This document shows positions 1 to 64,000 of a stretch of DNA of 64,000 nt, in pieces. A program made the translations under genes and the position numbers. The notes beneath the pieces were generated by a model, which was given only the letters and a program-made list of their open reading frames with translations, ran no database searches and had not been told where the DNA came from. Within the stretch, counting starts at the first letter, position 1; each line of letters begins with the position of its first letter. The stretch comes from an uncultured Candidatus Saccharibacteria bacterium (GTDB lineage: Bacteria; Patescibacteriota; Minisyncoccia; Phycocordibacterales; 2-02-FULL-43-11), in contig CAYGDO010000001.1 of the NCBI GenBank assembly GCA_964348785.1, forward strand, positions 120,369 through 184,368. The letters run 5' to 3'.

Positions 1-2
1 TT

Positions 3-608
3 GCCTCCCCCATCGCTGCGGCCCTTGTCACATTAACAAAAGCCCAAAAGATTGCTGGTTGTGTTTTAGCGAACATTGGTTCCGAGACAGTTTCCATTGT
101 TGTTTATGAAGATAACAAACCAATTTCCCTAGAAGTCTTTCCAATCGGTGGTTCTGATATAACAAACGACATAGCACTAGGTCTCCGAATTTCCATAGAA
201 GAAGCAGAAGATGTAAAAAAAGGTAGTATCGTCGGAGTAAATTACCCAAGAAAAAAACTTGATGAAATTGTTTCAGCAAGACTTGGAGACATCTTCGAAC
301 TTATTGAGGCCCATCTTAAAAAAATCGGAAAAAATGGAATTTTACCTGCCGGCATAATAATAACCGGGGGCGGTTCAAGTATTGAAACAATTGATTCGTT
401 AGCCAAATCATCACTAAGAATTCCATCAAAAATTGGAGCTATAACATTTGGTGAGAGCAACCGAGGACAAATAAAAGATGCTTCGTGGTCTGTTGCTTAT
501 GGACTATGCCTGGTTGGTTTTGAAAATGAAGATGAAGGCACTCACAATTTTGGAGTAATAAAAAAAACTACAGATATTTTAGGTTGGTTCAAACAGTTCT
601 TACCGTAA
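3..608 (+). CDS. ftsA: Cell division protein FtsA, C-terminal part (5' end lies outside the window)
   Basis: Frame-3 translation ...FPIGGSDITNDIALGLRISIEEAEDVKKG...IIITGGGSS... matches the actin-like FtsA C-terminal domain. TAA stop at 606-608. Lies directly upstream of ftsZ. Confidence 0.85.
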   Translation, partial: ASPIAAALVTLTKAQKIAGCVLANIGSETVSIVVYEDNKPISLEVFPIGGSDITNDIALGLRISIEEAEDVKKGSIVGVNYPRKKLDEIVSARLGDIFELIEAHLKKIGKNGILPAGIIITGGGSSIETIDSLAKSSLRIPSKIGAITFGESNRGQIKDASWSVAYGLCLVGFENEDEGTHNFGVIKKTTDILGWFKQFLP

Positions 609-723
609 TCCCGTTAGAAGTCACGGACACCTAATCTAGAGCAAGTAACATTTTTAAAGATTGATTTAAGTCTAAAAATAATCAAACGTAGACATCTGGT
701 CCGTGTCCTATTTCTAACGGAAT
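607..723. mobile_element. MITE-like inverted-repeat element, copy A (TIR aatcccgttagaagtcacggacacc ... ggtccgtgtcctatttctaacgg)
   Basis: Imperfect 20-25 nt inverted repeats flank an ~85 nt AT-rich spacer. The left arm (607-624) is an 18/18 reverse-complement match to the right arm of copy B at 52805-52822. Confidence 0.45.
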
Positions 724-773
724 AAAAAAACGCCTTCCCTTCCAGAAAGACGTGATCGCCAACAAGGCCTACG

Positions 774-1064
774 CTACGCAATGGGCAACGAAGGGTCAGT
801 ATTGGAAACAACCCAACCTCCCTTTTGCAAGACTTCTACCGGGAAGTCCGAAAGCTGAACCGACTTGAGAGTGGCTGTGATATGTTCGCCGTCGTGATCG
901 ACTCGCATCACCTTATGTGCTTTTCTTTCACCACGAATGGATAGAACAATGTTATGCCCGACTTGAAACATGTCCCCGCGAAGCTCGGGCGAGTGGGAAA
1001 CCGCCCACTTATTGCCCGACATACTCAACAACGGAAGAACCAACGTAAACTTAGGTGTTTTCAT
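774..1064 (-). CDS. Hypothetical small secreted protein (96 aa) in a GC-rich patch between ftsA and ftsZ
   Basis: ORF with an N-terminal signal-peptide-like segment (MKTPKFTLVLPLLSMSG). Local GC is about 50% against about 34% in the flanks. No recognizable family. Confidence 0.4.
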   Translation of the reverse strand: MKTPKFTLVLPLLSMSGNKWAVSHSPELRGDMFQVGHNIVLSIRGERKAHKVMRVDHDGEHITATLKSVQLSDFPVEVLQKGGWVVSNTDPSLPIA

Positions 1065-1318
1065 CTTTGCCTGCTGTTTGCCTCAACAAAATTTAGATAA
1101 ATAATCAAAATAAGTCAACCCTGTTAAAGTTTTTAACCCATCCTAATGATAAAAAGAGTTATTTCTCAAAAACAAGATAGCTTTGCTAAAATATCAGAAT
1201 GAAAAACTCCAAAGGGGTCAACTCTTTCTTTTTTACGATTTATTGCATATCATTGTGTCAATTAAGCAATTTATAAGCTAATTGCTTTTGCAGGTAAAAG
1301 CCTAAAACAACAAATAAT

Positions 1319-2491
1319 ATGCCACAAATAACACCAGAAATAGAATCGTTTGCACGTATAAAAATCTTCGGCGTTGGAGGTTCAGGAAGACATGCTCTAA
1401 ACCATATGGTCAACTCAAAAGTAAAAGGGGTTGAATTTGTTGCTGTAAATACTGATGCGCAAGATCTACATAACACCATGTCTAAGAAGAAAATTCACAT
1501 TGGTAAAAATGTTACCCGCGGTCTTGGTGCTGGAATGAACCCAGAAGTTGGTAGACGTGCAGCAGAAGAAACAAAAGAAGAACTTCAAGAGTCAATAAAA
1601 AATTCTGATATGGTGTTCATCGCTGGCGGTATGGGCGGTGGAACATGCACAGGCGCCGGTCCAGTAGTTGCCAAAATTGCTAAAGATATGGGGGCTCTTA
1701 CCGTGGGCATTGTTACTCGCCCATTTTTCTTTGAAGGTAACCAGAGGATCAGAATTGCTGAACAAGGTATAGAAGAAATGAGACAATCAGTTGATGCTTT
1801 GATTGTCATTCCAAACGACAGACTGCTTTCAGCTGTATCAAAAGAGACAACAGCAAAAGATGCCTTCGCAATGTGCGATGAAGTTTTAAAACAAGCCGTT
1901 GAAGGTATTTCAGATTTGATAACTACTCCAGGAGAAATCGCCAACATAGACTTTGCTGACGTAAGAGCTATTCTTGAAAATGCAGGTCCTGCTCTTATGG
2001 GTGTAGGTTTCGCCAGCGGAGAAAAAAGAGCTGAAGAAGCAGCAAGAGCGGCAATCAACTCACCCCTTCTTGATGTATCAGTCGCGGGAGCAAAAGGTGT
2101 CCTGTTCTCAATCGCCGGTGGTGATGATTTAACCCTTTTCGAAATTCAAGATGCTGCAAAAGTAATTACCGAATCAATTGATCCAGAAGCAAAAGTTATT
2201 TTTGGAACAATCAAAGATGAAAAACTAAAGAAGAATGAATTAAAAATTACAGTTATAGCATCTGGTTTTCCTGAAGGAAATTTGGCTAAAAAAACTTTAT
2301 TCCCAACAGGTACTGCTGATTCAAGCAAAATCAAATCACCAACAATGTCTTCGATAACTAATTCCCCGGCCACAACTACACCAACTACGGACAAAACTCC
2401 AGAAACACCAAAAGCTAACCCAAAACCAGTCAGTGATGAAGATGATGATTGGAGCGCGGTTCCGGCATTTTTAAGAAGGGCGAAAAAATAA
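1319..2491 (+). CDS. ftsZ: Cell division GTPase FtsZ
   Basis: Tubulin signature GGGTCTGAGPVVA and the T7 loop region. 390 aa, followed by a terminator. Confidence 0.97.
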   Translation: MPQITPEIESFARIKIFGVGGSGRHALNHMVNSKVKGVEFVAVNTDAQDLHNTMSKKKIHIGKNVTRGLGAGMNPEVGRRAAEETKEELQESIKNSDMVFIAGGMGGGTCTGAGPVVAKIAKDMGALTVGIVTRPFFFEGNQRIRIAEQGIEEMRQSVDALIVIPNDRLLSAVSKETTAKDAFAMCDEVLKQAVEGISDLITTPGEIANIDFADVRAILENAGPALMGVGFASGEKRAEEAARAAINSPLLDVSVAGAKGVLFSIAGGDDLTLFEIQDAAKVITESIDPEAKVIFGTIKDEKLKKNELKITVIASGFPEGNLAKKTLFPTGTADSSKIKSPTMSSITNSPATTTPTTDKTPETPKANPKPVSDEDDDWSAVPAFLRRAKK

Positions 2492-2498
2492 TTTAATC

Positions 2499-2527
2499 AA
2501 AAAATCCCGCTTGAGCGGGATTTTTTG
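2499..2527 (+). terminator. Rho-independent terminator after ftsZ
   Basis: aatcccgc TTGA gcgggatt stem-loop followed by a T6 run. Confidence 0.7.
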
Positions 2528-2558
2528 ATGTTTAAATTTTCTGCTATAATCCAATTCT

Positions 2559-3485
2559 ATGATTTATGATTTAATAATTTTAGGAGGCGGTCCAGCCGGG
2601 GTTTCGGCGGGAGTTTACGCTTCAAGAAAAAAGCTTAAGACTCTTGTCATCACAAAAGATATGGGGGGCCAAAGTACAGTATCAGAAAATATCCAAAATT
2701 GGATAGGCACCCCTTCTATTTCCGGTTCCGACCTAGCTAAATCATTAAAAAATCACCTGCTCGCTTTTGCAGAAGGTGTTCTTGAATTGAAAGAAGGAGA
2801 ATTGATTGAAAAAATTACTGAAAAAAATAACCTTTTCCAAGTAAAAACAAAAAAGAATGAATATGAGGGAAAATCAGTTCTAATTGCAACCGGAAGTAAA
2901 AGAAGGAAATTAAGTGTTGAAGGTGCTGATAAATTTGAACATAAAGGTGTTACCTATTGCGCTTCTTGCGATGGACCAATGTTTGCTGATATGGATTTAG
3001 CAGTTGTTGGTGGTGGTAATGCTGGTTTTGAAACCGCAGCTCAACTTTTGGCTTACGCCAAAAGCGTCACTCTCTTTGAAAGTAATAGTGAATTCAAGGC
3101 CGACAAAATCACAGTTGAAAAAGTTTTAAATAATCCAAAGATGCAAGCTTTCAAAAACGTGGAGCTTTTAAAAATCGAGGGTGACAAATTTGTTTCAGGA
3201 TTAAGCTACAAAGATAAAACTACAGGAGAAATAAAAAATCTTTCAATAAGCGGTGTCTTTGTTGAAATTGGAGCGATGCCAGCAACAGATTTTGCAAAAG
3301 AAATAATTGAATTAAACAAATTTGGACAAGTCGTGACCGATCCACGAAATCAAAGAACCTCAAAAGAAGGTATTTGGTCAGCTGGAGATTGCACTGATGG
3401 TTTATATCACCAAAACAACATCGCCTCAGGTGATGCTGTAAAAGCCCTAGAAGATATTTACATTTGGCTTCAGAAAAGAGGTTAA
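2559..3485 (+). CDS. trxB: Thioredoxin-disulfide reductase
   Basis: N-terminal FAD-binding GGGPAG motif and the redox-active CASCDG (CxxC). 308 aa. TATAAT at 2545-2550. Confidence 0.85.
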   Translation: MIYDLIILGGGPAGVSAGVYASRKKLKTLVITKDMGGQSTVSENIQNWIGTPSISGSDLAKSLKNHLLAFAEGVLELKEGELIEKITEKNNLFQVKTKKNEYEGKSVLIATGSKRRKLSVEGADKFEHKGVTYCASCDGPMFADMDLAVVGGGNAGFETAAQLLAYAKSVTLFESNSEFKADKITVEKVLNNPKMQAFKNVELLKIEGDKFVSGLSYKDKTTGEIKNLSISGVFVEIGAMPATDFAKEIIELNKFGQVVTDPRNQRTSKEGIWSAGDCTDGLYHQNNIASGDAVKALEDIYIWLQKRG

Positions 3486-3805
3486 GATTTTGGTTTATCC
3501 AATTTATCTAACTTTAAAATTTTAACGCCGAAGTAAACGACAGCTGAAATAACAGCAAAGTTTATTAATATGTTTATGAAATTCCCCACTTTTATTTGAA
3601 CTTCCCCAATTTTTATAACCATATCGGTAAGCCCCTTTGCTTGATTTAATAGAATTCCTAAAATTGGATTAATAATGTCATCCACCAAGGACTTCACGAC
3701 AGTTGAAACCGCTCCCCCCAATATAAAACCGACAGCAAGGCCAACAACACCCTGAGTTCTTATAAAATCAAGAAAACCTTGAAATTGTGACTTGACTGAA
3801 TTCAT
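3482..3805 (-). CDS. mscL: Large-conductance mechanosensitive channel MscL
   Basis: 107 aa with two TM segments. N-terminus FLDFIRTQGVVGLAVGFILGGA matches the MscL TM1 consensus. Confidence 0.85.
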   Translation of the reverse strand: MNSVKSQFQGFLDFIRTQGVVGLAVGFILGGAVSTVVKSLVDDIINPILGILLNQAKGLTDMVIKIGEVQIKVGNFINILINFAVISAVVYFGVKILKLDKLDKPKS

Positions 3806-3825
3806 TATTTTAAAAAATTAAATTA

Positions 3826-4122
3826 TACTTGTGGGCAGTACAGGATTCGGTCACGCATAATTTTCTGCTGAAAATTTGCACAACCCGTCTCCCCCGCATT
3901 GCGGGGTCCGACTTTCGAGCCCACACCCCGCTTCGCTAAGCCCACAAATTTCGAGGACTCATTGTGGGCGGTAGAGGGATCTCTCTCCTTACAGGAGCAG
4001 TACAGGTTTTCCATTTTTATTTAATTTTAAAATTAAATAAAAATAAGGAAGAACCTTTTCGAGCCCTATACCGCAAGCCAAGCAGTTGGCTTGCTCCGCG
4101 CACTGCGTTCGGAAACCTCTCT
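3826..4122. repeat. GC-rich non-coding segment downstream of tRNA-Val carrying two extra copies of the tRNA-Val 3' end
   Basis: tgtgggcggtagaggg at 3965-3980 is identical to the tRNA 3' end at 4123-4138, and a degenerate copy sits at 3826-3840. It also holds several GC hairpins (ccccgcaatgcgggg; gcaagccaactgcttggcttgc) and the motif ctctccttacaggagcRgtaca, which is shared with 15382-15405. Confidence 0.5.
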
Positions 4123-4197
4123 TGTGGGCGGTAGAGGGCTCGAACCTCTGACCCCGAGAACGTCAATCCCGTGCTCTACCAACTGAGCTAACCGCCC
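4123..4197 (-). tRNA. tRNA-Val (anticodon GAC)
   Basis: Minus-strand sequence GGGCGGTTAGCTCAGTTGGTAGAGCACGGGATTGACGTTCTCGGGGTCAGAGGTTCGAGCCCTCTACCGCCCACA folds as a cloverleaf with anticodon loop TTGACGT. Confidence 0.9.
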
Positions 4198-4686
4198 TTT
4201 ATAACTCTGTCACAAAACTCCATACCAAGATACAATAATCTTCTCTGAATCGCAACATTCGCACATTTTAAACAACACAACACTTATACACAGGGTGTGG
4301 CCTGAAAGACAGTAAAATGTTAATATACATTTATACAAAAAAACTGTTCAAATCCCCATATAAACGCTGGCAATTTATTCCGGAGCCATCCGGGTATAGT
4401 GCTATTAAAGCGCTTTCACCTACCTCCCCGGCTTTAAACAAGGAGATCAGGTCGATTATATAGGGATTTGAGCAGTTTTTTATGTAAAAAAATAACCCTA
4501 AGTAATAGTATAGCAAATTAAATATATAATTAGAATAGAATATAACACACTTTTAATATATGAAGACGTAGGAAATGTACTGTCAAGGTATATATAAATA
4601 ATCTTCTTATTCTTAGCCTTTTATAAATACCAACAGATAAATTTTATTAAAAAATCAAAAATTAATAAAGAAAAAGTGCTAAATTT

Positions 4687-4715
4687 TTGACATAATTTTA
4701 CACTTTTGCTATGAT
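4687..4715 (+). promoter_or_regulatory. Sigma-70-like promoter (TTGACA-17-TATGAT) for the 4722 ORF
   Basis: TTGACA at 4687-4692, a 17-nt spacer, TATGAT at 4710-4715, and the ATG at 4722, giving a leaderless or short-leader mRNA. Confidence 0.5.
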
Positions 4716-4721
4716 TTACAT

Positions 4722-5096
4722 ATGGATGACTATGAATTTGAGGAATTTAAATCACAAGGATCAAGATCCAGCATCGTAATAACTTTAGGAAAAGCTGAGA
4801 GATTCTATTTTGGTGGTTTTATGACTCAAAAATATAAACTTTTATCTTTAACGGGAATGAAACTACTTTATGATAAAAAAAGGAATGCCATTGGTTTTAA
4901 ACTTATTAATGAAACTGAGGACGGGATGGTTGGAATAAAAAAAATGCAAGGCAAATCTACTTATATAAATGCAAAAGCTTTTTTAGGAATGTATGACATT
5001 GATGCTTTAAAGTACGAAGGAAGATACCACCCAAAAGAAATCACGAGTGGAGATGGAAAAAAAATTCTAGTTATTGAATTAGTTGAGAAAAAATAG
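4722..5096 (+). CDS. Hypothetical protein (124 aa)
   Basis: Clean ORF behind a strong promoter. No recognizable domain. Confidence 0.5.
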   Translation: MDDYEFEEFKSQGSRSSIVITLGKAERFYFGGFMTQKYKLLSLTGMKLLYDKKRNAIGFKLINETEDGMVGIKKMQGKSTYINAKAFLGMYDIDALKYEGRYHPKEITSGDGKKILVIELVEKK

Positions 5097-5202
5097 ATTA
5101 TTTTATCTTAGACACCCCACGTAAAAATATATTATTTGCTCCCCTCAATTAATTTAAATCCCTAGTACCTAAAATTTTCTACCACCAAATGCAATACAAG
5201 AT

Positions 5203-5628
5203 TTAAAATGGCAAATCTTTACACAACCCATCAAACACCTCCCCATCAATTTTATTTGTAAGTATTTTTGAAACTTCCTTTCTATCCACCCATTTTGCCT
5301 CCGGATTATCAGAATCAATTGGCTTTAACTCGCCATCAAAATTAGTTCTAAATAAAAATAAAGTAATATCTTTTAGCTCAGAGTTATCATCGTTTTTATC
5401 TAAACCAATTTTATATCTCTTGTAAGTAACCAGAAATCTTACAAACTCTAACTCATTAACCCCTGATTCTTCGTAAACTTCTCTTTGGGCCGCTTCTAAA
5501 TCTGTCTCGCCTTCTTCCACCCCTCCTTTTGGTAAAGACCACGTATTGTGTCTTTGCGCGACAACAAGAATTTTACCCTCTTTGTTTATAACAACACCCC
5601 CCGCTTTTTTGATTTGCTTTGTTAGCAT
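5203..5628 (-). CDS. NUDIX hydrolase
   Basis: Nudix box GGVEEGETDLEAAQREVYEESGV (GX5EX7REUXEEXGU). Confidence 0.85.
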   Translation of the reverse strand: MLTKQIKKAGGVVINKEGKILVVAQRHNTWSLPKGGVEEGETDLEAAQREVYEESGVNELEFVRFLVTYKRYKIGLDKNDDNSELKDITLFLFRTNFDGELKPIDSDNPEAKWVDRKEVSKILTNKIDGEVFDGLCKDLPF

Positions 5629-5639
5629 AAAATTTTAGT

Positions 5640-5717
5640 TGGTGACCCCAATGGGATTCGAACCCATGTTACCGGATTGAGAATCCGATGTCCTGGACCG
5701 GGCTAGACGATGGGGCC
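5640..5717 (-). tRNA. tRNA-Glu (anticodon CTC), CCA encoded
   Basis: Minus-strand GGCCCCATCGTCTAGCCCGGTCCAGGACATCGGATTCTCAATCCGGTAACATGGGTTCGAATCCCATTGGGGTCACCA. The CCCCATCGTCTAG stretch is typical of tRNA-Glu. Confidence 0.8.
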
Positions 5718-5790
5718 GGTAAGACAAAGGGATAATATCATTTTTTGAACAATAGGCAAAAAATGGTATAGTTTTTTTACTTTAATCTTT

Positions 5791-5877
5791 GGAGAGGTGG
5801 CTGAGTGGTTGAAGGCACCGCATTCGAAACGCGGCAGACCTGAAAGGGTCTCGGGAGTTCAAATCTCCCCCTCTCCG
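5791..5877 (+). tRNA. tRNA-Ser (anticodon CGA), long variable arm
   Basis: GGAGAGGTGGCTGAGTGGTTGAAGGCACCGCATTCGAAACGCGG...GGGAGTTCAAATCTCCCCCTCTCCG. Anticodon loop TTCGAAA, with one A-C mismatch at the loop-proximal end of the anticodon stem. Confidence 0.8.
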
Positions 5878-5929
5878 TAAAATAATAAAAATGCTAAAAT
5901 ATATTTATTAAAATTTTATATTAAAAGAT

Positions 5930-6583
5930 ATGAACCAAGAAACAATGCCTCCTGAAATTAACAGCACTCTAGCCGGGGAAAGACCTGAGTTTGTTACAAA
6001 ATCCAAAAGAGACACCAAACTCTCATCCTCTATTGGTCTTTTAATATTTAGTATGATTTGGCTTGGATTTACCAGTATATTTGTTTTTGTTTTTTTTGGA
6101 CCACTATTAAGCGGGAAAGATGTAAATTTCACTGTAAATGGAACACCAACAACAGCCAACCTAAGCAATATGGGATCATTAACAATGCCAGGAATAATAA
6201 TTGGAATTTTTGTCCTTATTGGCATTTTTATATTCATCGCAAGTATTAGGTCACTATTTTCAAAAGGTAGTTGGTTTATTGGCACATCAAAAAGATTAAT
6301 TGTTTATAGAAAAAATTACACACAATCAATAGACTGGGAACAATTTTCCGGTAATATTATCGTCTCCGGCCCTTCAAACAACAACACAATATCTTTAGAA
6401 ATGAGAACCGGTCATATGGTTTCTCAAAAAAATCGTGCTGACAGATATGTCCCCGATATGATAGAAATGATAGGAATTAATAACGGCTTTGAAATAGAGC
6501 CCATTATCAGAAAAAGAATAAAAGAAAACGACCCAACTCCAGCACTTAACGAGAAAACTCCTTCTGCATTAATCTCAAATTAA
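5930..6583 (+). CDS. Hypothetical membrane protein (217 aa, 2 TM)
   Basis: ORF with two hydrophobic helices. No family match recognized. Confidence 0.5.
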   Translation: MNQETMPPEINSTLAGERPEFVTKSKRDTKLSSSIGLLIFSMIWLGFTSIFVFVFFGPLLSGKDVNFTVNGTPTTANLSNMGSLTMPGIIIGIFVLIGIFIFIASIRSLFSKGSWFIGTSKRLIVYRKNYTQSIDWEQFSGNIIVSGPSNNNTISLEMRTGHMVSQKNRADRYVPDMIEMIGINNGFEIEPIIRKRIKENDPTPALNEKTPSALISN

Positions 6584-6799
6584 AATTGACAAAAGATTAA
6601 CGAGGTATAACATATTTATTAATGAAACTAACAAATAAAATCAGTTCTAATATGGTGGGTATAATGATGCGAACACTTTCTCAAGAGCTGATGTTTGGTT
6701 TGGTTAAATAAAACTCCCAAATTAAAGACCAGCTCTCGAGAGCTGGTCTTTTTATGCAAAGAGAAGTTCCTTAAAACCAAAAACCGACGAGGAAAGGCT

Positions 6800-7228
6800 A
6801 TGGGACTAGTAATCCAATTTCAAAGAAGAGCGATTGAGAAACTTAGAGCTCAAAATCGAGAAAAATCTCCTCTAAGACTAATGAGCAAGTTTGGGTCAGA
6901 CATCAGGTTTACCGTCGACGGGAAACCGGCACGATGCCTAGGCATAAGTGAGGGCATTGGCACCTGCTCTGATATAGGAGGAATGGATGTTGCCGTCTTT
7001 GGCGTATGCGGGGACACGGCCCCAGTCAGATTAAATGGCCATGCACCAAAGGCCCTAGAAGCTGAATACTTCGTCTTTCTTCATAATGGCACAAAACTGG
7101 ATAAACACGGCGCACCTAGAGCTACCGTTGAACTTCTAGAATGTAGACCGGCGGAGAAAAGCGGGCAATTGATAGTCTTCGATTTGCACCCGACTGGAGA
7201 AATCGCTGATTACGCATATCTGATTTGA
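6800..7228 (+). CDS. Hypothetical protein (about 143 aa) in a GC-rich (about 50%) patch
   Basis: ORF MGLVIQFQRRAIEKLRAQ... follows a GAGGAAAGG RBS. The upstream track start at 6695 would run through a hairpin-plus-T-run terminator (agaccagctctcgagagctggtcttttt), so the internal ATG is preferred. A terminator follows at 7235. Confidence 0.4.
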   Translation: MGLVIQFQRRAIEKLRAQNREKSPLRLMSKFGSDIRFTVDGKPARCLGISEGIGTCSDIGGMDVAVFGVCGDTAPVRLNGHAPKALEAEYFVFLHNGTKLDKHGAPRATVELLECRPAEKSGQLIVFDLHPTGEIADYAYLI

Positions 7229-7234
7229 TCGTCC

Positions 7235-7262
7235 CCGCCCATCACCCGATGGGCTTTTTTAT
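7235..7262 (+). terminator. Rho-independent terminator
   Basis: gcccatc ACCC gatgggc stem-loop followed by a T-run. Confidence 0.6.
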
Positions 7263-7439
7263 TTATCCTAAAAACTTTTTCACTAACCCCGTTTCTTTAT
7301 ATTTTTTAAATTTAGAAACTTATACTCAGAAATAAATACTTAATTTTATTAGACTAAAAAGTTTATAGGATGAATCATTTTTTTCACTTTGCAAAAATTT
7401 AACTAGCAAAACAAAAAAATATTTGTATACTTAAACATC

Positions 7440-8666
7440 ATGATTATTTTAGGGATAGAAACTTCATGTGACGAAACTGCAATAAGCATAATTGAAACTT
7501 CTGGAACATTTCCAGATGATTTTCATATTGATATAAAATCAAATATTGTTTTATCTCAAATTCTAATTCACAAAAAGTATGGTGGGGTCTTCCCCGCTCT
7601 TGCAAAAAGAGAACACTCCAAAAATCTAGTTCCAGTTTTCATCCAAGCGTTAAAAGAAGCCGATCTTTATAAAGAAACAACACCCTCCACAAATACTCTT
7701 CCTCAGATAGAAAAAACACTTGAACGAGAACCTGAAATGTTCGAAAAATTTAAATTGGAAATTACAAAATTAGAAAAACCAAAAATAGACGCTATTTGTT
7801 TTACAAAAGGACCCGGATTGGAACCCGCTCTTTGGGTGGGTATCAACTTTGCAAAAGCAATAAGTGAATACTGGCAAATCCCAGCAGTTTCAATAAATCA
7901 TATGGAAGGACACGTTCTTGTAGCATTACTACAAGAACGTGGAGCACAAAACGTAGAGCATGAAACGTCAGAAAAAAAATCTTCCGCTACACGCTACACG
8001 CTACACGCTTTACGATTCCCCGCTCTCGCCCTACTTGTTTCTGGGGGACACACGGAGTTGATTCTTATAAACGATTGGTTTGATTATAAAAAAATCGGTG
8101 CCACAAAAGATGACGCTATTGGAGAAGCTTTTGACAAAGTAGCAAGAATTCTTGGACTTCCCTATCCTGGCGGTCCTGAAATATCAAAATTGGCCGAAAA
8201 ATGGAGAAAATCTAACGAAAAAGGGCTGGGTATAAAATTACCTAGGCCAATGATTAACTCTAAAGATCTAGATTTTTCGTTTTCAGGTCTAAAGACTGCC
8301 GTTTTATATACTGTCCAAAAAATTGAAAACTTAACAGAGGAAATCAAAGCTGAAATTTCTGCTGAATTTGAAAATGCCGTTGTGGAGACTGTAATCAAAA
8401 AAACAAAGAATGCAATCTTGAAATTTGATGCCAAAACCATAATTTTAGGAGGTGGAGTGGCAGCCAATAAACACCTAAGGGGAAATTTACAAAAAATGTC
8501 TGAGGAAGAAAATTGCCAGATTTTTATACCAGAAATTAACCATTCAACTGACAACGCCCTTATGATATCAATCGCCGGAGCGCTGAGAATCACTAAAAAC
8601 GGCTTTTCGGAAGAAAAAAATACTGAATCAAAAGCTGACGGCAACTGGTCTATAGACAAAATTTAA
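7440..8666 (+). CDS. tsaD: tRNA N6-adenosine threonylcarbamoyltransferase TsaD (Kae1/Gcp family), carrying an extra roughly 25-aa insert
   Basis: MIILGIETSCDETAISII, HMEGHVL and LLVSGGHTEL motifs. The insert is GAQNVEHETSEKKSSATRYTLHALR. Confidence 0.9.
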   Translation: MIILGIETSCDETAISIIETSGTFPDDFHIDIKSNIVLSQILIHKKYGGVFPALAKREHSKNLVPVFIQALKEADLYKETTPSTNTLPQIEKTLEREPEMFEKFKLEITKLEKPKIDAICFTKGPGLEPALWVGINFAKAISEYWQIPAVSINHMEGHVLVALLQERGAQNVEHETSEKKSSATRYTLHALRFPALALLVSGGHTELILINDWFDYKKIGATKDDAIGEAFDKVARILGLPYPGGPEISKLAEKWRKSNEKGLGIKLPRPMINSKDLDFSFSGLKTAVLYTVQKIENLTEEIKAEISAEFENAVVETVIKKTKNAILKFDAKTIILGGGVAANKHLRGNLQKMSEEENCQIFIPEINHSTDNALMISIAGALRITKNGFSEEKNTESKADGNWSIDKI

Positions 8667-8682
8667 ATTGGCTTTTACTTTT

Positions 8683-8710
8683 TTGAAAAAACCATATATT
8701 TTGCTATGAT
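8683..8710 (+). promoter_or_regulatory. Putative promoter of valS (TTGAAA-16-TATGAT)
   Basis: gcTATGATTTgCAT resembles the -10 region of the 4687 promoter (gcTATGATTTaCAT). Confidence 0.4.
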
Positions 8711-8717
8711 TTGCATC

Positions 8718-10862
8718 ATGAATGAGAAATTCCTAAAACCATACAACCCTAAAGAAACTGAAGATAAAATCTACAAACTATGGGAAGAAAGTGGGGCTTT
8801 CAACCCGGACCATTCCACTACTAACCACAAACTACCAACGAAAAATTTCTGTATGATTATGCCTCCAACAAACGCCAATGGGTCACTTCACGCGGGCCAC
8901 GGTCTTGTTATGACTATAGAAGATATTATTACCAGATATAAGAGAATGCGTGGTTTTAAAACACTTTGGTTACCAGGACTTGATCACGCAGGCTTTGAAA
9001 CTCAAGTTGTCTATGAAAAAAAGTTAGAAAAAGAAGGCCGTAGCCGATTTGAAATAGAGCCTGACAAACTTTATCAAGAAATTTTAGATTTTACTTTAAA
9101 CAATTCTTCAAACATAAAATCCCAGGTTAGAAAAATGGGGGCTTCTTGTGATTGGAGTAGAGAAAAATTTACTTTAGATGATGATATAGTAAAAACAGTT
9201 TATCAAACATTTAAAAAACTTTATTCTGATAATCTACTTTACAGAGGAAAAAGAATAATCAGCTGGTGCCCCAAACACAAAACTTCTTTCTCTGACCTTG
9301 AAATAAAAGATGAAGAAAAAATTGAACCTTTTTATTACTTAAAATATGGACCCTTTACAATCAGCACTTCAAGACCGGAAACCAAATTCGGAGATAAATA
9401 TGTAGTAATGAATCCACAAGATAAAAGATATGATGAGTATAAACATGGAGACAAAATAAATCTTGAGTGGATAAATGGTCCCATCACCGCAACCATCATA
9501 AAAGATGAGGCGGTAGATATGGAATTTGGAACTGGAGTGATGACTATTACGCCATGGCACGACCCAGTTGATTTTGAAATTGCCAATAGACACAACCTAG
9601 ACAAAGAACAAATTATCGACGAAGGCGGAAAACTTCTCCCTATCGCAGGTGAGTTCGCGGGCACACATATCACAAAAGCTAGACCTCTAATTATTGAAAA
9701 ATTAAAAAACAAAGGTTTAGTAGAAAAAATTGACGATAAATATAAACACGTCGTTCACACTTGTTATAAATGTGGCACGACAATCGAGCCTCAAATCAAA
9801 AATCAATGGTTTGTTAAAATGAAACCTTTAGCCGACAAAGCTCTAGAGAAAATAAATTCTGGTGAAATAGAATACATCCCGGAGCATTACAAAAAAATTA
9901 CTGTTCATTGGCTAGAAAATATTATTGATTGGAACATTTCAAGGCAAATAGTCTGGGGCATTCCAATTCCTGCAAAAATTTGTGACAAATGTGATACAGG
10001 AGTCGTAGATCTAGAAGATAAAATATTTAAATGTGAAAAGTGTGGCGGAGAAATGAGAAAAGATAAAGATACCTTCGATACTTGGTTTTCTTCAAGCCAG
10101 TGGCCTTTTGCATCACTTGGTTATCCAGACAATAAAGATTTCAAAGATTTTTATCCAACAGATGTAATGGAAACTGCAGGAGAAATTATTTTTTTCTGGG
10201 TTTCAAGAATGATAATGCTTGGACTTTATGTTACAGGAAAAATTCCTTTCAAAACCGTTTACTTGCATGGATTAGTGCTTGATGCCAAAGGACAAAAAAT
10301 GAGTAAAAGTAAAGGAAATGTTATAAATCCACTCGATCTAACAGAAAAATACGGTACTGATGCTTTCAGAATCGGAATGATTATTGGAAATACTCCAGGC
10401 ACTTCCCTTGCACTTTCTGAAGATAAAATTCGGGCCTATAAAAACTTTGCCAATAAAATCTGGAATATCGCTCGTTTTGTATTAACCAATACAGAAGATA
10501 CAAAAATAAACGAAGAATTTGAAAACTATTCAACAAAAGACATCGAACTAATAAAAGAACAAGAAGAAATATTAAAAAGCGCCACAACCGATATGGATAA
10601 CTATAGATTCTATATCGCCGGAGAAAAGTTATACCACTATATTTGGCATAATTTTGCCGATATAATACTAGAGGATAGTAAAAAAATTTTTGATTCAGAA
10701 AATAACACAGATAAAGAATCAAGAAAACAATTTTTACTAAACACATTGGACAAAATGCTGAAGTCACTTCATCCTTTTATGCCATTTGTTACAGAAGAGA
10801 TTTGGCAATTATGGAAAAATAATTCCCTTCTAATGACTGAAAAATGGCCTGTCAATAGCTAA
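8718..10862 (+). CDS. valS: Valine--tRNA ligase (short form without the C-terminal coiled-coil domain)
   Basis: HIGH motif PPTNANGSLHAGHG, KMSKSKGN, and a zinc-binding CP1 region. The true start is probably the ATG at 8718 (MNEKFLKPYNPKE); the track start at 8706 overlaps the -10 box. Confidence 0.95.
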   Translation: MNEKFLKPYNPKETEDKIYKLWEESGAFNPDHSTTNHKLPTKNFCMIMPPTNANGSLHAGHGLVMTIEDIITRYKRMRGFKTLWLPGLDHAGFETQVVYEKKLEKEGRSRFEIEPDKLYQEILDFTLNNSSNIKSQVRKMGASCDWSREKFTLDDDIVKTVYQTFKKLYSDNLLYRGKRIISWCPKHKTSFSDLEIKDEEKIEPFYYLKYGPFTISTSRPETKFGDKYVVMNPQDKRYDEYKHGDKINLEWINGPITATIIKDEAVDMEFGTGVMTITPWHDPVDFEIANRHNLDKEQIIDEGGKLLPIAGEFAGTHITKARPLIIEKLKNKGLVEKIDDKYKHVVHTCYKCGTTIEPQIKNQWFVKMKPLADKALEKINSGEIEYIPEHYKKITVHWLENIIDWNISRQIVWGIPIPAKICDKCDTGVVDLEDKIFKCEKCGGEMRKDKDTFDTWFSSSQWPFASLGYPDNKDFKDFYPTDVMETAGEIIFFWVSRMIMLGLYVTGKIPFKTVYLHGLVLDAKGQKMSKSKGNVINPLDLTEKYGTDAFRIGMIIGNTPGTSLALSEDKIRAYKNFANKIWNIARFVLTNTEDTKINEEFENYSTKDIELIKEQEEILKSATTDMDNYRFYIAGEKLYHYIWHNFADIILEDSKKIFDSENNTDKESRKQFLLNTLDKMLKSLHPFMPFVTEEIWQLWKNNSLLMTEKWPVNS

Positions 10863-10864
10863 TA

Positions 10865-11554
10865 ATGAGTTATACACAAACAATCATTTTTGCTTCTTTG
10901 GGTGGTATCCTTCCAGCTTTGTTTTGGTTATGGTTCTGGTTAAGAGAAGACCGATTACACCCAGAACCAAAGAAAAACATCATACTTTCATTTATTGGAG
11001 GAATGATCATCGTTCCCATCGCCTTTTATTCTCAAAAATACACAGAACCATTATTCACAGGAGTAACACTGGTTTTATGTTGGTCACTAATAGAAGAAAC
11101 TTTAAAACTTATATCGGCATATTTTACAGGTATAAGAAAAAAAATCTGCGATGAACCAATAGATGCTATGATCTACCTCATAACGACGGCTTTAGGATTT
11201 TCTGCTCTAGAAAACACTCTTTTTCTAATAAGTGATATAAGTAGCAATAATATCGTATCAAGCATTGTGACGGGCAATTTACGCTTTATAGGGGCATCCC
11301 TACTCCACATACTGGCATCAGGAGCAATTGGTGTATTTATCGCTTTTTCTTTTAATGACGGCAAGATTTCTAAAATATTTCATACAGGGTTTGGCCTTTT
11401 AGTAGCAGTAATATTACATTCAATATTTAATATCTTTATAACTAAGAGTAATAACTGGGGGGCTTTTATAGTGTTTGCCTTCGTCTGGGTTTCAATTTTT
11501 ATGCTTCTAGCGGCTTTTGAGAAAGTAAAAAACCTTGGAAAAATAAGACTTTAG
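10865..11554 (+). CDS. PrsW-family intramembrane protease-like membrane protein
   Basis: Multi-TM protein with an EETLK motif, ALEN and a conserved His, as in PrsW/YpdC-like proteases. Confidence 0.6.
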   Translation: MSYTQTIIFASLGGILPALFWLWFWLREDRLHPEPKKNIILSFIGGMIIVPIAFYSQKYTEPLFTGVTLVLCWSLIEETLKLISAYFTGIRKKICDEPIDAMIYLITTALGFSALENTLFLISDISSNNIVSSIVTGNLRFIGASLLHILASGAIGVFIAFSFNDGKISKIFHTGFGLLVAVILHSIFNIFITKSNNWGAFIVFAFVWVSIFMLLAAFEKVKNLGKIRL

Positions 11555-11648
11555 AGAATTTATAAATCTTTATCAACTTTTTTGTTTTTATCAGAAACAA
11601 AGGTGATATAATGAAACGAAAGAATTTTTATTATTAACCTAAATAAAA

Positions 11649-12098
11649 ATGGCAAAAGATAAAAGATCGTTTTTTGAGAGATTGGCTGGCTCTAGACCGG
11701 TAAAGGAAGAAGAAAAAACGCAAAAGAAAATATCCGCAAGAAATGAAGAAGAGTTAGTAACAGATGACGAAGAGGGTCAGCTCACCGTTGACGTTTATCA
11801 AACTCCAGATGACATAGTCATAAAAACAATGACCGCAGGTGTAAAGCCTGAGGATTTGGATATTGCCATAACAAGAGATATGGTTACGATAAGAGGTCAA
11901 AGAGAGGGTGGTATGGAAACAAGTGATGAAGATTATTTTAGTAGAGAATTATATTGGGGCACCTTTTCCAGAACAATAATGTTACCTCAAGAAATCGACG
12001 TTGAAGGAGCTGAGGCCTCAGAAAAACACGGCCTTCTTACCATCAAGCTTCCAAAACTAGATAAACATCGCGAAACAAAATTGAAAGTTAAGTACTAA
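11649..12098 (+). CDS. Hsp20/alpha-crystallin family small heat-shock protein
   Basis: Alpha-crystallin domain (VDVYQT..., GLLTIKLPK). Confidence 0.85.
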   Translation: MAKDKRSFFERLAGSRPVKEEEKTQKKISARNEEELVTDDEEGQLTVDVYQTPDDIVIKTMTAGVKPEDLDIAITRDMVTIRGQREGGMETSDEDYFSRELYWGTFSRTIMLPQEIDVEGAEASEKHGLLTIKLPKLDKHRETKLKVKY

Positions 12099-12108
12099 AG
12101 CCTAAAAA

Positions 12109-12582
12109 ATGCCAAAAAGTAGGAAAGCTTTTACTCTTGTTGAACTATTAGTTGTGATATCAATAATAGGAGTTTTATCATCTGTAGTGTTTGCTTCTTT
12201 AAGTAGTGCAAGAGCATCAGCCAGAGACACTAAACGAAAAGCGGAAATAAAAAATATGATAACAGCTCTGAGGGTTTATTATAATAGTAATAATATTTTC
12301 CCAAACATATCATACGCGGGTGCGTGTGGCACAGCAATAGATGGTACAGATGCTCTTTCAGTGGCGTTAATTAGTGATAATTTAATGACAACAATGCCCA
12401 CCATTCCATCAAATTCCGGAGCTTGTGGAGACGCTTATTATAGCGGAACATGGAATGCAAGACAGGGCATAGCTGTGCTGACAAAACTTGAAAAAAATGA
12501 TTCAAACTGTACAGCGTGGGGGCCAAGTTGGTTCACAACAGGATCATATTGTAATGGTTACTATGTTCAGGTCCTACCGTAA
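12109..12582 (+). CDS. Type IV pilin / pseudopilin with a prepilin-type N-terminal methylation domain
   Basis: N-terminus KAFTLVELLVVISIIGVL is the class III signal-peptide consensus. Confidence 0.7.
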   Translation: MPKSRKAFTLVELLVVISIIGVLSSVVFASLSSARASARDTKRKAEIKNMITALRVYYNSNNIFPNISYAGACGTAIDGTDALSVALISDNLMTTMPTIPSNSGACGDAYYSGTWNARQGIAVLTKLEKNDSNCTAWGPSWFTTGSYCNGYYVQVLP

Positions 12583-12605
12583 AAATCTTTTAAATACAAT
12601 CTAAA

Positions 12606-12640
12606 AAAACATCCGCTAATTAACAGATGTTTTTTTATTT
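12606..12640. terminator. Bidirectional terminator hairpin between the convergent pilin and kinase-like genes
   Basis: acatc ... gatgt stem followed by a T-run. Confidence 0.45.
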
Positions 12641-13180
12641 TTATTTAACTTTCTCCAATAAAAGTTTTCTCAATTTATTTAAAGATTCATCAAATTCAAA
12701 TTTATTTTCAAATATTATATCCGCCTCATCAAGCTGATCAAATTCCTTTTTTAAAGATAGGTACATACCAAATGAATCCTTAAGGATATGTCCCTCCCTC
12801 TTATCTTTTTCAAGTCTTTCTTTGACAACATTCTCGTCTGCTTTTATCCATACCAATAAAATTTTATCCACATATTCACCAACTCCTTCAAACAAAAAAT
12901 TACGTAATGACTTTTTATGTAAAGTTTCGTCGACAATTATATTCTTATGCAAAACATAAATAGATTTTAAATCTAAAATTACTCTTTCAAAAACTTTCAT
13001 CCTCGTATCGTCAGAAAATGGAATGTTATTTTTAATATTATATTCAAAATTTGAATCTGTTGGGTAAATCTCTTTTTTTACAGCATCAACATCATAATAG
13101 AAAAAACCCAAATCCCTTGCTATAGCTTTAGCAAGAGAAGTTTTTCCAGTTCCTATCAAGCCCGCAAAAAATATGATCAT
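12641..13180 (-). CDS. P-loop NTPase / predicted kinase (AAA_33-like ATP-binding protein)
   Basis: Walker A motif GLIGTGKTS. Start moved to the internal Met (MIIFFAGLIGTGKTS) because the longer track ORF overlaps the tRNA-Phe 3' exon. Confidence 0.6.
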   Translation of the reverse strand: MIIFFAGLIGTGKTSLAKAIARDLGFFYYDVDAVKKEIYPTDSNFEYNIKNNIPFSDDTRMKVFERVILDLKSIYVLHKNIIVDETLHKKSLRNFLFEGVGEYVDKILLVWIKADENVVKERLEKDKREGHILKDSFGMYLSLKKEFDQLDEADIIFENKFEFDESLNKLRKLLLEKVK

Positions 13181-13186
13181 TTGTTG

Positions 13187-13492
13187 TGGTGCCGAGGGCC
13201 GGGCTCGAACCGGCGACCCCATGCTCTTCCGTATACATCAAATTATTTCAATATGATGCTTGGACTATCTCATTATCCTTTTGAAAGGATATCGGGCGCT
13301 AGTACAGGATTATTGTTGGGACTCACCTGTTAGTCTCTACACCTTCCAAGAAACTTTTAACCCTTCTTGGCTTGGCTCGGGATTGTCCATATTACTATGA
13401 GTTTTCCCCGAATTCACCCAATTTGCTTTACCTATTACTAGATAAAGGCCCGAAGATTCAGGCACATGCTCTACCAACTGAGCTACCTCGGC
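13187..13492 (-). tRNA. tRNA-Phe (anticodon GAA) interrupted by a group I intron. Exons about 13460-13492 and 13187-13229; CCA encoded.
   Basis: 5' exon GCCGAGGTAGCTCAGTTGGTAGAGCATGTGCCT and 3' exon GAAGAGCATGGGGTCGCCGGTTCGAGCCCGGCCCTCGGCACCA assemble into a canonical 76-nt tRNA-Phe with loop CUGAAGA, G37 and A73. Confidence 0.8.
13230..13459 (-). ncRNA. Group I intron (IC3-like, about 230 nt) in the anticodon loop of tRNA-Phe
   Basis: Contains the conserved IC3 core GGACAATCCCGAGCCAAGCC (like CAAUCCUGAGCCAAGCC in the cyanobacterial tRNA-Leu intron) and GGTGTAGAGACTAACAGG (like GUGUAGAGACUAGACGG in the Azoarcus tRNA-Ile intron). U at exon position -1 and G at the intron 3' end are consistent with group I splice sites. 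The exact boundary is ambiguous by 1-3 nt. Confidence 0.75.
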
Positions 13493-13534
13493 ATTACTTC
13501 AAAACTGTTTAAATAAACAATTTCTAAGAATACT

Positions 13535-14251
13535 TTAACTATTTTTTAACAAATCAGCAAGTTTCCCCTTAACGCCCGCAATAAAACCAATTAACTGATG
13601 AAATTTTTTTGTATCACTAACTCTAACAGCAATAGTACCGAAAGGAAGTCGATTAAACTGACGCTTACTTTGACTTGATAAACTTTTTACATAAGAAATT
13701 TTTCCCAAACTTTCCCTTTTCAAACCTGTTACGTTTAACCAGTAAAAAATTGCTTGCTTCTCTTGTTTACGATCAAAAAGTCTTAAATTTAATCGGATTC
13801 TCGATTCTTCAATCTCTAAACATTTTCGCAAAAATAACATAAAAAACTTTATCATTTCTCCATCAGAATTAGTAAAGCTAATTGAATGATGAGTAACTTC
13901 TCTACCCCCAATCTTAACTGGTCTCTTATAACCTTCAGCCCAATACAAAGCAACACCAACAAAAAATAAATCCTTCAATAAAAAATTTTTAATGCTATCT
14001 TTAGCTTGTAAAAAAATATTATTGTTTCTTTCTTGAGCAATTAAAGTTTGTGCCTTATTTCTTTTTACTAGACCGTTTAAAACCCCAACCTCAACTTTTT
14101 TATTTATTCTTGTCCTTGCTTCTTCTGATAAGGGAAAATCTTTAAACCATCCAGATTGAGTCGATTTTGGTACTCCTAAAATTTTATATATCTCATTATA
14201 ACTATACCCCTGAGATCTCAATTGTTTTGCCTTTTCGTACCTAACATCCAT
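13535..14251 (-). CDS. HTH-domain protein, possible freestanding homing-endonuclease-like protein (weak LAGLIDADG-like FVGVALYWAEG motif)
   Basis: N-terminal resolvase-type HTH (YSYNEIYKILGVPKSTQSGW). About 238 aa. Lies immediately upstream of the intron-containing tRNA-Phe. Confidence 0.4.
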   Translation of the reverse strand: MDVRYEKAKQLRSQGYSYNEIYKILGVPKSTQSGWFKDFPLSEEARTRINKKVEVGVLNGLVKRNKAQTLIAQERNNNIFLQAKDSIKNFLLKDLFFVGVALYWAEGYKRPVKIGGREVTHHSISFTNSDGEMIKFFMLFLRKCLEIEESRIRLNLRLFDRKQEKQAIFYWLNVTGLKRESLGKISYVKSLSSQSKRQFNRLPFGTIAVRVSDTKKFHQLIGFIAGVKGKLADLLKNS

Positions 14252-14311
14252 AATACTATTATAGTATCATTGGTTCGAAAACACAAAAGTAGAGCCTTTC
14301 GACTTATCAGC

Positions 14312-14596
14312 CTACCTTTTCAAGAGAGAAGATAGGTCAAAATTTTTTATTGAATCGTTCACCTTACCCACCTCATTTATTTGATTCTGCAATGTGCCAT
14401 ATACACCAAGAACCCTATCTATATAAGGTTGAATGAAATAATAGGAACCAAAAGCTAAACCAATTATCATAGACCAATAAAAAACCCTCCAGGCCATCTC
14501 CAGCCTCCTTGCTCTTTGAATTTTCTTTAATATAACCCTGCACTCTTCAGCGATTTCTTTCACCTCATCTAAAACTTTTCTATCTTCGGGATTCAT
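14312..14596 (-). CDS. Hypothetical small membrane protein (94 aa)
   Basis: ORF with one TM helix. No family recognized. Confidence 0.4.
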   Translation of the reverse strand: MNPEDRKVLDEVKEIAEECRVILKKIQRARRLEMAWRVFYWSMIIGLAFGSYYFIQPYIDRVLGVYGTLQNQINEVGKVNDSIKNFDLSSLLKR

Positions 14597-14616
14597 AAAA
14601 TAATTTTAGCATATGA

Positions 14617-14648
14617 TTCACTTCGTTACATAATCCCCTCGACAGGAA
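14617..14648. repeat. 32-nt direct repeat of the tRNA-Arg 3' end plus flank (copy 1; copy 2 at 14791-14822)
   Basis: ttcacttcgttacataatcccctcgacaggaa is identical at both positions. The copies bracket a roughly 142-bp GC-rich insert (14649-14790) that contains the hairpin gcaaatgaagcagttcatttgc. Confidence 0.7.
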
Positions 14649-14807
14649 AAGATATCTCCTTCGACTCAAAGCTCGCCGTTGCTCGCTTTGGTCTAGGCAC
14701 CGCCTCGCCAACTCGCCTACTGGCTCGATATGGCTCCGGCGTTCGATTCCTGACGCAAATGAAGCAGTTCATTTGCTTCGAGGTGACTATTTCACTTCGT
14801 TACATAA

Positions 14808-14879
14808 TCCCCTCGACAGGAATCGAACCTGTATCTAGACGTTAGGAGTGTCTTGTTCTATCCATTGAACTACGAGGGG
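14808..14879 (-). tRNA. tRNA-Arg (anticodon CCT)
   Basis: Minus-strand CCCCTCGTAGTTCAATGGATAGAACAAGACACTCCTAACGTCTAGATACAGGTTCGATTCCTGTCGAGGGGA. Anticodon loop CTCCTAA. Confidence 0.8.
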
Positions 14880-14906
14880 GGTCTCCTAAATACATAGATA
14901 AACTAA

Positions 14907-14956
14907 CACATAAAAACAAAACCTTGAAGAGTGCTCTAAGGTTTTGTTTTTATGTG
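14907..14956. terminator. Long perfect hairpin terminator (19-bp stem) downstream of the glutaredoxin-like gene
   Basis: cacataaaaacaaaacctt ... aaggttttgtttttatgtg. Confidence 0.6.
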
Positions 14957-14975
14957 TATAATAATTTCTATAAAA

Positions 14976-15221
14976 CTATTCTATGTTTAAAAGTTCTTTC
15001 AACCTGTCCTCATCAAAACCAACCACAACATTATCTTTTATTATCATGACGGGAACTCCCATTTGACCACTTTTTTCTACCATCTCCTTCCTCTTAGCTA
15101 AATCTTTTGAGACATCAAAATTTTCGTAAGTTACACCTTTTTCATCAAAAAAATCTTTTGCCATCTCGCAATACATACAAGTCGGAGTTGAATATATTTT
15201 CACCTGTGTTTCTTTTGTCAT
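14976..15221 (-). CDS. Glutaredoxin-like protein (NrdH/Grx family, CxxC = CMYC)
   Basis: 81 aa thioredoxin fold. KIYSTPTCMYCEMAKDFF, GVPVMII. Confidence 0.8.
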   Translation of the reverse strand: MTKETQVKIYSTPTCMYCEMAKDFFDEKGVTYENFDVSKDLAKRKEMVEKSGQMGVPVMIIKDNVVVGFDEDRLKELLNIE

Positions 15222-15359
15222 ATTTTTAAATATTATTTATAAGTCAAAGCATTATATCCGACAAGTCATTTTGAGTAAAAAAGTTATCCCCAACTAACAA
15301 AACATCCCTCCGATTTTCGATTCCCACACAAATACACCAATTCATTAGTGTATTTAAAA

Positions 15360-15410
15360 TGCGAGTGGCGAGAATCGGACCCTCTCCTTACAGGAGCGGT
15401 ACACCTTTTG
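15360..15410. repeat. Degenerate copy of the tRNA-Gly 3' end, then the hairpin motif ctctccttacaggagcggtaca shared with 3976-4003
   Basis: tgcgagtggcgagaatcggaccc resembles the tRNA-Gly 3' end tgcggatacggagaatcgaactcc at about 17/23 positions. The 24-nt motif is about 90% identical to the one downstream of tRNA-Val. Confidence 0.45.
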
Positions 15411-15501
15411 GATATTTAAGAAAATATCTCAAAAGGTCTTGCGAAGCTCCAAGTATTCGCTTCTCACCCTATGCTTGCCCTATAAAATTTGCTTTTTTCA
15501 A

Positions 15502-15572
15502 TGCGGATACGGAGAATCGAACTCCGATCTATTGCTTGGGAAGCAATCATTTTACCACTAAACTATATCCGC
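15502..15572 (-). tRNA. tRNA-Gly (anticodon CCC)
   Basis: Minus-strand GCGGATATAGTTTAGTGGTAAAATGATTGCTTCCCAAGCAATAGATCGGAGTTCGATTCTCCGTATCCGCA. Confidence 0.85.
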
Positions 15573-15747
15573 AAATTATTTAGGGTGAGGGAAGCACATG
15601 TACTGCCACTATACTACACTCGCAAAATTAAACGGGATTCTCAAAAATTATATTCGCATAACTCATTAATTTTTGGAAGAAGCACTTATTCTACCAATAT
15701 ATTTACCCTTTTAAAATTCATATTTTATTAGGGCCACACTCGCAAAA

Positions 15748-16140
15748 CTAAAAACCTAATTTAGATTTTACCTTAAACCACAAACCTGTTTCCTCTCCTT
15801 TTCCATCTTCAACCTGGTTAACATCGTTGACTTCTGTAAAAATAATAACTTCTTCACCTTCTTTTGCAACTGGAAATTTTTCCCTAATCTCCTTCTCGAT
15901 ACCAAAATCACTTTTATAAAAATTGGATTCTTTTTCTAAAACATATTTTCTAGAAGACAAAGATTGAAGATTTGCTTCAGTCTTTCTCAATTCACCAATA
16001 CTAGATAAAAAAGTCTTGAAAGCCTTTATATTAGAGAAAAACAATGGAAACACCAAGATACAAAGGAAAACAGCAACTGAAAACTTCAGCCAACTAAACC
16101 TTGATCGTAAACTATTTTTTAATAAAAAATTTTGCTTCAA
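15748..16140 (-). CDS. Septum formation initiator (FtsB/DivIC-like) protein
   Basis: 130 aa with an N-terminal TM and a coiled coil (LRKTEANLQSLSSRKYVLEKE). Confidence 0.5.
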   Translation of the reverse strand: MKQNFLLKNSLRSRFSWLKFSVAVFLCILVFPLFFSNIKAFKTFLSSIGELRKTEANLQSLSSRKYVLEKESNFYKSDFGIEKEIREKFPVAKEGEEVIIFTEVNDVNQVEDGKGEETGLWFKVKSKLGF

Positions 16141-16308
16141 CTACTAGATATTGTAATATAATTGATGTAAAATCTGAAACTTAAGGTATGTTTTTTAATA
16201 AGAAACACAAAAAAATAATAAATGTCCTCTGGGCAATAGCTTGCGTTTTGGTCATTTTGGGAATGGTGGTACTGTACTTTCCAGTATTTAATTACTAGGC
16301 AAAAGGAG

Positions 16309-18132
16309 TTATTCGCCAGTTTTCATCATTTTTATAAAAACCTCTTGGGGAATATTTACACTTCCCCTCTCTTTTAGTCTTTTCTTTCCTTCTTTTTGCT
16401 GTTGCCATAATTTCATTTTCCTGGTCCTATCTCCACCGTAAAGATAACCTGTAACATCTTTTTTAAGAGCTGGGAGCGTCCTTGATGAAATAATTCTGCC
16501 TATTGCTTGACCTTGGATTTTTACAGCAAACAACTGTCTAGGCAAAACATCATGAAGTTTTTCAACCATAGCTTTAGCTTCCTCTTCAACCCTCCTTCTT
16601 GAAACAATTTTTGTAAAGGCTGGTTCAATCTGATCAGCAACTAACAAATCAAGACGCACAACATCTCCCTCTTTATAATCCCCGATAGAATAAGACAAAG
16701 AAGCGTAACCAGAAGAAACACTCTTTAAATCATCAAAAAAATTTCGCATAAGTTCCCTAAGAGGTAAGTCCGCCTCTATCGAAGTTCGATTTTCTCCAAA
16801 ATTGCCAGTCTGATCAGCGTTTGCTTCGTGGTCATACAAAAGTTTCATTATGGCCCCTAAATAATCAGCGGGAGTAATAATTTTAATTCTAACCCAAGGT
16901 TCAAAAACCTTATCAACCATTCCATAATCTGGAAAAAGTGCAGGTGAGTAAATAATAATTTTCTTACCCTTTTTATCTACAATCTCATATCTAATAGACG
17001 GCGAGGTTATAATCAGCTTCAAACCAAATTCCCGATTTAAACGTTCCGTAATAATTTCTAAATGCAACATGCCTAAAAAACCACATCTAAAACCTCTTCC
17101 TAAAATGGATGATGATTCCTCCTCAAAAGTAAAAGCCGAGTCGGACAACCTCAATCGCTCAAGCGCTTGCCTCAACAAATTCCAGTCATCACCGCCAGTC
17201 TTGCCCACTAAACCTTGATTTTCCGGGTATAAAGATGCCCAAACAACAGGTTTAGGTGTCATATAGCCTGGAAGCTGTGGTAATGGTTTTTTAGACAAAG
17301 TAACGGTATCTCCAACAGAAGCTATACCTGGCCTTTTTATACCTGTAACAATATAACCAATTTCGCCAGCACTCAGTGTTTCAACTGGCGTCTGATCGGG
17401 TTTGAAAATACCTATCTCTATTGGATTTATCTTTTCTCCAACAGCATGAAGAAATAGCTGATCTCTTTTCGTCAATTTACCGTCTAAAACTCTTACGTAA
17501 ATTATAACTCCCGTATGATTGGAATATTGAAAATCAAAAACCAAACCTCTAAAAGAATCTGTTCCAACAAACTCTTCTTTGGGTGGCGGAACCCTTTTAA
17601 TAATTTCTTTTATAAGCAAATCAACATTTTCACCAGTTTTGCCAGAAACCCCAATAATTTCTTCCTTGCTACAACCAATAACTTTGGATATTTCCTCTTT
17701 TACTTCATCAACCATAGCTGTTGGCATATCAATTTTACTAACGACTGGAATAATCACGACCCCTGCCTCACGAGCCATATTTAAAGTAGTGAGAGTTTGA
17801 GCCTGAACACCTTGAGTGGCATCCACTAACAAAATTGACCCTTCTACCGCCTTTATAGCCCTTGATACTTCATAAGAGAAATCTATATGGCCAGGAGTGT
17901 CTATAAGGTTGAGCGTGTACATTTCCCCATCATGATTGTAATTCATTCTAACAGGGGTCATTTTTATTGTTATGCCCCGTTCACGTTCAAGCTCCATAGA
18001 ATCAAGCACCTGCTCCTGCATCTTCCTCTTCTCTATGGTTCCAGTAATTTCAAGCAATCTATCGGCAAGTGTAGATTTGCCGTGATCTATATGGGCTATT
18101 ATGGAAAAATTCCTTATATAAGAAAGGTTCAC
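16309..18132 (-). CDS. lepA: Elongation factor 4 (LepA)
   Basis: NFSIIAHIDHGKSTLADRLL, DSMELERERGITIK, and the LepA C-terminal domain. 607 aa. Confidence 0.95.
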   Translation of the reverse strand: MNLSYIRNFSIIAHIDHGKSTLADRLLEITGTIEKRKMQEQVLDSMELERERGITIKMTPVRMNYNHDGEMYTLNLIDTPGHIDFSYEVSRAIKAVEGSILLVDATQGVQAQTLTTLNMAREAGVVIIPVVSKIDMPTAMVDEVKEEISKVIGCSKEEIIGVSGKTGENVDLLIKEIIKRVPPPKEEFVGTDSFRGLVFDFQYSNHTGVIIYVRVLDGKLTKRDQLFLHAVGEKINPIEIGIFKPDQTPVETLSAGEIGYIVTGIKRPGIASVGDTVTLSKKPLPQLPGYMTPKPVVWASLYPENQGLVGKTGGDDWNLLRQALERLRLSDSAFTFEEESSSILGRGFRCGFLGMLHLEIITERLNREFGLKLIITSPSIRYEIVDKKGKKIIIYSPALFPDYGMVDKVFEPWVRIKIITPADYLGAIMKLLYDHEANADQTGNFGENRTSIEADLPLRELMRNFFDDLKSVSSGYASLSYSIGDYKEGDVVRLDLLVADQIEPAFTKIVSRRRVEEEAKAMVEKLHDVLPRQLFAVKIQGQAIGRIISSRTLPALKKDVTGYLYGGDRTRKMKLWQQQKEGKKRLKERGSVNIPQEVFIKMMKTGE

Positions 18133-18183
18133 TCCAACATAATACAGGAAAAACCCTTATGTTCAAATGACAAAATACTCCGA

Positions 18184-19875
18184 TTACAAACTCTGCCCTT
18201 CGACAAAATCAGAGCTAATAGTAGTAGGTTTTTTATGAAAAATCCTTTTTAATGACTGTATCGTTTCTTCTAAAATGCTACTTCTCAACAATTTCAAAAA
18301 GATAATCATTGTAAACAATCCTAAAAGTCCCGATAAAAATCCTTGAGCGAAGACTCCAAATGTCTTGTCTAAATTAAAGAAATTATCAAACAAATTTAAA
18401 GCTAAATATGTCACAAAGGCCCCAAATACTGAAGAACAAAAAGAATGAACAGTATTCGAAATCACATTTTTATCCCAACAAGGAATTTCTTTTTTAAATA
18501 AAAACCACAAAACAAAAACATTGAGTAAGGTTCCAAGTGTATAACCCAAAGGCAAGGTAATCATCTTAATACCCTCTAAATCAGAAATTCTTAACAAACT
18601 GCCAAGGAAAGACTCAACAAATAATGAGTGCTCAAAGATTTTCAAAAATAAAAATACAAAAACTGGAATCAGGATAGCACTTGAGACGTTTGTAAAAAGA
18701 GGAATGTAAGTTTTACCTCTAGCGTAATAAGCCCTGGTCAAGAGAATGCTCACACCTTGAGCAACAATAGACACCGAAAAAATAGCGAGCGTAGCAGCGG
18801 TCAGTCTGGTATCGTTCCAATCAAAATTACCAGAACCCAAAACAACTCTAACAATTTGGGCTCGTAAAACAATAAAAAGAGTTAAAAAGGGCATTGACCA
18901 AAAAATAATGTGGTTGATTGATGAACGTAATAATTCCAAAAATTTTAATTCATTTTTATCTTTAAAAAGTCTAGAAAGAGTTGGAAAAGCGGCCATTGAA
19001 TAACTAGCTCCAACTATAGCTAAAGGTACAGACTGCAAATTCCAGCCAAAATTAAAAACAGCAATTGCCCCAAAACCGATAGATGAAGCGATCGAAATTA
19101 AAACTATGGTTGATAAATTATTAGCTGACAAAGCTATGGTCCTTGGCAATGACAATCTAAACACTCGAAACACCTCAGCAAAATTAATTTTAGTAGTTAT
19201 TTTTGGCACCAAACCAATAGTAAATAAAGCTGGAAGTTGAACGAGAAAATGAAGAACCGCCCCAAGAACAATCCCCCACGCCAAACCCCAATCCCCTAAA
19301 CGGGGATAGAGAAAAATAATCCCAATAATAATGCCTAAATTGTAAAGTAGCGGTGACAATGCATAAACAAAAAATCGTCCTTTTGACTGTAAAATGCCAG
19401 AAACAAAATTGGATAATCCTAAAAATATAGGTTGCAAAAGCATGACTTTCGTAAATAAAATTGCATGTACGCCTCTTTGATCTAAGAAAAAATCCGGAAA
19501 CAAAAAAGAAACAATGTTTGGAGTCAGAAAAAAAATAATTAAACTACAGAGAAATAACAAAAAGAAAAAAACGGTAAAAATTGAGCTTAGAAATTTTTTT
19601 ACATCATCCTTACTTAAATTTTCCTTTTCAATGATGAAAGGAATGATTATAGACGCAGACACCAAAGAAGCTAGAGACACAAAAATCGTATCGGGTATTT
19701 TAAAAGAAGCATAATAAACATCAAGAAGTGGTCCAGTCCCAAAACTACCAGCCAAAATCCTATCCCTCAATATGGCAAGAATTTGAGATAAAAAAGTAAA
19801 AAAAGCTAAAAGATAGGCTATCTCGTGAAGACCGCCTATCTCTTTAGTCATTAGGGCAATAGCTTTTTTAACCAT
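18184..19875 (-). CDS. murJ: Lipid II flippase MurJ (MviN)
   Basis: 563 aa with about 14 TM helices and a MurJ-like N-terminus (AILRDRILAGSFGTGPLLDVYYASFKIPD). Confidence 0.9.
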   Translation of the reverse strand: MVKKAIALMTKEIGGLHEIAYLLAFFTFLSQILAILRDRILAGSFGTGPLLDVYYASFKIPDTIFVSLASLVSASIIIPFIIEKENLSKDDVKKFLSSIFTVFFFLLFLCSLIIFFLTPNIVSFLFPDFFLDQRGVHAILFTKVMLLQPIFLGLSNFVSGILQSKGRFFVYALSPLLYNLGIIIGIIFLYPRLGDWGLAWGIVLGAVLHFLVQLPALFTIGLVPKITTKINFAEVFRVFRLSLPRTIALSANNLSTIVLISIASSIGFGAIAVFNFGWNLQSVPLAIVGASYSMAAFPTLSRLFKDKNELKFLELLRSSINHIIFWSMPFLTLFIVLRAQIVRVVLGSGNFDWNDTRLTAATLAIFSVSIVAQGVSILLTRAYYARGKTYIPLFTNVSSAILIPVFVFLFLKIFEHSLFVESFLGSLLRISDLEGIKMITLPLGYTLGTLLNVFVLWFLFKKEIPCWDKNVISNTVHSFCSSVFGAFVTYLALNLFDNFFNLDKTFGVFAQGFLSGLLGLFTMIIFLKLLRSSILEETIQSLKRIFHKKPTTISSDFVEGQSL

Positions 19876-19889
19876 TTCCTCCTTTATTT

Positions 19890-22331
19890 TTATAAACCAG
19901 ACTCCCCATCCTCTTTCAAGGGTAAATTGCTTCTTTTAGCCGGCTGTTTATCCTTAACATTACTAAAAGGATCACGCCCAGCTTTTATATTTGAGAGAAT
20001 TGATTTCACTTCCTGACTATCGGGATTAAGAGTTTGTATCTGCTCAAATTGAGCGATGGCTTCCTTATTTCTGTTCAACTTTTCATAAGATAAACCAAGA
20101 AAATATTTGGCGTTAGAATAAACATTGTTTAAAGCCACCGCCTTTTCAAAAGCCACAACCGATCCTTTATAATCCTTGCTGTCAAACTTCAACAAACCAA
20201 GCTGAAAGAACGCCACCGGATCATTAGGAGAGAGCAAGGTGGCAGATTCTGCTGACTGTATGGCCTCCTTTGTATTCCCTTCTGAAGACTCAATTTGGGA
20301 CAAAAGAAACACTGCTTCGGTGTAATTTGGCTTCTTTGATAAAGCCATAGAAATTTGCTCCCTAGCCTTATCATTTTTCTTTGCAAGAACTTCTAAACGG
20401 GCCAACAAAAGGTGTACCCCAGGATTTTGAGGATTTAACGTAAGAGCGTTTTGAAAAGAACCGCTAGCTAATTGATAGGCATCTTTTATACCGTATTGAT
20501 AAACAACTCCGTACAAATTAGCCAAAGTTATATGATTCTCATAATTTGAGGAGTCAATATCAATAGATCTTTTAGCACTAGCTATAGTATTTGCCAAAAC
20601 ACTCTGAAATTGCTCTCGAAGTAATTCCAAATCTTCAGTAGAATTTTTAACTTCCGCTGTAGCAAGAATATTATTTATTCTAACCATGCCTATTTCAGTT
20701 AACGCTCTATAAAAAACATCCTGCTCATTCATACCTATTGCTCTGCTAACATAAGTTTCAGCGACATCAAGATTGCCAGTTGTTCTAAACTCCAAAAGCC
20801 CTTTTTGAAAAAGTAAATTAGCAGAATATCTTTTAACCAAAACAAAGCCCACCAAAACACAACTAACAGACAACACTATTATCAAAAACACCGCAACAAA
20901 ACTTTTTTTAGAATCACCTCTAAACTTAAACACAGTCACAGTTCCCTCTCCTAAATTAACGCAGGTGGCCAAAAATAATCCGGTAACCAAAAATGTTAGA
21001 TAAAAAACGGTGTTACTTGGCACATAAATAAAGTTCATTATCCACAAATACAAGGCGCTGACAAAGGAAGATAAGAGCAAGAATCTCTGATCCCAACCCG
21101 TTGATTCTTTAAATAAAAACTTTATACCAGTTTTTAGAAAGAAAAACAGGAACAAAATCCAAGCAATCAAACCTAAAATACCTGTAGTAACCAAATATGT
21201 TGGAATTAAACCGAAACCATAATTAAAATCCGTGTTCCAAAAAATACTTTGGTTTATAACTGGATCTTTATACAAAAGCCATTCATTAGTAAATCTATTT
21301 GGACCGGACCCAAGCAACAAATTTTGACCCAAACTCTTTGAAGCAACGGACAGAGTAGCTTTTAAATTAGGCCTAACTTCTAATTGGGAGATATTTAATT
21401 TATTAGCTATAAAATTTCCAAAATAAGAACCGAAAATTACAAACAGTGCACAAATTACAACACTAATCGTTGAAAAAATAGGAAATCTTTTTTTCGAAGA
21501 GGAAACCTCTTGATCCCCGTCTCCCTCTTCTTCCACAGCGTCATGTGATTTATTTCTAGAAAAAGAAAAAATGTAAACACCTATAGCTAAAGAAAACAGC
21601 CCGAGTACCGTCCAAGCCAGAGAAAAATTAACTATCACCATCAAAGCCAGAGAAAGGCCGAACACTGAGTAAGTAACAATTTTTAATAATTTAGAAAGGT
21701 GTAAAAATTCACCTGCAATTATGGAGAACAGGGCAACCAAACCAAACACTATTCCCAAGTCATACCATTTTCCAATTAAATTTGACGTGGTACTTTGGAA
21801 AACTCCAAAAGATAAAAAGTCAGCCCCAAAAATTAATCTTGATATCTGATATATGGCAACCAAAGCAAAAGATAAAACTAGAGCAAGATAAGCATAAAAA
21901 ACTTTATCCTTAGTATTAAAATAAAAAGGAACTATCCATATAGTCAAAACACCAACTATGAGTGATATGGTCGTACCGACTTCAAAACCTTGACCAAAAA
22001 ATGAAGCAGAAAAATTACCAGAAGCCAAAGAAGACAAAAAGGCCGAGAAAGCCACAGCAAGAGAAGCCCACAGAAAATGACTTTTCTGAAAAACAACTTC
22101 ACCCTTTTTCAGACTGGACACCAACCAAACCAAAGTAGCCAATATAATCACTAAAGCAAATAATATTTGCTTATTAAATAAAAAATTAGAATATTGAATA
22201 GGTAAATTAAAAATAGGCAAAAGGAACGAGACCAGTAACATTAACCAAAAAACTAATCTTGGGAATAAACCCTCACCTTTTAAACCGACACTATTCTCAG
22301 CGATTTCTTCATTGATTTTAATATCTTGCAT
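19890..22331 (-). CDS. O-antigen ligase/polymerase-like integral membrane protein with C-terminal TPR repeats
   Basis: 813 aa. The N-terminal two-thirds is poly-topic membrane. The C-terminal third has several TPR-like repeats (AYQLASGSFQNALTLNPQN..., AVALNNVYSNAKYFLGLSY...). Confidence 0.55.
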   Translation of the reverse strand: MQDIKINEEIAENSVGLKGEGLFPRLVFWLMLLVSFLLPIFNLPIQYSNFLFNKQILFALVIILATLVWLVSSLKKGEVVFQKSHFLWASLAVAFSAFLSSLASGNFSASFFGQGFEVGTTISLIVGVLTIWIVPFYFNTKDKVFYAYLALVLSFALVAIYQISRLIFGADFLSFGVFQSTTSNLIGKWYDLGIVFGLVALFSIIAGEFLHLSKLLKIVTYSVFGLSLALMVIVNFSLAWTVLGLFSLAIGVYIFSFSRNKSHDAVEEEGDGDQEVSSSKKRFPIFSTISVVICALFVIFGSYFGNFIANKLNISQLEVRPNLKATLSVASKSLGQNLLLGSGPNRFTNEWLLYKDPVINQSIFWNTDFNYGFGLIPTYLVTTGILGLIAWILFLFFFLKTGIKFLFKESTGWDQRFLLLSSFVSALYLWIMNFIYVPSNTVFYLTFLVTGLFLATCVNLGEGTVTVFKFRGDSKKSFVAVFLIIVLSVSCVLVGFVLVKRYSANLLFQKGLLEFRTTGNLDVAETYVSRAIGMNEQDVFYRALTEIGMVRINNILATAEVKNSTEDLELLREQFQSVLANTIASAKRSIDIDSSNYENHITLANLYGVVYQYGIKDAYQLASGSFQNALTLNPQNPGVHLLLARLEVLAKKNDKAREQISMALSKKPNYTEAVFLLSQIESSEGNTKEAIQSAESATLLSPNDPVAFFQLGLLKFDSKDYKGSVVAFEKAVALNNVYSNAKYFLGLSYEKLNRNKEAIAQFEQIQTLNPDSQEVKSILSNIKAGRDPFSNVKDKQPAKRSNLPLKEDGESGL

Positions 22332-22402
22332 TTTAACAATCTAATTTATTTTAATGCATAAATTATAAGGCCTTTAGGTACAATTCTACAAGGATTAATT
22401 GT

Positions 22403-22431
22403 TTGCAAAAGACCTATTTTTATGTTAGAAT
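22403..22431 (+). promoter_or_regulatory. Promoter of rnpB (TTGCAA-17-TAGAAT)
   Basis: The -35 and -10 hexamers sit at the expected distance upstream of the RNase P RNA 5' end. Confidence 0.5.
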
Positions 22432-22444
22432 TTAAATAGTGTGT

Positions 22445-22812
22445 CACACGATTGCTCTAATATTTTTATTAGAGAGGAAAGTCCGAACACAGAACCAATT
22501 TTATTTGCCTCAGGTAATTTAAAATTGGTAAAGGTAGCGGGTAACCCCCGTCATGTGGCCCTTGATTGGACCCAAGAGGTGCGAACAGAAACGCTTCAAA
22601 GTGAAAACTAAGAAGCTCCGGTCAAACGGAGAGTTCCTACAAAGTAGGAAATGAAACGGCTAAATCCTTACCCCTGTGCAAGGCCGTGTCCAACCGTAAT
22701 TTTTGATTAGATTACAACTAATAATAAACTGATTTTTTGTAATCAAAAATTACGGTTGGAAGTGCCGCTAGAGGTAGAAGGCAACTTCTATCCCAGATAA
22801 ATAATCGTGAAC
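22445..22812 (+). ncRNA. rnpB: RNase P RNA (bacterial)
   Basis: Conserved GAGGAAAGTCCGAACACAGAA, GGTAAAGGTAGCGGGTAACC..., ACAGAAACGC. P1 pairing cacgatt/aatcgtg. Contains a 19-bp perfect hairpin expansion at 22690-22759. Confidence 0.85.
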
Positions 22813-22867
22813 TGATATAAACATGAAAATGAATATATCAGTACAAAATTCGGCTTACAAACACACA

Positions 22868-22920
22868 CAATCAATCAAAAAACACTGCCTAAAGCAGTGT
22901 TTTTTGATTGATTGTTTTTT
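22868..22920. terminator. Bidirectional terminator (21-bp perfect stem) between rnpB and the RNR gene
   Basis: caatcaatcaaaaaacactgc CTAAA gcagtgttttttgattgattg followed by a T6 run. Confidence 0.7.
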
Positions 22921-22927
22921 TAAAAAA

Positions 22928-25273
22928 CTAGACGGCTACCTCACAAACACCCGCAGCACAAGCAAGTTCTTTTTTGACCTCTGTCTCATCTTGCTTTTCA
23001 TATGTAATAATTTTTGAATAATCAATATGTTCAAATCTTTTTACCATTTCCATATAAGTCTTTTCATCAATCGCCTCATAAGGTGCCAACTTATAGACAT
23101 GCTTCTCTCTTGGTAAAAATGAAAGTCCTCCGATCATTTCCCAATTGCTGTAAACCCAATTGGCAACAGCAATCCATTCATCGTCCCCAACAGAAACAGT
23201 AACCGAAGGATTATGCTCAGTGTAATTTTTCTTTACCAATTTCCAATACTCTAATTGCTCTATGGCAGACAAATCATCACGATAGATAGAACCGCCTGGA
23301 GCTTTGACTGGAAATTCCAAAACGTAAGTGGTTGCACTCTCTGGATTTTGACCCACTTCTGGGTTAAAAGGCACTCCCTGATCCTTTAACATTTTAAACA
23401 AAGAATCTGTGGCCCCAATACGAACACGGCGAATATAATAAGGGGCGTGACGAGCATGCATACCGCTTGAACAATCAACCATCTGTGACAAAGTTCCAGA
23501 AGGTTTTACACATGTAATGGCTGAAGATTCTGACACGCCTAAACGTTTAGCATAAATCTTATTTACTCTAATCGCTTCCAATCTCAACTTGTTCAAAACT
23601 TCTGGTTTTCTCAATTCAGGACTATCCCACTGCCCTGTAATAGAAACCCCGAGCAATCTTTCTTTTTCACAGTGTTCTTTCCACTGTTTTGAAAGATAAG
23701 GGAAATTTGTAAGAGAAGATTGATAAGTGCCTACAATGGTAGCCAATCTAATTTTTCTCTTCAATGAATCAAGGGTGTCCTCTTTTCTAGCCACAACTTC
23801 TGATAAATTACAAAATTGTTTTGATTGAAGAATAATTTCTCCACAAGGATTAGTACCGATTGAACCAGTGATCTTTGTACCAGTGGCATCAAAAAAATCT
23901 CTCAAAATTTTCAATCTTCTTTCTGGTAATTGTTTTGCTAATGATCCTCTGTTAAAAATTCCTCTTTCACCTGATCCGGAATTCATAAGAGCGGTCCATT
24001 CATTCAAAAATTCAACATTTGAAGGCTTATCAATATAAACAGCGGAATTATTTGCCAACATTCTTTGGGGTTCGTTGGTATAAAATTGCCCCTTCTTTGA
24101 GTCACGAATCTGTTCATCGTCAAAATCAGAAAGAGAAATCATAGCGCTCCTTCTTACACCTCCAGCCACCACACAATCACCAACCATACAAATCATATCG
24201 TGAACATCAAGATTAGAAAGTCTTCTACCTTGCTTTGCCAACATTTTTTGTCTAGTTGAATCAAGCAATCTTCGAAGAGGTTCTGGACCAGACGCTTTAC
24301 CGCCCATTACTTTCAAACGAGCGCCTGCTGGTCTTATTTGCGAATAATCAAATTGAACATCCGCACCATTTGCCCAAGTTTCCATGCCCAAAATAAAAGC
24401 GTCACACCAACCCTCCTTGCTATCTGGAATCAAAAAAACTTCTGGTTTCTTACCATTCTGCATTTTTATCTGAGGTAATTTTTGAACATTCTGACTTTCC
24501 ACACTCCACCCCGCACCAGTTCCACACATAGAGATATACATTATCTCCGCTATATCTCTAAAAGATTCTGGAGCGATGTAAGAACAGTTATAAGCACAAA
24601 CATTTGTTACTCTTGCAGCATTACCAGAAAACTGAAGAAGCCTCATTGAAGGCATAGCTTCCATATTCAATATTCCCTCTCTAACTTCTTTATATTCTGA
24701 CTCTTTTAATTTTTTTCCTAAATTTTCTCTCATAAAGGAAACATACCTATCAACCGTCTCAATCCATGTTTCTCTTCTACCTTCCTCAGCAATCCAACGA
24801 GAATATGTTCTGTAGTAAATAAACTCTCCTAGAGGATTTTTAAAATACTGCTTGCTGTCAGTGGCCATTTTTCTCACTTTTTCTGGCACCATCATTCCTT
24901 TTTCACGAAGTTTGGCCCTTCTTTCTCTATATAAAATATAGGATTTAGCGGTTTTAACATATCCTGACAAAATCAACTCTGATTCAACAGAATCTTGAAT
25001 GCCTTCAACGGTCGGTACAAAATTTTTATGATGTTTTGCCACTCTTACTAGTTCAGCTAACACCTTGTTGGCCACCAATCCCGCCTCTTCTTCACTTCCT
25101 TCCTTAGTTTGAATCATCGCTTTGTATATTGCAGTCTTAACCCTAGCAATATCAAACTCGACAACCGAGCCATCTCTTTTCAAGACCTTTTTTACAAAAC
25201 TACTAACCTTTGAACTTTTTTCATCCTTTCCCATATTTTTTCTGAAAAATATTTTTAATGTTGTTAAATACAA
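22928..25273 (-). CDS. nrdJ: Ribonucleotide reductase, class II-like, with an N-terminal ATP-cone
   Basis: ATP-cone (VLKRDGSVVEFDIARVKTAIYKAM), active-site NPCGEI, and a C-terminal Cys pair (CAAGVCE). 781 aa. The start may instead be an internal Met (MGKDEK). Confidence 0.8.
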   Translation of the reverse strand: MYLTTLKIFFRKNMGKDEKSSKVSSFVKKVLKRDGSVVEFDIARVKTAIYKAMIQTKEGSEEEAGLVANKVLAELVRVAKHHKNFVPTVEGIQDSVESELILSGYVKTAKSYILYRERRAKLREKGMMVPEKVRKMATDSKQYFKNPLGEFIYYRTYSRWIAEEGRRETWIETVDRYVSFMRENLGKKLKESEYKEVREGILNMEAMPSMRLLQFSGNAARVTNVCAYNCSYIAPESFRDIAEIMYISMCGTGAGWSVESQNVQKLPQIKMQNGKKPEVFLIPDSKEGWCDAFILGMETWANGADVQFDYSQIRPAGARLKVMGGKASGPEPLRRLLDSTRQKMLAKQGRRLSNLDVHDMICMVGDCVVAGGVRRSAMISLSDFDDEQIRDSKKGQFYTNEPQRMLANNSAVYIDKPSNVEFLNEWTALMNSGSGERGIFNRGSLAKQLPERRLKILRDFFDATGTKITGSIGTNPCGEIILQSKQFCNLSEVVARKEDTLDSLKRKIRLATIVGTYQSSLTNFPYLSKQWKEHCEKERLLGVSITGQWDSPELRKPEVLNKLRLEAIRVNKIYAKRLGVSESSAITCVKPSGTLSQMVDCSSGMHARHAPYYIRRVRIGATDSLFKMLKDQGVPFNPEVGQNPESATTYVLEFPVKAPGGSIYRDDLSAIEQLEYWKLVKKNYTEHNPSVTVSVGDDEWIAVANWVYSNWEMIGGLSFLPREKHVYKLAPYEAIDEKTYMEMVKRFEHIDYSKIITYEKQDETEVKKELACAAGVCEVAV

Positions 25274-25396
25274 TTTTACATCAGTTAAGTTGAAGTGGGA
25301 AAGATTTTATCCATTTTTTACGAACTTAAAAATAAAAAAAAAGAGGTGTAAACCCCGACCCCAATTTGTTTTTGAAAAACCTCACTATTTGAGGAT

Positions 25397-25846
25397 TTAA
25401 GGTAAGAAAAAAACCTCATCATTGATTTTGGCTTTTGTCTTTTTAACGCTATCAACAGACATTTCTACGACATAAAGGGCTTTTAAATCAGGATAAAAAA
25501 CTTCTGGGAAAGTTTCAGGCTTTAAATTCTCTTTGATAAAGATAATTTTTTTATTTTTATCTAACCAAACTACGTCAATCGGAAAATTCATATCTTTCAT
25601 CCAAATCCCCCAGAAATCCTCCTTATCGAACACAAAAACCATGGCGTTTTTATCCTCAATATGACTTCTGCCTGACAAGCCTAAAGCCAAATCCTCCTGT
25701 TTTCTAACAACCTCAACATCAAAAATCTCTCCGTTTATAGAAATTCTGGAAAAGTCTTTATTTTCAACACCAAAATAAGAGACATAGCCAAAAAAGATGC
25801 TAAGTACAACCACAATGACTATTAAAAAAACAAAAATATTTTTCAT
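25397..25846 (-). CDS. DUF192 (COG1430) family protein, secreted or membrane-anchored
   Basis: 149 aa with an N-terminal TM/signal. DUF192-like core ...PIDVVWLDKNKKII.... Confidence 0.6.
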   Translation of the reverse strand: MKNIFVFLIVIVVVLSIFFGYVSYFGVENKDFSRISINGEIFDVEVVRKQEDLALGLSGRSHIEDKNAMVFVFDKEDFWGIWMKDMNFPIDVVWLDKNKKIIFIKENLKPETFPEVFYPDLKALYVVEMSVDSVKKTKAKINDEVFFLP

Positions 25847-25847
25847 A

Positions 25848-26570
25848 TCATATTTGACCTAAAAGATATCTCTTTCGTTTATCTTCTTTAAATCTCTCTA
25901 TCGCATAACGAAGCATAGTCCTTGGCATAATTTTATAATGTTTTTTCAAAAAAACTTCCTCAATATTTTCACCACATCTCTTCCCGACCTCTCTCAACAT
26001 CCAACCAACTGCTTTATGCATCAAATCTTCACCATCTCCCAAAAGCTGGCGAGCAATTCTCAAAGTCAAATCAGATTGCCCCTTTTTAATAAAATGAAAG
26101 GTGGCAACTATGGACATCCTCCTCTCCCAAATTAATTTTGACCCTGAAAGATCAAACAAAAAATTATTTCCCGCCAATTCAGCATAAGGGCCTAAAATTT
26201 TATAAGCCGACACATCAACCAAATCCCAGTTATTTATAAATTTAGAATTTTTTAGATAAAACTCTGCAATTTCTTTTTTACACAATTCGTCAGACTTTTT
26301 AAATTTATTTACCAAAATCCTAACCCCAAGCATTCTTTCTTCATGATACTTACCTTTTAATAACCTCAAAACCTCCCCTAGAGATAAATCCTTAAATTTT
26401 TCAGAGATATTTTGTATTTGAGACGAAGATAAACCCAAAAACTTATCACCTTCACCATATTCCCCTTTTCCGGTCTTAAAAAACCATTTGTAAACCTTGG
26501 CCTTTTCCTTGTTTTCTAATTTTTTTAAACTAGAAATTGCATTTTTAAAATTAAATTCTTTAGAAACCAT
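25848..26570 (-). CDS. DNA alkylation repair enzyme (AlkD/AlkC HEAT-repeat family)
   Basis: 240 aa with WDLVD and AVGWMLREVGKR motifs typical of PF08713. Confidence 0.8.
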   Translation of the reverse strand: MVSKEFNFKNAISSLKKLENKEKAKVYKWFFKTGKGEYGEGDKFLGLSSSQIQNISEKFKDLSLGEVLRLLKGKYHEERMLGVRILVNKFKKSDELCKKEIAEFYLKNSKFINNWDLVDVSAYKILGPYAELAGNNFLFDLSGSKLIWERRMSIVATFHFIKKGQSDLTLRIARQLLGDGEDLMHKAVGWMLREVGKRCGENIEEVFLKKHYKIMPRTMLRYAIERFKEDKRKRYLLGQI

Positions 26571-26600
26571 ATAAGCATTCTACATCTTATATCGAGCAAT

Positions 26601-26640
26601 TAAAAAAGCCTCAGGAAAAGTCCCGAGGCCCGAAAAAACA
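26601..26640 (-). terminator. Terminator downstream of the PhoH-like gene
   Basis: Minus-strand gcctcgggacttttcctgaggc followed by a T6 run. Confidence 0.5.
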
Positions 26641-26651
26641 AAAGGACAGAA

Positions 26652-27998
26652 TTAGAGCAGATTCGCCGCGAGCTCAGCGAGCTCGGAACGTTCACCTTTG
26701 GCGAGATGAACGTGAGCCGCCAGTGGTTGCCCGCGCATCCGATCGACGAGGTAAACGAAACCGTTCGAGCTTGAGTCAACGTACGGGTTGTCAATCTGCC
26801 ACGGATCACCCGTGAAGACAATCTTGGTCCCCTGTCCCACTCGAGTGACGATCGTCTTCACCTCGAGCGGTGTAAGGTTCTGGGCTTCGTCGATGACTAT
26901 GAACTGGCCAGGAATTGACCGACCCCGAATGTAGCTCAGTGCCTCAACCACGATTGTGCCGTTGCGCATAAGATCGGCAGGCTTACGCCCACCACCAGCC
27001 CCCATGTTGAGATCCCCGAGGAACTCAAGTGCATCGTGGATGGGTTGCATCCACGGCGCCAGTTTTTCCTCGAGAGTCCCCGGAAGAAACCCGATCTCTT
27101 TACCCATCGAGATCGTCGGACGAGCGACAAGCACCCGCCGATAATTTCCCGTGCCACCATCAACACCTTTGGCCTGATGAAGCCCTCCCGCGAGAGCCAA
27201 CAAGGTCTTACCCGTACCGGCCTTACCGAGAAGTGTCACCAACTTGACACGGTCGTCGAGAAGAGCGTCGAAGGCGAAGCGTTGCTCAGGATTGCGAGGA
27301 TCAATGCCCCAGACACTTTCTTTTATATCCCTAATGGGGACCAATCGACCTTCAGTATCAACCTTGGCCAACCGGTATTTATCCCCATCAGAAATGCGGC
27401 AGTACTCTCCGATTCCATGGCCAGACGGAGCTTCCATCTTGCCAGTTCTGTTGAACCGTGCGAGCTCAGCGGACTCAACCGTCATATTGAACGCGCCACT
27501 GTAAAGCGCCGAGAGCTCCACCCGGTCAGTTCTGTAGTCTTCAGACTGGATACCGATTGAGTCAGCACGGAGACGAAGGTTCACGTCCTTTGTGACGATG
27601 ACAAGAATCACACCTGGCTCCGCCGACTTGATTTGCCCTGCTCGGCGAAGAATCATCGAATCAACGTGGCCATTACCGTTACCGTTATGACCAACGTGTT
27701 CGCTGTCGCCGTTTGCCTTTTCGCCAAGAACAATCCGGAACCGTCCCCCACCAGGAAGCGTGTGTCCCACGTGGAGTTTACTTCCGGAGGCCCGCCATCC
27801 GTCGAGAATTCTCGAGACCGCCCGAGCGTTCCGTCCCAACTCATTGGACTCTCGCTTGAAATGATCAAGTTCCTCGATGACCTCGATCGGAATGAGGACG
27901 TTGTGTTCTTGGAAACTGACCAAAGCATTCGGGTCGTGAAGGAGAACATTTGTGTCGAGCAAGTAGTTCTTCCTCGTGCCTGCTGCTACATCTTTCAT
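26652..27998 (-). CDS. PIN-domain plus PhoH-like ATPase (PhoH2/YlaK family)
   Basis: N-terminal PIN (LLDTNVLLHDP...IPIEVIEELD) and C-terminal PhoH P-loop (LLGKAGTGKTLLALA). GC about 58% against about 34% for the genome, indicating foreign origin. Confidence 0.9.
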   Translation of the reverse strand: MKDVAAGTRKNYLLDTNVLLHDPNALVSFQEHNVLIPIEVIEELDHFKRESNELGRNARAVSRILDGWRASGSKLHVGHTLPGGGRFRIVLGEKANGDSEHVGHNGNGNGHVDSMILRRAGQIKSAEPGVILVIVTKDVNLRLRADSIGIQSEDYRTDRVELSALYSGAFNMTVESAELARFNRTGKMEAPSGHGIGEYCRISDGDKYRLAKVDTEGRLVPIRDIKESVWGIDPRNPEQRFAFDALLDDRVKLVTLLGKAGTGKTLLALAGGLHQAKGVDGGTGNYRRVLVARPTISMGKEIGFLPGTLEEKLAPWMQPIHDALEFLGDLNMGAGGGRKPADLMRNGTIVVEALSYIRGRSIPGQFIVIDEAQNLTPLEVKTIVTRVGQGTKIVFTGDPWQIDNPYVDSSSNGFVYLVDRMRGQPLAAHVHLAKGERSELAELAANLL

Positions 27999-28119
27999 GG
28001 TTGTTTTGCCTTTTTTAGAACCACCAAAATTAGCTTACAACTTATAGACCCACTTGCAAAGTAAAAATTATTAAAAAATTTATTTCTATTTTAGACAACC
28101 CTCTACAAAAGACTTGTCT

Positions 28120-28401
28120 TTATGATTTTATATCACAAACATTTTTATCACCCTTTCTCCACCAATATGGATACTCACCAAACTGAAAACAAATTAAATC
28201 GAAAGTTATAAATAGTCCAATAGCATACGGTGCGAATTTCATCAAAGTATCACCGAGCGATTTAGAATCAACGCCCGACAAAAGAAAAGTTATTACCCCA
28301 AGATTTATTATAGTTAAAGTGGCAACCCAACCAGAAAGTGACGACGGATAATAAAAAGCGAACTTCTTCCAAAACCTTTTTGGTTTAAACCAATATTTCA
28401 T
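28120..28401 (-). CDS. Hypothetical small membrane protein (93 aa)
   Basis: ORF with two TM helices. Low confidence. Confidence 0.35.
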   Translation of the reverse strand: MKYWFKPKRFWKKFAFYYPSSLSGWVATLTIINLGVITFLLSGVDSKSLGDTLMKFAPYAIGLFITFDLICFQFGEYPYWWRKGDKNVCDIKS

Positions 28402-28566
28402 AATTAGATTATAAATTAAATATCAAAAATTAAAAATAGTTTCTAACAACTACTATCTACTTTCTATTTTTTATTTTCTGCTTCTTGCCACTTTCTACTC
28501 TCCACTTGCTTATTTCTATTCTTGAAACTATTCTAAAAAAACATATACTTTGTACGTATTAATTTT

Positions 28567-28654
28567 GGAGGGTTCGCATAGTGGCCTAGTGCGCACGCTT
28601 GGAAAGCGTGTATGTCGAAAGGCATCGGGAGTTCGAATCTCCCACCCTCCGCCA
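28567..28654 (+). tRNA. tRNA-Ser (anticodon GGA), long variable arm, CCA encoded
   Basis: GGAGGGTTCGCATAGTGGCCTAGTGCGCACGCTTGGAAAGCGTG...GGGAGTTCGAATCTCCCACCCTCCGCCA. Confidence 0.9.
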
Positions 28655-28723
28655 AAATTGAAAATCGGAATCGGAAGCCGAAATAAGGTCGCACCAAAAG
28701 CGCAATACCATCGTACTTGCCCC

Positions 28724-28755
28724 AGAGTTTTTGTGATTATACAAAAACTCTTTTC
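28724..28755. terminator. Hairpin terminator (agagtttttgt / acaaaaactct) between tRNA-Ser and the HD-domain gene
   Basis: 11-bp inverted repeat followed by a T-run. Confidence 0.5.
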
Positions 28756-28798
28756 CACACGTGCGTACACGCAAGCTCACTACCTCTTATTAGAATTG

Positions 28799-29425
28799 CT
28801 ATTTACTATCAATCCATTTCACCCCAACTTTTTCAAACTGCGTTTTTAAATCTTTTTTCACTTCTTCTAAAAAGTCTTTGAGTTCTGGAAAATGATGGGT
28901 GGCTTCATCGAACGCCACCACTGCCTTGGTCGCATAGTCAGCATGAAATTCTTTTGGAACGTACGCCTCCACTCCTACTTCAGCTATATGAAGAAACCCT
29001 TCAATCTTATCTAATGCCTTCACGAACTTCGCCTCAATAGTTATCTGATCTTCATACTCGCGCCACAAGGCATAAATCCAATCCCCAAAAGGTAGGTCAT
29101 CTGTCATTTCGTGCATGGCTTTTTCTTCCATAACAGCCTTCTCTTCAATTAACTTTTTGCCTTCTAAAATCTGTTCATACGCATCAACGTCACCGGTCTT
29201 CGCTTCAGCTAAGTCGTGCAATAACGCAAGAGCGAGCGTACGATTAATATCTATTCGCACCCGAGATTCAGTTCCAATAATCAACGCCATAAGTCCCAAT
29301 CTCCAAGAGTGTTCAGCGACCGTGTTTTTATTAGCACGCATAGATGAGCCGTATCGCTCGGCTTGTTCTAAGGCTTTACTCCTTTTCAAAAACAAAAGTA
29401 CGTCGTGAATTTTTTGCTGTCTCAT
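28799..29425 (-). CDS. HD-domain 5'-deoxynucleotidase (YfbR-like, HD_3), paralog 1
   Basis: AEHSWRLG ... LLHDLAEAKTGD metal-binding H/HD motifs. 208 aa. About 50% identical to paralog 2. Confidence 0.8.
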   Translation of the reverse strand: MRQQKIHDVLLFLKRSKALEQAERYGSSMRANKNTVAEHSWRLGLMALIIGTESRVRIDINRTLALALLHDLAEAKTGDVDAYEQILEGKKLIEEKAVMEEKAMHEMTDDLPFGDWIYALWREYEDQITIEAKFVKALDKIEGFLHIAEVGVEAYVPKEFHADYATKAVVAFDEATHHFPELKDFLEEVKKDLKTQFEKVGVKWIDSK

Positions 29426-29448
29426 GTTATGTAAAAAGTTTTTTCTTA

Positions 29449-29775
29449 TTAAGAATGCGATTCGTTCATTTTATCCCAATCCCATTTTCGGTCTTTGTTG
29501 TATGCAAGCTTGTCTAAAATAGCTCCTTCCAGATCTACGCCAAGTACTCCACAAAGATGGAGAATTCTTTGAACGGCATCGCCCATTTCTTCTGTAAAAC
29601 CATCCTTTGCGTGTATGTTTTTATGGCGGTATGCCTCAAAAGCTTCTGACACCTCCGAGTGTATTAGAGCAATTTTTTCTCCGACATTAATTTCTTCGGG
29701 TTTTGTTCCGAATCCTTTTGCTTTCGCTTGCCCCATGACAAGAATCGAAATGTGTTCCAAAGTCAATTTTTCCAT
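29449..29775 (-). CDS. MazG-like nucleoside triphosphate pyrophosphohydrolase (small single-domain type)
   Basis: EVSEAFEAYRHK and EEMGD motifs of the MazG/NTP-PPase all-alpha fold. Start taken at the internal Met (MEKLTLEH). Confidence 0.75.
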   Translation of the reverse strand: MEKLTLEHISILVMGQAKAKGFGTKPEEINVGEKIALIHSEVSEAFEAYRHKNIHAKDGFTEEMGDAVQRILHLCGVLGVDLEGAILDKLAYNKDRKWDWDKMNESHS

Positions 29776-29878
29776 CTTTAAATTGTAACACAAAATAAAA
29801 CACATGGGACATTTCTGCTCATGTGTGTGACGTCTTTCGCAAGGAACGAGGGCCTAGTTTTGCCCATACCCACGACAG

Positions 29879-30097
29879 TTATGATTGGAAAACCATTATC
29901 GAATCGACTTTCTGTTTATCAACTATTGCAGCTATCATCTCTTTCTCACCCACAACATGAAAAAAGATAAGATTTTCACCGTTGTCCTCTATTCGAGTGA
30001 CCTTGGGAATCCGCAAACCAACGGTACCGCCTGGAACTACATAACGACGGTCGTACATGACATCGAAGGTCTGCGCATCTCCTTGATATTCTTTCAT
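29879..30097 (-). CDS. Hypothetical 72-aa protein, possibly an AbrB/MazE-like swapped-hairpin domain
   Basis: GTVGLRIPKVTRIEDNGENLIF resembles the xVRIPxxxxxxL motif of MazE/AbrB. Lies between an HD gene and the MazG-like gene. The assignment is weak. Confidence 0.3.
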   Translation of the reverse strand: MKEYQGDAQTFDVMYDRRYVVPGGTVGLRIPKVTRIEDNGENLIFFHVVGEKEMIAAIVDKQKVDSIMVFQS

Positions 30098-30231
30098 ATC
30101 TTTGTTTCTTATTAGCTATCTCCAGCGTGAATTTAGCCAGCCTATTTTTGAATGCACCCGACAGGTAAGGTTAGGGTTCCGAGCATCTATATGGACTATA
30201 GGGTTTAGTATAAAAAATTCAATTAAGGCTT

Positions 30232-30260
30232 GGGTAGTTTGTAAATCTTTAATTTACAAT
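30232..30260. repeat. Palindromic 27-bp element ggtagtTTGTAAATctttaATTTACAA, copy 1 (copy 2 at 32436-32465)
   Basis: 27/28-nt identity between the two copies. Each contains the inverted repeat TTGTAAAT/ATTTACAA. Copy 1 overlaps the last four codons of HD paralog 2. Copy 2 lies in the promoter region of the TrmB-like gene. Confidence 0.6.
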
Positions 30261-30872
30261 GTATTTCACCCCCACTTTTTCAAACTGTGTTTTCAAATCT
30301 TTTTTAATCAGATTAAGTAAATCTTTTACCTCAGGAACATTTTGTACCGCTTGGTCAAAAGCTAATACTGCTCTATCTACATAATATCCATGAAATTCTT
30401 TAGGAATATAAGCTTTTACACCCCGGTCGGCAATATGAATATAAGCTTCTATGCCGTCTAAAGCCGCCACAAATTTGGCTTCTAGGGTTTTATGATCCTC
30501 GTATTCATTCCACAAATCAAATATCTCTTTGCCAAAAGATAAATCTCGAGTTATAGCTTTCATAGCTAGTTTTTCTTTTTTATATTTATCTTGAATTAAC
30601 TTTCTTCCTTTAAGAATTTGCTCATAAGCGTCAATGTCGCCCGTCACTGACTCGGCGAGGTCGTGAATAAGGGCGAGCGCCATAGCGTGACTCAAATCAA
30701 TTTTTAGATTGCATTCTTTGGCAATAATAAAAACCATAAGAGTCAATTGCCATGAATGCTCCGCTGTGGTGTCACCATTCTTGCTAAGTGAATAACCATA
30801 TCTAGGGACAGATTTCAACTGGTTGCTACGTTGCAGAAATGTGAAGATATCTTTTACTTTTTGTTCTTTCAT
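30249..30872 (-). CDS. HD-domain 5'-deoxynucleotidase (YfbR-like), paralog 2
   Basis: AEHSWQLT ... LIHDLAESVTGD motifs. The 3' about 55 nt are nearly identical to the 3' end of paralog 1 (…DLKTQFEKVGVK[W/Y]I). Confidence 0.8.
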   Translation of the reverse strand: MKEQKVKDIFTFLQRSNQLKSVPRYGYSLSKNGDTTAEHSWQLTLMVFIIAKECNLKIDLSHAMALALIHDLAESVTGDIDAYEQILKGRKLIQDKYKKEKLAMKAITRDLSFGKEIFDLWNEYEDHKTLEAKFVAALDGIEAYIHIADRGVKAYIPKEFHGYYVDRAVLAFDQAVQNVPEVKDLLNLIKKDLKTQFEKVGVKYIVN

Positions 30873-30978
30873 ATATTTTATTTTTTATTCATATGAGTGC
30901 ACAAATTTCTTTCTGCGCTCGTATAAATGGCCGTCAGTCGCGAGATTGCTCTCGCAACGACGGCCGATGATTTCAAAA

Positions 30979-32268
30979 CTACCTGCTCAACTTCAACTGC
31001 GCGGCGTCCCTCGCTTCGAAGTGACGCATTGCGGTCTCAATGCACCGACGGAACGACAGTCCGTAAGTGATTGGGGCCAAGGGCCCCCACACGATCGGGT
31101 CCGCCGCGGCGTGGCGGAATATCTGCTGAAGGATGGTCGGCGGAAGTTTCCGCCGTAACGGGCTGTTTGGATCCGCCAGAGCCAACAACAGGTCTTCATC
31201 GTTAGTGGGTCTTTCGTTTTCTGGGATGTCCTTCCACGCGTGCTCCATGGCTCGCGCGAAACGTCTGTCCCATGTGCTGACCAGTTGACCGTGTGTGGGG
31301 GCGAAGCCAGCGATTCCGCCATGCTGAACTATTCCCACCCCGAAGGCGAACTCGGAAGAAAACTCCCCGCCTTTTCTGCGCTCAGCGCGGGTGAGTCCTT
31401 GTAGGATATTTCTCAGCATGTAGACAACTCGCATGAACATGTCGAGCTGGTCTGTTGAGACCCTCCGAACCTCCTGCCAGTATTCTTCCTCCTCCGTGGG
31501 GTACTTATTTTGGCGCTTCTTCATGTTAGCTACGCCCGCAGCGGGAGGACGGTTCTTGCAAGCGCAAGGGCCGTAATTGCAGTACAGGCACCTGAATATT
31601 TCGCGAGGTCCCGATGATGTGCCAATCACCTCTGCCGGTCGTCCGTACTTGTACGTCGCGCACAGGACGAGCATGTCGAGTGGAACCTGGACATTCTCGG
31701 GCAACGATTCGTTCACTGCAAAGACGGAGAACATCTCATAGAGATAAACTTTCCCGAAGAGGTACTCCATCTCTTCGAGCACAGCCGAGTCAACGCGAGA
31801 TTCGTCACGCCACGTTGTTATCTCTCGGGAGAACGCTTGCGCATTCAACTGGGCGGTTGAGTCCGGTTTTTCACCCAACAGCAACTGAACGAGATTGAAG
31901 CCGGTTGTGAAAACTTCCTGCCTCCCGAGCAATATAAGCTGGGAAGGGTCAACCCTATCTGTTGCGCGCTTCTTCCGCGCCATCGTCCCTTTCAGCTCGC
32001 GGAATTCCAACTCGACCTGCGCCTCCACACTGCCACGTTGCAGATGCGTAGCATTCCGCCAAAACGCTTCTTCAGCGTCTTGCATCGAGGGGGTGAAGCC
32101 GGCGATCACCCCATGAAATCTTGCGTCACGATCGACCTGCTCTTCGAGTCCCGAGCGTGCCTGGTTGGCTTTCCCGATCAGTGTTTCTGAGTCCCGCGAC
32201 CCAGTCCAACGTTTCCACAGTTCGTAGATTCGAAGGATCATATCGTAAAGCGACTCTGTATTCTTCAT
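30979..32268 (-). CDS. Hypothetical 429-aa protein in a strongly GC-rich (about 60%) insert, with an internal duplication and a Cys cluster
   Basis: Long ORF confined to the GC-rich patch. Repeated modules FHGVIAGFTPS... and QHGGIAGFAPTHG.... CLYCNYGPCAC (CxxCx4CxC). GC hairpin ggccgtcagtcgcgagattgctctcgcaacgacggcc just past the stop. No family recognized. Confidence 0.5.
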   Translation of the reverse strand: MKNTESLYDMILRIYELWKRWTGSRDSETLIGKANQARSGLEEQVDRDARFHGVIAGFTPSMQDAEEAFWRNATHLQRGSVEAQVELEFRELKGTMARKKRATDRVDPSQLILLGRQEVFTTGFNLVQLLLGEKPDSTAQLNAQAFSREITTWRDESRVDSAVLEEMEYLFGKVYLYEMFSVFAVNESLPENVQVPLDMLVLCATYKYGRPAEVIGTSSGPREIFRCLYCNYGPCACKNRPPAAGVANMKKRQNKYPTEEEEYWQEVRRVSTDQLDMFMRVVYMLRNILQGLTRAERRKGGEFSSEFAFGVGIVQHGGIAGFAPTHGQLVSTWDRRFARAMEHAWKDIPENERPTNDEDLLLALADPNSPLRRKLPPTILQQIFRHAAADPIVWGPLAPITYGLSFRRCIETAMRHFEARDAAQLKLSR

Positions 32269-32478
32269 GGTTGCTCCTAGACGGTATCGTCAAGCCAATC
32301 TTGTGCCGGCTTGTTTTGTTTACGTCAAAGAACCTTGTCAATTCATCCACCTGCCTAAAAGACAGACAGATCGGACATCAGTTCTTGACACCCATGTGAA
32401 ATATAGTGTATAATATAAAAAGGTCAATTGAGACATAGGTAGTTTGTAAATCTTCAATTTACAACTTTTTTAACACAT

Positions 32479-33282
32479 ATGAGCAAAAGACAAAAAAACA
32501 ATATAACAAAAACGCTGGAAGAACTAGGCTTAAGTGAAAACGAAGCGGTACTTTATCATATCTGTTTGAAGTATCCTCAAAGCACCGTAAAAGAATTGGG
32601 GGCGTATTCTCCATTCCCCCGCACAATGCTGTACCATGTGTTGAACCAGCTTATCAGACGAGGGCTCGTGTCAACTTCTACTGATAAATGGCGCACTGTA
32701 TACATTTCAGAAAGCCCTGAACGGCTTTATGATTTGCTAGCACAAAAAGAAAAAGAGTTTGAAAAACAAGCTCACTCAATTCGTGGACTTATCCCACAAT
32801 TAAAAAATAGATATTCGCTTTCCATCCAACAACCCAGCGTACGTATTTTTGAAGGAATCGAAGAATACAAAAAGGCAATGGAGGACATTATAATCTCTAA
32901 ACCTGAAGTAGTATTCGCTTACGAAACTCCTGGAAAACAAAAACCTGGCCTGGAAATGAGAGAGCTCCACGAAGCTAGACGTATCGCTAAAAAAATCAAG
33001 AAAAAAACTCTGTTCTTTGAAAGTGCAGAGGCACTTAAGAAAATCTCCAAAGTGCCCTACAGTGACTTTACGGAATGGAGAAGCACCAAGAGACCTAGTG
33101 AAAATTTTAATGTAGATTTTATGCTCTACGATGGTAAAATACTCTATACCAATTACAGCAAGCACGAGCCAAAGACTATCTTGATAGAAGACAGCTTACT
33201 GTATGAAATGCAAAAAAATATTTTTCTTGCACAATGGAAAGAAGGAAAACGCGAAACTCTGTCTTACTTAAAACAAAAATAA
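32479..33282 (+). CDS. TrmB-like winged-helix transcriptional regulator
   Basis: N-terminal wHTH (LGLSENEAVLYHICLKYPQSTVKELGAYSPFPRTMLYHVLNQLIRRGLV) with a C-terminal effector-like domain. Palindrome copy 2 lies 14-40 nt upstream. Confidence 0.6.
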   Translation: MSKRQKNNITKTLEELGLSENEAVLYHICLKYPQSTVKELGAYSPFPRTMLYHVLNQLIRRGLVSTSTDKWRTVYISESPERLYDLLAQKEKEFEKQAHSIRGLIPQLKNRYSLSIQQPSVRIFEGIEEYKKAMEDIIISKPEVVFAYETPGKQKPGLEMRELHEARRIAKKIKKKTLFFESAEALKKISKVPYSDFTEWRSTKRPSENFNVDFMLYDGKILYTNYSKHEPKTILIEDSLLYEMQKNIFLAQWKEGKRETLSYLKQK

Positions 33283-33283
33283 A

Positions 33284-33694
33284 ATGAACATATACTTTAT
33301 TGGGTCCATTTTAGGAGGACGAATCAATCAATCACAATATAGAGAGGTAATTGAAATTCTCAAACAACACGGAAATGTCTTATCCGAACACATTGCGGAC
33401 GAATCTCTTTCAGAATACGGAGAGACTGATTTAGAAAAAGAAGAAATTCACGATCGCGAACTTAAAAGACTAGAAAAAAGCGACTTAGTAGTGGCTGAAA
33501 TTACAACGCCAAGTCTTGGTGTGGGATATCTTATCGCAGAAGCTTTGCGTTTAAATAAAAGGATTATCGCTCTCTATAATGGAGAAGACACTCTGAAACT
33601 TTCAGCAATGATAAAGGGGAATAAAAAAACAAAAGTGCACTTGTATAAGACAAGAGATGACATCAACAGAATATTTACATCTCTCTTAAATTAA
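33284..33694 (+). CDS. 2'-deoxynucleoside 5'-phosphate N-hydrolase (DNPH1/Rcl family; nucleoside 2-deoxyribosyltransferase-like fold)
   Basis: MNIYFIGSILGGR, VVAEITTPSLGVGYLIAEA and LSAMIKG closely parallel DNPH1 (YFCGSIRGGR, VVAEVTQPSLGVGYELG, LSAMIRG). Confidence 0.8.
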   Translation: MNIYFIGSILGGRINQSQYREVIEILKQHGNVLSEHIADESLSEYGETDLEKEEIHDRELKRLEKSDLVVAEITTPSLGVGYLIAEALRLNKRIIALYNGEDTLKLSAMIKGNKKTKVHLYKTRDDINRIFTSLLN

Positions 33695-33921
33695 AAAGCA
33701 CTAGCTCTCCTGCTCTAAATTACCAAAGAAGTTATCGCATGTCTAGAATTTTACTTAACACAAACGCTTAACCTCAGCCCTCAAACTGCACTAAAATACT
33801 CTTAAGTTGTATTAATCCAAAATTTTAAATGCTGAGAAGCCATCAAAATTTAAATTCAGCAAACCTAAAAGCGCTAAATAACGCTTCCGCTAAATGTAAA
33901 TTTTGATAGAATCATTCTAAT

Positions 33922-34716
33922 ATGATACTGGAACTACTAAAAGCATTGATCTTGGGCATAGTGGAAGGAATAACAGAATTCTTGCCGGTTTCATCTACAG
34001 GACATCTAATAATCATAAATCAATGGTTATCATTTGACCCATCATTAACATTTCTATTTGATATTTTTATACAACTTGGTGCCATTTTGGCCGTAATCGT
34101 TTTTTTTAGAGAAAAATTATTTCCTTTCAAAAAAACTAGCGAGGAAAAAAAGCTGGTTTTTAACTTGTGGCAAAAAACCTTATTGGCAGTTATACCGGCC
34201 ATTATTATTGGCTTTTTCCTAAAAGATATAATTGAACAAAAACTTTTTAATCCCAAAGTCGTATCTTACGCCCTTATAATAGGAGGTTTCATTCTTTTGA
34301 TTGCAGAAAAAATAAACAAAAAACCAGACGTTGAATTGATAGAAAAAATAACTGCCAAAAAAGCTCTCCTAATAGGGTTATGCCAATGCCTAGCTATGAT
34401 TCCCGGAGTCTCCCGCTCTGGAGCAACAATAATAGGAGGATTATTTTTTGGTCTAAATAGAAAAATATCAGCGGAATTTTCTTTTTTCTTAGCAATACCA
34501 ACAATGCTACTTGCCTCTTCTTACAGTTTATTAAAAGCTGAGGTGGTGTTTGATATGCAAACATTACTCATTCTTGCCACGGGTTTTATTTTTGCCTTCT
34601 TATCAGCTCTTTTGGTCATAAAGATCTTTGTGAAATACATACAAAACCACGATTTTAAAATCTTTGGTTATTACAGAATAATAGTTGGGGTTGTAATTCT
34701 CCTTTTACTTACTTAA
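33922..34716 (+). CDS. uppP: Undecaprenyl-diphosphatase UppP (BacA)
   Basis: ILGIVEGITEFLPVSSTGHLII and PGVSRSGATI motifs. 264 aa with 8 TM helices. Confidence 0.9.
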   Translation: MILELLKALILGIVEGITEFLPVSSTGHLIIINQWLSFDPSLTFLFDIFIQLGAILAVIVFFREKLFPFKKTSEEKKLVFNLWQKTLLAVIPAIIIGFFLKDIIEQKLFNPKVVSYALIIGGFILLIAEKINKKPDVELIEKITAKKALLIGLCQCLAMIPGVSRSGATIIGGLFFGLNRKISAEFSFFLAIPTMLLASSYSLLKAEVVFDMQTLLILATGFIFAFLSALLVIKIFVKYIQNHDFKIFGYYRIIVGVVILLLLT

Positions 34717-35567
34717 GTTTGAGATTTTTTGTTAGCTATAACGATCAAAGCGGACAACAGGACAGCAGAAATAAAATGCATTTGAAGTGGCATACCTAAA
34801 GTAAAAAATACAAAGCCTAAAATAATAGGTAAAGTCATACCAAAAAGAGCATACTTAACGCAAAGCCAATAATCTTTCTTGTCCTTTGATATTTTATATA
34901 TAGTCCAAACAATTAAACCGGCAAGCAAAGAGGCTATTCCATACTTCACAAAAGAACCGAAGAAAAATAGCAACAAACCAAGAATACTAAGCAAGATAGA
35001 AAAAGGTAAAAAAGCCTCTTTTATATTTTGACTATATCCTTCAATTAAGCTTTTATTTACCAAAATGTTGGGTATTTTGGAAACGGAGTGAACCGTAACC
35101 TTTCCCCTATTGTCATCCTTAATAACTATATTGTCCTTTGTAACAAAAATTAATGAATCAATATCAGACAATTTTGGCAAACTCTCAAATTTCGAAACGG
35201 TGTCTAATGTAAAAAGATATGAAACGCCGGTCTCTTTTTTGATTTGAGTTAAAACATCATCACTAAAAATTTCTCTTGGAAAATCGAGGTTATAAACTTT
35301 CGAAGGATCTGACGACAAAACTCCATCAATAATAGATACTTGTAAATCTTCTGGGTATTTCTCATGGAGATAATCAGCTATTTTAAAAGTAAAATTTTTT
35401 GACAAAGGCACGACGACAATAAATAAAACTACAGAACATAAAACTGAAATAATAGCCAAAAGCCATGACATCTGCCTTAATGCCCCCCAAATGCTCTTCT
35501 CTTCTATTTGATTGTAAAAATCGGGTCCCCAAACTGACTTCAAAACTCTGTTGAAAAAACTTTTCAT
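34713..35567 (-). CDS. Hypothetical membrane protein (284 aa)
   Basis: N-terminal TM, central soluble domain and C-terminal TM helices. No family recognized. Confidence 0.45.
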   Translation of the reverse strand: MKSFFNRVLKSVWGPDFYNQIEEKSIWGALRQMSWLLAIISVLCSVVLFIVVVPLSKNFTFKIADYLHEKYPEDLQVSIIDGVLSSDPSKVYNLDFPREIFSDDVLTQIKKETGVSYLFTLDTVSKFESLPKLSDIDSLIFVTKDNIVIKDDNRGKVTVHSVSKIPNILVNKSLIEGYSQNIKEAFLPFSILLSILGLLLFFFGSFVKYGIASLLAGLIVWTIYKISKDKKDYWLCVKYALFGMTLPIILGFVFFTLGMPLQMHFISAVLLSALIVIANKKSQT

Positions 35568-35636
35568 TCTATAAATTCTTAAAATTAAACTCCGACTAAT
35601 TATAACTCAACCGTTAATAATGTTTAAACCAGGTTC

Positions 35637-35690
35637 ACTAATTGCTTACTATGGCTTGTATTCTTTCCTCTACTGGTGGATGAGTCACCC
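35637..35690 (-). repeat. Degenerate duplicate of the htpX 3' end (pseudogene fragment)
   Basis: taattgcttactatggcttgtattctttcctctactggtggatgagtcacc resembles htpX 35752-35805 (taattgcctattatagccccgatcctttcctctactggtggatgggtcat) at about 80% over 52 nt. Confidence 0.5.
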
Positions 35691-35751
35691 CGAACCGTAA
35701 ACCTGGAAAGGTTACTACGGGGCAAGACTCATTTCAAAATAATCTACCTAG

Positions 35752-36651
35752 TTAATTGCCTATTATAGCCCCGATCCTTTCCTCTACTGGTGGATGGGTC
35801 ATAAAAAACTTGGAAAAACCAGATGTTTTTGAACCAAACGGGCTGGCGATAAACAAATGGGCAGTGGCAGGGTGCACTCTCTGCATTGCACCACCAAAAC
35901 CCGAAATTTTTTTAAGAGCTCCAGCCAAACCTTCTGGATATCTAGTCAATAAAACAGCCGAGGCATCTGCCAAAAATTCTCTTTTTCTTGATATGGCAAG
36001 TTGTATCAAAGTTGCAATAATTGGAGATAAGATTACAAAAATAACACCGACGATCATAATTACCGCCCCCAATCTTCCACCGCCACTATCCCTATTTCTA
36101 CCTCCACCAAAACCAAAATGTGAAGATCTCAAAAAGAAATCGGCAATCAGTGAGACCATGCCGACCAAAATAACAACCACCGTTGCAATCAACGTGTCTC
36201 TGTTCCCAATATGAGATAACTCGTGAGCAATCACGCCCTCAAGTTCCGATTTATCAAGCATTTTTCTTAAACCTGTTGTAACGGCTATCGCCGAATGATT
36301 TTCATCTCTTCCGGTTGCAAAAGCATTAGGCGCCAGATCATCAATTAAGTATATTTTTGGTATAGGAAGTCCGGATGTGATAGATAAATTTTCAACGATT
36401 CTATACAATTCCAAATCTTCTTCTTTTCTAAGTTCCCTAGCACCAGATAATTTCATAATAATTTTGTCTGAATTCCAGTAACTTACAACATTCATTATCA
36501 AACTAAAACCGACTGCCACATATAAAATCACTGGGGATTGATAATAATCACTTACGAACCAACCAAGCCCAACAATAACAATTAAAAAAGAAGCCATTAG
36601 CATCCAAGTCTTTCTAATATTTTCAGATTTGTGAGTATAAACCGTAGCCAT
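35752..36651 (-). CDS. htpX: Zinc metalloprotease HtpX (M48 family)
   Basis: HELSHIGNRD (HExxH), N-terminal TM helices, and C-terminal ...HPPVEERIGAI. Confidence 0.85.
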   Translation of the reverse strand: MATVYTHKSENIRKTWMLMASFLIVIVGLGWFVSDYYQSPVILYVAVGFSLIMNVVSYWNSDKIIMKLSGARELRKEEDLELYRIVENLSITSGLPIPKIYLIDDLAPNAFATGRDENHSAIAVTTGLRKMLDKSELEGVIAHELSHIGNRDTLIATVVVILVGMVSLIADFFLRSSHFGFGGGRNRDSGGGRLGAVIMIVGVIFVILSPIIATLIQLAISRKREFLADASAVLLTRYPEGLAGALKKISGFGGAMQRVHPATAHLFIASPFGSKTSGFSKFFMTHPPVEERIGAIIGN

Positions 36652-36675
36652 TTTAATTCTAAATTAAACTATCTT

Positions 36676-38403
36676 TTAAAATCCAAATAAAGAGAAAAAT
36701 CTTTTTATCCAAGATTTTTTATTAGAAATACTACCATTATTGACCTTTGGTGTCTCCAGTTTTTCCTCATTTTTACCTTTGGAATCTTCTTTTTTGTCCA
36801 AACTAGAACTTGCATTAACATTTTTAACCTCTTGAACTAAATCTTTTTTTTCATACTTTTTCTCCTCGGGAACACTTTTTAAAACATCATCTTTTTTTTC
36901 TAAAACATCTTTCTTAGGCACCAAACCCGCCCTTTCCATCACTCCATTATTATTAAAATATTTTGGTATATCATTTTTAACGTAATCAGCAAAAACATCA
37001 GTAAACATCCCCGCATCATTATCTTCCATAATCAAATCCCCTAGTTCGGCTAATTTATTTTTTGAACCACGAGCTGGATACAATAAATCGTCTTTACTAA
37101 CTTTTGCAACCGCAGACATTCGATTCAAAACTTTTTCTGAGTCACATTCAACACAAAGAACGGAAGCGCTCTCCTTTTCTAACATGCTAAACAATTTTTT
37201 CATACCATCCAATCCGGCTTTTTTATGAAAATAACCCATAATTAGGGCCGAGTGCTTATAAGCAGAAAAACCAGAAAAATAATCGTCCTCAACAAAGAGA
37301 TGATCGAAATTCCTTTTATACCTCGTCTCTAATTGACCGGGGGTAAATCTAAACCTGCCAGCACCATAACTTGCCAACTCATATTTTGTAACATCATCTT
37401 TCCCTCCTTTAACAATGTAAGGCAAAGAAAGAGATTGGATAAATGTAGGCACTCCTTCTGAAAATAATTTCGCAAAATAAGGTGCGCCATTAAAAAGATT
37501 TTTCTCAAACAAAGCAAGATGCACCAACTCGTGAATTATTATAGTCTGCAACTCTTCCCTACTAAAAAGTTTTACGTGTTCATCGTTCAAAATAATTATA
37601 TTAGGTCTCACAGCTAAACCGTCATAATCGCTCACATCGTGACTGCTTAAATCTTTAGAAATAATTAATACTTTTTCTGGCAATTTTGAATCGATTGTTT
37701 CCTTTAACAAATTATCTAAAAAACCTAAACCCTTTACAGCGTCCTGTATTTTATTAACCACCTGACGATCTCCTTGTATATAATAAATACCCTCTTTTTT
37801 AAGTTCTATGCCAGACAAATCTTTTTCAAAAGGATTAAAAGCTACAACAACAGGCCACACATAAGCACTCGAAGACGGATAATCAATAATTATTTTTCCA
37901 TTATCGCTTGCTACGGATTTAGGCCAAGTTGATATAACTTCCCAATTTTTTGGATAATTAATCTCTAAGTGAGGATTAAAAAAATATGCACCATCGGCCA
38001 ACCAAAATTCATATATAGCAAGAGGTTTGGAAAAAGGAGTTATAACTTTATATTCAAGATTAATATTTCTGATACTGTTAGAAGAGTATCCAGTTAAAAT
38101 GGAAACGAAGTCATTTCCTTCATCGTTGATTTTAAATGGCACATTAGCATCATTATAAATTCCTAATGCCTTATATTTCATTGAGGCAGTACCTCCAAAA
38201 TTTTGAAAATTTTTAAACCAAAAATAATCACTACCACTGGATGGACTTATTGGTATGGTCCATCTACCATTGGCAACAAAATCACTTCCAATATCTATTT
38301 TTACATTTTGCCTGAAAACATCCTCAGCAAAAACAATATTTACTGAAAAACTAAAAATAACTCCCGCAAATATCACAAAAATAAATTTTTTAAAGAATTT
38401 CAT
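36676..38403 (-). CDS. Secreted hypothetical protein with an HExxH motif (possible metallopeptidase-like) and a Lys/Glu-rich C-terminal tail
   Basis: Signal peptide, IIIHELVHLALFEKN, and low-complexity KKDxxEKK repeats at the C-terminus. Confidence 0.45.
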   Translation of the reverse strand: MKFFKKFIFVIFAGVIFSFSVNIVFAEDVFRQNVKIDIGSDFVANGRWTIPISPSSGSDYFWFKNFQNFGGTASMKYKALGIYNDANVPFKINDEGNDFVSILTGYSSNSIRNINLEYKVITPFSKPLAIYEFWLADGAYFFNPHLEINYPKNWEVISTWPKSVASDNGKIIIDYPSSSAYVWPVVVAFNPFEKDLSGIELKKEGIYYIQGDRQVVNKIQDAVKGLGFLDNLLKETIDSKLPEKVLIISKDLSSHDVSDYDGLAVRPNIIILNDEHVKLFSREELQTIIIHELVHLALFEKNLFNGAPYFAKLFSEGVPTFIQSLSLPYIVKGGKDDVTKYELASYGAGRFRFTPGQLETRYKRNFDHLFVEDDYFSGFSAYKHSALIMGYFHKKAGLDGMKKLFSMLEKESASVLCVECDSEKVLNRMSAVAKVSKDDLLYPARGSKNKLAELGDLIMEDNDAGMFTDVFADYVKNDIPKYFNNNGVMERAGLVPKKDVLEKKDDVLKSVPEEKKYEKKDLVQEVKNVNASSSLDKKEDSKGKNEEKLETPKVNNGSISNKKSWIKRFFSLFGF

Positions 38404-38407
38404 ATAA

Positions 38408-39043
38408 TCATTTAACTAATCTAAAACTATTCTTCATTGCCGACAAAGAAGCATCGTATTTTTCAAGAATTTTATCTCTATACAAATTCATTTGAATGAA
38501 TTTTCCCTTATCATAAAAAACAAAAACTGAGTAATCAGTAAACCATTTCTTTCCAACCAAAACATCACTTTTCACTTCAAACCACTCCAAATCTCCCTCT
38601 TTTTTATAAGACAAATCAACTATTTTATACTTAACGTAAGATAACTTCTCGCTATGTATAAAGTAATTAACAATATCAAAATTATCTAATTTTGATTGAA
38701 AAACTTTAGAAATTCCTAAATAACTAGCCACATCTCCCCTATACAACCAAAACATCCGGCTCTTCGTATCAGCTAAATCCTCCGCCTTATCATAAATCTT
38801 CGTGACAGTATACTTATCGCCCCAAACGCTATCCTTCTCCTGTTCTGTTTTTATAATCCAATTTTTAACCAATCTAAAACCGAAACGCTTACCATCAACA
38901 ATAATATAATTCTCTTCACCTAAATTTTCTTCCCCCCTAGCAACACTAGGAATAAAAAACACCGAAAAAAATGAGAAAATCAAAAAGAATGCAGACATTA
39001 TTGATGCATACACCTTAAAATCTCGACAGTGTTTTGCTTCCAT
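38408..39043 (-). CDS. Hypothetical secreted protein
   Basis: ORF trimmed to the internal Met (MEAKH...) to avoid overlap with lemA. A signal-like MSAFFLIFSFFSVFFIPSVARG follows. Confidence 0.4.
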   Translation of the reverse strand: MEAKHCRDFKVYASIMSAFFLIFSFFSVFFIPSVARGEENLGEENYIIVDGKRFGFRLVKNWIIKTEQEKDSVWGDKYTVTKIYDKAEDLADTKSRMFWLYRGDVASYLGISKVFQSKLDNFDIVNYFIHSEKLSYVKYKIVDLSYKKEGDLEWFEVKSDVLVGKKWFTDYSVFVFYDKGKFIQMNLYRDKILEKYDASLSAMKNSFRLVK

Positions 39044-39056
39044 AAAAATCAAGTTT

Positions 39057-39617
39057 TTAGAATTTAACCTCAACTGGTTTTTTGGCCGCCTGTTCGTCGG
39101 CTTCAAGTTCAAAAAATTCCATAGCCAAAAACTTAAACATAGAGGCCACAACGTTTGAAGGAAATTGTTCAATGGCAGTATTCAAATCCCTAACATTACC
39201 ATTATAAAATCTTCGTGAGGCTTGAATCTTATTTTCGGTGTCAGATAATTCATTTTGCAAAGCCAAAAAATTTTGGTTGGCTTTCAAATCAGGATAGGCT
39301 TCAGCAACAGCAAATAAAGACTTGAGAGCCCCCGTCAAACCTAACTCTGCCTTACTCTTATCTTCCAATGTTTGTGCACCAATAGCGCTAGCTCTTGCCT
39401 TTGTCACATTTTCAAAAGCGGATGTCTCGTGAGAAGCGTAACCCTTTACTGTATTTACTAAATTTGGGATAAGATCATATCTTCTTTTTAATTGAACTTC
39501 TATATCGCTCCAAGCTTCCTTGGCTCTGTTAACAAGAGTCACAAAACGATTGTAAATTGCGATTAACCAAAAAACTACAACAATTGCGACCACAGCCAAA
39601 ATAATAAGTAAACTCAT
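39057..39617 (-). CDS. lemA: LemA family protein
   Basis: N-terminal TM plus NRFVTLVNRAKEAWSDIEVQLKRRYDLIPNLV, the LemA signature. Confidence 0.85.
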   Translation of the reverse strand: MSLLIILAVVAIVVVFWLIAIYNRFVTLVNRAKEAWSDIEVQLKRRYDLIPNLVNTVKGYASHETSAFENVTKARASAIGAQTLEDKSKAELGLTGALKSLFAVAEAYPDLKANQNFLALQNELSDTENKIQASRRFYNGNVRDLNTAIEQFPSNVVASMFKFLAMEFFELEADEQAAKKPVEVKF

Positions 39618-39709
39618 ATTAAATAATGTTAAATTTGTAATTAACTTTTGTAATTATAACACAAAAAAACAACATTCCAATAATTAAAGGTTAAGTTATA
39701 ATTATACTT

Positions 39710-40126
39710 ATGAGTATAGAAAATCTGGAATTTGGAAGAAATAATCCGACTGAAAAAGAAAAGGTTTGGAAAGAAAACCTTAGGGATAACTATTTTGAAA
39801 ATATAATTGACTATTTTAGATTAAAAATACCCTTCAACTATTTTGACCTACTTGAAAATGCTATAGATTTCAAAAAAAACTTTGAGCTACTTGCAAAAAC
39901 AGACAAAGAATTGTTACATAATCCAAACAATCAAGACTTGATACTAAAACATCAGGAAGCAATGGATAAAATCTCCAGATTACTTATACACGAATCAGCC
40001 ATTGAAATATCCGACGAAAATGAAACTTGGATTATACAAGCCGGTAATGCAATCTACGCAGAAATAGAATACACGGTCAACCACTTGTTGCCTGCCGAAT
40101 ACCAAAAAACTATTTTTGAGGATTAG
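39710..40126 (+). CDS. Hypothetical protein (138 aa)
   Basis: ORF only. Confidence 0.4.
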   Translation: MSIENLEFGRNNPTEKEKVWKENLRDNYFENIIDYFRLKIPFNYFDLLENAIDFKKNFELLAKTDKELLHNPNNQDLILKHQEAMDKISRLLIHESAIEISDENETWIIQAGNAIYAEIEYTVNHLLPAEYQKTIFED

Positions 40127-41423
40127 CCAAACAACTCTTAAATTCTGGAGTTTCCGTCCAGCCACACTGTCCAGAAGACTGTCGTTCGCATTTAGTTTTT
40201 CTATAACATGCGTACTCATTTTTCCATTCACAAGTTGAAACCATTTCATCCTCTTTCTCACCACAAAGTTGCGAACTGCAACCTCCAACAAAACAAGGTT
40301 TTAGATTTGATGTTGGTTTTTTGTCGATAAATTTTAAAGTCGAAAGAATTTTGTTGTACAAATTCACTTCTTCTTTAGAAATACCTCTTTTAAAACCATT
40401 AAAACCGGGCTCAGGACCCATATCGACAAACCATACCTCATTATCTTTTTTAAAATACGTAGTGATTAGATCTCCAGGAATTCCCACAGTAGAAACCTTT
40501 TGTTGAATTGCTTCATTTCCGGCCACCAACATCTTATTGGTACTAATAATGTTTATTCTCCACTTTGGATCTTTATTAACTGATTCTTCCCAAGCCTTAT
40601 TTAATTCGTCAACAATAACCTGAATGTCTCTAAAATCTTCACCCTCTTCAATATTCAAAGTAATATTAAAATTCTCACCTGAATCCTTAAACTCAAGAGG
40701 GTAGGCTCCTCTTATAATACCAGGCGAAAAAATTTTAAAATCTGCAGGATGCTTTATTTCAAACCCATTTTTTTCATTTCTGTATGTTTTCCAATCTGAA
40801 ATATTAACAATAGAAGAAATCAAATTATTAAAAATATTTTTTAAATTACCGGAAGGCACCTCATCAACATAATTAGCCTCTAAAACAAAACCATGTTCTT
40901 CAAAAACATAATACTCAGTTGAACCTCCTCCAAATTTATTTTGATCCTTTGTAACAGAATGTAAGACCCTCTTTCCAATAATGTCGCCAGTTTTAAATTC
41001 AGAAATCTCAACCAAATGTAGATTACTGTTTAAATTTTGCAAAAGGTAAACATCCTGAAGCGGTCTAATGAAGATTGCCTTATCTTGTATTAGTACACTT
41101 CCAACATCACTACCAGAAACTAATTTTTTTGCCACATCATCATTAAAAGAAGATTCTATAAAAGAAACTGAATTTTCATAGCCTCCCATCTTTTTGAAAA
41201 CCTCTGTTTCCTTCCAATCATAAGGATATTTAATTTCAAACCCATACTTTTCATTTCTGTATGTTTTCCAATTTGAAATATCAACATTAGATGCAGATTC
41301 ATCCACCAATTTATCTTCAGCCACGTTATTTTTAAAAGCCGAATACCCCACTGCACCTAAAACCGCAAAAGCGGTGACGATGAGAAAGACAATGACAGGA
41401 GTAATACCTTTTTTATAATTCAT
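40110..41423 (-). CDS. Hypothetical secreted protein with an internal repeat and a C-terminal Cys-rich domain
   Basis: Repeated I[SD][DN]WKTYRNEK[YN]GFEIK[YH]P module, also visible as near-identical nucleotide repeats at about 40775 and about 41255. The C-terminus has 10 Cys. Confidence 0.45.
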   Translation of the reverse strand: MNYKKGITPVIVFLIVTAFAVLGAVGYSAFKNNVAEDKLVDESASNVDISNWKTYRNEKYGFEIKYPYDWKETEVFKKMGGYENSVSFIESSFNDDVAKKLVSGSDVGSVLIQDKAIFIRPLQDVYLLQNLNSNLHLVEISEFKTGDIIGKRVLHSVTKDQNKFGGGSTEYYVFEEHGFVLEANYVDEVPSGNLKNIFNNLISSIVNISDWKTYRNEKNGFEIKHPADFKIFSPGIIRGAYPLEFKDSGENFNITLNIEEGEDFRDIQVIVDELNKAWEESVNKDPKWRINIISTNKMLVAGNEAIQQKVSTVGIPGDLITTYFKKDNEVWFVDMGPEPGFNGFKRGISKEEVNLYNKILSTLKFIDKKPTSNLKPCFVGGCSSQLCGEKEDEMVSTCEWKNEYACYRKTKCERQSSGQCGWTETPEFKSCLANPQK

Positions 41424-41431
41424 TTTTTTAA

Positions 41432-42049
41432 CTATTTTTTCAAAACTACCGACTTTATAACTGACTTGAATACTCCATAAGTCTCATCCTCATTTTCATT
41501 CAATTTTTCATTTCTCCAATCATAATCTTTTGAAATGAAAGCGAGAATGTAAACTGTATCTTTAGATATTAGATAATAACTATAGGAAAGCAAGCCCTTA
41601 CCTCTTCCTGTTCTAACAGTGTAAAAAGTATTTTTTCCGGACTCCACTTTAGTAAATTCTGAAATTGATTTTGGATTTAAACCTGTAGCATCATACATTG
41701 CATCAGAAAGCATAAACTTTTCTTGGTTAGCAACAACACTAAAATCCCCTAGCTCTTTCCTGACAGTAATTAAATTATTGTTTTTTCTAGCAATCAAAAT
41801 AGTACTTGAACCATGAGTCTCATTTTTAACCCAATCAATCGGATAACTGAAACTAAGTTTTCCGTCCTTAATATTCATCATTTCCCCTTTCACAGACTCG
41901 ATTTTTTCTTTTTCTTCTGTTGAATCTGAACCACCTTGGACCGCCAATTTTAGAGGGTCATCCACTCTATCTGGCAAACCAGAAAGAATACCCCTTGAAA
42001 CAGCAAAAACTATAAACGTAGCAATAATTAAGACTATAACCTTAAACAT
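41432..42049 (-). CDS. Hypothetical secreted protein (205 aa)
   Basis: ORF with a signal or TM at the N-terminus. Confidence 0.4.
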   Translation of the reverse strand: MFKVIVLIIATFIVFAVSRGILSGLPDRVDDPLKLAVQGGSDSTEEKEKIESVKGEMMNIKDGKLSFSYPIDWVKNETHGSSTILIARKNNNLITVRKELGDFSVVANQEKFMLSDAMYDATGLNPKSISEFTKVESGKNTFYTVRTGRGKGLLSYSYYLISKDTVYILAFISKDYDWRNEKLNENEDETYGVFKSVIKSVVLKK

Positions 42050-42053
42050 AATT

Positions 42054-43052
42054 TTATTTCCAGAAATACTTGATTAATTTCTTAAACAATTTAACGACAA
42101 CAAAAATGATTAAAACCCCAAAAGCTAATTTCAAAACTAGAATTGGCAAATTAAACAAAAATCTTATCAACCAATCTACAAAGCCCGCCAAATCAGCAAA
42201 CATTGCCTTAATAGATTGTTTTATAACAGTTAACGGTCTCCAAACAATTCCGAAAACTTTTACCTCCGCTTCGCCAGTCAGAGAAACATTGATAGTAGAC
42301 ATATCAACCTGCCTTGCCAAATAATTAAGTTGTGCCTCCGCCCTGTCTATCTTTCCTCTTACATCAGCTAGCCTGCTAGCTACATTTAAAACATCTTCAA
42401 TCTTCACAGCTCTAGCCATAATTTCACGGTACTGCTTTTCTTCTGCTTTGTAATTATTTATTTCAGCTTCCAAATCAACATATTGTGCTGTCACATCATT
42501 TGAAGAAACTGTCTCGTTAGAAACCTTTATAGCAATTTTCTTCAAAGCATTTAAAGTTTCAGAAAAATTCTTAGAAGGAACTCTCAAAGATACAGAGCCA
42601 GTTTTTTCACCATCAGAAATTTCATAAATATTTGAGTTTTCAATGAAGCCCTCAAAATTTCTAGCAATACTTTCTATTTCACCTAAAGACTTCTCAGTAT
42701 TTTTCACAACAAGACTCAATGAACCATTTTTTATTATTTTCTTATCAAATGGCAATACCGGAGATGATGCGTTCTGTCCAACAACTACAGTTGGAGCAAA
42801 AACGGCTTTATTGGAAACAGCACTATCAAAAGAAACCATTTTCACTCTTTCACTTAAAACACCGACATTACTATAAGAATCAACAGCATACGGAATACCC
42901 ATTGATGGCTTGTTAATCAGAACAAAAATCGTTACTAAAATTATAGTTGGCAAAACCACAAAAACCAAAACAAGAATGGCGACAAATACTCTAACCCCTT
43001 TTTCACTAACCCAATGAAAAAAGTCTTTGACTTTATTTATAAATTCTTTCAT
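42054..43052 (-). CDS. Hypothetical membrane-anchored coiled-coil protein (DUF4349-like architecture)
   Basis: N-terminal TM, coiled-coil middle region and C-terminal TM. Confidence 0.4.
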   Translation of the reverse strand: MKEFINKVKDFFHWVSEKGVRVFVAILVLVFVVLPTIILVTIFVLINKPSMGIPYAVDSYSNVGVLSERVKMVSFDSAVSNKAVFAPTVVVGQNASSPVLPFDKKIIKNGSLSLVVKNTEKSLGEIESIARNFEGFIENSNIYEISDGEKTGSVSLRVPSKNFSETLNALKKIAIKVSNETVSSNDVTAQYVDLEAEINNYKAEEKQYREIMARAVKIEDVLNVASRLADVRGKIDRAEAQLNYLARQVDMSTINVSLTGEAEVKVFGIVWRPLTVIKQSIKAMFADLAGFVDWLIRFLFNLPILVLKLAFGVLIIFVVVKLFKKLIKYFWK

Positions 43053-43172
43053 ATTTCAATATTATTGTTAACCTAGCAATTATAGCACCAAAAATAACAC
43101 AATGTCCGATGAAAGAATTGCGTTATTTTTTTGATTTTTTATTCTCTACTAACTGCAAACTACCAACTAAAT

Positions 43173-44828
43173 TTAGTACCCCATCCCCGGAGCACCGTGC
43201 ATATGTTCATCCTTCTTTTCCTCAGCTTCATCAGCAATTGCAACATCTGTAGTAAGTAATATAGCAGCGGCAGAAGTGGCATTTTGAATACCAGTTCTCG
43301 TCACCTTAACAGGATCAATAATTCCTGAGGCAATCATGTCAGAGACCATTTCATCTTTTTTAGCATCATAACCAAAATTACCTTTTCCATTTCGAACAGC
43401 TTCAATAATCACAGAACCGTCATCCTTACCAGCATTGATAGCAATCTGCCTTAGGGGTGCTTCGAGAGCTTTCAAAACTATTCTGTACCCAATCATCATT
43501 TCACTTGAGACCAAATCACCGTTCTTTGCTTTTTCAGAATCTATAAAATGCTTTAATTTATTAGATGCTTTTATAAAAGCCACACCACCTCCTGCAACAA
43601 TACCTTCATCAATAGCTGCTTTTGTAGCATTAACAGCATCTTCAATTTTTAACTTCAAATACTTTATTTCAGTTTCTGTTGGAGCTCCAACTCTAATGAC
43701 AGCAACACCGCCGGTCAATTTCGCAATTCTCTCATCAAACTTCTCGACATCATATTTTGAAGAGCCTTGAGTTTTTTGTTTCTTAAGTTGCGCCACTCTA
43801 GATTCAATTTCAGATTTCTTTCCCTTTCCAGAAACAATAGTTGTACTATCTTTTTTAGTTATAACTTTGCCAGCACATCCTAAAACATCTAAACCTATAG
43901 TCTCAAATTTAAGACCAATATCATCAGAAACAACTTTAGCGCCAATTGTTACCGCAATATCCTGAAGTTGATCTTTTTTTGAATCTCCGTAACCTGGCGC
44001 TTTTATGGCAAGAACATTGAAACTGCCACGAAGTTTATTAAGAACAAAAGTTGTAAGAGCTTCACCATCAACATCTTCAGCAATAATTACCAAATCTTTT
44101 TTACCACTCTGAACCAACTTCTCAAGAAGAGGTAAAATTTCTTTAACGCTAGAAACTTTTTTGTCTGTAATAAGAATAGCCGGGTCACTGTACTCAGCCT
44201 CCATCCTTTCGGTATTAGTAATCATATAAGGAGAAACGTAACCTCTATCAAACTGAAGACCCTGAACCACTTCTGATTCAACGCCGATAGTCTGAGATTC
44301 CTCAACTGTGACAACTCCATCTTTACCAACCTTATTGATAGTGTCAGCAATAATTTTTCCAATTTCTTCACTTTCAGCTGAAATGGTGGCAACTTGTCTA
44401 ATTTCTTCTTTATCTTTTATCGGTTTAGAAATTTCCTTTAAATTTTTTACGACTTCTTCGGTAGCTTTTTCAATGCCAGATCTTACCCCCATAGCCCCAA
44501 CCCCCATAGCCGTCTGCTTTAAACCTTCAGAAAAAATAGCCTGAGTTAAAATCACGGATGTTGTCGTACCATCACCTGCAATATCATTTGTTTTTTGGGC
44601 AACCTCTTTTACAATTTCAGCGCCCATATTTTCAAACTTATCTTTCAAAGTTATTTCTTTTGCTATAGAAACTCCATCGTTCGTAATTGTTGGGCTTCCA
44701 TAACCCTTATCAAGTACAACATTCCTTCCCTTTGGACCAATAGTAATTTTCACAGCATCAGCAACTGCATCCACCCCCCTTTTTAAAGCTCTTTTTGCTT
44801 CTTCGTTATATAAAATTCTTTTAGCCAT
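43173..44828 (-). CDS. groEL: Chaperonin GroEL
   Basis: 551 aa. AAVEEGIVAGGG and a C-terminal GGM-like tail. Confidence 0.97.
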   Translation of the reverse strand: MAKRILYNEEAKRALKRGVDAVADAVKITIGPKGRNVVLDKGYGSPTITNDGVSIAKEITLKDKFENMGAEIVKEVAQKTNDIAGDGTTTSVILTQAIFSEGLKQTAMGVGAMGVRSGIEKATEEVVKNLKEISKPIKDKEEIRQVATISAESEEIGKIIADTINKVGKDGVVTVEESQTIGVESEVVQGLQFDRGYVSPYMITNTERMEAEYSDPAILITDKKVSSVKEILPLLEKLVQSGKKDLVIIAEDVDGEALTTFVLNKLRGSFNVLAIKAPGYGDSKKDQLQDIAVTIGAKVVSDDIGLKFETIGLDVLGCAGKVITKKDSTTIVSGKGKKSEIESRVAQLKKQKTQGSSKYDVEKFDERIAKLTGGVAVIRVGAPTETEIKYLKLKIEDAVNATKAAIDEGIVAGGGVAFIKASNKLKHFIDSEKAKNGDLVSSEMMIGYRIVLKALEAPLRQIAINAGKDDGSVIIEAVRNGKGNFGYDAKKDEMVSDMIASGIIDPVKVTRTGIQNATSAAAILLTTDVAIADEAEEKKDEHMHGAPGMGY

Positions 44829-44864
44829 AATTTTATTTTTGATTTTTAATATTTTATTTTTTAT

Positions 44865-45185
44865 TTATTTTATTATCGCCAAAATATTACTTTCACTTAC
44901 GACCCAATATTCAACTCCATCAATTTTTATCTTATCACCCCATTGGAACAAAACTTCATCACCAACCTTCACGCTAAGGGGAACCAAAATTCCATCATCA
45001 TACTTGCCAGATCCAACCGCCAAGACTTCACCTTTATAAACCCCCTTATCTTCATCAACTGAATCAGGAATAATAATGCCTGATTTAGTCTCATTTTTAG
45101 CCTTATCGAATTGTTTTATTAAAACTCTATCAGCCAAAGGTTTTATACCTAAATTCTTTTCCTCTTTTATTGTTTTCTTAGACAT
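44865..45185 (-). CDS. groES: Co-chaperonin GroES
   Basis: IKPLADRVLIK...GEVLAVGSGK. Start placed at the Met of MSKKTIKE. Confidence 0.9.
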   Translation of the reverse strand: MSKKTIKEEKNLGIKPLADRVLIKQFDKAKNETKSGIIIPDSVDEDKGVYKGEVLAVGSGKYDDGILVPLSVKVGDEVLFQWGDKIKIDGVEYWVVSESNILAIIK

Positions 45186-45376
45186 TTTATTTAAAAAATT
45201 AAGCTGATAAAAATCATTTTCCAATTTTTATAACTAAAAAATGACTTTGCGCGGGCATTATATACCAATAAAAAAAAGTTTTAAAGGTATTGTCTTTATC
45301 TTAAAAAGATTACTTAATAATGACGTGTACCGACCTAGCAATTGCCTTTTTACCAATAAATGGTAATTTATAGCTT

Positions 45377-45610
45377 ATGTTAGAAACAATAATACCTTAT
45401 TTGCCACATATACAGATAATACTGTCTGTTCTTCTTGTTGCTTCAATATTGTTGCAACAATCAGCAGCTGGATTAGGTGGAGCATTTGGGGACAACTTTA
45501 GTTCTGGATTTCACACAAGGAGAGGCTCAGAAAAAACGCTCTTCAACATAACTCTTATTCTTGCCTTCTTGTTTGCAATTTCAGCCATATTGAGTATAAT
45601 CTCAAGGTAA
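45377..45610 (+). CDS. secG: Preprotein translocase subunit SecG
   Basis: 77 aa with two TM helices and the GGAFG Gly-rich loop. Confidence 0.7.
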   Translation: MLETIIPYLPHIQIILSVLLVASILLQQSAAGLGGAFGDNFSSGFHTRRGSEKTLFNITLILAFLFAISAILSIISR

Positions 45611-45689
45611 ATCAACTATTAGAGACGGTTTGTTTTAGCTTTTATAAATAAAAGCAAAGGGACTATTTCTCTAGTTCAACATATAGCAA

Positions 45690-47450
45690 ATGAACGATTT
45701 GTTTAAAAAGAATATAAATATTCCTCTACTAGATAGAGCGCAAAATGCCGTTGCGAAATTTACACCGGGAGAAAAAATGCTCTTCTGGATTCTGGCTTTT
45801 TCTATGGTAATTTCTGGCATAATCATAACCTCAAAAGTCAGCGATTCTTTTGCCGAAACTATTCCAAAGAGAGGTGGAACAATAACTGAAGGCGTAATGG
45901 GCTCTCCAAGGTTCATTAATCCTATTTTAGCCATCTCAGATGCGGATAGAGATATTTCCAGTTTAGTGTTTTCCGGATTAGTAAGACCAACAACTGATGG
46001 AAAATTTATTCCCGACCTGGCCGAAAGTTACAACATTTCAGAAGACGGATTAGTGTACACCTTCAATCTAAGAACGAATTTGAAATTTCATGATAACACC
46101 AATATAACTGCCGATGATATCATTTTTACAATTTCAAAAATGATTGACCCTGAAATAAAAAGCCCAAAAAGAGCGGAATGGGAAGGTGTGGAAATAACAA
46201 AAACCGACGACTACGCAATAATCATGAAATTAAAAAGACCGTTTTCGGGACTTTTAGAAAATGCTTCTGTTGGAATAATACCTAAACACATTTGGAAAGA
46301 TTTTAATGCTGAAGAATTTACTTTTAGCGGAGAAAACATTTCTCCAATTGGCTCCGGACCGTACAAAGTAGATTCAATAGAAAAAACTAAAAATGGAATT
46401 CCTAAAATTTATCATCTGACTTCGTTTAAAAAATATCTACCTGAACCATCTTTCATAAAAAATCTTAATATCAAACTTTACCCAGGAGAAAAAGAATTGA
46501 TTTTAGGTTTTGAAAACCAAGAAATAGATTTGATGGGAGGTGTATCCTCAAGCGAGGCCAAAATACTCTCTGAAAAAGGTTACCGTGTAGAAAGAATGAG
46601 ACTACCTAGAATATTTGGTGTTTTCTTCAATCAAAGTCACGAAAACATTTTAGCTGAAATAGAAATCAGAAAGGCCTTAGAAATGACCGCGCCAAAAGAC
46701 GAAATAATTAATACTGTTTTATTTGGTTATGCGGAAAAGTTATACGGCCCATTGCCATCAGCGACCTTAGGTCAAAATTTTGAAATAAAACTAACAAACG
46801 CCACCTCAAGTAGTACAGATGAATTTATATTAAATGCACAAAAAATGTTAGAAAAAAGTGGTTGGTCAAAAAATAAAGAAACGGGCATCTACGAAAAAAC
46901 CGTAAAAAACTCTAAAGAAACCAAGATTTTTTCTTTTTCCCTATCACTACCAAACACAGAGGAAATGATAATGGTTGCCAATATACTGAAAACAACTTGG
47001 GAGAAATTGGGAGCCAAAGTAGATTTAAAAATTTTTGAACAAAGTGACTTAAAACAAAATGTAATAAAGACCAGAAAATACGGTGCTTTACTTTTTGGTG
47101 AAGTGCTTGGAAAAAACCCAGATTTGTATGCTTTCTGGCATTCACAACAAAGATTTGATCCAGGATACAACATTTCAATGTATACAAACTCAAAAGTAGA
47201 CAAACTGATAGAAAAATCCAGAATATCAAAAAACCAAGAAGACCAAAGAAGTGTAAATAAACAGATAGACGAAGAAATAAGCAAAGATTACCCAGCCATT
47301 TTCCTGTATGCACCAGATTATATTTATGTATTACCGAAAAATTTAAAAGGTTTTACCTCATATATTATCGGTGATCCAGCAGAGAGATTGTCTTCGGTTT
47401 TAAATTGGCATTTAAACACCGAAAAAGTCTGGGAAGTATTTTTAAAATAA
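45690..47450 (+). CDS. ABC transporter substrate-binding protein (family 5, peptide/nickel type)
   Basis: 586 aa with an N-terminal TM/signal. SBP_bac_5-like (…LVYTFNLRTNLKFHDNT…). Confidence 0.75.
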   Translation: MNDLFKKNINIPLLDRAQNAVAKFTPGEKMLFWILAFSMVISGIIITSKVSDSFAETIPKRGGTITEGVMGSPRFINPILAISDADRDISSLVFSGLVRPTTDGKFIPDLAESYNISEDGLVYTFNLRTNLKFHDNTNITADDIIFTISKMIDPEIKSPKRAEWEGVEITKTDDYAIIMKLKRPFSGLLENASVGIIPKHIWKDFNAEEFTFSGENISPIGSGPYKVDSIEKTKNGIPKIYHLTSFKKYLPEPSFIKNLNIKLYPGEKELILGFENQEIDLMGGVSSSEAKILSEKGYRVERMRLPRIFGVFFNQSHENILAEIEIRKALEMTAPKDEIINTVLFGYAEKLYGPLPSATLGQNFEIKLTNATSSSTDEFILNAQKMLEKSGWSKNKETGIYEKTVKNSKETKIFSFSLSLPNTEEMIMVANILKTTWEKLGAKVDLKIFEQSDLKQNVIKTRKYGALLFGEVLGKNPDLYAFWHSQQRFDPGYNISMYTNSKVDKLIEKSRISKNQEDQRSVNKQIDEEISKDYPAIFLYAPDYIYVLPKNLKGFTSYIIGDPAERLSSVLNWHLNTEKVWEVFLK

Positions 47451-47473
47451 ATTATTAAAATAAAGAAATAAAA

Positions 47474-49498
47474 ATGGATAGAGAAAGAAATAGAAAGTTC
47501 GGCGGACCCTCCAACCGTCGGTTTGGTTTCCAACCAAAAAGAACCTTGGTAAATAAACAGTCTTCAGAAATAAGGACGTTTATTGCCGATGAAGAAAAAA
47601 AAGAGATACCAAAAACGGAAACAAATGAGGCACCAAAAGAGAGGAGAATTTTCCCAAGACCTAATTTACGAAGAATGCATCAGGGTGGAAATAATATTCA
47701 AAGAAAAAGTTTCAATCGTATAGATAAAACTCCAAGAATGGCGCCCAGGGTATCAGAAAAACATGACGGTATTCAAAATAACCCCAACAAAAAAACGACT
47801 AAACAAATACCTCCCCCACTTGGAGATTCAATAAGAATTATTCCACTTGGAGGAGTAGAAGAAATTGGTAGAAATATGACAGTCATTGAATATAAAAATG
47901 ACATTATTGTAATTGATGCTGGCTTTCAATTCTCTGAAGACGACACGCCGGGCATAGACTATATTTTACCGAACACAAAATATCTTGAAGAAAGGAAAGG
48001 TAAAATCCGCGCAATGTTAATCACTCACGGGCACTTAGATCATATCGGTGGTCTACCTTATATAATGGACAGAATTGGCAACCCGCCACTTTATACAAGA
48101 AAACTAACTGGTTTGATGATAGAAAAAAGACAATTTGAATTTCCAGATAAACCTAAACTGGACATTAGAACTGTTGAAAAAAACGAGACTATAAGGCTTG
48201 GTGAGTTAAGTATTAAATTCTTTTCCGTGACGCACACCATCCCCGATGCAATGGGTATAATCATCGAAACACCTTACGGCATAATAGTAACCCCTGGAGA
48301 TTTCAAACTTTCCCACACAGATGGTGTAGTTGACGCCAAAGAAGAAGACGAGTACAGCATTTTCGATAAAGAAAAAGTTTTAATGCTTATCGCTGAATCT
48401 ACTAACATAGAAAATCCCGGATTCTCTACGCCAGAAAGATTGGTACACAAAACATTGGAAGACATTGTAACCAAAGTAAACACAAGATTAATTGTTGGGA
48501 CGTTCTCTTCGCAGTTTGAAAGAATGATAAAAATTATCCAAGTTGCCGAAGCTGTAGGAAAAAAGATTGTCATTGAAGGTAGAAGTATGAAAACCAACAT
48601 TGATGTGGCAATCGCCGCCGGCATCTTTATCCCACAAAAAGACACGATTATTCCAACAGAAGACGTAGATAAATATCCTCCAAACAAAATAGTAGTACTG
48701 GCAACTGGTGCTCAAGGGGAAGAATTCGCGGCTCTTATGAGAATGGCAAACAAAAGTCACAGAAGTTTTCATGTTAAAAAAGGTGACACTGTAGTTTTGT
48801 CATCATCAATTATCCCCGGCAATGAAAGGACTGTACAAAAATTGAAGGATAACTTAGCCAGAGTTGGAGCCAAAATTCTTCACTACAGAACTTCTGATTT
48901 ATTTGTACACTCAACCGGTCACGCCAATCGTGGAGAAATAGAATGGTTACATAGAAAATTAAAACCAAAATTCTTTATGCCAATACACGGTACGCATTAC
49001 ATGTTAAGACAGCATGAAGAACTAGCGCAGACTATCGGAATGCCCCCGCAAAATATAATCGTGCCAGACAATGGAACTATTGTAGAAATAAGAGATAAAG
49101 GGGAAAAAATAATCACTTTAAAAGAAAAAGCGGCTGATGGTTTTATGATGGTTGATGGTTTTGCTGTCGGTGATGTACAAGAAGTAGTTATAAGAGACAG
49201 ACAAATGCTTTCTGAAGATGGAATGTTTGTTATCGTGGCAAGTATCAACACTTCAACTGGAAAATTACGAAAATCCCCTGACATTATTTCAAGAGGTTTC
49301 GTCTATCTAAGAGAATCCCAAGAGTTGTTGCAACAAACTAGAATAATAATCAAAAAAACTGTAGAGGATACAGCTGAGGGTATGAATCCTATAAATTTTG
49401 AATATGTCAAAGAAGTTTTATCGGACAACGTAGCAAGATTCTTGTTCCAAAAAACCAAAAAACGACCGATTGTAATACCTGTACTTATAGGAGTGTAA
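47474..49498 (+). CDS. rnj: Ribonuclease J (beta-CASP metallo-beta-lactamase RNase) with a roughly 110-aa basic N-terminal extension
   Basis: HGHLDHIGG motif plus beta-CASP and C-terminal domains. 674 aa. Confidence 0.9.
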   Translation: MDRERNRKFGGPSNRRFGFQPKRTLVNKQSSEIRTFIADEEKKEIPKTETNEAPKERRIFPRPNLRRMHQGGNNIQRKSFNRIDKTPRMAPRVSEKHDGIQNNPNKKTTKQIPPPLGDSIRIIPLGGVEEIGRNMTVIEYKNDIIVIDAGFQFSEDDTPGIDYILPNTKYLEERKGKIRAMLITHGHLDHIGGLPYIMDRIGNPPLYTRKLTGLMIEKRQFEFPDKPKLDIRTVEKNETIRLGELSIKFFSVTHTIPDAMGIIIETPYGIIVTPGDFKLSHTDGVVDAKEEDEYSIFDKEKVLMLIAESTNIENPGFSTPERLVHKTLEDIVTKVNTRLIVGTFSSQFERMIKIIQVAEAVGKKIVIEGRSMKTNIDVAIAAGIFIPQKDTIIPTEDVDKYPPNKIVVLATGAQGEEFAALMRMANKSHRSFHVKKGDTVVLSSSIIPGNERTVQKLKDNLARVGAKILHYRTSDLFVHSTGHANRGEIEWLHRKLKPKFFMPIHGTHYMLRQHEELAQTIGMPPQNIIVPDNGTIVEIRDKGEKIITLKEKAADGFMMVDGFAVGDVQEVVIRDRQMLSEDGMFVIVASINTSTGKLRKSPDIISRGFVYLRESQELLQQTRIIIKKTVEDTAEGMNPINFEYVKEVLSDNVARFLFQKTKKRPIVIPVLIGV

Positions 49499-49499
49499 G

Positions 49500-49660
49500 T
49501 TAGAAAGTAGAGAGTAGAAATTAGGAAAACAATTTCCTCATTTTACTACTCTCCACTCTCTATCTTTTGTTCCCCACCTCCTGCTACTTTCTATCCTCTA
49601 CTCTCCGTTTTCCATTCTTCACTTTCTACTATCTACTTCCCACTTTCTGTTATAATCTAC
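49500..49660 (+). repeat. CT-rich (pyrimidine-strand) short-repeat tract. Words ctactctcc, ctactttct and cactttct recur at 28441-28530 and 51857-51925.
   Basis: Low-complexity CT repeats sharing 8-9-mers across three intergenic regions. The 5' part forms an imperfect hairpin (agaaagtagagagtag... / ...ctactctccactctct). Confidence 0.4.
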
Positions 49661-49663
49661 GAG

Positions 49664-50824
49664 ATGATAAAAAACATAAGCAAAATACTTCAAGCTGTTT
49701 ATCTGCTAGGTTTTATTTTTGCTCTAAACATTGCGCTACCCACTTACATAAGTTCGGAATTTCTTAATTTAATTGTTGGAGATAAACTTGTAGGAATAAT
49801 ATACGCCGTAGCTTCAATCCTCACCATTTTGGCCTTTACTTTTATGGGTAAAGCATTAAAAAAATATGGAGACTATAAAATCGCTCTTTCGTTGGTTATT
49901 ATTTCATTAATCTCCCTACTAGGAATATACTTCGCAAAAAACCCATTATTGATACTCTTTTTCTTTACTCTAATCACCATAAACGGCACATTGATAGCTT
50001 TTAACTTAGATATTTTTCTAGAAAGAATCTCTGATGAAAAAACTACCGGCACAATAAGAGGTAATTTTTTAAGTATTGCAAGCGGTGCCTGGATTATAGC
50101 TCCACTTTTAGCTGGTTTTATAGTATCCGGTGAAAATTACAAAGACGTATTTTTAATAGCAGGCCTTCTTCTCTTACCTGTAATTTCAATACTTATCAGC
50201 AACTTCAGTAAATTTAAAGACTCAACTTATAAACACATTCCTTTTTCAAAATTAATAATTGCTCTCCCAAAACATAAAAGCACCTATAAAATTTTAATTT
50301 CTAATTTTTTACTAGGATTTTTTTTCTCATGGATGGTAATTTACACACCGATATATTTACATAACGATATGGGTTTTAACTGGAAAGAAATTGGCTTGAT
50401 GTTCACGATTATGCTCTTCCCATTTGCAATACTTGAAGCGCCACTTGGAAGACTGGCCGATGAGAGATGGGGTGAAAAAGAAATGCTAATTGCTGGTTTT
50501 ATAGTAACAGCTATATCTACTGCCCTTTTAACCTTTATACCAAATGCTGATTTTTGGCTTTGGTCAGCCGGTCTTCTAACAACGAGAATCGGAGCAAGCA
50601 CGATAGAAATAATGAACGAAACTTATTTCTTTAAAAAAATAAAAGAAGATCAGTTGGATGTTATAGGGCTCTTTAGAATGACAAGACCGATGGCATCAGT
50701 TGTTGCACCGATACTTGGTACCGTATTTCTTATTTTCTTTGACTACAAATATATTTTTCTAACACTCGGAATAATTATGTTATTTGGACTCAAATACGCA
50801 ATCACTCTAAAAGATACAAAGTAA
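49664..50824 (+). CDS. MFS transporter
   Basis: 386 aa with 12 predicted TM helices and an MFS-like loop motif (GRLADERWGEK). Confidence 0.75.
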   Translation: MIKNISKILQAVYLLGFIFALNIALPTYISSEFLNLIVGDKLVGIIYAVASILTILAFTFMGKALKKYGDYKIALSLVIISLISLLGIYFAKNPLLILFFFTLITINGTLIAFNLDIFLERISDEKTTGTIRGNFLSIASGAWIIAPLLAGFIVSGENYKDVFLIAGLLLLPVISILISNFSKFKDSTYKHIPFSKLIIALPKHKSTYKILISNFLLGFFFSWMVIYTPIYLHNDMGFNWKEIGLMFTIMLFPFAILEAPLGRLADERWGEKEMLIAGFIVTAISTALLTFIPNADFWLWSAGLLTTRIGASTIEIMNETYFFKKIKEDQLDVIGLFRMTRPMASVVAPILGTVFLIFFDYKYIFLTLGIIMLFGLKYAITLKDTK

Positions 50825-50857
50825 ATTATCAATAATCAATTTCTAATTATCAAAAAA

Positions 50858-51856
50858 CTAATTAGTTTTTTGATTTTCCTCCAACCTCCTCTCTATCTCA
50901 CTCAAAAAGTAATCTCTTAAATTCATAGTCTCATCAACATTTTTATAATCACCAGGATCGACAAAAGAATTTATAATGACCTCAACGTGTTCTTTTTTCA
51001 GTCCATAATATCGATTAATTATTTCATCCCAATCATTATCATCCAACTCTTGTTCCATCTTCAAAGGCGAAATTGTTAGTCCACTTGGTATATTAACCAA
51101 GACTTTAGATAAAATACCTTTTTCATTTAAATATTCATAAACACTAATAAAACAATAGACCTGATCTTTTTTTCTCAGAGACATAAACTCTAAAGCCTTT
51201 GGTTTCGTAGGTTGTTCTATGCTTGCAAACAGACGCCCAAAATTTTCAGGAAAAATAGGAGAAAATCCACCATCATCCTTAAATTTTATACCGTGCCTAA
51301 TAAGCACATTTTTCTCAACATCAACTGCAATAAGTCCTGGGCTAATGTCAGGAGTATCATATCTACCATCTACGCCAACAGCCAAATCTAGAGACTTGGC
51401 AAATTCTTCTTTTGAACCAGCTTTCAATAAAGTAAATAAAACTCTGCTTGTTCTGCCATTTCCATCAGCAAAAAGATGAATTGCGTTCACAACAGCGGAC
51501 AATAAATACGCCTCATCACCAGATTTTATATCACCAAGCGATTCATAAGCATCTTTCAAAATGTCTTCCTTATCTTCATGTCTTGGCATCAAAAAATCAT
51601 CAGCAAATCCTCCAACGTAAACTGTCTCGCCATCAATTCTTCTATCTTTTATAGGTATATCTCTTAAAATACCATTAATGCGTATAACAAAATCTCTAAA
51701 CTCTTCAAATTTAAAACCCTCTCGTTCAGTTTTAGAACCTTCTTTCAATTTTTGTACATATTCATAAGCACCTATTCTGTCCAAAAAATCCGCAATCGTT
51801 TCAGCTTTTTCTTCACGTAATAATTTTTCTTCAAAACGTTCATTCATTTCTTTCAA
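50858..51856 (-). CDS. Fic family protein (AMPylation/Fido domain)
   Basis: Canonical Fic motif HLFADGNGRTSR (HPFx[DE]GNGR). Confidence 0.85.
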   Translation of the reverse strand: MKEMNERFEEKLLREEKAETIADFLDRIGAYEYVQKLKEGSKTEREGFKFEEFRDFVIRINGILRDIPIKDRRIDGETVYVGGFADDFLMPRHEDKEDILKDAYESLGDIKSGDEAYLLSAVVNAIHLFADGNGRTSRVLFTLLKAGSKEEFAKSLDLAVGVDGRYDTPDISPGLIAVDVEKNVLIRHGIKFKDDGGFSPIFPENFGRLFASIEQPTKPKALEFMSLRKKDQVYCFISVYEYLNEKGILSKVLVNIPSGLTISPLKMEQELDDNDWDEIINRYYGLKKEHVEVIINSFVDPGDYKNVDETMNLRDYFLSEIERRLEENQKTN

Positions 51857-51907
51857 AAAATTAGATCCTGAACAATCTTTCCGTTTCCTTCCCCTACTCT
51901 CTATGCT

Positions 51908-52675
51908 CTACTTTCTAATTTCCAACTTCATGGCCATAAACATTGGAAATTCTTTTCTAGATTTATTTTCTGCATCCTTTCTCGGACCATCTTCACTTTT
52001 TTTATGTGAAATCCATTCTTCAAGTCTAGAAACAACAAATCCGGCTTTTTCAAAGGCTTTAAAATATGCCTGAAGGGGTCTATGAAAAGATAAAGTTCTA
52101 ACACTATCTTCCCTACTTGGATTTAAACTAATTTCAATTTTTGATTCTGACATATATTCATCCACTCTTCTAAATTGAATTCTCTTTTCCTCATCAAAAC
52201 CCCAATCACTTCTTTTGGGAATTCGAAAAGCTGGATGATTAATGACAAGAACCCAAACACCATCCTTTTTAAGCTTTTTGGAAATTTCAAAAATAGTCCC
52301 TGCAAAATTTTCAATATTTTCCAAAGCCAAAACCATCATTATTTTTTCAAAAAAATTGTCTTTGGCAAAATTCATATTATCAGCAGAAGAAACAAAATAT
52401 TTTGACTTACCCCCTTTTTCTTTTGCCAAACTAATCATTTCAGATGAAATATCCGATGCCCAAATATCTGCTCCCGCTCTTTCAAATTCACGTACAAAAA
52501 AACCTTGACCACAAGCAGGATCCAGTAGTTTTTCACCTGATTTTAAATCAAGCAATCTAGAAAGATTAGGCAAAATAACCTTATTTTGATAAGTCTCTTC
52601 GTTAAGAAGATAGTCATCATACCAATCCGCCACTTCATCCCAAGAGGTATTATTATTTGTGAAATTGTCTTTCAT
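51908..52675 (-). CDS. Class I SAM-dependent methyltransferase
   Basis: Motif I LLDPACGQGFF. 255 aa. Confidence 0.8.
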   Translation of the reverse strand: MKDNFTNNNTSWDEVADWYDDYLLNEETYQNKVILPNLSRLLDLKSGEKLLDPACGQGFFVREFERAGADIWASDISSEMISLAKEKGGKSKYFVSSADNMNFAKDNFFEKIMMVLALENIENFAGTIFEISKKLKKDGVWVLVINHPAFRIPKRSDWGFDEEKRIQFRRVDEYMSESKIEISLNPSREDSVRTLSFHRPLQAYFKAFEKAGFVVSRLEEWISHKKSEDGPRKDAENKSRKEFPMFMAMKLEIRK

Positions 52676-52704
52676 AAACTAATTCGTAAGGGAGTATATC
52701 ATAA

Positions 52705-52825
52705 TTCGTCCCGTTAGAAGTAGGATACAAACAATCAATTTAAGTAACTGATAAATTAATACACTCTCAATAATCAAATCTTCTATTGCGTAAAACTAGT
52801 ATCAGTGACTTCTAACGGGATTGTG
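52705..52825. mobile_element. MITE-like inverted-repeat element, copy B (TIR cccgttagaagt ... acttctaacggg)
   Basis: 12-bp perfect terminal inverted repeat flanking an 86-nt AT-rich spacer. The right arm is the reverse complement of the copy A left arm (18/18). Confidence 0.45.
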
Positions 52826-52838
52826 AAAATGACCTATT

Positions 52839-53846
52839 TTGTGTCACAATGAAAAAATGCCGATTTTAAAAACCACAATTAAAATAATTGCTTTTTTGCT
52901 TTTGTTTATAACAGTGATGTGTATAGTTTTAATCTTTTTCAACATATCCGTTATGAAAAATTTAATTGCCGAAAACACAAAATCCAGTGACGAAAAGATT
53001 TCGCTTCTACAAAAACAAATATCAGCTCTAGACGAACAAATAGCGGAAATTACTGGAGAAAATAAGAGAGTGGCAATTTCTTTAAAAGAGATTGAGAACA
53101 GACAAAATATTAGAGAAAAATCTCAAGAAGAGTTGGTTACCTCGGCTGTAGCTAAAGTTGCACCGGCGGTAGTATCAATAGTAGCAGTAAAAGATGTACC
53201 TAAAGTTGAGGTCACTTACCAAAACCCATTTGGTAATGATCCATTTTTTAAAAATTTTAATGTTCAAGTTCCCGTATTAAAACAAAAAGGAACCGAGAAA
53301 AAACAAGTTGGCGCCGGAACCGGTTTTATAATTACAACTGATGGCTACATTGTGACAAATAAACACGTAGTCTCTGATAGCGCGGCCGACTATAGCGTGG
53401 TTATGCCAAACGGCAGTTTCAAGGAAACTTCTGTGGTCTATAAAGATGCAAAAAATGACATTGCTATATTAAAAATCTTTGAGCAAAATCTCGACAAAAT
53501 TGCCTTTGGTGATTCTTCAAAAGCAAAAGTCGGCCAAACAGTCATTGCCATAGGTAATGCTCTTGGACAATACGATAATTCAGTATCAATAGGTATAATA
53601 TCTGGGTTAAACAGAAAGATTGAAGCCACAGATGGAAAAACTTTAACAGAGATTCTTGAAGGTGTAATACAAACTGACGCCGCCATAAATCCCGGAAACT
53701 CTGGTGGTCCATTAGTGGACACCAACGGAAAAGTTATAGGGATAAACGTGGCTACAGTTGTCGGTTCCAGTAACATAAGCTTTTCCATTCCCGTAAATTC
53801 AATAAAAGAAATTATTAAAAATAACGTTCCTAACATATCTTTCTAA
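52839..53846 (+). CDS. htrA: Trypsin-like serine protease (HtrA/DegP family, S1C) with an N-terminal TM and coiled coil
   Basis: Catalytic triad context GNSGGPLVD, plus TNKHVV and DIAILK motifs. Confidence 0.8.
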   Translation: MCHNEKMPILKTTIKIIAFLLLFITVMCIVLIFFNISVMKNLIAENTKSSDEKISLLQKQISALDEQIAEITGENKRVAISLKEIENRQNIREKSQEELVTSAVAKVAPAVVSIVAVKDVPKVEVTYQNPFGNDPFFKNFNVQVPVLKQKGTEKKQVGAGTGFIITTDGYIVTNKHVVSDSAADYSVVMPNGSFKETSVVYKDAKNDIAILKIFEQNLDKIAFGDSSKAKVGQTVIAIGNALGQYDNSVSIGIISGLNRKIEATDGKTLTEILEGVIQTDAAINPGNSGGPLVDTNGKVIGINVATVVGSSNISFSIPVNSIKEIIKNNVPNISF

Positions 53847-53847
53847 A

Positions 53848-54117
53848 ATGTTTGAAAATAAAAACCTAGAAAAAGAGATTTTTGGAGAAAATCCTGATAT
53901 AAAATTAACCCCGGAATCCTCTAAAAAAATTAAAGTTTGGTCGCTAGCCTTTCAAATTGGTTACACAATAGCAATACCAATAATAGTCTTTGCTTTAATA
54001 GGCAGATTCGCTGACAAATACTTAAACACCTCCCCCATTTTTCTCCTTTTAGGAATCTTGATCTCAATTTTTGTCAGCTCTTTCATAGTCTATAAAAAAG
54101 TTGGAGAGATAATCTAA
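53848..54117 (+). CDS. ATP synthase accessory protein (AtpZ/AtpI-like)
   Basis: Small 2-TM protein immediately upstream of atpB. Confidence 0.5.
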   Translation: MFENKNLEKEIFGENPDIKLTPESSKKIKVWSLAFQIGYTIAIPIIVFALIGRFADKYLNTSPIFLLLGILISIFVSSFIVYKKVGEII

Positions 54118-54163
54118 GGTTATACGATTTGCTTAAAGACCAATCTTCTTTTAAGATATCGCC

Positions 54164-54913
54164 ATGGCAGGAGTTCACGTATCAATAGTCGCCGAACAAA
54201 TAGCACATATAGGTAAAATGCCTATAACAAATACACTTTTAACATCCACCCTGGTGGTGGTGGTATTGTCTGTTGGATCATTTATTTTTTACAAAAATAT
54301 AAAAAAAATACCAGGTAAAATTCAAAATATAATAGAACTTATACTTGGAGGTGTATTAGATTTTATGACTACCGTTGCTGGAGACAGAAAAACAGCTGAA
54401 AGATTCTTCCCCATAATCGCCACGATATTCATATTCGTCTTATCTGCAAACTGGGCTGGTATTTTGCCTGGTGTAGGTTCAATTGGCATAAAAGAAGTAG
54501 GAGAACATGGAGAAAAATTTGTCCCATTGTTTAGATCCACTTTTTCAGACTTAAATATGACATTGGCCATAGCCATGATAGCGGTCACCTTGAGTCACTT
54601 CTTTGGAATTATGACTATTGGTCTTAAGCATCACCTTGGAAAGTTTTTTAATTTCAAAAACCCAGTTGTCGCCTTTGCCGGAATCTTAGAAATAGTCAGT
54701 GAAGTGGCAAAAGTGGTTTCTTTTTCATTTCGATTGTTTGGAAACGTCTTTGCAGGAGAAGTTCTGCTCACAATCATAGCGTTCCTTGTTCCCTACATAG
54801 CGCCCATCCCATTTTTAGGAATGGAACTATTTGTTGGTCTAATACAAGCTCTTATTTTCTCAACTCTAGCCATGGTTGGCTTCACATCATTCACAAAAGC
54901 CCACGATCATTAG
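54164..54913 (+). CDS. atpB: ATP synthase F0 subunit a
   Basis: Multi-TM protein with the conserved RLFGNVFAGE. Confidence 0.9.
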   Translation: MAGVHVSIVAEQIAHIGKMPITNTLLTSTLVVVVLSVGSFIFYKNIKKIPGKIQNIIELILGGVLDFMTTVAGDRKTAERFFPIIATIFIFVLSANWAGILPGVGSIGIKEVGEHGEKFVPLFRSTFSDLNMTLAIAMIAVTLSHFFGIMTIGLKHHLGKFFNFKNPVVAFAGILEIVSEVAKVVSFSFRLFGNVFAGEVLLTIIAFLVPYIAPIPFLGMELFVGLIQALIFSTLAMVGFTSFTKAHDH

Positions 54914-55048
54914 AAAAAGACTATTTTTTACCTGATAAAATTGGACAATAAAAAAACCGATTTTCAACAATAAAAACGTTGCTTTTCGTTGTGTTTAAGG
55001 TATTATATTGCCAAAACCTTCTTAGGTTATTTTATTTTTATAAGTTAA

Positions 55049-55300
<252 letters not shown>

Positions 55301-55380
55301 AAAGTTGAGAGTTAATAGATTAAAGATTTAAGCAAAAAACTTAATTTATCCAAACTCTTAACTTAAAAAGTAAAACTAAC

Positions 55381-55884
55381 GTGTCAGAGCTAGTATCACA
55401 ACTTGGATTAGATTGGAAAATTATCTTAGCCCAGATAGTAAATTTTGCTATCTTAGCTTTTTTCCTTACAAAGTTTCTGTACAAACCTGTAATAAAGATT
55501 TTGGATGAAAGAAAAAATAATCTAGAAGAAAACGAGAGGAAGATTTTGGAAACCGAAGAAAGCGTAAAAAATGCCGACATAGCTAAAGAAGAAATCCTAT
55601 CTCTAGCCAGAAAAGAATCTGAAAAAATAATAAAACAGTCAGAAAAGGGTTCTAAGGAAATTAAAGATAATTTACTAAAAGAGGCCCAAAACGAAGCTGA
55701 AAAGATAAAGATTGATACAAAAAAGCAAATGCAGTTAGAAAAAGACAAAGCTTTGGAAGATGTCAAAAAAGATTTAGGCAGTCTCGTCGCCTTGGTTATA
55801 GAAAAATCTCTTGGCAATGTAGCAACAAAAGAAACTCAAAACAAACTGGTCGAAGAAGCAGTCAGAATGGCCAATAAAAAATAA
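55381..55884 (+). CDS. atpF: ATP synthase F0 subunit b
   Basis: N-terminal TM plus a long charged coiled coil. GTG start. Confidence 0.75.
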   Translation: MSELVSQLGLDWKIILAQIVNFAILAFFLTKFLYKPVIKILDERKNNLEENERKILETEESVKNADIAKEEILSLARKESEKIIKQSEKGSKEIKDNLLKEAQNEAEKIKIDTKKQMQLEKDKALEDVKKDLGSLVALVIEKSLGNVATKETQNKLVEEAVRMANKK

Positions 55885-56246
55885 TGCGTTATCCAGCTAA
55901 AGAATATGCAAAATTCTTAATATCACTTGAAGAAAAAGAGATAGATGGTGCCCTAAAAAAATTAGTCGCATTTCTTCAAAAAAATGGTGATATCAAAGAA
56001 TGGAGGAAAATAATAGAAGCTTATGAGTTTCTTTATTACCAGAAAACAAAAGGCAAAAAAGCAACTATTAGCTACTGTGGTGAAATAGATCAATCAAAAA
56101 TTAAAGACGAATTAAAAAATTTTGAGGTCGAATTCATAGAAGACAAAACTCTTATAGGCGGAATAAGCATAAAGATAGGAGACGAGAAAATAGACAGTTC
56201 TCTAAAAAATCGCCTAGAAGAAATAAAAAAAATTTTGATAAAATAA
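55884..56246 (+). CDS. atpH: ATP synthase F1 delta subunit (short form)
   Basis: Position between atpF and atpA, with an OSCP-like N-terminus. 120 aa. Confidence 0.55.
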
Positions 56247-56247
56247 A

Positions 56248-57780
56248 ATGAACAAAGACGCTATATTAAATCAGTTAAAAGAAGAAATACTTGGAGTTTC
56301 AGGTAAAACCACAAAAAGTGAGGTGGGAGAAGTTATAAGATCAGGCGACGGCGTGGCTGAAATAAAAGGCTTATCTAACGTCATGTACGGCGAACTCTTG
56401 GAATTTGAAGGTGTTGATGGAGTACAAGGCATGGCATTAAACCTTGAAGAGCAATCAGTCAAAGCCATCATTTTAGGTGAAACAAGAAAAATAAAAGAAG
56501 GACAAGTTGTAAAAAGTACTGGCAACGTACTTTCAATACCTATTTCAGAAAAATTAATCGGAAGAGTTATTGACCCATTAGGAAATCCAAAAGACGGAGG
56601 TCCAGCAATTCCAAAAGAAAATGCTAAAAGATACCCCCTTGAAAAAGTAGCTCCAGGAGTTATCACAAGAGAATCAGTAAAAACACCCCTTCACACAGGT
56701 TGGAAAGCAATCGATGCAGTTATTCCAATTGGACGTGGGCAGAGAGAGCTCATTATCGGTGACAGACAAACTGGTAAAACAGCTTTGGCAATTGATGCCA
56801 TAATCAACCAAGGAAAAGAGAAAAAATTCTCTACTCCAATTTGTATATATGTTGCTATTGGTCAAAAAGAATCTAAAGTTGCCCAAATAGTAGAAAAATT
56901 AAGAAAAGCTGGCGCCATGGAATACACCGTGGTCGTAACAGCTGCCGCCTCAGAAGCCGCCGCTTTGCAATTTTTAGCTCCATATTCCGGATGTGCTATT
57001 GGTGAATATTTTATGGATCAAGGCAAAGACGCTCTTGTTGTTTATGATGATTTATCAAAACATGCTTGGGCATACAGACAAGTCTCCTTACTCTTAAGAA
57101 GACCACCAGGAAGAGAAGCCTACCCTGGAGATGTTTTCTATCTTCACTCAAGACTTCTTGAAAGAGCAGCGAAATTAGGTAAAGATTTCGGAGGTGGTTC
57201 ACTTACCGCCCTCCCTATCATTGAAACTCAACTCGGTGATATTTCTGCTTATATTCCAACCAACGTCATCTCAATCACAGACGGACAAATATATCTAGAA
57301 CCGGAACTTTTCTATCAAGGTATAAGACCGGCCGTTAACGTTGGTCTTTCAGTCTCTCGTGTCGGTTCTGCCGCTCAAACAAAAGCTATGAAAAAAGTTG
57401 CTGGAACTTTGAGACTTGAACTTGCGCAATTTAGAGAACTCGCCGCTTTTGCCCAATTTGGACAAGACTTGGATGAAAGCACAAAAAAGAAAATCGAGAG
57501 AGGACGAAGACTTACAGAACTTTTGAAACAACCAGAACTTTCAAGTATTCCTTTCGAGGAACAAGTTATTGCTATATATTCTGCAACTGGTGGTTTTATG
57601 GATAAAGTAGAAGTAGAAGATGTAAAAGAATTTGAGAAAAAACTTATATCTTTTCTCAAAGAAAGACATTCTGCAATAATAAAAGAAATTCAAGATTCGA
57701 CCGAATTAAAACCTGAAACAGAAAAATCATTAAAGGAAGCTTGTAGTGATTTCGCTACAAATTATTGGAGTAAGGTCTAG
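56248..57780 (+). CDS. atpA: ATP synthase F1 alpha subunit
   Basis: Walker [10 protein letters not shown]. 510 aa. Confidence 0.97.
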
Positions 57781-57826
57781 TCAATTTATTTTTGACTTTG
57801 GGTTTTTAATTTTTGATACAACTGAA

Positions 57827-60171
<2,345 letters not shown>

Positions 60172-60176
60172 AACCC

Positions 60177-60410
60177 ATGAAGGTATTTATCTACGCACTC
60201 GACAAAACTTTATACGAAGGAGAGGCTGAGGCAATCAGCTTACCTACCGTTGATGGAGAAATCACCGTATTAAATAAACACCTTCCAATTATAACTTCCC
60301 TCAAAAAAGGGGTTATAAAAATTTCAAACGGAAAAGAAAAAAAGAATTTTGAAATAAAAAGCGGTTTTGCTGAGATTAATCAGAAGCAAACTATAATACT
60401 GATCAAATAA
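60177..60410 (+). CDS. atpC: ATP synthase F1 epsilon subunit (beta-sandwich domain only)
   Basis: 77 aa. Positioned after atpD. Confidence 0.7.
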   Translation: MKVFIYALDKTLYEGEAEAISLPTVDGEITVLNKHLPIITSLKKGVIKISNGKEKKNFEIKSGFAEINQKQTIILIK

Positions 60411-60563
60411 ATTCTTTGGTTGGCAAAGCAAACGATGCTAAACAGCTAGGTACTGAGCCTACCAAGGCGAACGTGTAAGAGATCAATCAGAAACAAGTGA
60501 TCATACTAACCAAGTAAATCTTAAGTAATCTTTACAAGGTTCGACCTTGTAATTTTAAGAAGT

Positions 60564-61094
60564 TTATATTTTTGTTGAGTCAACAAAACCATTTCTCGTA
60601 AAAATCAGACCTATAACTAAACCTAAAATTGCCCCAGCCAAAACATCTGCTGGATAGTGAACTCCAACAAATATTCTGCCTAATGAAACTAGGATGGCAA
60701 AAAATAAAATTAAAAAACTAAGTTTTTTATTATATTTAAAGACAAAAACAGACAACAAAAAACTTATAGTGGCATGCCTTGAAGGAAAAGAAAAACCTGT
60801 TTCTTCCACTAATTGGCGGACCTGATCTAACGACTCAAAAGGTCTTGGTCTTGGCCAAATTTCATTAAAAACAAAAACTATCAAACCTAAAGCCAAGAGA
60901 TTAGCCAAAGCAAAAATTGAAAAAACCTTAAACTTAAAATTTAAAGGTCTTTTCCAAACTAAAAAAGCAATTAAAATTATAAGGACGGAAAGATAGAGTA
61001 ATTTATCAGAAATAAAAACAAAAAAATAATCCCAATTTTGATTTAAACCAGCATAACTATTTAGCCAGAAAAAACCAGTTAAATCCCAAAACAT
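60564..61094 (-). CDS. PAP2 family phosphatase (membrane)
   Basis: KxxxxxxRP, SFPSRHA and a third His motif, characteristic of PAP2. Confidence 0.8.
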   Translation of the reverse strand: MFWDLTGFFWLNSYAGLNQNWDYFFVFISDKLLYLSVLIILIAFLVWKRPLNFKFKVFSIFALANLLALGLIVFVFNEIWPRPRPFESLDQVRQLVEETGFSFPSRHATISFLLSVFVFKYNKKLSFLILFFAILVSLGRIFVGVHYPADVLAGAILGLVIGLIFTRNGFVDSTKI

Positions 61095-61110
61095 AAAAAC
61101 ATTATAACAA

Positions 61111-61145
61111 AAACTACCGCAGGTTTTAACCTGCGGTAGTTTTTA
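61111..61145. terminator. Bidirectional terminator hairpin downstream of metK
   Basis: aaactaccgcaggtt TTA aacctgcggtagttt with flanking T/A runs. Confidence 0.65.
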
Positions 61146-61151
61146 AATAAG

Positions 61152-62225
61152 TTAAAACTTAATTATCTTTTCCCAAGCTAAACCCTTTTTACCAAAATGA
61201 CCATAAGAAGCTGTCCCCGAAAATACAGGTTTTCTAAGTTCAAGAAAATCAATAATATTTTTAGGCTTGAAATCAAAATTTTTTAACACGACATGAGACA
61301 AATCATTTCCCTTTTCATCAACCGCTGAAATCATGAGAGGTTCTGCCCTACCAATCGCATAAGCAACTGATACCAAACACTGCTTAGCATATTTATTAGC
61401 AACCAAGTTTTTAGCCACAAATCTAGCCATATAAGCAGCTGATCGATCCACCTTTGTTAAATCTTTACCTGAAAATGCTCCACCGCCATGCTGAATCAAA
61501 CCCCCATAGGTATCCACCATAATTTTTCTACCAGTCAGTCCAGTATCAGCATCAAAACCACCAAGAACAAAAGCCCCTGTTGGATTTACCAAAATTTCAA
61601 CGTTCTTTGCTATTGGTTTCCCTGTAATTTTTTTAACTATCGGCTTTATTAATTTTTCAGTTACCGTCTTTTTTATTTCATCTTGATTAACATTTTTATC
61701 ATGCTGACAACTGACCAAAACCGACTGCAACTTACCATTTTTAAAAGTAACTTGGGTCTTACCATCCGGCCTTAACCATTTCACCTTTTTACTCTTTCTC
61801 AAATCTTCCAAACCTTTTGAAAGAGCGTGGGACAAAACAACGGCTATAGGCATCTTTTCTTCAGTCTCATCAGACGCGAAGCCATACATGATCCCTTGGT
61901 CACCAGCTCCGCCAGTATCAACTCCCATGGCAATATCAGGAGATTGCTCTGAAATTACGACTTGAATTTTTAAAGGATTTTCATAACCAATATTCTTATA
62001 AACCTCTTCAGCAATCTTTTTATAATCAACTTTAGCTTTTGTTGTGACTTCTCCCCCAATAACCAGATGTCCATGACTACCAAAAGTCTCAACGGCCACC
62101 CTACTAAAAGAATCCTGTCGCAAACATTCATCTAAAATAGCGTCAGATATCTGATCACATACTTTGTCTGGATGACCAGACGTGACACTCTCGACTGTAT
62201 ACGTACCTTTTTTTGAATAAAACAT
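61152..62225 (-). CDS. metK: S-adenosylmethionine synthetase
   Basis: GHPDKVCDQISDAILD and GGGAFSGKD motifs. Start set at 62225 (MFYSKKG), because the track start 62249 lies inside the riboswitch terminator stem. Confidence 0.9.
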   Translation of the reverse strand: MFYSKKGTYTVESVTSGHPDKVCDQISDAILDECLRQDSFSRVAVETFGSHGHLVIGGEVTTKAKVDYKKIAEEVYKNIGYENPLKIQVVISEQSPDIAMGVDTGGAGDQGIMYGFASDETEEKMPIAVVLSHALSKGLEDLRKSKKVKWLRPDGKTQVTFKNGKLQSVLVSCQHDKNVNQDEIKKTVTEKLIKPIVKKITGKPIAKNVEILVNPTGAFVLGGFDADTGLTGRKIMVDTYGGLIQHGGGAFSGKDLTKVDRSAAYMARFVAKNLVANKYAKQCLVSVAYAIGRAEPLMISAVDEKGNDLSHVVLKNFDFKPKNIIDFLELRKPVFSGTASYGHFGKKGLAWEKIIKF

Positions 62226-62231
62226 TTTTGT

Positions 62232-62368
62232 AAAAAAATAACCCGCCATGCGGGAAGAAAAATGACTAGTTATCCTCCCCTAATGGGGCTGGGTTTGGCA
62301 CCTTATTAAAAACAGGTTGCCGGGCGAATCATTGAGCCAGAACTCTCATCGCCACTCTTGATAAATAT
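62232..62368 (-). promoter_or_regulatory. SAM-I (S-box) riboswitch in the metK leader
   Basis: Minus-strand TTATCAAGAGTGGCGATGAGAG..TGGCTCAATGATTCGCCCGGCAACC...GGTGCCAAACCCAGCC matches the SAM-I consensus (YTCTTATCAAGAG.GG.GGAGGGA...GGCCC.ATGA..CC.GCAACC...GGTGC.AA.TCC). Terminator cccgcatggcggg + T-run lies immediately before the ATG. Confidence 0.75.
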
Positions 62369-62447
62369 TAAATTGTAGAACCATTGTAACAAAAGACGAC
62401 AAATTTTGTCCAGTGCCATTAACCACATCCCAAATTCAGCTTGATAT

Positions 62448-63359
62448 TTATAAGTCCAAATTTCTTATCAATTCAGCGTCCACAGTTGTTTCAGCCCCTT
62501 CTCTAATTGAACCGTAAAATCTAACAACATCACCCTCCACAAACCTATTTAATTTTGTATTGGCTTTTTTGTTATTCAAAACTTCAGATTTATCATTTAA
62601 AATTACAGTGTAATCAACTCCCCCCACTGTAACTACCGCATTTGTAGGCAAAGTAACACTCGATAAACTCTTAAGCTTTCCCTGGAAATTCCTAGGAGCA
62701 AAAATCTTTCTGTCTTGATATATTTCAAGACTTTGTGCCTTAACGGTCTCTGTAGGTTGATGATAGACCCCTTTCAAACGCAAAATCACATCTCCCTTTT
62801 TTATATCAGGAGAAGTAATAGTTACATTACCTTTTTTAATAAAAGTATCTGATAATATGTTTATCTTTAATTCTTTTTTATTTTTTGTCTTTAGTGTAAG
62901 CGTTTTACTATCACTACTAATATTAGTTATGGTTCCAGAAAAATCTCCCTCCTCATTTTCCAAAGACAAATCTCTAATAAAAGATGCTTTCATATCCATA
63001 GACTCTGCGCCAGAAACAAGAACACCATCAATATTCACAATATGACCCAATTTTATTTCCGAAAAACTAGCAGAGCCATTAAACCTCTTAACAATTTTAG
63101 TATTCCCGTCAGTACGCACTGTCCATCTTATATAAACATTATCCCAATTTGTTCTTATAAAAAAAGTATTACTGATGATGTGGAACACAACACCATTTTG
63201 GATCTTTACTTCACCTTTTTCAGAAACACTGACAATTGCTGGTGGTTTAGGAGGATTAGCAATATCAAATTCTTCTACAGCAAAAATCCCAACGGGGACA
63301 ATAAAAACAGCCAAAATAGCTGAAAAAATAAGCTTTTTATAGAAAATTAAACTCTGCAT
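62448..63359 (-). CDS. Hypothetical secreted protein (303 aa)
   Basis: Signal peptide and beta-rich repetitive KGDV/KGNV modules. Confidence 0.4.
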   Translation of the reverse strand: MQSLIFYKKLIFSAILAVFIVPVGIFAVEEFDIANPPKPPAIVSVSEKGEVKIQNGVVFHIISNTFFIRTNWDNVYIRWTVRTDGNTKIVKRFNGSASFSEIKLGHIVNIDGVLVSGAESMDMKASFIRDLSLENEEGDFSGTITNISSDSKTLTLKTKNKKELKINILSDTFIKKGNVTITSPDIKKGDVILRLKGVYHQPTETVKAQSLEIYQDRKIFAPRNFQGKLKSLSSVTLPTNAVVTVGGVDYTVILNDKSEVLNNKKANTKLNRFVEGDVVRFYGSIREGAETTVDAELIRNLDL

Positions 63360-63399
63360 ATCAAAAAGATAACAGTTAAAGACCTTGTTGGCAACAAGT

Positions 63400-64000
63400 T
63401 TACGGTATCAAATTTTTTACTTCACCAACTAAAAATCCGTTTATATTATCTATCGTAGTATCCAAAATTCTCTCAATGGCCTCTTTTGTGTTGAATGCGT
63501 TATGTGGAGTAAGAACAACGTTCGGCATATCAATGAGAATGTGGTTAGCAATAATAGTTTTTAAATCATGACCTTCAGTTTTTCCAGAAATCAAAAAGTC
63601 CATCTCGTCTTTTGCCACACCCTCTTCTTCAAAAACATCAATACCTGCACCTCCCAAATGTTTCTCTCGGAGGGCCTTCACTAATGCTTGAGTTTCCACC
63701 ACAGGACCCCTGCTGGTATTTATAAGCACTGCCCCTTTTTTCATTATAAACAATCTTCTTTCATCAATTAAATGATGGGTATCTTTATTATACGGAACGT
63801 GAAGAGTCACAACATCTGACTCCTTAAGCAAATCGTCTAAACTTCTATATTCAACACCAGCTTCCTTGGCATATTTTTCATCTGGAAATGGATCATAAGC
63901 TACAACTTTCATATCAAATCCTTTAGCCATTCTTATGGAGTGTCTACCAATCCTTCCTGTACCAACAACGCCAATAGTTTTTCCTTTCAAATCAAACCCT
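63400..64000 (-). CDS. D-isomer-specific 2-hydroxyacid dehydrogenase family protein (C-terminal part; continues beyond the window end)
   Basis: NAD-binding GKTIGVVGTGRIGRHSIRMAKGFDMKVVAYDP and catalytic region. The ORF is open to the window edge. Confidence 0.8.
   Translation of the reverse strand, partial: GFDLKGKTIGVVGTGRIGRHSIRMAKGFDMKVVAYDPFPDEKYAKEAGVEYRSLDDLLKESDVVTLHVPYNKDTHHLIDERRLFIMKKGAVLINTSRGPVVETQALVKALREKHLGGAGIDVFEEEGVAKDEMDFLISGKTEGHDLKTIIANHILIDMPNVVLTPHNAFNTKEAIERILDTTIDNINGFLVGEVKNLIP

Follow-up and report, generated by a model that had tools for sequence, protein, structure and literature searches.

Two gene-less inverted-repeat insertions as probable members of a miniature mobile family whose complete form encodes a GIY-YIG nuclease

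Two inverted-repeat elements in the window

The 64-kb window, by which we mean the whole stretch of DNA that was analysed, contains two inverted-repeat elements of ~113 bp, A at 609-722 and B at 52709-52820. Copy A adjoins the ftsA stop codon (TAA, 606-608). The initial annotation had placed it between ftsA and ftsZ, and its contact with the ftsA stop stands; however, a 96-aa ORF on the minus strand (774-1064), with its own terminator and ~50% G+C, separates the element from ftsZ (1319-2491). This ORF matched no family. Homologues of FtsZ put the organism among Paceibacterota/Taylorbacteria-like Patescibacteria. Copy B sits between divergent genes, one encoding a class I methyltransferase (minus strand) and the other an HtrA-like protease. 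It had been described as lying just upstream of htrA and is indeed ~36 nt from the likely htrA ATG (52857), but the spacer is a divergent one and the methyltransferase ATG (52675) is just 33 nt away on the other side. The features of the two copies, including their terminal inverted repeats (TIRs), are as follows.

609-722, + strand: copy A, whole element (read on the + strand, the 4-nt bulge falls on the 3′ arm)
609-621, + strand: left TIR of copy A, T-CCCGTTAGAAGT, with the exact 12-mer
710-722, + strand: right TIR of copy A, ATTTCTAACGGA-A, also written ATTTCTAACGGa-A, degenerate
622-628, + strand: CACGGAC, predicted by folding to form the inner helix of copy A with GTCCGTG at 699-705
706-709, + strand: TCCT, predicted 4-nt bulge of copy A
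606-608, + strand: left target duplication of copy A, TAA, which lacks one A of TAAA and doubles as the ftsA stop codon
723-726, + strand: right target duplication of copy A, TAAA, assigned by comparison with the empty site in locus L127
52709-52820, - strand: copy B, whole element (read on the - strand, the bulge falls on the 3′ arm)
52709-52721, + strand: left TIR of copy B, T-CCCGTTAGAAGT, with the exact 12-mer
52808-52820, + strand: right TIR of copy B, ACTTCTAACGGG-A, the perfect complement of 52709-52721 (12-bp inverted repeat)
52705-52708, + strand: left target duplication of copy B, TTCG, diverged, assigned from the empty site in locus L133
52821-52824, + strand: right target duplication of copy B, TTGT, diverged, assigned from the same empty site

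Both elements had been recognised in the initial annotation, and both lie where it placed them. The 18-mer that it reported as common to the two in opposite orientation, AATCCCGTTAGAAGTCAC, is present at 607-624 (+) and 52805-52822 (-) and occurred in 0 of 100 shuffles; the exact 12-mer is confined to A and B within the window. The TIRs of the two copies are 12-13 bp long, and the two mismatches to the 12-mer in the right TIR of copy A consist of one G·T pair and a G->A change at position 721, the last G. Alignment of A(-) with B(+) matched ~25 nt at either end, around CCCGTTAGAAGT/ACTTCTAACGGG, and the AT-rich interiors of ~60 nt gave no alignment. The spacer motif ataatcaaa, which had been taken as part of the element, lies on the same strand in A and B while the ends match in opposite orientation; it is not a feature of the family and is most likely a chance occurrence.

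Long hairpins are predicted on both strands of A and B, with z scores of -3.9 to -4.7 relative to shuffles. They are built from an outer 12-bp helix, a 4-nt bulge on one arm and a second helix, whose sequence differs between the copies with complementarity kept (CACGGAC/GTCCGTG in A; GATAC/GTATC in B). Other copies of the family described below have the same helix-bulge build with yet other complementary sequences (CGCGGTC/GACCGCG, CGCGATC/GATCGCG). Neither window copy contains an ORF or adjoins a start codon, a terminator scan detected no terminator-like site in A or B, and no T-tract follows either copy.

Empty sites in relatives

Comparison was made with relatives that share 91% identity in FtsZ and 78% in the methyltransferase. 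Locus L127 (91% FtsZ identity) has the same ftsA end without copy A. Its empty site reads TTGCC-A-TAAA-AAAATCG, and the window reads TTACC-G-TAA-[T CCCG...CGGa A]-TAAA-AAAACGCC. Copy A would have inserted at a TAAA overlapping the ftsA stop codon, after which one A on the left would have been lost and the right repeat would have acquired its G->A change. In L133, from the same relative as L127, the spacer between htrA and the methyltransferase gene measures 66 nt, compared with 181 nt in the window. The + strand of this empty site reads CATA-A-TTTG-G-AAAA and the window CATA-A-TTCG-[T..A]-TTGT-G-AAAA, the single ATTTGG in L133 being the counterpart of ATTCGT[element]ATTGTG in the window. Copy B inserted into this spacer, upstream of the methyltransferase promoter. 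By this comparison A and B are both insertions, as close relatives lack them at the same sites.

A homologue of copy B is present in another relative (L134), and in a further one (L135) it is reduced to a solo repeat remnant, CCCAGTTAGAAGTC. Absence in L133, a remnant in L135 and presence in L134 indicate that the copies predate the split from some relatives and are decaying. The diverged duplications of both copies and the mutated repeat of A likewise point to old insertions, and A and B are probably decayed, inert passengers.

A dispersed family with a 4-bp target duplication

The copy census that the initial annotation had proposed used the pattern CCCGTTAGAA-N72-102-TTCTAACGGG over one-genome-per-species contigs. 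It yielded at least 120 family loci in species-representative genomes, and metagenomes contributed at least 120 more. Hosts among the loci listed are mostly Patescibacteria (CPR), including Saccharibacteria, Nomura-, Kaiser-, Pacei- and Jorgensenbacteria and others. Long contigs labelled Deltaproteobacteria, Planctomycetota, Omnitrophota and others carry elements too, some of them from metagenome bins and perhaps mis-binned. Viral contigs were nearly empty: the element pattern matched there 2 times, and the junction pattern described below had 0 matches. The 128 elements retrieved measure 92-121 bp; other lengths occur, from longer forms to shorter ones down to a bare 27-nt hairpin.

Across the family the TIRs are 13-15 bp long, with the consensus Y-CCCGTTAGAA-NN ... 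NN-TTCTAACGGG-R and repeat variants that include CCCGTTAGAA, CCCGTTAGAG, CCCTGTGAAAT and CCCCGCACC. The inverted repeat runs one base past CCCG, positions -1/+1 being complementary in 124/127 elements (T·A in 66, C·G in 56). Covariation is seen further inside: complementary bases, of several pair types at each position, occur in 118/127 elements at position 11 and in 112/127 at position 12.

The search for target-site duplications, also proposed initially, revealed a duplicated 4-mer of the form TNNA (TGAA/TTCA, TAAA/TTTA, TCAA/TTGA). The flanking 4-mers are identical in 77/127 elements and in 136/181 of an independent metagenome set; those of the window copies are degenerate. Per-position matches in the six-base flanks reach 73-81% for the four inner bases, against 57% and 41% for the two outer ones. 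A 6-bp duplication, RTNNAY, was replaced by the model of a 4-bp TNNA plus one extra base of the repeat because the outer two positions match far less. Recurrent mismatched pairs such as ATGAAC...GTGAAT are explained solely by the 4-bp model, as the target A-TGAA-T joined to the repeat termini C...G.

Three copies in L120 are 94-96% identical at unrelated sites, with flanks at random-level identity, and two copies in L195 match at 110 of 115 positions. Near-identical copies thus occur within one genome, a mark of recent amplification, whereas the two copies in the window are alike at their ends alone. Head-to-head junctions, TTCTAACGGG-N6-CCCGTTAGAA, were found at no fewer than 120 metagenome loci. 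Among the loci listed, nearly all are tandem elements with one common flank, in arrays of 2-4 whose members have the flanking 6-mer in common; repeated insertion into one TNNA site would produce such sharing. Nested insertions are also seen (L093). The window and 18 loci had no match in Rfam (Rfam 15) at gathering or relaxed thresholds (best relaxed E 0.51), and ORF clustering of ~0.95 Mb of flanking sequence disclosed no recurrent transposase, integrase or recombinase.

A gene-carrying form encodes a GIY-YIG nuclease

All retrieved loci (~1.9 Mb) were scanned for paired repeats at a spacing of 250-4000 bp whose flanks match. This revealed elements of 270-283 bp that share the ends of the gene-less copies and hold a single ORF, which encodes an 85-86-aa GIY-YIG nuclease (Pfam PF01541, E 1e-16); in these ~1.9 Mb no other ORF lay between a matching repeat pair with matching flanks. 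Independent examples, with the exact repeats and TNNA flanks, are L236, L147, L193, L066, L256, L266 and L276, of which L193 has a flanking repeat of 7 bp instead of 4 bp. An enzyme gene with matching ends, which the initial annotation had envisaged as an IS or transposase, therefore exists, but it encodes a GIY-YIG nuclease and not an IS transposase of a known class. Within the window itself, tblastn detected no GIY-YIG gene; the Pfam scan of all window ORFs covered the best 25 of 96 families and leaves room for a transposase elsewhere in the window.

The nuclease ORF is built into the repeats. Its start codon lies 8-18 nt inside the left repeat or is supplied by the host ATG in the flank, and the TAA of TTCTAACGGG in the right repeat serves as its stop. 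The protein family comprises 3658 clusters at E<=1e-10, nearly all of 85-86 aa. Among the best 120 of these clusters, 103 end in F, consistent with the TTC-TAA of the repeat, and 20 have N-termini called through the repeat, as MxPVR(N/S) or ..PLE(T/A/V). Several of the read-through nucleases have no methionine of their own and so would depend on a start codon in the flank. In source annotations the protein appears as 'GIY-YIG nuclease family protein' or under the wrong name 'excinuclease ABC subunit C'. GIY-YIG ORFs that have diverged further come with other repeats of this style, namely CCCTGTGAAAT (L181) and CCCCGCACCTTTTAAGC (L180).

The nuclease consists of the catalytic domain alone, without an obvious DNA-binding or strand-transfer module. 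It gave weak matches to an NCBIfam group I intron endonuclease model and to a PHROG 'homing endonuclease' family, and the closest solved structures by sequence are the UPF0213 proteins 1ZG2 BH0048 (E 0.0014) and 1YWL EF2693 (E 0.25). We know of no characterised GIY-YIG transposase. From its association with the repeats we infer that the nuclease is the mobilising enzyme of the family. Since gene-carrying elements have the same ends and the window copies have no gene, A and B are best understood as non-autonomous derivatives (MITEs). The initial suggestion of a MITE-like, non-autonomous transposon is in this way supported by the copy census, the TNNA duplications, the empty sites and the gene-carrying partner.

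Placement of family copies at start codons

In 66/128 elements, about half of the copies, an ORF of at least 80 codons begins at the base right after ...CGGG; this count, like those of frame and orientation that follow, includes related copies and is indicative, not a tally of independent events. Frame 0 is open on 82/256 element sides, whereas the two remaining frames are open on 16 each. The genes that follow are housekeeping genes unrelated to one another, encoding topoisomerase, ATP synthase alpha and beta, FtsW, ClpP, UvrD and PGK, as well as aminoacyl-tRNA synthetases, LepA, L1 and NusA.

The reading at these sites follows from the target duplication. After insertion at A-TGAA-N, the left side reads ATG-AAY-CCC-GTT-AGA... 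and the right side ...TTC-TAA-CGGG-RTG-AAN, so that the duplication together with the terminal purine of the repeat rebuilds the host ATG or GTG 4 nt after the TAA of the element. The left start-codon copy reads in frame into the repeat (M-N/S-P-V-R...) and then into the nuclease, whose translation would often begin at the ATG of the host. At the right end, the three frames either stop at the TAA 4 nt before the start, stop at the overlapping RTGA or are in frame with the host gene; as read from these junctions, ribosomes in any of the frames would be returned by the right end to the start of the host gene. One frame of the left repeat contains a TAG, which in L276 ends an upstream hisS that overlapped the start of the host gene.

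Upstream of the left ATG or flank, a -10-like hexamer peaks at 6-7 nt (14/66, against a background of ~1 per position), and Shine-Dalgarno-like motifs are rare (6/66). Many hosts therefore look leaderless, with a transcript that would now begin with the element. The reading frame that begins at the left ATG stays open across the whole element in 27/66 copies; the two other sense frames do so in 7/66 and 0/66, and antisense controls in 11/66. Copies are oriented 31:4 with respect to the gene. At gene starts, ATGA(A/G) sites that are unoccupied amount to only ~25% of non-disruptive sites (108 starts versus 330 intergenic), which indicates that tolerance alone does not explain the placement. An origin of start-codon copies by in-situ decay of gene-carrying ones was also considered. 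In L120, however, three different gene starts hold near-identical gene-less copies, which suggests that gene-less copies insert there as such.

Proposed mechanism and alternative explanations

These observations allow us to propose that A and B are, very likely, gene-less MITEs of a miniature, cut-or-copy mobile family whose ~280-bp complete form encodes a GIY-YIG nuclease alone. The nuclease would recognise the repeat pair, either as duplex or as an extruded hairpin, and cut at the repeat boundaries and at TNNA targets; insertion could then be completed by host repair or ligation, and gene-less copies would be mobilised in trans. At start codons, the element may act as a hitch-hiker, with the host promoter and ATG serving its own ORF. 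The terminal repeat and the target duplication together would form a stop–restart junction, TAA-CGGG-RTG, at which ribosomes might be passed to the host gene by translational coupling. A further reading, which we hold as a serious possibility falling a little short of probable, is that the family represents an unrecognised class of prokaryotic transposable element, the smallest autonomous one known (~280 bp), with a bare 86-aa GIY-YIG protein as its sole mobility protein and a translational hitch-hiking habit.

One alternative is that these are ordinary MITEs of an unsampled, conventional DDE-type IS, the GIY-YIG ORF being a frequent passenger or domesticated cargo. DDE transposons, for example those of the IS5/PIF type, typically combine TIRs with a 4-bp duplication, GIY-YIG nucleases have no known strand-transfer chemistry, and the role in mobility proposed here is read from sequence. 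We nevertheless regard a DDE partner as unlikely, because the GIY-YIG gene is the sole ORF between matching repeats in the ~1.9 Mb of loci, its start and stop are built into those repeats, the protein family is large and uniform in length, and diverged nucleases come with different repeats.

The copies might instead be structured cis-regulatory RNAs or terminators, that is, non-mobile UTR hairpins selected for a role such as RNA stability, attenuation or the control of translation. The strong hairpins predicted for both strands, the many family copies between a -10 box and a start codon, the orientation bias and the excess of open left-ATG frames over control frames would all fit such a function. 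The genes downstream are functionally unrelated, however, the interiors of the copies are unrelated as well, and the 4-bp duplications, the nested and tandem insertions and the protein-coding form indicate mobility at the DNA level. For A and B in particular, which the initial annotation had offered as possible terminator or regulatory modules, this role is not supported, in view of the missing T-tracts, the lack of any Rfam match at either threshold, their position away from start codons and their absence from close relatives. A regulatory RNA is accordingly quite improbable as the nature of the family, and RNA-level side effects of inserted copies are possible.

Sites for site-specific recombination, of an integron attC-like, Xer/dif-like or invertible-promoter kind, in which the ~90-bp interior is excised or inverted, are a still poorer account and seem very unlikely. 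Integron core sites have the form GTTRRRY/RYYYAAC, which GTTAGAA/TTCTAAC resemble; the stem, asymmetric bulge and variable tip recall a folded attC; and the common junctions TTCTAACGGG-N6-CCCGTTAGAA, often in arrays, form a 26-bp palindromic site. But the order of the cores is inverted relative to attC (GTTAGAA 5′ and TTCTAAC 3′ on both strands), which rules out the attC reading, and the promoters lie outside the repeats, which rules out an invertible promoter. No integrase or recombinase recurs in the ~0.95 Mb of flanks, the interiors are too short for cassettes, no locus was seen in both orientations, and repeated insertion into the same TNNA accounts for the junctions. Finally, a chance likeness of two AT-rich intergenic hairpins, which the presence of just two copies with unrelated interiors in the window might have suggested, is negligible and already refuted by an 18-mer with zero expectation in shuffles and by hundreds of elements elsewhere with the same ends.

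Comparison with known mobile elements

Returning to the mobile-element reading, the window copies have the hallmarks by which MITEs are defined, namely TIRs, a target duplication with empty sites, no coding capacity and a partner with the same ends. Correia elements of Neisseria, RUP of pneumococcus and ERIC of enterobacteria are similar in being ~100-150 bp long, gene-less and intergenic, with TIRs and a short duplication, and in being co-transcribed with their neighbours as hairpins. They duplicate TA, however, and are tied to DDE IS elements (RUP to IS630-Spn1) or have no known partner, whereas the present family has a 280-bp GIY-YIG partner, a TNNA duplication and half of its copies on start codons.

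A parallel in organisation is offered by REP/REPIN sequences with RAYT (Y1 HUH), which share paired inverted short repeats, ~100-nt hairpins, ends more conserved than the interior and a small single-domain nuclease gene flanked by the repeats; mobilisation by that nuclease is what we propose here. The family differs in having a GIY-YIG instead of an HUH enzyme and a single repeat arm instead of a REP-type palindrome with a GTAG head, and REPINs show neither its flanking 4-bp duplication nor its exact placement at start codons. Rickettsia palindromic elements (RPE) are also palindromic and mobile, inhabit reduced genomes and are tolerated at coding sequences by frame preservation. RPE enter genes in frame, and no enzyme encoded by them is known, whereas the present elements insert at a start or stop codon, which is rebuilt, and have a nuclease-encoding form.

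With respect to the enzyme, GIY-YIG homing endonucleases (I-TevI and the Seg proteins of phage T4) resemble the gene-carrying form as GIY-YIG domains in selfish mobile genes. They additionally possess a long DNA-binding domain and home into a single cognate allele, with neither TIRs nor a target duplication, in contrast to a catalytic domain of 85-86 aa alone, with repeats and TNNA, at hundreds of unrelated sites. UPF0213/COG2827 proteins have the same size and single-domain build as the family nuclease; those with structures are structural-genomics proteins of unknown function, and we found no report linking them to repeats or mobility. Integron attC sites share an imperfect inverted repeat, an asymmetric bulge, a variable tip and nearly the same core heptamer letters, but the family has the inverted core order, no integrase found in its flanks and no cassettes. 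Transposases of the known IS classes (DDE, DEDD, HUH, serine, tyrosine) were found neither between matching repeats nor as a recurrent presence in flanks. As far as these comparisons go, the family appears to work like REPIN/RAYT and MITE/IS pairs, yet to stand outside each named family by its enzyme class.

A literature search returned no bacterial element with TIRs, a target duplication and a GIY-YIG protein as its only gene within the searched set, beyond which further papers may exist, and a search for the repeat string returned unrelated primer and plasmid matches alone. GIY-YIG proteins are merely listed among genes transferred from Patescibacteria (PMC12455944). The family thus appears to be undescribed and to have unusual properties.

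Implications

For the window, the message is modest: two decayed passengers, one at the ftsA stop and one in a divergent promoter region. If the link to the nuclease is true, the consequences for the family are larger. Thousands of small Patescibacteria proteins annotated as GIY-YIG or 'excinuclease ABC subunit C' would be the products of mobile-element genes, and transposition would involve a new chemistry, from a nuclease class not known for prokaryotic DNA transposition. An 86-aa enzyme with a defined 13-bp site would also be attractive as a minimal sequence- or structure-specific nuclease. Placement at the start codons of essential genes (topA, atpA/D, ftsW, clpP, aminoacyl-tRNA synthetases) leads to testable predictions of leaderless initiation and of stop–restart, in reduced-genome organisms that are difficult to study. 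Elements of this kind can mislead binning and the inference of horizontal transfer, and they alter gene starts, changing ATG to GTG and creating spurious N-terminal extensions such as MNPVRN...

Insertion sites of the element

In several copies of the element, at the following database loci, the duplicated flank is GTTGAC/ATTGAC:

L020, 7369-7500
L118, 5050-5180
L055, 1796-1900
L098, 3953-4020

A textbook promoter, TTGACA-17-TATAAT, lies directly downstream and has this flank as its -35 box, indicating that what the duplication keeps at these four loci is a promoter element and not a start codon.

Copies carrying the GIY-YIG nuclease gene were observed at other kinds of site. At locus L193, a tRNA gene has such an element (3293-3573) inserted in its 5′ end, and its acceptor stem is rebuilt from the GGG that ends the right repeat together with the duplicated CCATCGG; at this site the flanking repeat measures 7 bp instead of 4 bp. 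At locus L276 (1160-1500), the element occupies the start codon of a gene of 105 aa; before the insertion, this gene and the end of hisS overlapped. A TAG within the left repeat now closes the hisS frame, the C-terminus of which is therefore altered by only a few residues. Last, a diversity-generating retroelement locus contains two tandem GIY-YIG elements (for example, L256 846-1437), with the gene order Lcl_C-type target gene, GIY-YIG twice, bAvd and reverse transcriptase, and this layout recurs in 10 samples (L256-L265).

Nested and adjoining hairpins

In two proteins from the nuclease family search (P0312 and P0351), the nuclease ORF itself holds minimal hairpin elements of ~27 nt, nested in frame and translated as ..NPVRS(L/I)ASNG... 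At locus L134 (190-270), an additional hairpin insertion of ~41 nt (CTGTAGTAG...CACTACGGG) adjoins the homologue of window copy B; its end is different but alike in appearance.

Other features of the window

774-1064, minus strand, 96-aa ORF
13192-13491, minus strand, tRNA gene with group I intron
28802-29425, minus strand, HD-domain (YfbR-like 5′-deoxynucleotidase) gene 1
30252-30872, minus strand, HD-domain (YfbR-like 5′-deoxynucleotidase) gene 2
61155-62249, minus strand, S-adenosylmethionine synthetase gene
62267-62367, minus strand, SAM riboswitch

The 96-aa ORF lies between ftsA and ftsZ on the strand opposite to both, has a G+C content of ~50% against ~36% in the surrounding region and possesses its own terminator (753-730). 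Searches of Pfam and PHROG gave no match, and relatives have an ORF of 104-135 aa in the same place. Within the window ORF, a 12-mer (832-843) differs from the element's repeat by one mismatch.

The tRNA gene, which was not called by ARAGORN, is split in the anticodon loop by the intron (Rfam RF00028, 13241-13469, 70 bits) into a 5′ half, GCCGAGGTAGCTCAGTTGGTAGAGCATGTGCCTGAA.., and a 3′ half, ..GGGGTCGCCGGTTCGAGCCCGGCCCTCGGCA. The riboswitch (Rfam RF00162, 62.9 bits) is located immediately upstream of the synthetase gene. The direct repeats 28810-28858 and 30257-30305 arise because the two HD-domain genes are paralogues; a further repeat pair of 86 nt is found at 30184-30269 and 32389-32474.

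Follow-up and report, generated by a model that had tools for sequence, protein, structure and literature searches.

The window, i.e. the whole stretch of 64,000 nucleotides that was analysed, derives from a metagenome assembly of Patescibacteria (Paceibacteria/Parcubacteria-like) and contains an intact tRNA-Val(GAC) gene on the minus strand at 4124-4197 (ARAGORN; Rfam RF00005, 63.5 bits), which does not encode a CCA end. A pattern search with the last 16 nt of this gene, CCCTCTACCGCCCACA (repeat copy 1, DR1, 4123-4138, minus strand), revealed two further copies on the same strand. The first (DR2, 3963-3978) is an exact copy and was also recognized in the fold described below; the second (DR3, 3830-3845) reads TCCTGTACTGCCCACA and is identical to the tRNA-Val 3' end in 13 of 16 positions. 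The start codon of mscL (3805) lies 24 nt beyond DR3. When matches to CCCTCTACCGCCCACA with up to three mismatches were reported, three were obtained in comparison to 0.16 expected, and none of 100 shuffles gave three. The exact recurrence and the degenerate one had been seen correctly in a first-pass annotation of the sequence; the spacings of 158 and 139 nt given there have to be replaced by 160 and 133 nt, measured start to start.

Integrases which target tRNA genes classically leave direct repeats of the tRNA 3' end that start in the T-loop (PMC4383910). The first-pass annotation regarded the repeats as attL/attR sites left by successive integrations, and the segments between them (insert 1 next to the tRNA gene, insert 2 next to mscL) as integrated elements which had been deleted down to remnants of 120-140 bp. 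Both ends are indeed marked by a direct repeat of the tRNA 3' fragment which starts in the T-loop, and the distal repeat is the more degenerate one, but neither an integrase nor a foreign gene lies inside. Within or beside the inserts no integrase or integrase remnant was detected, and two overlapping ORFs of 56 and 63 aa are the only ones in 3823-4134. The GC content attributed to the inserts (about 55%, against a background of 34%) applies to insert 2 (54%), but insert 1 has just 41% because of a 32-nt hairpin consisting of A+T only; both together reach 48%, and the 64-kb window has 36%.

Insert 1 and its terminal repeat form a unit of 160 nt (unit 1, type B, 3963-4122, minus strand), which extends from the tRNA trailer to DR2 and has the same layout as 24 other units of type B. 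RNAfold predicted a three-way junction (-39.2 kcal/mol, z = -6.75) with the closing helix GCGGUA.AGGG / CCCU.UACCGC (P1). The 5' strand of P1 is an inverted piece (INV, GCGGTATAGGGCTCGAA, 4058-4074, minus strand), found by repeat search, k-mer scan and folding, which complements the T-loop, the 3' strand of the T-stem and part of the acceptor strand of tRNA-Val in 16 of 17 positions. The 3' strand of P1 is DR2, which additionally provides a tail corresponding to the acceptor strand. At 4073-4094 (minus strand), a hairpin H0 of the sequence GCAAGCCAA-CTGC-TTGGCTTGC was read from the sequence; it also occurs, with covarying stems and a CTGC or TTGC loop, in units of three relatives and in the tRNA-Arg unit of the window. 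P2 is a long hairpin at 4004-4056 (minus strand; repeat search and fold), whose centre is a palindrome of 32 nt consisting of A+T only (4013-4044). The type B signature was assigned by sequence match at 3983-4003 (minus strand) and comprises GTACTG followed by the P3 hairpin GCTC-CTGTAAG-GAGA(G).

Insert 2 and DR3 correspond to unit 2 (type A, 133 nt, 3830-3962, minus strand), which was recognized with the covariance model R1, built from 30 type A cores. The core at 3837-3926 is a full-length match to R1 (61.1 bits, E = 6.7e-15). The trailer of the unit contains TTTGTGGGC (3940-3948), the complement of GCCCACAAA, as well as a GCGAAGC mini-hairpin, and an inverted copy of T-loop and T-stem is located at about 3911-3926. 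On the tRNA strand, unit 2 folds with -43.4 kcal/mol, in comparison to -37.9 kcal/mol on the opposite strand. In both inserts, the inverted copy of T-loop and T-stem lies about 55 nt past the preceding repeat; these inverted copies were absent from the first-pass annotation.

The stretch 3830-4122 is fully accounted for by two complete structured units arranged as an array, type B first and then type A. The two inserts are intact members of different families, and the array does not originate from a simple tandem duplication. Both inserts are full-length members of two conserved families, and not the shortened elements that had been proposed. The gene order from tRNA-Val to mscL is kept in none of 42 species-level relatives.

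Units behind other tRNA and tmRNA genes

Two further units were detected in the window. Behind tRNA-Arg(CCT) (14808-14879, minus strand) lies a unit of type C; the whole arrangement of tRNA gene and unit (14617-14879, minus strand) was found by a k-mer scan. Here, a 32-nt repeat comprising the tRNA end and the trailer, TTCCTGTCGAGGGGATTATGTAACGAAGTGAA, is present at 14791-14822 and, 174 nt downstream, at 14617-14648, and an inverted T-loop copy is present at 14741-14752 (+57). R1 gave a weak full-length match to this unit (14645-14754, 17.6 bits, E = 0.012), of which the P2 half is common with type A. The tRNA-Arg arrangement had not been mentioned in the earlier annotation.

The second of these units is of type B and is located at about 15360-15463 behind tRNA-Gly(CCC) (15501-15573, minus strand). 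The copy of the tRNA 3' end which terminates this unit is degenerate (CTCGCCACTCGCA in comparison to CTCCGTATCCGCA). Insert 1 and the tRNA-Gly trailer are homologous: GCTCCTGTAAGGAGAG is found with 16 exact nucleotides at 3983-3998 in unit 1 and at 15382-15397 in the tRNA-Gly trailer, and 22 nt correspond with one mismatch. The motif common to both regions, originally described with a length of 24 nt, is real but shorter. With units at tRNA-Val, tRNA-Arg and tRNA-Gly, three of the seven tRNAs of the window carry units.

Units of this kind are 105-175 nt long and occur in the ultra-small Patescibacteria (CPR) immediately 3' of tRNA or tmRNA genes, always on the tRNA strand. They comprise three parts. 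The first is the complement of the host T-loop and of the 3' strand of the T-stem, in a minority also of the acceptor strand (only about 15-30% of the units). The second is a conserved core of two hairpins, which yields the three-way junction, and the third is a copy of the host tRNA from about T-loop position 56 to the 3' end. The first and the third part pair and close the fold, and the copied acceptor strand stays as a 3' tail. As the complement pairs with the copy, each "repeat of the tRNA 3' end" represents one strand in the structure of its unit. Read 5' to 3' on the tRNA strand, a unit consists of a variable trailer, an optional acceptor complement with a conserved hairpin (loop CTGC or CTGGGAG), the complement of T54 to about position 65, the core, and the copy from about C56 to the 3' end. 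The trailer is often a hairpin, which is terminator-like in many relatives and there lies between the tRNA and the unit.

Three types of cores were distinguished. Type A follows the pattern GAAAG-N-CGGA..GAG-N'-CGGGGTCG..GTGACC and type B the pattern ..TTCGAAG-RCC-[hairpin]-GGYGTACNG-[stem, loop CYGTAAG, stem]-CGAAT.., whereas type C starts with the first hairpin of type A and continues with GGTGCCYAGAC..AGTCGARGGAG. Motifs of type C were found in relatives 99-219 nt behind tRNAs. In a pattern scan, type A was detected on at least 120 metagenome contigs with near-constant geometry. Of 129 type A cores among the matches listed, 102 are preceded by a tRNA on the same strand at a distance of 18-294 nt (mode about 62), and the host tRNAs represent about 38 anticodons. 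For tRNA-Leu(TAG), 9 cases of units were counted. Most of the other type A cores are located behind tRNA or tmRNA 3' ends which ARAGORN missed, or are second units of arrays.

For 97 type A units among the matches listed, the copy was compared to the host tRNA; it matches the T part in at least 8 of 10 positions in 75 units and the acceptor part in at least 7 of 8 positions in 62, and the inverted piece matches the host T part in 56. The identity of copy and tRNA typically ends 0-5 nt past the tRNA end, with repeat lengths of 11 to 32 nt or more. Since the trailer of the gene itself is copied, and since CCA is contained in the copy only where the gene encodes it, the copy derives from the gene or the primary transcript and not from the mature tRNA. 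A copying of mature tRNA of the retroviral type was rejected on these grounds. Two other candidates concerning the inverted piece were likewise dismissed. That it tracks the real tRNA rather than the downstream copy did not agree with local alignments, in which the downstream copy is better preserved, and that it is a direct copy of the T-stem 5' strand and the T-loop is excluded by non-palindromic T-loops (TTCGATT to AATCGAA).

The 42 unselected species-level relatives were anchored on the neighbouring trxB gene. In these, 19-20 of 64 tRNAs (about 30%) carry a unit; many of their tRNA-Val genes have none.

Conserved folds on the tRNA strand

In alignment A1, the 30 type A cores were arranged on an imposed three-way junction with P1 (inverted piece : copy), P2 and P3. 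In this alignment, 88% of the cells are paired (shuffles reach 72%, slid partners about 40%), and both sides change in 22 of 32 pairs. The covariation score amounts to 0.488 versus 0.176 and was reached by none of 500 shuffles. An example is the middle pair of P2, which is CG in 16 cores, AU in 10, GC in 2 and UA in 2, and is unpaired in none. The junction nucleotides GAAAG, GGA/GA and GGGG are invariant. The pair G47-U75 is also invariant in A1 and corresponds to an A-C mismatch on the other strand; therefore, the fold exists only on the tRNA-sense strand. All 11 units which were folded first showed a greater stability on the tRNA strand. Within type B, 25 units possess 9 different P3 stems, the inner three base pairs of which are complementary throughout, and the loop CYGTAAG is fixed. 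These results show that the repeats are strands in the structure of folded units which are conserved and strand-specific.

Conservation and covariation contradict the reading of the inserts as decayed scars; the relatives share the arrangement, with conserved sequence under covariation. The inserts are full-length, the same cores stand behind about 38 tRNA species, and the geometry of the units is near-constant on at least 120 contigs. Furthermore, the repeats pair with an upstream complement inside the fold, and an integrase remnant is missing at the locus. A comparison with viral sequences had been suggested in the first-pass annotation; neither the three core patterns nor a 22-mer of the tRNA-Val 3' end matched any of 2.9 million viral contigs exactly. 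In relatives, islands with such repeats at their borders do occur, but as an explanation of this locus, scars of successive integrations are most improbable.

Neither the families of Rfam 15 nor the tmRNA search of ARAGORN matched the units. A hidden or intron-containing tRNA on either strand was considered as a candidate. The CUGUAAG loop resembles the anticodon loop of tRNA-Tyr (or tRNA-Val), but a D or T arm is lacking, ARAGORN and Rfam were negative, and the motif stands behind tRNAs of many kinds. A hammerhead or another known self-cleaving ribozyme was rejected as well; GAAA is present beside a helix, but the CUGANGA core is absent, and Rfam yielded nothing at E<=10.

Gain, loss and possible mobility of the units

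Two loci of close relatives, L007 and L008, have near-identical tRNA-Val genes and the same downstream gene. In L007, a type B unit of 149 nt is bounded by a 17-nt repeat; in L008 the site is empty, and the breakpoints are exactly at the repeat. We infer that the units are dispensable and are gained and lost between close relatives.

Arrays of units are common, and some of them are recent tandem duplications (four loci). Two pairs of units on the same contig showed similarities of 0.77 and 0.78, in comparison to a mean of 0.65, a number of pairs too small for a conclusion on similarity within genomes. In 27 arrays, the proximal repeat resembled the tRNA more than the next repeat did in 19 cases, as much in 5 and less in 3. 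The better preservation of the proximal copies fits a serial addition beside the tRNA, by which older units are pushed outward, and the array in the window is in line with this order (DR2 perfect, DR3 13/16). The proposal that the tRNA site was used repeatedly agrees with the repeat-bounded presence and absence in relatives and with the better kept proximal copies; the integrase, which was part of this proposal, was not found.

Presence and absence with exact repeat boundaries, as well as arrays with older copies farther from the tRNA, would also be expected of miniature non-autonomous mobile DNA, i.e. a cis-acting recombination site which folds as single-stranded DNA. In this case, the inverted and the direct target copies would rebuild the duplex T-arm site of the tRNA, comparable to the two inverted dif-like sites of CTX phage or to an integron attC site, and a recombinase acting in trans would insert at the T-loop and regenerate the tRNA 3' end. 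Several other observations point in this direction: gene-carrying segments are bounded by the same repeats (three loci), tmRNA genes are targeted too, and good folding is restricted to one strand. Mini-hairpins of the sequences GCGAAGC or ACGAAGT recur in the units, and hairpins of the GCGAAGC type are especially stable in DNA. Terminator-like hairpins separate tRNA and unit in many relatives. Moreover, 6-8 related cores lie away from tRNAs and have arbitrary closing helices, three of them being antisense to both neighbouring genes.

In four relatives, large serine recombinase genes are also found directly at tRNA 3' ends; however, no second repeat was found beyond these genes, and a link to the small units was not detected. 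Clustering of 1314 neighbouring ORFs in search of a linked recombinase yielded large serine recombinases at other tRNAs and an HTH protein family beside tRNAs, neither of which is tied to the units. Furthermore, the ends of the units are host-specific, so that an incoming element would need a prior match to each of about 38 tRNA species, and the cores and the 22-mer have no exact match among the viral contigs. The invariant G-T and the frequent alternation of G-T and G-C are more typical of RNA helices. On balance, mobile DNA of this kind is considered a rather unlikely explanation. A MITE, with conserved terminal inverted repeats and a target-site duplication of fixed length, was rejected, because the inverted arms copy the host tRNA and vary between sites, and because the repeat length is variable and set by the tRNA end.

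The CPR units resemble genomic islands at tRNA and tmRNA genes, and the non-autonomous derivatives of these islands (att-flanked, cis-mobilizable elements), in the duplicated tRNA 3' fragment starting in the T-loop, in the use of tmRNA, in the tandem arrays with older copies outward and in filled and empty sites between relatives. In contrast to these islands, they have no integrase, their insert is a conserved fold and not remnant DNA, they include an inverted copy of the target, and the length of the repeat is set by the tRNA end. With CTX attP(+), integron attC sites and REP/REPIN/BIME elements they have in common that only one strand folds well, that imperfect hairpins contain conserved mismatches, that recurring hairpin modules are combined as a mosaic, and that the units are about 100-150 nt long, with some plain intergenic copies. 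However, no partner of the Xer, IntI or RAYT type was found for the CPR units, and those elements neither target tRNA 3' ends nor possess a closing helix which reproduces the target. The strand asymmetry and the inverted and direct target copies fit a folded single-stranded att site, but an RNA explains the same data.

Similarity to RtT and putative role as trailer RNAs

The tyrT/tyrV locus of E. coli MG1655 contains four tandem RtT units (RF00391, 133-138 bits), each of which ends with AATCCTTCCCCCACCACCA, corresponding to tRNA-Tyr from the T-loop to CCA. In the Rfam consensus of RtT, the helix GGGGAAGGAU:AUCCUUCCCC closes the structure, the acceptor strand and CCA form a tail, and two hairpins lie inside. 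One repeat unit in the tyrT operon reportedly gives rise to the RNA rtT; a function in processing of the tyrT transcript and a likely link to the stringent response were suggested (PMC3318445; bioRxiv 10.1101/2024.07.17.603846).

The CPR units and RtT have the same plan. Both directly follow a tRNA gene on the 3' side, on the same strand, and in both the last part repeats this tRNA from the T-loop onward to its 3' end. In both, the closing helix consists of the complement of T-loop and T-stem and of the copy, with the acceptor strand as 3' tail, and both have two inner hairpins and occur as tandem units. RtT and a subset of type A even deviate from exact complementarity in the same way, with GGAU-GA-GAA replacing GGAU-UC-GAA. 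The cores, in contrast, show no detectable homology (R1 scores RtT with 6 bits), and RF00391 gave no match in the window at its gathering score (45 bits) and none at E<=10 in 3700-4700. In enterobacteria, RtT occurs only with tRNA-Tyr and is 178 nt long, whereas the CPR units occur behind about 38 tRNAs and tmRNA and use at least three combinable core types in 105-175 nt.

Some resemblance also exists to tRNA-like structures (viral TLS, the tRNA-like domain of tmRNA, YrlA, mascRNA), as about 15-30% of the units reproduce the acceptor/T-stem stack of the host together with discriminator and trailer. Most CPR units, however, leave the acceptor strand unpaired, the core replaces the T-loop, and the models of tRNA, tmRNA and YrlA did not match the units. 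No description of the units was found in literature searches or in Rfam 15. Judged by their architecture, the CPR units can be regarded as RtT-like tRNA-trailer repeats, which are apparently undescribed.

The explanation favoured here, with a probability of roughly 60%, is that the units are RtT-like trailer RNAs, which would be transcribed together with the tRNA. This reading draws on sequence comparison and predicted folds. At the locus in the window, co-transcription is most likely because no terminator-like site was found between tRNA-Val and mscL (none in 3400-4700) and because a promoter-like site lies upstream of tRNA-Val (4351-4322, minus strand). The units might then act, or merely persist, as trailer RNAs which are excised by the enzymes of tRNA processing. 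New units would be added next to the tRNA and older ones displaced outward, and arrays would expand and contract through recombination between the repeats.

This explanation has its difficulties. The terminator-like hairpin, followed by a T-run, between tRNA and unit in many relatives would limit co-transcription there. For the cores away from tRNAs, of which three are antisense to their neighbours, a repeat acting at the DNA level fits better than a trailer RNA. In addition, the occurrence of three unrelated core types in one slot and the dispensability of the units argue against a single essential function.

The units could also be cis-regulatory switches, in which the inverted piece pairs either with the 3' half of the real tRNA or with the downstream copy, and the three-way-junction core senses a ligand or a protein and controls maturation of the tRNA or read-through, here into mscL. 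In riboswitches, switching is usually carried out by the helix that closes a three-way junction. The same 10-17 nt are able to form two mutually exclusive helices, the junction nucleotides GAAAG, GGA/GA and GGGG are invariant, and units are often located directly upstream of a gene on the same strand. However, these downstream genes are unrelated to each other, three unrelated cores share one slot, and close relatives differ in whether a given tRNA is followed by a unit. A terminator-like hairpin separates many units from the tRNA, and folding of the tRNA probably precedes transcription of the inverted piece. A regulatory switch is regarded as improbable.

A more far-reaching idea, which is put forward only tentatively and is rather doubtful, is that the units represent a new class of mobile elements, which would home to the T-loop of tRNA and tmRNA genes of any kind and copy the 3' segment of the target into both strands of the closing helix. 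If this were true, the element would be a self-templating, target-matched guide, acting either through a folded single-stranded att site or through an RNA intermediate, and RtT of E. coli would be a fossil of the same process.

For more than 30 years, RtT has been an orphan curiosity of one operon of E. coli. Its plan recurs, with other cores, behind almost all tRNA species and behind tmRNA in a remote phylum with reduced genomes, and is thereby a general phenomenon. That units are kept behind about 30% of the tRNAs despite strong genome reduction implies either a useful role in the handling of the tRNA transcript or an efficient selfish copying that rebuilds its target. At least three well-supported structured families (A, B and C) are absent from Rfam 15. 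With regard to genome annotation, what looks like a "tRNA 3' fragment" in a CPR genome often belongs to such a unit and does not mark the boundary of an island, and small ORFs across units are probably spurious. Hundreds of natural variants are available for comparative and biochemical work.

Modular composition of the units

In the compared contigs, the folded units behind the tRNA genes share a set of hairpin-loop motifs (GCGAATACNTGGAGC, GAGYGACGRCGAR, YCAGCAGR, CTGGGAG, AACTGCTT and AAGTGTAYYCACG), which recur at many loci, for example at L029 7600-7700, in L094 and at window 15440-15463. Since the position of these motifs differs from unit to unit, the units resemble modular mosaics. Composite forms within one closing helix were also detected, with types A and B combined in L069, and type C, type B and the end of a type A unit in L022. 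Furthermore, the type B unit of tRNA-Gly is followed by the fragment GTGTGGGAATCGAAAATCGGAGGG (window 15290-15340, minus strand). Judged by its sequence, this fragment appears to be what is left of one more unit after truncation, namely its 5' part with an inverted T-loop copy and the beginning of the first hairpin.

Modules of the type A units occur away from tRNA genes as well. Structured elements in ordinary intergenic regions near ftsA/ftsZ (L005 2717-2797, L010 5884-5965, L018 3378-3458, L019 3425-3516, L021 2701-2778, L033 2503-2576 and L038 10726-10818) have the two hairpin modules GGAG-NNNN-GACG-NNNN-GAG and AAATTTTCAGCAGAAAATT in common with type A, and their closing helices show no relation to tRNAs. 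The elements of L005, L021 and L033 (n = 3) are orthologous copies. They are antisense to the genes on either side, and direct repeats of GCGAGCGAG flank them. In addition, type A units of four loci (L063, L104, L112 and L125) are preceded by a sequence ending in ..GGGTTCGATTCCCGCCATCTCCACA, which resembles a tmRNA 3' end. If it is one, the tmRNA gene would also serve as a host of the units.

Probable consequences for gene calls and assemblies

Two open reading frames extend across the units behind tRNA-Val, one of 63 aa (window 3823-4014, minus strand) and one of 56 aa (window 3964-4134, plus strand). The former is present in the public gene call of the source contig (L001 5792-5983). This call is probably a false gene, because the respective stretch is conserved as a paired structure.

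The same organism was assembled independently in the Logan contigs L002 and L003, and both start at the identical base, window 3879, within hairpin P3 of the type A unit behind tRNA-Val. The 37-mer GCAAATTTTCAGCAGAAAATTATGCGTGACCGAATCC was found again in the unit of L123. Given the shared break and this second occurrence, assemblies are probably fragmented at tRNA loci by near-identical copies of the units.

Other elements at tRNA genes

The tRNA-Phe(GAA) gene (window 13180-13492, minus strand) carries a group I intron at about 13241-13469 (Rfam Intron_gpI, 70 bits), directly preceded by U33; ARAGORN gave no call for this intron-split gene. A position 33/34 intron in tRNA-Phe(GAA) is already on record for one Patescibacteria genome (PMC13011429).

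A member of an HTH/LAGLIDADG-like protein family is encoded at window 13535-14251 (minus strand), and further members occur in L008, L057, L062, L082, L121 (two copies), L138, L143, L148 and L156. These proteins of 220-240 aa possess an N-terminal HTH and a LAGLIDADG-like region, which resembles I-DmoI weakly in profile comparison (E about 0.03-0.06) and gave no match to Pfam LAGLIDADG. In nearly all cases, a tRNA gene follows on the same strand, a few to about 30 nt downstream. In L121, the gene is inserted between tRNA-Leu and tRNA-Val, and the same place in L082 lacks it. The family may represent a free-standing, homing-endonuclease-like gene targeting tRNA clusters.

Large serine recombinases (Resolvase, Recombinase and Zn_ribbon_recom domains) are encoded convergently to tRNA genes in L010 (10513-12030), L013 (9986-11509), L129 (3241-4821) and L132 (11897-13537). 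A second repeat was not found for these four genes within the sequence available. Each gene shares its final 10-38 nt with the 3' end of the tRNA, which gives the impression of an att site situated within the gene end.

Unrelated to the units, a SAM-I riboswitch (RF00162, 62.9 bits) was detected at window 62267-62367 on the minus strand.

Follow-up and report, generated by a model that had tools for sequence, protein, structure and literature searches.

Results

A repeat-bracketed unit behind tRNA-Arg(CCT)

Behind the intact tRNA-Arg(CCT) gene of the window (the whole 64-kb stretch of DNA that we analysed), the 32-nt sequence TTCACTTCGTTACATAATCCCCTCGACAGGAA occurs as a direct repeat with 0 mismatches and in exactly two copies (Table 1). 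No match was expected from 100 shuffles, none of which (0/100) yielded even one extra copy. The insert between the copies measures 142 nt (14649-14790) and forms, together with one repeat copy, a unit of 174 bp; the G+C content is ~58% for the element and ~35% for the window. An earlier note on this DNA had described a perfect 32-bp repeat whose second copy spans the last 15 nt of tRNA-Arg(CCT) and 17 nt of flank, and a GC-rich insert with a strong hairpin. This description held throughout, the tRNA portion by ARAGORN and Rfam placement and the hairpin with a stem of 9 bp. The T-loop-like gttcgattcc pointed out in the same note is also present, as the plus-strand reading of 14741-14754, but the note missed that it belongs to a segment of 12-20 nt that copies the tRNA 3' end in inverted orientation, seen on the plus strand of the element as GTTCGATTCCTG, a 12-nt inverted copy of the tRNA-Arg T-loop region.

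Read in the tRNA sense, the proximal repeat supplies the last T-loop base, the T-stem 3' strand, the acceptor 3' strand and the discriminator (14808-14822), followed by the 17-nt flank f (14791-14807) with ACGAAGTG at 14793-14800 (motif ACGNAGTG). The anti-acceptor feature recurs in four other copies (L007, L008, L017 and L012-Phe). The hairpin hp is missing at empty sites and has a different stem sequence with the pairing kept in other copies. The hypervariable hairpin of P2 likewise keeps its stem pairing by compensated changes, and the P3 stem is swapped for compensated variants in L012-Phe, L012-Val, L017 and L018. In other family copies, GGAGAU directly adjoins the tRNA 3'-end copy. The short Logan contig L003 breaks off inside the distal 32-nt repeat.

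No ORF longer than 48 aa lies in the element, and no protein homologue was found. Searches of the tRNA-Arg, tRNA-Val and tRNA-Gly loci and L018 against Rfam 15, at the gathering threshold and at E<=10, matched no family for the element; the output consisted of tRNAs, the tRNA-Phe group I intron and noise only. RF00028 had no match on 14600-14830 at E<=10, and the tRNA-Phe intron scored 70.1 bits in the same search. This intron (13241-13469) lies 1.3 kb from the element. A sigma-70-like site (TTAGCA-17-CATAAT, 14606-14634, plus strand) was not used, as the count of such sites equals the shuffle expectation. The CGCC-G-GA/GA-GGCG loop of P2 resembles a K-turn, with a 1-nt bulge, and we claim the resemblance only.

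Table 1 Features of the tRNA-Arg, tRNA-Val and tRNA-Gly loci in the window.
Feature	Position	Strand	Basis or description
tRNA-Val distal insert, older element with type-A helix plan	3828-3961	minus	Model R1
tRNA-Val proximal insert, type B	3979-4121	minus	Between 17-nt repeats (4122-4138, 3962-3978)
Distal copy of the 32-nt repeat	14617-14648	minus	tRNA 3'-end fragment 14634-14647 and copy of flank f 14617-14633
Element 3' end, AGAUAUCUUU	14648-14657	minus	Borders the distal repeat copy
Helix P3, GCCUAGACCAAAGC...GCUUUGAGUCGAAGG	14658-14698	minus	Most conserved block of the family
Helix P2	14700-14740	minus	Conserved base CGCC-G-GA ... GA-GGCG (tandem G-A internal loop) and hypervariable hairpin
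Helix P1a, 5' strand: linker GUC, CAGG, AAUCGAAC	14741-14754	minus	CAGG pairs with T-stem 3' strand; AAUCGAAC is T-loop antisense
Hairpin hp, GCAAAUGAA-CUGC-UUCAUUUGC	14755-14776	minus	Splits the inverted tRNA 3'-end copy
Anti-acceptor segment, CACCUCGAA, helix P1b	14777-14785	minus	Complementary to the tRNA acceptor 3' strand CGAGGGG (MFE fold)
Proximal copy of the 32-nt repeat	14791-14822	minus	tRNA 3' end and flank f
tRNA-Arg(CCT), intact, no encoded CCA	14808-14879	minus	ARAGORN; Rfam RF00005, 65.2 bits
Decayed type-A remnant behind old tRNA-Gly	15304-15355	minus	Read from the sequence
Broken old tRNA-Gly(CCC)	15360-15623	minus	Old allele intact in L005 (9386-9458) and L006 (965-1037)

Empty sites in close relatives

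In L005 and L006, tRNA-Arg is followed after 35-53 nt by the gene of a 94-aa protein, 79% and 74% identical, respectively, to its counterpart in the window, and the element is absent. Because both relatives have this next gene directly after tRNA-Arg, genome comparison shows the 174-bp unit to be an insertion. Precise empty sites were also found at tRNA-Gly in L005 and at tRNA-Val in L016, which corresponds to L012 minus the element and one repeat. Judged from these alignments, elements of the family come and go between close relatives.

A family of related units in Patescibacteria

The ~100-nt core of the element was found behind tRNA-Gly in L006 with 92.8% identity over 97 nt. Covariance-model matches of 95-137 bits were obtained behind tRNA-Cys (L007), tRNA-Arg-TCT (L008), tRNA-Gly (L012) and tRNA-Glu (L017) and also in L018, with weaker ones in L012 behind tRNA-Phe (35 bits) and tRNA-Val (19 bits). 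The host names point to Kaiserbacteria, Woesebacteria, 'Patescibacteria group' and Paceibacteria-like genomes, and the same architecture is present in independent JGI, ENA, NCBI and Logan assemblies from other samples. Across different lineages, nine copies at no fewer than seven tRNA species agree in both ends and in the order of their internal parts. Read in the tRNA sense, a unit begins with the tRNA 3' end and a short flank; next comes this 3' end again as an inverted copy, whose acceptor part is separated by the hairpin from its T-stem and T-loop part, and then P2, P3, GGAGAU and a downstream tRNA 3'-end fragment. These comparisons show that the element belongs to a family undescribed before, which stands behind many tRNA genes across the Patescibacteria (CPR bacteria).

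The units are ~150-190 bp long, non-coding and directly 3' of tRNA genes; the exception is the full copy in L018, which has terminator-like hairpins on its flanks and no intact tRNA closer than 5 kb. The base of P2 and P3 are near-invariant across hosts of 35% to ~65% G+C. The downstream tRNA copy comprises the last 14-20 nt of the tRNA, from the T loop onward; at most loci it matches the tRNA with 100% identity, and it has no CCA unless the gene encodes one. Repeat lengths are 17, 17, 18, 20, 22, 32 and 46 nt. All repeats have their start within the T loop, in its 3' half, and most (17-22 nt) end 0-5 nt beyond the tRNA; that of the window, at 32 nt, and that of L006, at 46 nt, are longer. Copies in tandem and copies in decay were seen at tRNA-Val and tRNA-Gly and in L004 and L009, with decay by internal deletion in L004, L009 and at 15304-15325 of the window.

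An exhaustive protein search with the open sense frame of the element returned the short ORFs P0126 and P0130, which correspond to the real copies L017 and L018; its other eight matches were long unrelated proteins aligned over short stretches only, and a word-indexed search with this frame gave no match. In phage (50,697 records) and plasmid (72,556 records) collections, blastn with the core detected only chance matches in coding regions. L019, the sole match of four IMG/VR pattern scans, was set aside as chance (13.7 bits with the model, neither P3 nor a tRNA), and an insert upstream of tRNA-Phe in L005 was rejected as a family member, its alignment scores lying inside the shuffle range.

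Tandem and nested elements at tRNA-Val and tRNA-Gly

The tRNA-Val and tRNA-Gly loci of the window hold related elements, in tandem or nested (Table 1). The 17-nt repeat at tRNA-Val is CCCTCTACCGCCCACAA. Within the proximal insert, ACGCAGTG is located at 4101-4108 and a hairpin at 4073-4094; the 3' end of tRNA-Val recurs there as a 17-nt inverted copy (4058-4074), and 3979-4004 forms the 3' motif UGUACUGCUCCUGUAAGGAGAGAGAU. A copy ~95% identical to this insert lies at tRNA-Val in L009. The distal insert, with an anti-T-loop at 3912-3922, P2 at 3887-3912 and P3 at 3850-3881, matched model R1, made from tRNA-Arg-type copies, with 17.4 bits (E 0.007 over all sources, 4e-5 locally). Its last part (3828-3849) is the 3' end of an older allele of tRNA-Val. 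We preferred such an allele as the source of this third tRNA-Val fragment over a 29-nt deletion of a type-B end because the orthologous element of L012 (10009-10105) ends in L012's own tRNA-Val 3' end. The proximal insert and the tRNA-Gly insert have in common a 37-nt motif with a compensated stem.

Comparison with the intact allele of the relatives shows the tRNA-Gly locus to be an old tRNA gene that two insertions have disrupted. Its 5' half lies at 15589-15623; a complete new tRNA-Gly has been inserted at 15501-15573; the anticodon-stem 3' strand and a type-B element occupy 15382-15477, and the old gene resumes from the T loop to the 3' end at 15360-15381. A tRNA with a giant intron housing a second tRNA was rejected, as the relatives' allele shows two separate insertions. 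The remnant behind the old gene consists of a hairpin (15330-15355) and GGGAAUCGAA-AA-UCGGAGGGAU (15304-15325), has lost P2 and P3, and occupies the position of the full elements in L006 and L012.

The earlier note had seen the tRNA-Arg architecture again at tRNA-Val, which proved correct, and had taken 15360-15383 for a degenerate copy of the present tRNA-Gly 3' end; this segment is instead the true 3' end of the older disrupted allele, intact in L005 and L006. Its suggestion of a recurrent family targeting tRNA 3' ends, integrative or miniature and non-autonomous, is borne out by the same core behind other tRNAs and in other genomes, and the polymorphism that it proposed to look for is provided by the empty sites. 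The insert comparison that it also proposed joins the tRNA-Val distal insert to the tRNA-Arg-type copies and the tRNA-Val proximal insert to that of tRNA-Gly. Of its description of the inserts as scars, the targeting of tRNA 3' ends stands, but the inserts are complete structured units and not remains of larger islands.

Strand-specific fold and pairing of the inverted copy

In the predicted fold, 92.5% of cells are paired and 26/34 pairs have changed on both sides, figures inflated by an alignment that was fitted to the model. The observed value of the pairing test was reached in 0/500 shuffles, and slid controls gave 0.04-0.10 against 0.553. G-U and A-C combinations numbered 12 and 2, a strand asymmetry, and the sense fold was 4-12 kcal/mol better than the antisense fold in 7/8 type-A-like copies, with L012-Phe equal. 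The predicted fold is, on this modelling, selected on the tRNA-sense strand only.

Where the tRNA copies differ, namely in L017, the distal tRNA-Val insert of the window and L009, the inverted copy matches the proximal one. In L017, 20/20 of its positions are complementary to the intact tRNA-Glu, with the hairpin as the sole interruption, and the distal copy has 4 mismatches. Between the tRNA-Gly alleles of L006 and L012, GGGAAUC versus GAGAAUC follows T-stem CCC versus CUC.

Discussion

A possible integrative cassette

Starting from an insertion and a family that the genome comparisons show, we infer an enzyme and an intermediate. We see about an even chance that the element is a miniature, non-autonomous integrative cassette with a tRNA 3' end of its own, and that it undergoes Campbell-type recombination in the T loop, probably through a folded-single-strand attachment site, and is mobilised in trans. 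None of the copies contains or adjoins a recombinase gene, and neither a tyrosine-recombinase (HxLRH) motif scan nor Pfam on ten unannotated ORFs detected one in the 64-kb window. The free element would be a small circle (tRNA 3' end - flank - inverted copy - P2 - P3 - GGAGAU), in which the inverted copy would pair with the element's own tRNA 3' end to form a branched rod, its stem being the target gene sequence from the T loop to the acceptor end. A recombinase supplied in trans would exchange strands in the T loop, between ..GUUC and GAUUCC... The resident tRNA would keep its own 5' two-thirds and receive the element's 3' end, and so would still be functional; the tRNA 3' end in the proximal repeat would be the element-borne copy, and the displaced resident 3' end would move downstream to become the distal repeat. 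An element with its own tRNA 3' end and the complement thereof predicts that the inverted copy tracks the proximal tRNA copy.

The attachment site would most likely act as a folded single strand, like an integron attC or the CTX-phage attP hairpin, because the fold appears selected on one strand only; a single-stranded form is also invoked because of the great stiffness that a circle of 150-190 bp would have as a double strand. Repeated integration at one tRNA would give tandem arrays, with old copies decaying through internal deletion, and a circle or tandem junction would read GGAGAU(AUCUUU)-UCCUGUCGAGGGGA-UUAUGUAACG..AUAGUC. The flank portions of the longer repeats (window, L006) would need an extra assumption, either a partly deleted earlier tandem copy or an element originating at the same locus, and a change of target tRNA would need the 3'-end copy and its complement to be altered together. 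In a bolder form of the proposal, which we regard as doubtful, the elements would make up a new class of mobile nucleic acids, minimal and self-contained, namely single-stranded ~160-nt circles (DNA or RNA) that use the tRNA 3' end and its complement as a re-writable guide, recruit a host enzyme through P2-P3 and retarget to any tRNA by re-copying the local gene. They would then be programmable and protein-less, confined to Patescibacteria, and would drive tRNA allele turnover.

Alternative explanations

A fold that is selected in the tRNA sense, has numerous G-U pairs and includes tandem G-A motifs is also what a tRNA-like non-coding RNA gene would present. Such a gene would start at the anti-acceptor strand and stop with the distal tRNA 3' end, be transcribed with or after the tRNA, be processed like a tRNA and serve the cell, for instance by binding a protein, acting as a decoy or regulating tRNA maturation. 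Its product would fold into an acceptor/T-stem minihelix with the hairpin in place of the D and anticodon arms and P2-P3 in place of the T loop, and its presence or absence in strains would be due to ordinary homologous recombination. The near-constancy of P3 and the base of P2 over a host G+C range of 35% to ~65%, the L018 copy between terminator-like hairpins with no intact tRNA nearby, and the perfect identity of the distal tRNA copy at most loci agree with this reading. We nevertheless think it unlikely: the element is precisely absent from close relatives, decays by internal deletion and stands in several tandem copies at a single tRNA; its inverted segment pairs with the upstream tRNA copy, not the distal one, where the two differ; and with at least seven host tRNA species a single tRNA-linked role is not apparent. 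Clearly improbable, in our judgement, is a SINE-like, RNA-mediated insertion, in which the anti-T-loop would pair with the tRNA gene or transcript, the RNA would be copied into DNA at a T-loop nick, and a variable second nick would produce duplications of 17-46 nt. The sense-strand fold, the guide-like complement to the target and repeats of variable length with one end fixed in the T loop all speak for it. A YxDD motif scan of ORFs, however, found no reverse transcriptase in the window, and Nakagawa et al. (2026, PMC13011429) report group II introns absent from Patescibacteria. The distal repeat would have been copied from DNA or a precursor, not from a mature tRNA, because it has no CCA unless the gene encodes one; repeats that mostly end 0-5 nt beyond the tRNA fit an element-borne tRNA copy better than a random nick; and the flank and hairpin are not duplicated target sequence, because empty sites lack them.

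Repeats such as these are classic for tRNA attachment sites, tRNA-targeting islands such as tycheposons are known to accrete in tandem and to leave remnants (bioRxiv 10.1101/2020.12.28.424599), and the repeated CTCGCC-like words of the plus strand could be arm-type binding sites. All three points would suit scars of large integrase-encoding islands or prophages, with attL and attR left adjacent after deletion and the core as an attP arm. This origin has a low probability in our view, since independent deletions would stop at differing bases and the nine copies at seven tRNA species have the same ends and order; compensated base pairs on one strand inside the element are unexpected for a decaying scar, no copy lies beside an integrase, and the phage, plasmid and IMG/VR searches gave no match. 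Chance, misassembly and simple local tandem duplication are hardly credible as origins of the repeat. The source is a metagenome assembly and contig L003 ends within the repeat, but the shuffles and the independent assembly of the architecture in other samples argue against chance or an artefact, and the 142 nt between the copies are not repeated. A plain tandem duplication, which the earlier note had named as a counter-reading, is excluded because these 142 nt are a conserved element.

Implications for Patescibacteria

Patescibacteria have some of the smallest bacterial genomes and were assumed to hold few mobile elements besides group I introns. The ~160-bp structured cassettes described here appear to land repeatedly behind their tRNA genes, stacking in tandem and decaying, and coincide with strong turnover of tRNA alleles and with essential tRNA genes that are mosaic, inverted or even disrupted; these changes are seen between strains whose neighbouring proteins are 74-98% identical. 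If true, the folded-strand model of the cassette would extend attC/CTX-type single-strand recombination to tRNA genes and to a gene-less element, and would offer a very small natural tRNA-site integration module. For annotation, the units generate partial tRNA fragments and spurious small ORFs, and assemblies break at them (L003); a covariance model of the units would improve the annotation of CPR genomes.

Comparison with known systems

tRNA-targeting integrative elements, reportedly as set out by Williams in 2002, insert into the 3' portion of tRNA genes and bring a copy of the tRNA 3' end with them, and the gene stays intact. The element resembles them in its apparent integration into the tRNA 3' part with an own 3'-end copy that keeps the gene intact, in the direct repeats of this part and in its polymorphic presence between close strains. 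Like tyrosine-recombinase elements of this kind (islands, P4-like satellites, Prochlorococcus tycheposons), it has a full tRNA at one end and a partial one at the other. At tRNA-targeting islands, successive integrations push older copies outward and leave remnants (tycheposons, bioRxiv 10.1101/2020.12.28.424599; PMC9897764). Unlike these islands, which span kilobases, the element measures 150-190 bp, has neither integrase nor cargo, consists as a whole of one conserved covarying fold and holds the tRNA 3' end again as an inverted copy of 12-20 nt, split by a hairpin. We know of no tRNA-targeting island with such a split inverted copy.

In integron attC sites and the CTX-phage attP(+) hairpin (XerCD), a folded single strand rebuilds the duplex that the recombinase recognises. 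Similarly, the inverted arms of the element, tens of bases apart, are predicted to pair within one strand, the variable part keeps structure and not sequence, and selection is strand-specific. Like attC sites and ORF-less cassettes, the element is very small and non-coding, with a putative crossover at the edge of a paired stem, its single-strandedness being read from strand asymmetry only. In contrast to both systems, the target is the tRNA T loop and not attI or dif, an extra conserved two-helix domain (P2-P3) is present, and no neighbouring IntI- or Xer-type gene was found for any copy. The attC core GTTRRRY and inverse core RYYYAAC do not apply either: the ends are AATCGAAC and GTTCGAT, and the fourth base breaks both. 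Integron arrays also differ in that the copies described here sit behind separate tRNA genes, with no integrase found in the window.

MITEs, Correia elements, REPINs and PATEs are short, structured, multi-copy non-coding repeats that use an enzyme encoded elsewhere. The element shares this profile, in its case with a presumed enzyme elsewhere. It departs from MITEs in having no classical terminal inverted repeats, its ends having only AATC in common, in target duplications that are not of fixed length (17-46 nt), and in a strict targeting of tRNA 3' ends in which part of its own sequence matches the target tRNA.

Group I introns occur in tRNA genes of Patescibacteria (Nakagawa et al. 2026, PMC13011429). 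Unlike such an intron, the element stands behind an intact tRNA and not inside it, gives no RF00028 match, is at ~100 nt below the size of a group I core, and pairs with the T loop without a splice-site G-U. It has in common with these introns the lineage, the kind of host gene and a guide-like segment complementary to the tRNA.

Insertion at tRNA-Arg

A 32-bp perfect direct repeat had been reported at tRNA-Arg(CCT) in the earlier note. This was confirmed: the 32-mer TTCACTTCGTTACATAATCCCCTCGACAGGAA occurs exactly twice in the window, and none is expected by chance. Given the position of the tRNA gene, the copy that lies upstream in tRNA orientation therefore consists of the last 15 nt of the tRNA and 17 nt of flank, as had been described. 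The account of the intervening 142 nt as a GC-rich insert with a T-loop-like sequence and a hairpin was also accurate; the G+C content is ~58% (~35% for the window), and the insert holds a hairpin of 9 bp as well as 12 nt of the tRNA-Arg T-loop region in inverted orientation.

The 94-aa protein encoded beside the element had only three homologues in the protein collection, and their contigs were syntenic. In the relatives L005 (79% identity) and L006 (74%), the 94-aa gene starts 35-53 nt after the corresponding tRNA-Arg, and the site has no second tRNA end, no hairpin and no GC-rich block. The tRNA-Arg unit is an insertion. A third arrangement was present in L004 (98% identity, with near-identical flanking DNA), where a tRNA-Arg carrying the 3' two-thirds of another allele is followed by 54 nt, the displaced 3' 52 nt of the window-type tRNA and a shortened element from which both conserved helices, P2 and P3, are deleted. 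The locus is therefore hypervariable among near-identical strains. In the relative L012, a tRNA-Arg(CCT) with the window's sequence lies inverted between the same two genes, with no element behind it.

Table. Positions of features in the window and related contigs
Feature	Contig	Position (strand)	Remarks
32-mer, two copies	window	14617-14648, 14791-14822	
tRNA-Arg(CCT)	window	14808-14879 (minus)	
tRNA-Val proximal unit, type B	window	3979-4121	shares ACGCAGTG, CUGC hairpin and 17-nt inverted tRNA end
tRNA-Val distal unit	window	3850-3961	type-A helix plan; ends in 3' end of older tRNA-Val allele
tRNA-Phe(GAA)	window	13180-13503 (minus)	anticodon loop split by group I intron (RF00028, 70.1 bits, 13241-13469)
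238-aa ORF	window	13535-14251 (minus)	directly upstream of tRNA-Phe; only a weak HTH_23 match
PIN-PhoH fusion protein gene	window	26655-28034 (minus)	second GC-rich patch (48% G+C)
429-aa ORF	window	30979-32268 (minus)	47% G+C in 35% G+C genome; no Pfam match; between paralogous HD-domain genes (28799-29425, 30249-30872) and 86-nt repeats (30184-30269, 32389-32474)
SAM-I riboswitch	window	62267-62367 (minus)	RF00162, 62.9 bits
Inverted tRNA-Arg(CCT)	L012	2078-2149	
tRNA-Phe 5'-end copy	L005	10300-10420	13-16 nt copy + ~95-nt GC-rich insert, upstream of intact tRNA-Phe
tRNA-Leu(UAA)-like 5' half, then GIY-YIG ORF	L007	1040-1290	adjoins element-bearing tRNA-Cys
Type-A copy and second tRNA-like unit	L018	4950-5440	bracketed by 45-nt terminator-like repeat

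Copies behind other tRNA genes

A core 92.8% identical over 97 nt lies behind tRNA-Gly(CCC) in L006, bracketed by a 46-nt repeat in which flank is joined to that tRNA's final 14 nt. Exact-word scans of metagenome and genome collections yielded two more copies, behind tRNA-Cys (L007) and tRNA-Arg(TCT) (L008). A covariance model built from these three copies and the window's tRNA-Arg copy matched the 17.7-kb syntenic relative L012 at tRNA-Gly (94.7 bits), tRNA-Phe (34.9 bits) and tRNA-Val (19.1 bits), and the window's distal tRNA-Val insert (17.4 bits). Two spurious ORFs translating the element led to further copies, one behind tRNA-Glu in L017 (114 bits) and one in L018 (99 bits), the latter with no intact tRNA within 5 kb. 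Inspection of the window's tRNA-Glu, both tRNA-Ser and tRNA-Phe revealed no such unit behind them. By the names of neighbouring proteins, the element contigs were assigned to Kaiserbacteria, Woesebacteria and 'Patescibacteria group', and the window was placed near Paceibacteria. The copies behind several tRNA species and the empty sites in relatives bear out the earlier proposal of a recurrent element family at tRNA 3' ends, and it is very probable that this is a mobile, non-autonomous insertion family.

In L018, the full type-A copy (helix plan as at tRNA-Arg) is followed by a second tRNA-like unit, which has a different insert inside its T loop in direct orientation (GGGTTCGAT..GATTCCCGG) and an additional insert between T stem and acceptor strand.

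Two tandem units lie behind the window's tRNA-Val. The proximal, type-B unit has a differing 3' part (..UGUACYGCUCCUGUAAGGAGAGAGAU), and contig L009 carries a ~95% identical copy; the distal unit is orthologous to the L012 element, and L016 (93% MscL identity) has a bare tRNA-Val site. The window's old tRNA-Gly gene, of an allele that L005 and L006 retain intact, is disrupted: its anticodon loop contains a complete new tRNA-Gly, a type-B unit separates the 5' strand of its T stem from its T loop, and a decayed type-A remnant comes after its 3' end. Across the window, L004, L005, L006, L012 and L016, the acceptor and T stems of tRNA-Gly, tRNA-Val and tRNA-Arg differ at several compensated positions, with flanking proteins 74-98% identical, and in L004 and L006 tRNA-Arg is a mosaic built from two alleles. 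These patterns suggest frequent replacement of tRNA gene segments.

Anatomy and fold of the element

On the tRNA-sense strand, the intact tRNA is followed by a short flank, f; a segment complementary to the acceptor 3' strand; a hairpin, often with a CUGC loop, whose stem varies among copies and pairs in all; a linker G(C)GUC; a segment complementary to the T-stem 3' strand and T loop (..GGAAUCGAAC); helix P2, with a conserved base (CGCC-G-GA ... GA-GGCG) bearing a hypervariable hairpin; helix P3 (GCCUAGACCAAAGC ... GCUUUGAGUCGNNGG); GGAGAU; and a second tRNA copy, from GAUUCC.. to the tRNA 3' end. At five loci, from three independent lineages, flank f contains ACGNAGTG no more than about 25 nt from where the tRNA ends; this motif occurs five times in the window, three of them at element sites, against 2.2 expected in 128 kb. 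The flank motif region, the hairpin and all that lies downstream of the hairpin are missing from empty sites and therefore belong to the insert.

In an eight-sequence alignment, 92.5% of cells were paired and both sides had changed in 26 of 34 pairs; none of 500 shuffles reached the observed value, and the covariation score of 0.553 fell to 0.04-0.10 once partners were slid. All these figures are generous, since the alignment was fitted to the model. Raw sequences nevertheless displayed clear swaps in the P2 distal stem (GCCA/UGGC, ACUA/UAGU and 8-10-bp GC stems), the P2 base (GCC/GGC versus GUC/GAC), P3 (CAAAGC/GCUUUG versus AAAUUUUUGC/GCAAAAAUUU) and its outer pairs (CCU/AGG versus CCC/GGG), and L018 had U-A pairs versus tandem G-A. 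Among paired cells, G-U outnumbered A-C by 12 to 2. The sense strand folded 4-12 kcal/mol better than its complement in 7 of 8 type-A-like copies, the L012 tRNA-Phe copy being equal. The fold is real and strand-specific, and the folding strand is the one that reads like tRNA.

Which tRNA copy travels, and a possible mechanism

The match of the inverted segment to its host tRNA is specific and not limited to the universal T loop: between tRNA-Gly alleles, GGGAAUC (L006) versus GAGAAUC (L012) tracks T-stem CCC versus CUC, and pairing with the host tRNA extends to 13 of 14 positions in L008 and 16 of 17 in the window's proximal tRNA-Val insert. At loci where the two tRNA copies are not identical, it is the proximal copy that the segment matches. 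The L017 segment is perfectly complementary (20/20) to the intact tRNA-Glu, broken only by the hairpin, and the distal copy has four mismatches; GGGCUCGAA in the window's distal tRNA-Val insert agrees with the T loop of the present tRNA-Val and not with CGAAUCC of the older distal fragment; the L009 segment likewise matches its proximal copy. Such matches are to be expected if the core moves as one unit with the proximal 3' end and the complement of that end.

The distal fragment would then be the displaced resident tRNA 3' end, left by Campbell-type integration with a crossover in the T loop, which would account for most repeats starting mid T loop and ending 0-5 nt past the tRNA. The circularised unit is predicted to fold as a branched rod in which the tRNA 3' end pairs with its complement, with flank and hairpin at one end and P2-P3 at the other. 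The rod stem would have the sequence of the target duplex, and the junction between GGA and GAUU would fall where pairing of the rod stops. That selection is specific to one strand suggests that attachment takes place at a folded single strand, as it does at integron attC sites and the CTX-phage attP hairpin. The enzyme would have to be supplied in trans; searches of the 64-kb window turned up neither a recombinase motif nor a recombinase domain, and there was no recombinase among the neighbours of element copies. To the model as a whole, in which a small folded circle recombines in the T loop, we give roughly even chances. The flank parts of the repeats, 17 nt in the window and 32 nt in L006, lie outside its account and may be what is left of a former tandem copy.

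Other features of the window and relatives

The intron in the window's tRNA-Phe(GAA) makes ARAGORN miss the gene; tRNA-Phe of L004, L005 and L012 has no intron. The adjacent 238-aa ORF, absent from L004 and L012, could be a candidate free-standing homing endonuclease. The 429-aa ORF region looks like a foreign insertion. The L007 feature probably represents a group I intron carrying a homing endonuclease, and the L005 insert has no significant similarity to the other inserts.

Comparison with known systems

An Rfam search of the element returned no group I or other family match, and our literature searches turned up no account of such units from Patescibacteria. The element does not match the integron attC core consensus, and it has neither MITE-type ends nor a fixed target duplication. 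Its repeat logic, tandem accretion and remnants are like those of tRNA-targeting integrase elements such as tycheposons (bioRxiv 10.1101/2020.12.28.424599) and those covered by the review PMC9897764. However, an integrase and cargo define those elements, whereas the present one lacks both and its whole 150-190 bp form one conserved fold. We rate it as a miniature, structured, tRNA-site integrative cassette.

Follow-up and report, generated by a model that had tools for sequence, protein, structure and literature searches.

What holds a small group of nucleotide-pool genes together in a member of the Patescibacteria, and is the TrmB-like gene lying among them their regulator? The question is raised by an interval of about 5 kb within the 64-kb stretch of DNA analysed here (hereafter the window), in which an earlier note, made from the sequence alone, had seen a deoxynucleotide sanitization or salvage cluster with a putative dedicated regulator or, alternatively, an anti-phage system. 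We argue that the interval is probably one instance of a Patescibacteria-wide control unit for deoxynucleotide housekeeping, provided with its own regulator and palindromic operator, and that this DNA-binding regulator appears to switch the cluster via the conserved palindrome. The features on which the argument is built are collected in Table 1.

Table 1. Features of the interval and of the wider window, with positions in the window (loci of relatives are numbered with L and three digits in the text)
Feature	Position	Strand	Evidence or remark
Only NUDIX-box ORF of the window	5203-5628		23 kb from the cluster
Glutaredoxin-like ORF	14976-15221		
Class II RNR with ATP-cone	22928-25273		
HD1, HD_3 / YfbR-like (HDDC2-type) 5'-(deoxy)nucleotidase	28799..29425	-	Pfam HD_3 E 8.5e-29; YfbR-like 3.5e-12
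MazG-like all-alpha NTP pyrophosphatase	29449..29775 (ORF to 29805)	-	PHROG pyrophosphatase families 1.2e-19, 4.1e-19
72-aa ORF	29879..30097	-	'Cargo' position behind module copy A; singleton cluster
Module copy A	30174..30261	+	nhmmer E 1.7e-20; 86-nt repeat; promoter scan; alignment of copies
Palindrome, copy in module A	30239-30259		Exact
HD2, divergent HD_3 / YfbR-like paralogue	30249..30872	-	Pfam HD_3 E 1.9e-30
GC-rich hairpin	30929..30965	none	GGCCGTC...GACGGCC, inner GCGAGA/TCTCGC stem; read from sequence
X429, 429-aa ORF	30979..32268	-	AGGAG Shine-Dalgarno before ATG
Module copy B	32378..32468	+	nhmmer E 4.4e-22; promoter scan; palindrome 32444-32464
Palindrome, copy in module B	32444-32464		Exact
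TrmB-family wHTH regulator	32479..33282	+	PF01978 E 4.8e-12
DNPH1/Rcl-like protein	33284..33694	+	PF05014 E 7.2e-09; Rcl/DNPH1 E 1.8e-24

Most of the gene identities proposed earlier were confirmed by profile searches. The two HD 5'-deoxynucleotidase paralogues both match Pfam HD_3. HD1 shows the H...HD...D residues in its sequence and is closest, among solved structures, to human HDDC2 (4dmb, E 1.4e-16); it shares 89-92% identity with the L008 and L011 HD genes and is the orthologue of the HD conserved among relatives. HD2 has about 57% identity with each of the other HDs in the identity matrix, HD1 included, and a host-like GC content (GC3 0.31). The MazG-like NTP pyrophosphatase was likewise supported by PHROG pyrophosphatase families, with no match in Pfam or NCBIfam; it carries the acidic motifs SEVSEAFE and EEMGD (ExxE, EExxD), shares 73-86% identity with the HD neighbours in L008, L009 and L016, and, judged by agreement with these relatives, probably starts at M11 (29775). 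The label 'MazE/AbrB-like' given to the 72-aa ORF had to be dropped, as four profile libraries (Pfam, NCBIfam, PHROGs and PADLOC) gave no family match and a homologue is absent from every related locus compared; its status as a gene is doubtful, and it may not be one.

The TrmB-like assignment of the putative regulator also stood. It consists of a wHTH, a long helix and a non-catalytic PLD-like domain, without the sugar-binding subdomain (AF2 pLDDT 86.9), and has full-length relatives in at least 138 clusters. Foldseek matched the AF2 model over its full length to TrmBL2 (5bpd, E 2.1e-14), its closest structural relative and the one that it resembles in architecture, and further to TrmB (3qph, 5e-10) and Nuc/NucT. 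TrmBL2 is a chromatin protein for which we know of no effector, and control of the present regulator by a ligand is therefore not assured. The gene that follows after a 1-nt gap, and is translationally coupled to it, had been read as a DNPH1/Rcl dNMP N-glycosidase. Membership of this family (Nuc_deoxyrib_tr, with Rcl/DNPH1 as best solved relatives) was borne out; the catalytic nucleophile, a role played in DNPH1 by E104 (PMC10603095), is absent. When rat Rcl was aligned with the window's protein and nine orthologues, the phosphate-binding motifs were found to be kept, but the nucleophile Glu is replaced by Leu, Phe or Thr in 10 of 10 DNPH1-like sequences (Leu in the window's protein) and the general-acid Asp by Glu in all of them. 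Hydrolysis of dNMP to base and deoxyribose 5-phosphate (dR5P) by this protein is thus doubtful, although a remodelled site may still give it catalytic activity.

The co-conservation on which the earlier note had staked its proposal was indeed found. The DNPH1-like gene directly follows the TrmB-like gene in 29 of 30 related loci, and the conserved core is a two-gene operon of a TrmB-family regulator and a DNPH1-like dNMP-binding protein with the operator 5' of it. In the 25 loci whose upstream sequence extends for 1.5 kb or more, other pool enzymes recur on the divergent side: HD in 18, dUTPase in 8, MazG in 6, dCMP deaminase in 4, a kinase in 3 and ThyA/DHFR in 2.

The palindrome itself, TGTAAAT-N5-ATTTACA (with flanks tTGTAAAt-N5-aTTTACAa), reads TTGTAAATCTT[T/C]AATTTACAA and occurs twice without mismatch in the window, where chance would give 0.11 copies; for the 19-nt core with at most one mismatch the expectation is 0.04. 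Both sites reported earlier are thus real, and it is the length that had to be corrected, from 27 bp to a palindromic part of 21 bp (8-5-8) within an 86-nt direct repeat. Among 36 non-redundant Patescibacteria relatives with enough upstream sequence, all 36 loci have it upstream of the TrmB-like gene, within 140 nt of the start and in 33 cases with no more than two mismatches, and the first ten loci (116.7 kb) hold 13 such sites against 0.45 expected. Phylogenetic footprinting thus speaks strongly for an operator, and the earlier idea of a dedicated regulator whose operator defines a small regulon holds well, the regulator being the likely protein to bind there. The RNR, glutaredoxin and NUDIX genes are not tied to this regulon by any additional operator copy in the 64-kb window; among the neighbours named earlier, the class II RNR and the glutaredoxin-like ORF are present, the NUDIX ORF is distant, and no TrxB was found by motif in the window. 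One could take the palindrome instead for a structural element, an intrinsic terminator or RNA hairpin, beside clustered genes that have no common regulation, seeing that copy A overlaps the HD2 stop codon, that the L009 copy also sits right behind an HD stop and that CTTTTTT follows copy B. We find this scarcely credible: the hairpin is AT-only and weak (-4.4 to -5.1 kcal/mol), the T-run is not conserved, the terminator scan did not pick up the palindrome, Rfam gave no match, and in all relatives the palindrome stands upstream of a gene start and not at gene ends. Moreover, it is the bases themselves that are kept across 33 genomes, G-T-A-A-A / T-T-T-A-C-A of the core TGTAAA-N7-TTTACA being invariant, with no covariation or compensatory change.

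It had been overlooked that both palindromes are parts of a duplicated promoter-operator module. The direct repeat that holds them (30184-30269 and 32389-32474, 78% identical) belongs to a module of about 90 nt conserved across seven genomes (E 1e-16 to 1e-23), among them L025, L008, L011, L022, L023 and L053. Judged from matches to the promoter consensus, the module would comprise, in this lineage, two overlapping and mutually exclusive divergent promoters together with the operator. In copy B the predicted P(+) (TTGACA-18-TATAAT, 32385-32414), which matches the sigma-70 consensus at 12 of 12 positions, faces TrmB and is overlapped by a predicted P(-) (TTGACC-16-TATATT, 32427..32400) facing X429. 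In copy A the aligned plus-strand promoter has decayed, and a predicted minus-strand promoter (TTGAAT-16-TATAGT, 30222..30195) faces the 72-aa ORF, MazG and HD1. The duplication of the module hence yields two minus-strand units, [X429-HD2] and [72-aa ORF-MazG-HD1], each with its own operator and predicted promoter. In the window, L025 and L008 the additional copies stand in front of consecutive minus-strand genes, their orientation never changing.

Relative to the predicted transcription starts the operator would span about +23 to +43 of P(+), with its centre near -61 of P(-). We suggest that a dimer of the regulator binds the operator and blocks P(+), which would be autorepression, and that this block frees or stimulates P(-), towards enzymes and cargo. 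Pool enzymes would in this way be read from the shared control region in the divergent direction; here they are the two HD 5'-(deoxy)nucleotidases and the MazG-like pyrophosphatase, and in relatives they also include dUTPase, dCMP deaminase, kinases and ThyA/DHFR/Tmk. Such position-dependent logic is that documented for TrmBL1/Tgr at the TGM, which has the same half-site-N5-half-site geometry and where the position of the site relative to the promoter decides between repression and activation (PMC4158304). The signal would probably be a deoxynucleotide, a pyrimidine dNMP being likely, sensed either by the PLD-like domain of the regulator or by the co-encoded DNPH1-like protein, whose phosphate and base pocket is kept while the nucleophile is lost. 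This simple model does not explain why the internal module copies of L025 and L008 keep a good predicted P(+) that reads into the adjacent gene in antisense.

A quarter of the interval is taken up by X429, which had been missed. Its GC content is 0.56 (GC3 0.66, the host lying at about 0.30), and third-position GC in its family exceeds that of the hosts by 0.35-0.5. The family is orphan and very rare, amounting to some five clusters in searches that covered billions of proteins (two others in 5.8e9 proteins and two more in 1.84e9 representatives), and all members with flanking sequence lie between a divergent TrmB-like gene and an HD gene. The AF2 model (pLDDT 81.9, pTM 0.85) is all-alpha apart from a single beta-hairpin, behind which come a conserved Cys cluster and RPP, and it had no Foldseek match in PDB or BFVD; dN/dS is 0.16-0.21. 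In the GC profile the GC-rich block has its lower end at the GC-rich hairpin directly downstream, and similar GC-rich hairpins flank the X429 homologue in L017. Since the X genes of L004 and L006 differ by a dS of 0.78, whereas their flanking genes have reached saturation in dS, X was transferred horizontally into the same locus, and X429 is best seen as a horizontally exchanged accessory gene that would have been placed under the cluster's control.

Variable GC-rich orphan genes behind extra module copies are not housekeeping-like and count against our main reading. They suit a gene-capture array, in which the module or palindrome would be a recombination or docking site for foreign cassettes (X429 with its hairpin, the orphan ORFs of L025, L008, L011 and L012) and transcriptional control would be secondary. 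In addition to the high third-position GC of the cargo genes and the transfer of X, the direct repeats flank [X429-HD2] as single-crossover integration would leave them, the GC-rich block stops exactly at module B, all module copies share one orientation, and the cargo varies among close relatives, L025 having a regulator 87% identical and other genes behind three module copies. We nevertheless consider capture as the primary function unlikely: integrase, Xer-like and transposase genes are absent in and beside the locus in the window and the relatives inspected, and homologous recombination between conserved flanks would yield the same pattern. Furthermore, two promoters and an operator fully account for the module, and most genomes, cargo-free ones included, have one copy of the palindrome, close to the regulator gene and at a constant spacing. 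The two readings are compatible rather than mutually exclusive.

The same orphan genes, which vary, were acquired horizontally and bring a foreign base composition into the centre of the locus, could also be sensors or effectors of an anti-phage system of the MazG/HD type acting by depletion or poisoning of the dNTP pool, the alternative offered by the earlier note. PHROG matches place MazG and HD families in phage-host conflicts, and a Tad4-like domain and an Apyc1-like MBL hydrolase lie near the locus in L016 and L014. This alternative found no support and is quite improbable. With PADLOC, no defence-system model matched any enzyme or cargo protein, the sole match among 18 proteins being a weak Csa3 (E 3.2e-05) from the regulator's DNA-binding domain, and searches of 2.9 million viral contigs and 50,697 phage records came back empty. 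Defence uses large triphosphohydrolases of the dGTPase/SAMHD1 type, unlike the HDs here, which are monophosphatases of about 207 aa of the YfbR/HDDC2 type. The cluster is, besides, kept in at least 36 Patescibacteria beside ribosomal-protein and thymidylate-synthesis genes, L11/L1 flanking it in several loci and ThyA, DHFR and Tmk being further housekeeping neighbours. The lack of PADLOC defence and viral matches together with the recurring pool enzymes favours nucleotide housekeeping over phage defence.

For such housekeeping the MazG-like protein would convert (d)NTP to (d)NMP and the HD enzymes dNMP to the deoxynucleoside. The route drawn earlier, from dNTP through dNMP to deoxynucleoside or base and dR5P, could thus stand as far as the deoxynucleoside, and its branch to base and dR5P is weakened by the DNPH1-like protein having no Glu nucleophile. 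The accompanying premise of an organism of the CPR lacking de novo nucleotide synthesis is not general, one relative having pyrB/pyrI/pyrC beside the cluster.

The proposal of the earlier note, a cluster of nucleotide-pool genes that has a regulator and an operator of its own, is supported by a phylogenetic footprint over dozens of genomes, which backs the palindrome TTGTAAATCTT[T/C]AATTTACAA as the candidate operator of the TrmB-like regulator. Exact copies of the palindrome occur twice in the 64 kb of the window and nowhere else in it (0.11 expected). All 36 non-redundant loci for which 60 nt or more upstream of the regulator gene were available contain the palindrome, no more than 140 nt from the regulator start codon; it carries at most two mismatches in 33 of them, and most palindrome centres fall between -11 and -54. 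In the 116.7 kb of the first ten relative loci, 13 sites were counted where 0.45 would be expected. In this 7-N5-7 inverted repeat the bases G-T-A-A-A and T-T-T-A-C-A do not vary, the 5-nt spacer is unconstrained and compensatory changes are absent, which is the signature of a protein-binding operator. A generic terminator, the alternative that the earlier note had named, was rejected: as RNA the palindrome gives an AT-only stem of just -4.4 to -5.1 kcal/mol, it was missed by the terminator scan, and its T-run is not conserved. Versions with three mismatches are present in the window at chance frequency (12 found, 13.6 expected) and point to no wider regulon there. One such version, TGTTAAATACAATTTTACA, coincides with the beginning of the class II ribonucleotide reductase (RNR) gene and, because such sites occur at chance frequency, provides no evidence that RNR belongs to the regulon.

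The interval 28799-33694 is filled by seven ORFs, five on the minus strand and two on the plus strand. The class II RNR and the glutaredoxin-like ORF which had been described nearby are indeed present in the window; a NUDIX hydrolase and TrxB close to the cluster could not be upheld, as the sole NUDIX-box ORF is remote and a motif search for TrxB found none in the window. This NUDIX-box ORF and an AAA_18/dNK-like kinase ORF are nucleotide-related genes located 16-23 kb off the cluster and without an operator copy. A tblastn search revealed no further thymidylate-branch genes in the window, and the Rfam scan gave the tRNA-Ser as its sole match; tRNA genes are common integration points. The 72-aa ORF, which the earlier note wrongly read as possibly MazE/AbrB-like, matches no Pfam (E <= 0.01), NCBIfam, PHROGs or PADLOC family and has no homologue in the relatives, and a 72-aa ORF lying beside a homologue of the 429-aa orphan ORF (X429) in the related locus L017 proved to be unrelated to it. 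The PhoH2 gene, 3 kb from the cluster, forms a second sharp GC island (GC 0.55 and GC3 0.59 vs about 0.30 in its neighbours), the boundaries of which coincide with the ORF ends, and resembles another gene of foreign composition.

Positions in the window of the cluster genes, the regulatory elements and the neighbouring genes named in the text
Feature	Position	Strand	Match or remark
NUDIX-box ORF	5203-5628	-	only one in window; 23 kb from cluster
AAA_18/dNK-like kinase ORF	12641-13222	-	
Glutaredoxin-like ORF	14976-15221		
Class II RNR	22928-25273		with ATP-cone; 7 kb from cluster
Palindrome version with three mismatches	25262-25280		at RNR gene start
PhoH2 gene	26652-27998	-	PIN + PhoH; NCBIfam RNA 5'-3' helicase PhoH2, 255 bits
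tRNA-Ser(GGA)	28567-28654	+	directly adjoins HD1, edge of cluster
HD1	28799-29425	-	Pfam HD_3, E 8.5e-29
MazG-like gene	29449-29805	-	probable start 29775; PHROG pyrophosphatase families
72-aa ORF	29879-30097	-	no match in four profile libraries
Module copy A	30174-30261		
Direct repeat (86 nt), first unit	30184-30269		
Predicted promoter, copy A	30222..30195	-	TTGAAT-16-TATAGT
Palindrome, copy A	30239-30259		exact
HD2	30249-30872	-	Pfam HD_3, E 1.9e-30
GC-rich block	~30900 to ~32390		ends at edge of module copy B
GC hairpin	30929-30965		within GC-rich block
X429	30979-32268	-	no match in four profile libraries
Module copy B	32378-32468		
Predicted sigma-70 promoter, copy B	32385-32414	+	TTGACA-18-TATAAT
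Direct repeat (86 nt), second unit	32389-32474		
Predicted promoter, copy B	32427..32400	-	TTGACC-16-TATATT
Palindrome, copy B	32444-32464		exact
TrmB-like regulator gene	32479-33282	+	PF01978
DNPH1-like gene	33284-33694	+	Nuc_deoxyrib_tr; starts one base after TrmB-like gene

Regulator loci were obtained from a genome collection (9) and a metagenome collection (38), and more by exact-protein look-up; all named records are Patescibacteria (Saccharibacteria, Parcubacteria, Uhrbacteria, Nomurabacteria and Magasanikbacteria). Co-conservation in relatives, named beforehand as the test on which the cluster should stand or fall, was observed: the DNPH1-like gene directly follows the regulator gene in 29 of the 30 loci with downstream sequence (the adjacency in L014 was counted by hand), and the upstream side, where 1.5 kb or more of it is covered (25 loci), shows genes for HD (18), dUTPase (8), MazG (6), dCMP deaminase (4), AAA_18 kinase (3) and ThyA/DHFR (2). 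This argues for pyrimidine deoxynucleotide housekeeping rather than defence. The anti-phage system which the earlier note had offered as an alternative found no support, as PADLOC returned no system and nothing for the HD, MazG, 72-aa, X429 and DNPH1-like proteins, giving only a weak Csa3 match for the regulator wHTH, and 0 of 10 cargo ORFs (the variable ORFs behind module copies) of the relatives matched. A prophage or viral origin was likewise rejected, since neither the X429 family (X) nor the regulator has a relative on IMG/VR contigs or in GenBank phages. The housekeeping reading is in keeping with the series HD, X, HD, dCMP deaminase, kinase, dUTPase, ThyA, DHFR and Tmk in one Magasanikbacteria genome, with ribosomal L11/L1 on its other side and pyrB/pyrI/pyrC beyond. 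In this genome (L004) PyrB/PyrI aspartate carbamoyltransferase and dihydroorotase are encoded at 18584-21356, a few kb from the cluster, and given these pyrimidine genes the premise that CPR bacteria lack de novo nucleotide synthesis is not safe in general. A gene with a 5-hmdU DNA kinase helical domain (PF18723, E 9.1e-46 in L012) immediately adjoins HD in three relatives (L012 1343-2218; L036 1178-1981; L056 608-1474). hmdUMP is the preferred substrate of DNPH1, and a link of the locus to the metabolism of modified pyrimidines (5-hydroxymethyl-dU) is possible.

HD1 and HD2, the two HD paralogues, score 101 and 106 bits with HD_3 and 46.8 and 44.7 bits with the YfbR-like domain of Pfam, and both carry AEHSW, (L/I)HDLAE and ALD(K/G)IE, which make up an H...HD...D metal site. 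The closest solved relatives of HD1 are human HDDC2 (4dmb, E 1.4e-16) and yeast YGL101W, with which, as with E. coli YfbR, the two proteins share both domains, the metal site and a length of ~200 aa; unlike YfbR and HDDC2, they come as two paralogues, one per transcription unit. Since they reach only 28.7 and 30.0 bits with the YfbR equivalog NCBIfam NF003009 (cut-off 122), they represent a subfamily other than YfbR. By its 89-92% identity to the HD of L008 and L011, HD1 is judged to be the orthologue of the conserved HD, and HD2 is ~57% identical to every other HD. Over their final 49 nt (28810-28858 and 30257-30305) HD1 and HD2 are 90% identical, with just 57% for the proteins, and this identity at the 3' end, beside module copy A, suggests gene conversion or a recombination junction. 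The MazG-like protein matches PHROG pyrophosphatase families (E 1.2e-19 and 4.1e-19) and shows the acidic motifs SEVSEAFE and EEMGD; no Pfam or NCBIfam match and no solved relative was found for it.

The DNPH1-like protein matches PF05014 (36.2 bits, cut-off 28.8), and its best solved relatives are Rcl and DNPH1 chains (E 1.8e-24 to 7e-23). In human DNPH1, E104 is the nucleophile, Y24 and D80 also serve in catalysis and E55/H56 assist (PMC10603095). In an alignment of the window protein with nine orthologues the phosphate-binding motifs GSI(L/R)GGR, PSLG and LSAMI are conserved, and a Tyr/Phe at the Y24 position and an SEH motif with the Glu-His pair are kept. The position of the general acid D80 is an invariant Glu. 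Where human DNPH1 has E104 (rat E93), the window protein carries Leu and the orthologues carry Leu, Phe or Thr, with no conserved acidic residue near this position. The alignment also included a rat Rcl sequence, the active-site stretch of which agrees with the PDB alignment. In the route proposed earlier, from dNTP through dNMP to base and deoxyribose-5-P, the DNPH1 step is doubtful. The protein may have either a remodelled chemistry or the capacity to bind dNMP without hydrolysing it. It differs from DNPH1/Rcl not only in the replaced covalent nucleophile but also in its operon with a transcription factor; as it is strictly coupled to a regulator without an obvious effector domain, we infer that a role as sensor partner of the regulator is plausible. 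A DNPH1-like clade without the catalytic nucleophile and operon-linked to a transcription factor, possibly as its ligand-sensing partner, merits biochemistry.

The regulator itself contains a PF01978 wHTH (46.0 bits, cut-off 25.6, E 4.8e-12, residues 13-75). In its AF2 model, built from 55 homologues (pLDDT 86.9), the wHTH is followed by a long helix (82-115) and then by an alpha/beta C-domain. Foldseek aligned the model over its full length with TrmBL2 (5bpd, E 2.1e-14) and also with TrmB (3qph, 5e-10), and the C-domain alone with the PLD-fold nucleases Nuc, NucT and Zucchini; the HKD motif is absent from the regulator sequence. It is not a TrmB in the strict sense, having 267 aa vs about 340 aa and no sugar-binding effector subdomain, and the NCBIfam TrmB and TrmBL1 equivalogs match its N-terminal part only (26.7 and 24.5 bits; cut-offs 600 and 650). 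Full-length relatives fall into at least 138 clusters, annotated just as 'HTH domain-containing' or 'TrmB'. Its best structural match, TrmBL2 (TK0471/PF0496), is of similar length (264 aa), has the same order of wHTH, coiled-coil helix and PLD-like domain and also lacks the effector-binding subdomain. TrmBL2 is, however, an abundant and largely sequence-independent chromatin protein, whereas the present regulator has a sharply conserved specific site beside its own gene. NrdR is a dedicated repressor with a Zn-ribbon and an ATP-cone, which acts through conserved palindromic boxes before genes of dNTP metabolism. The arrangement found here likewise combines a dedicated regulator with palindromic sites before such genes, but the protein family is unrelated and the class II RNR lies apart without a significant operator copy. 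A third comparison is offered by TrmBL1/Tgr, of the same TrmB family, whose site, the Thermococcales glycolytic motif (TGM, TATCAC-N5-GTGATA), likewise has two inverted half-sites 5 nt apart; this one protein can repress from a site downstream of the promoter and activate from one upstream (PMC4158304). The present candidate operator lies downstream of the predicted promoter toward the regulator gene, P(+), and upstream of that toward the minus-strand genes, P(-), and the regulator likely controls its own gene. Unlike TrmBL1/Tgr, it belongs to bacterial (Patescibacteria) and not archaeal hosts, its half-site is TGTAAA, it has no sugar-binding effector subdomain but a DNPH1-like partner gene, and its presumed targets lie in deoxynucleotide and not sugar metabolism.

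Two unusual features were missed by the earlier note: the duplication of a bidirectional module of promoters and operator, and X429, which is restricted to this locus, horizontally mobile and GC-rich. The two palindromes sit in an 86-nt direct repeat, the units of which are 78% identical. In copy B a perfect predicted sigma-70 promoter leads into the TrmB-like gene and overlaps a predicted minus-strand promoter toward X429; copy A has in the same register a predicted promoter toward the 72-aa ORF, MazG and HD1, and its plus-strand promoter is decayed. Relative to these predicted promoters the palindrome occupies about +23 to +43 of P(+), and its centre falls near -61 of P(-). Within the subclade of the window, the ~90-nt module is kept in full at E 1e-16 to 1e-23 in the window, L025 (whose regulator is 87% identical to that of the window), L008, L011, L022, L023 and L053. 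Extra copies, one in the window (copy A), two in L025 and one in L008, precede successive minus-strand genes and invariably share the orientation of the regulator gene; the genes behind them differ among genomes, are orphans and exceed their hosts in GC3. In the simplest history, an ancestral arrangement of HD1-MazG, module and TrmB-DNPH1-like would have gained X429 (plus HD2) together with a second module copy, and the direct repeats around the insert would fit recombination within the module; a recombinase is absent among the locus neighbours in the window and L001-L017. Integron cassette arrays and pdif modules similarly show serial imperfect palindromes of the same orientation between variable, horizontally acquired ORFs, but here no integrase or Xer gene lies near the locus, only one to three copies are present, and the repeats are complete promoter-operator modules and not attC or dif sites. 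A compact switch of two overlapping divergent promoters and one operator, copied before successive genes, merits biochemical attention. The internal copies of L025 (163-251, 821-911) and L008 (4749-4841) keep a near-consensus plus-strand promoter, which points antisense into the adjacent minus-strand cargo gene and hints at antisense transcription or promoter competition within the control logic.

Only two clusters besides that of X429 exist among 5.8e9 proteins, and a full HMM scan of 1.84e9 representatives added two more. All members with flanking DNA (window, L004/L005, L006, L017-L020 and L045) lie between a divergent TrmB-like gene and an HD gene. At the same position, L012 has a 392-aa ORF distantly related to X429 (hhalign E 1.2e-4; KYG and CxxCx4CxC motifs in common), and L029 has a weak relative of this L012 ORF (29% identity). 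P0006 and P0007, considered as distant relatives, are HAMP-repeat proteins, the 5-hmdU-kinase helical domain beside HD in L012 gave an hhalign probability of 0.05%, and the L008 cargo ORFs show no similarity to X429. The AF2 model of X429 (pLDDT 81.9, pTM 0.85) is all-alpha except for one beta-hairpin, after which come the conserved Cys227/235/237 and RPP, and its fold has no match in PDB or BFVD. The gene is under purifying selection (dN/dS 0.16-0.21). GC3 of X and of host genes is 0.66 and 0.30 in the window, 0.86 and 0.51 in L004, 0.92 and 0.45 in L006, and 0.84 and 0.32 in L017. A chimeric assembly as the source of this GC island was rejected, the same junctions being found in independent Logan and ENA assemblies. 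X of L004 and L006 is 76% identical with a dS of 0.78, while dS of the flanking regulator and HD genes is saturated, which shows that X moved into this locus by horizontal exchange; for X neither a donor lineage nor any other genomic context is visible. A family with a confidently predicted but unmatched fold, restricted to one locus, moving horizontally and foreign in composition to each host merits biochemical attention. In L017, two similar GC-rich hairpin-like repeats (6080-6135 and 6400-6460; GGACGGCCCCC...CCGTCC, then T-rich sequence) flank a small ORF downstream of the X homologue and recall the GC hairpin after X429.

What is said here about the direction of regulation, about the effector, about the substrates of the enzymes and about what X429 does is inferred from these data. 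A joint reading, which we consider rather unlikely to hold as a whole, would take the TrmB-like and DNPH1-like pair as a two-protein deoxynucleotide sensor with the nucleophile-less DNPH1-like protein as ligand-binding subunit; the module would double as a landing pad, where orphan, extremely GC-rich genes (X and others) would repeatedly be captured by horizontal transfer and come under nucleotide-dependent control, X429 would act on (modified) deoxynucleotides or DNA as an enzyme or effector of new fold, and the GC-richness of X (hosts GC3 0.30-0.51) would be kept for function and not be a passing trace of import. Patescibacteria (CPR) form a large and mostly uncultured share of bacterial diversity, and to our knowledge almost nothing is known of their transcriptional regulation; our literature search found no paper naming TrmB together with Patescibacteria. 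The present analysis provides a specific candidate regulator-operator pair for them, with an operator consensus from 33 genomes, and ties the regulator to control of the deoxynucleotide pool, a central matter for reduced-genome symbionts living on scavenged nucleotides.

Further genes were noticed around the operon in a few loci. An Apyc1-like MBL hydrolase and a 'Bact_hydrolase' are encoded downstream of the operon in L014 (1556-3086). L016 (4662-5342), and likewise L054, encodes a Tad4-like domain (Thoeris inhibitor family, E 2.8e-09), in one relative between dUTPase and HD.
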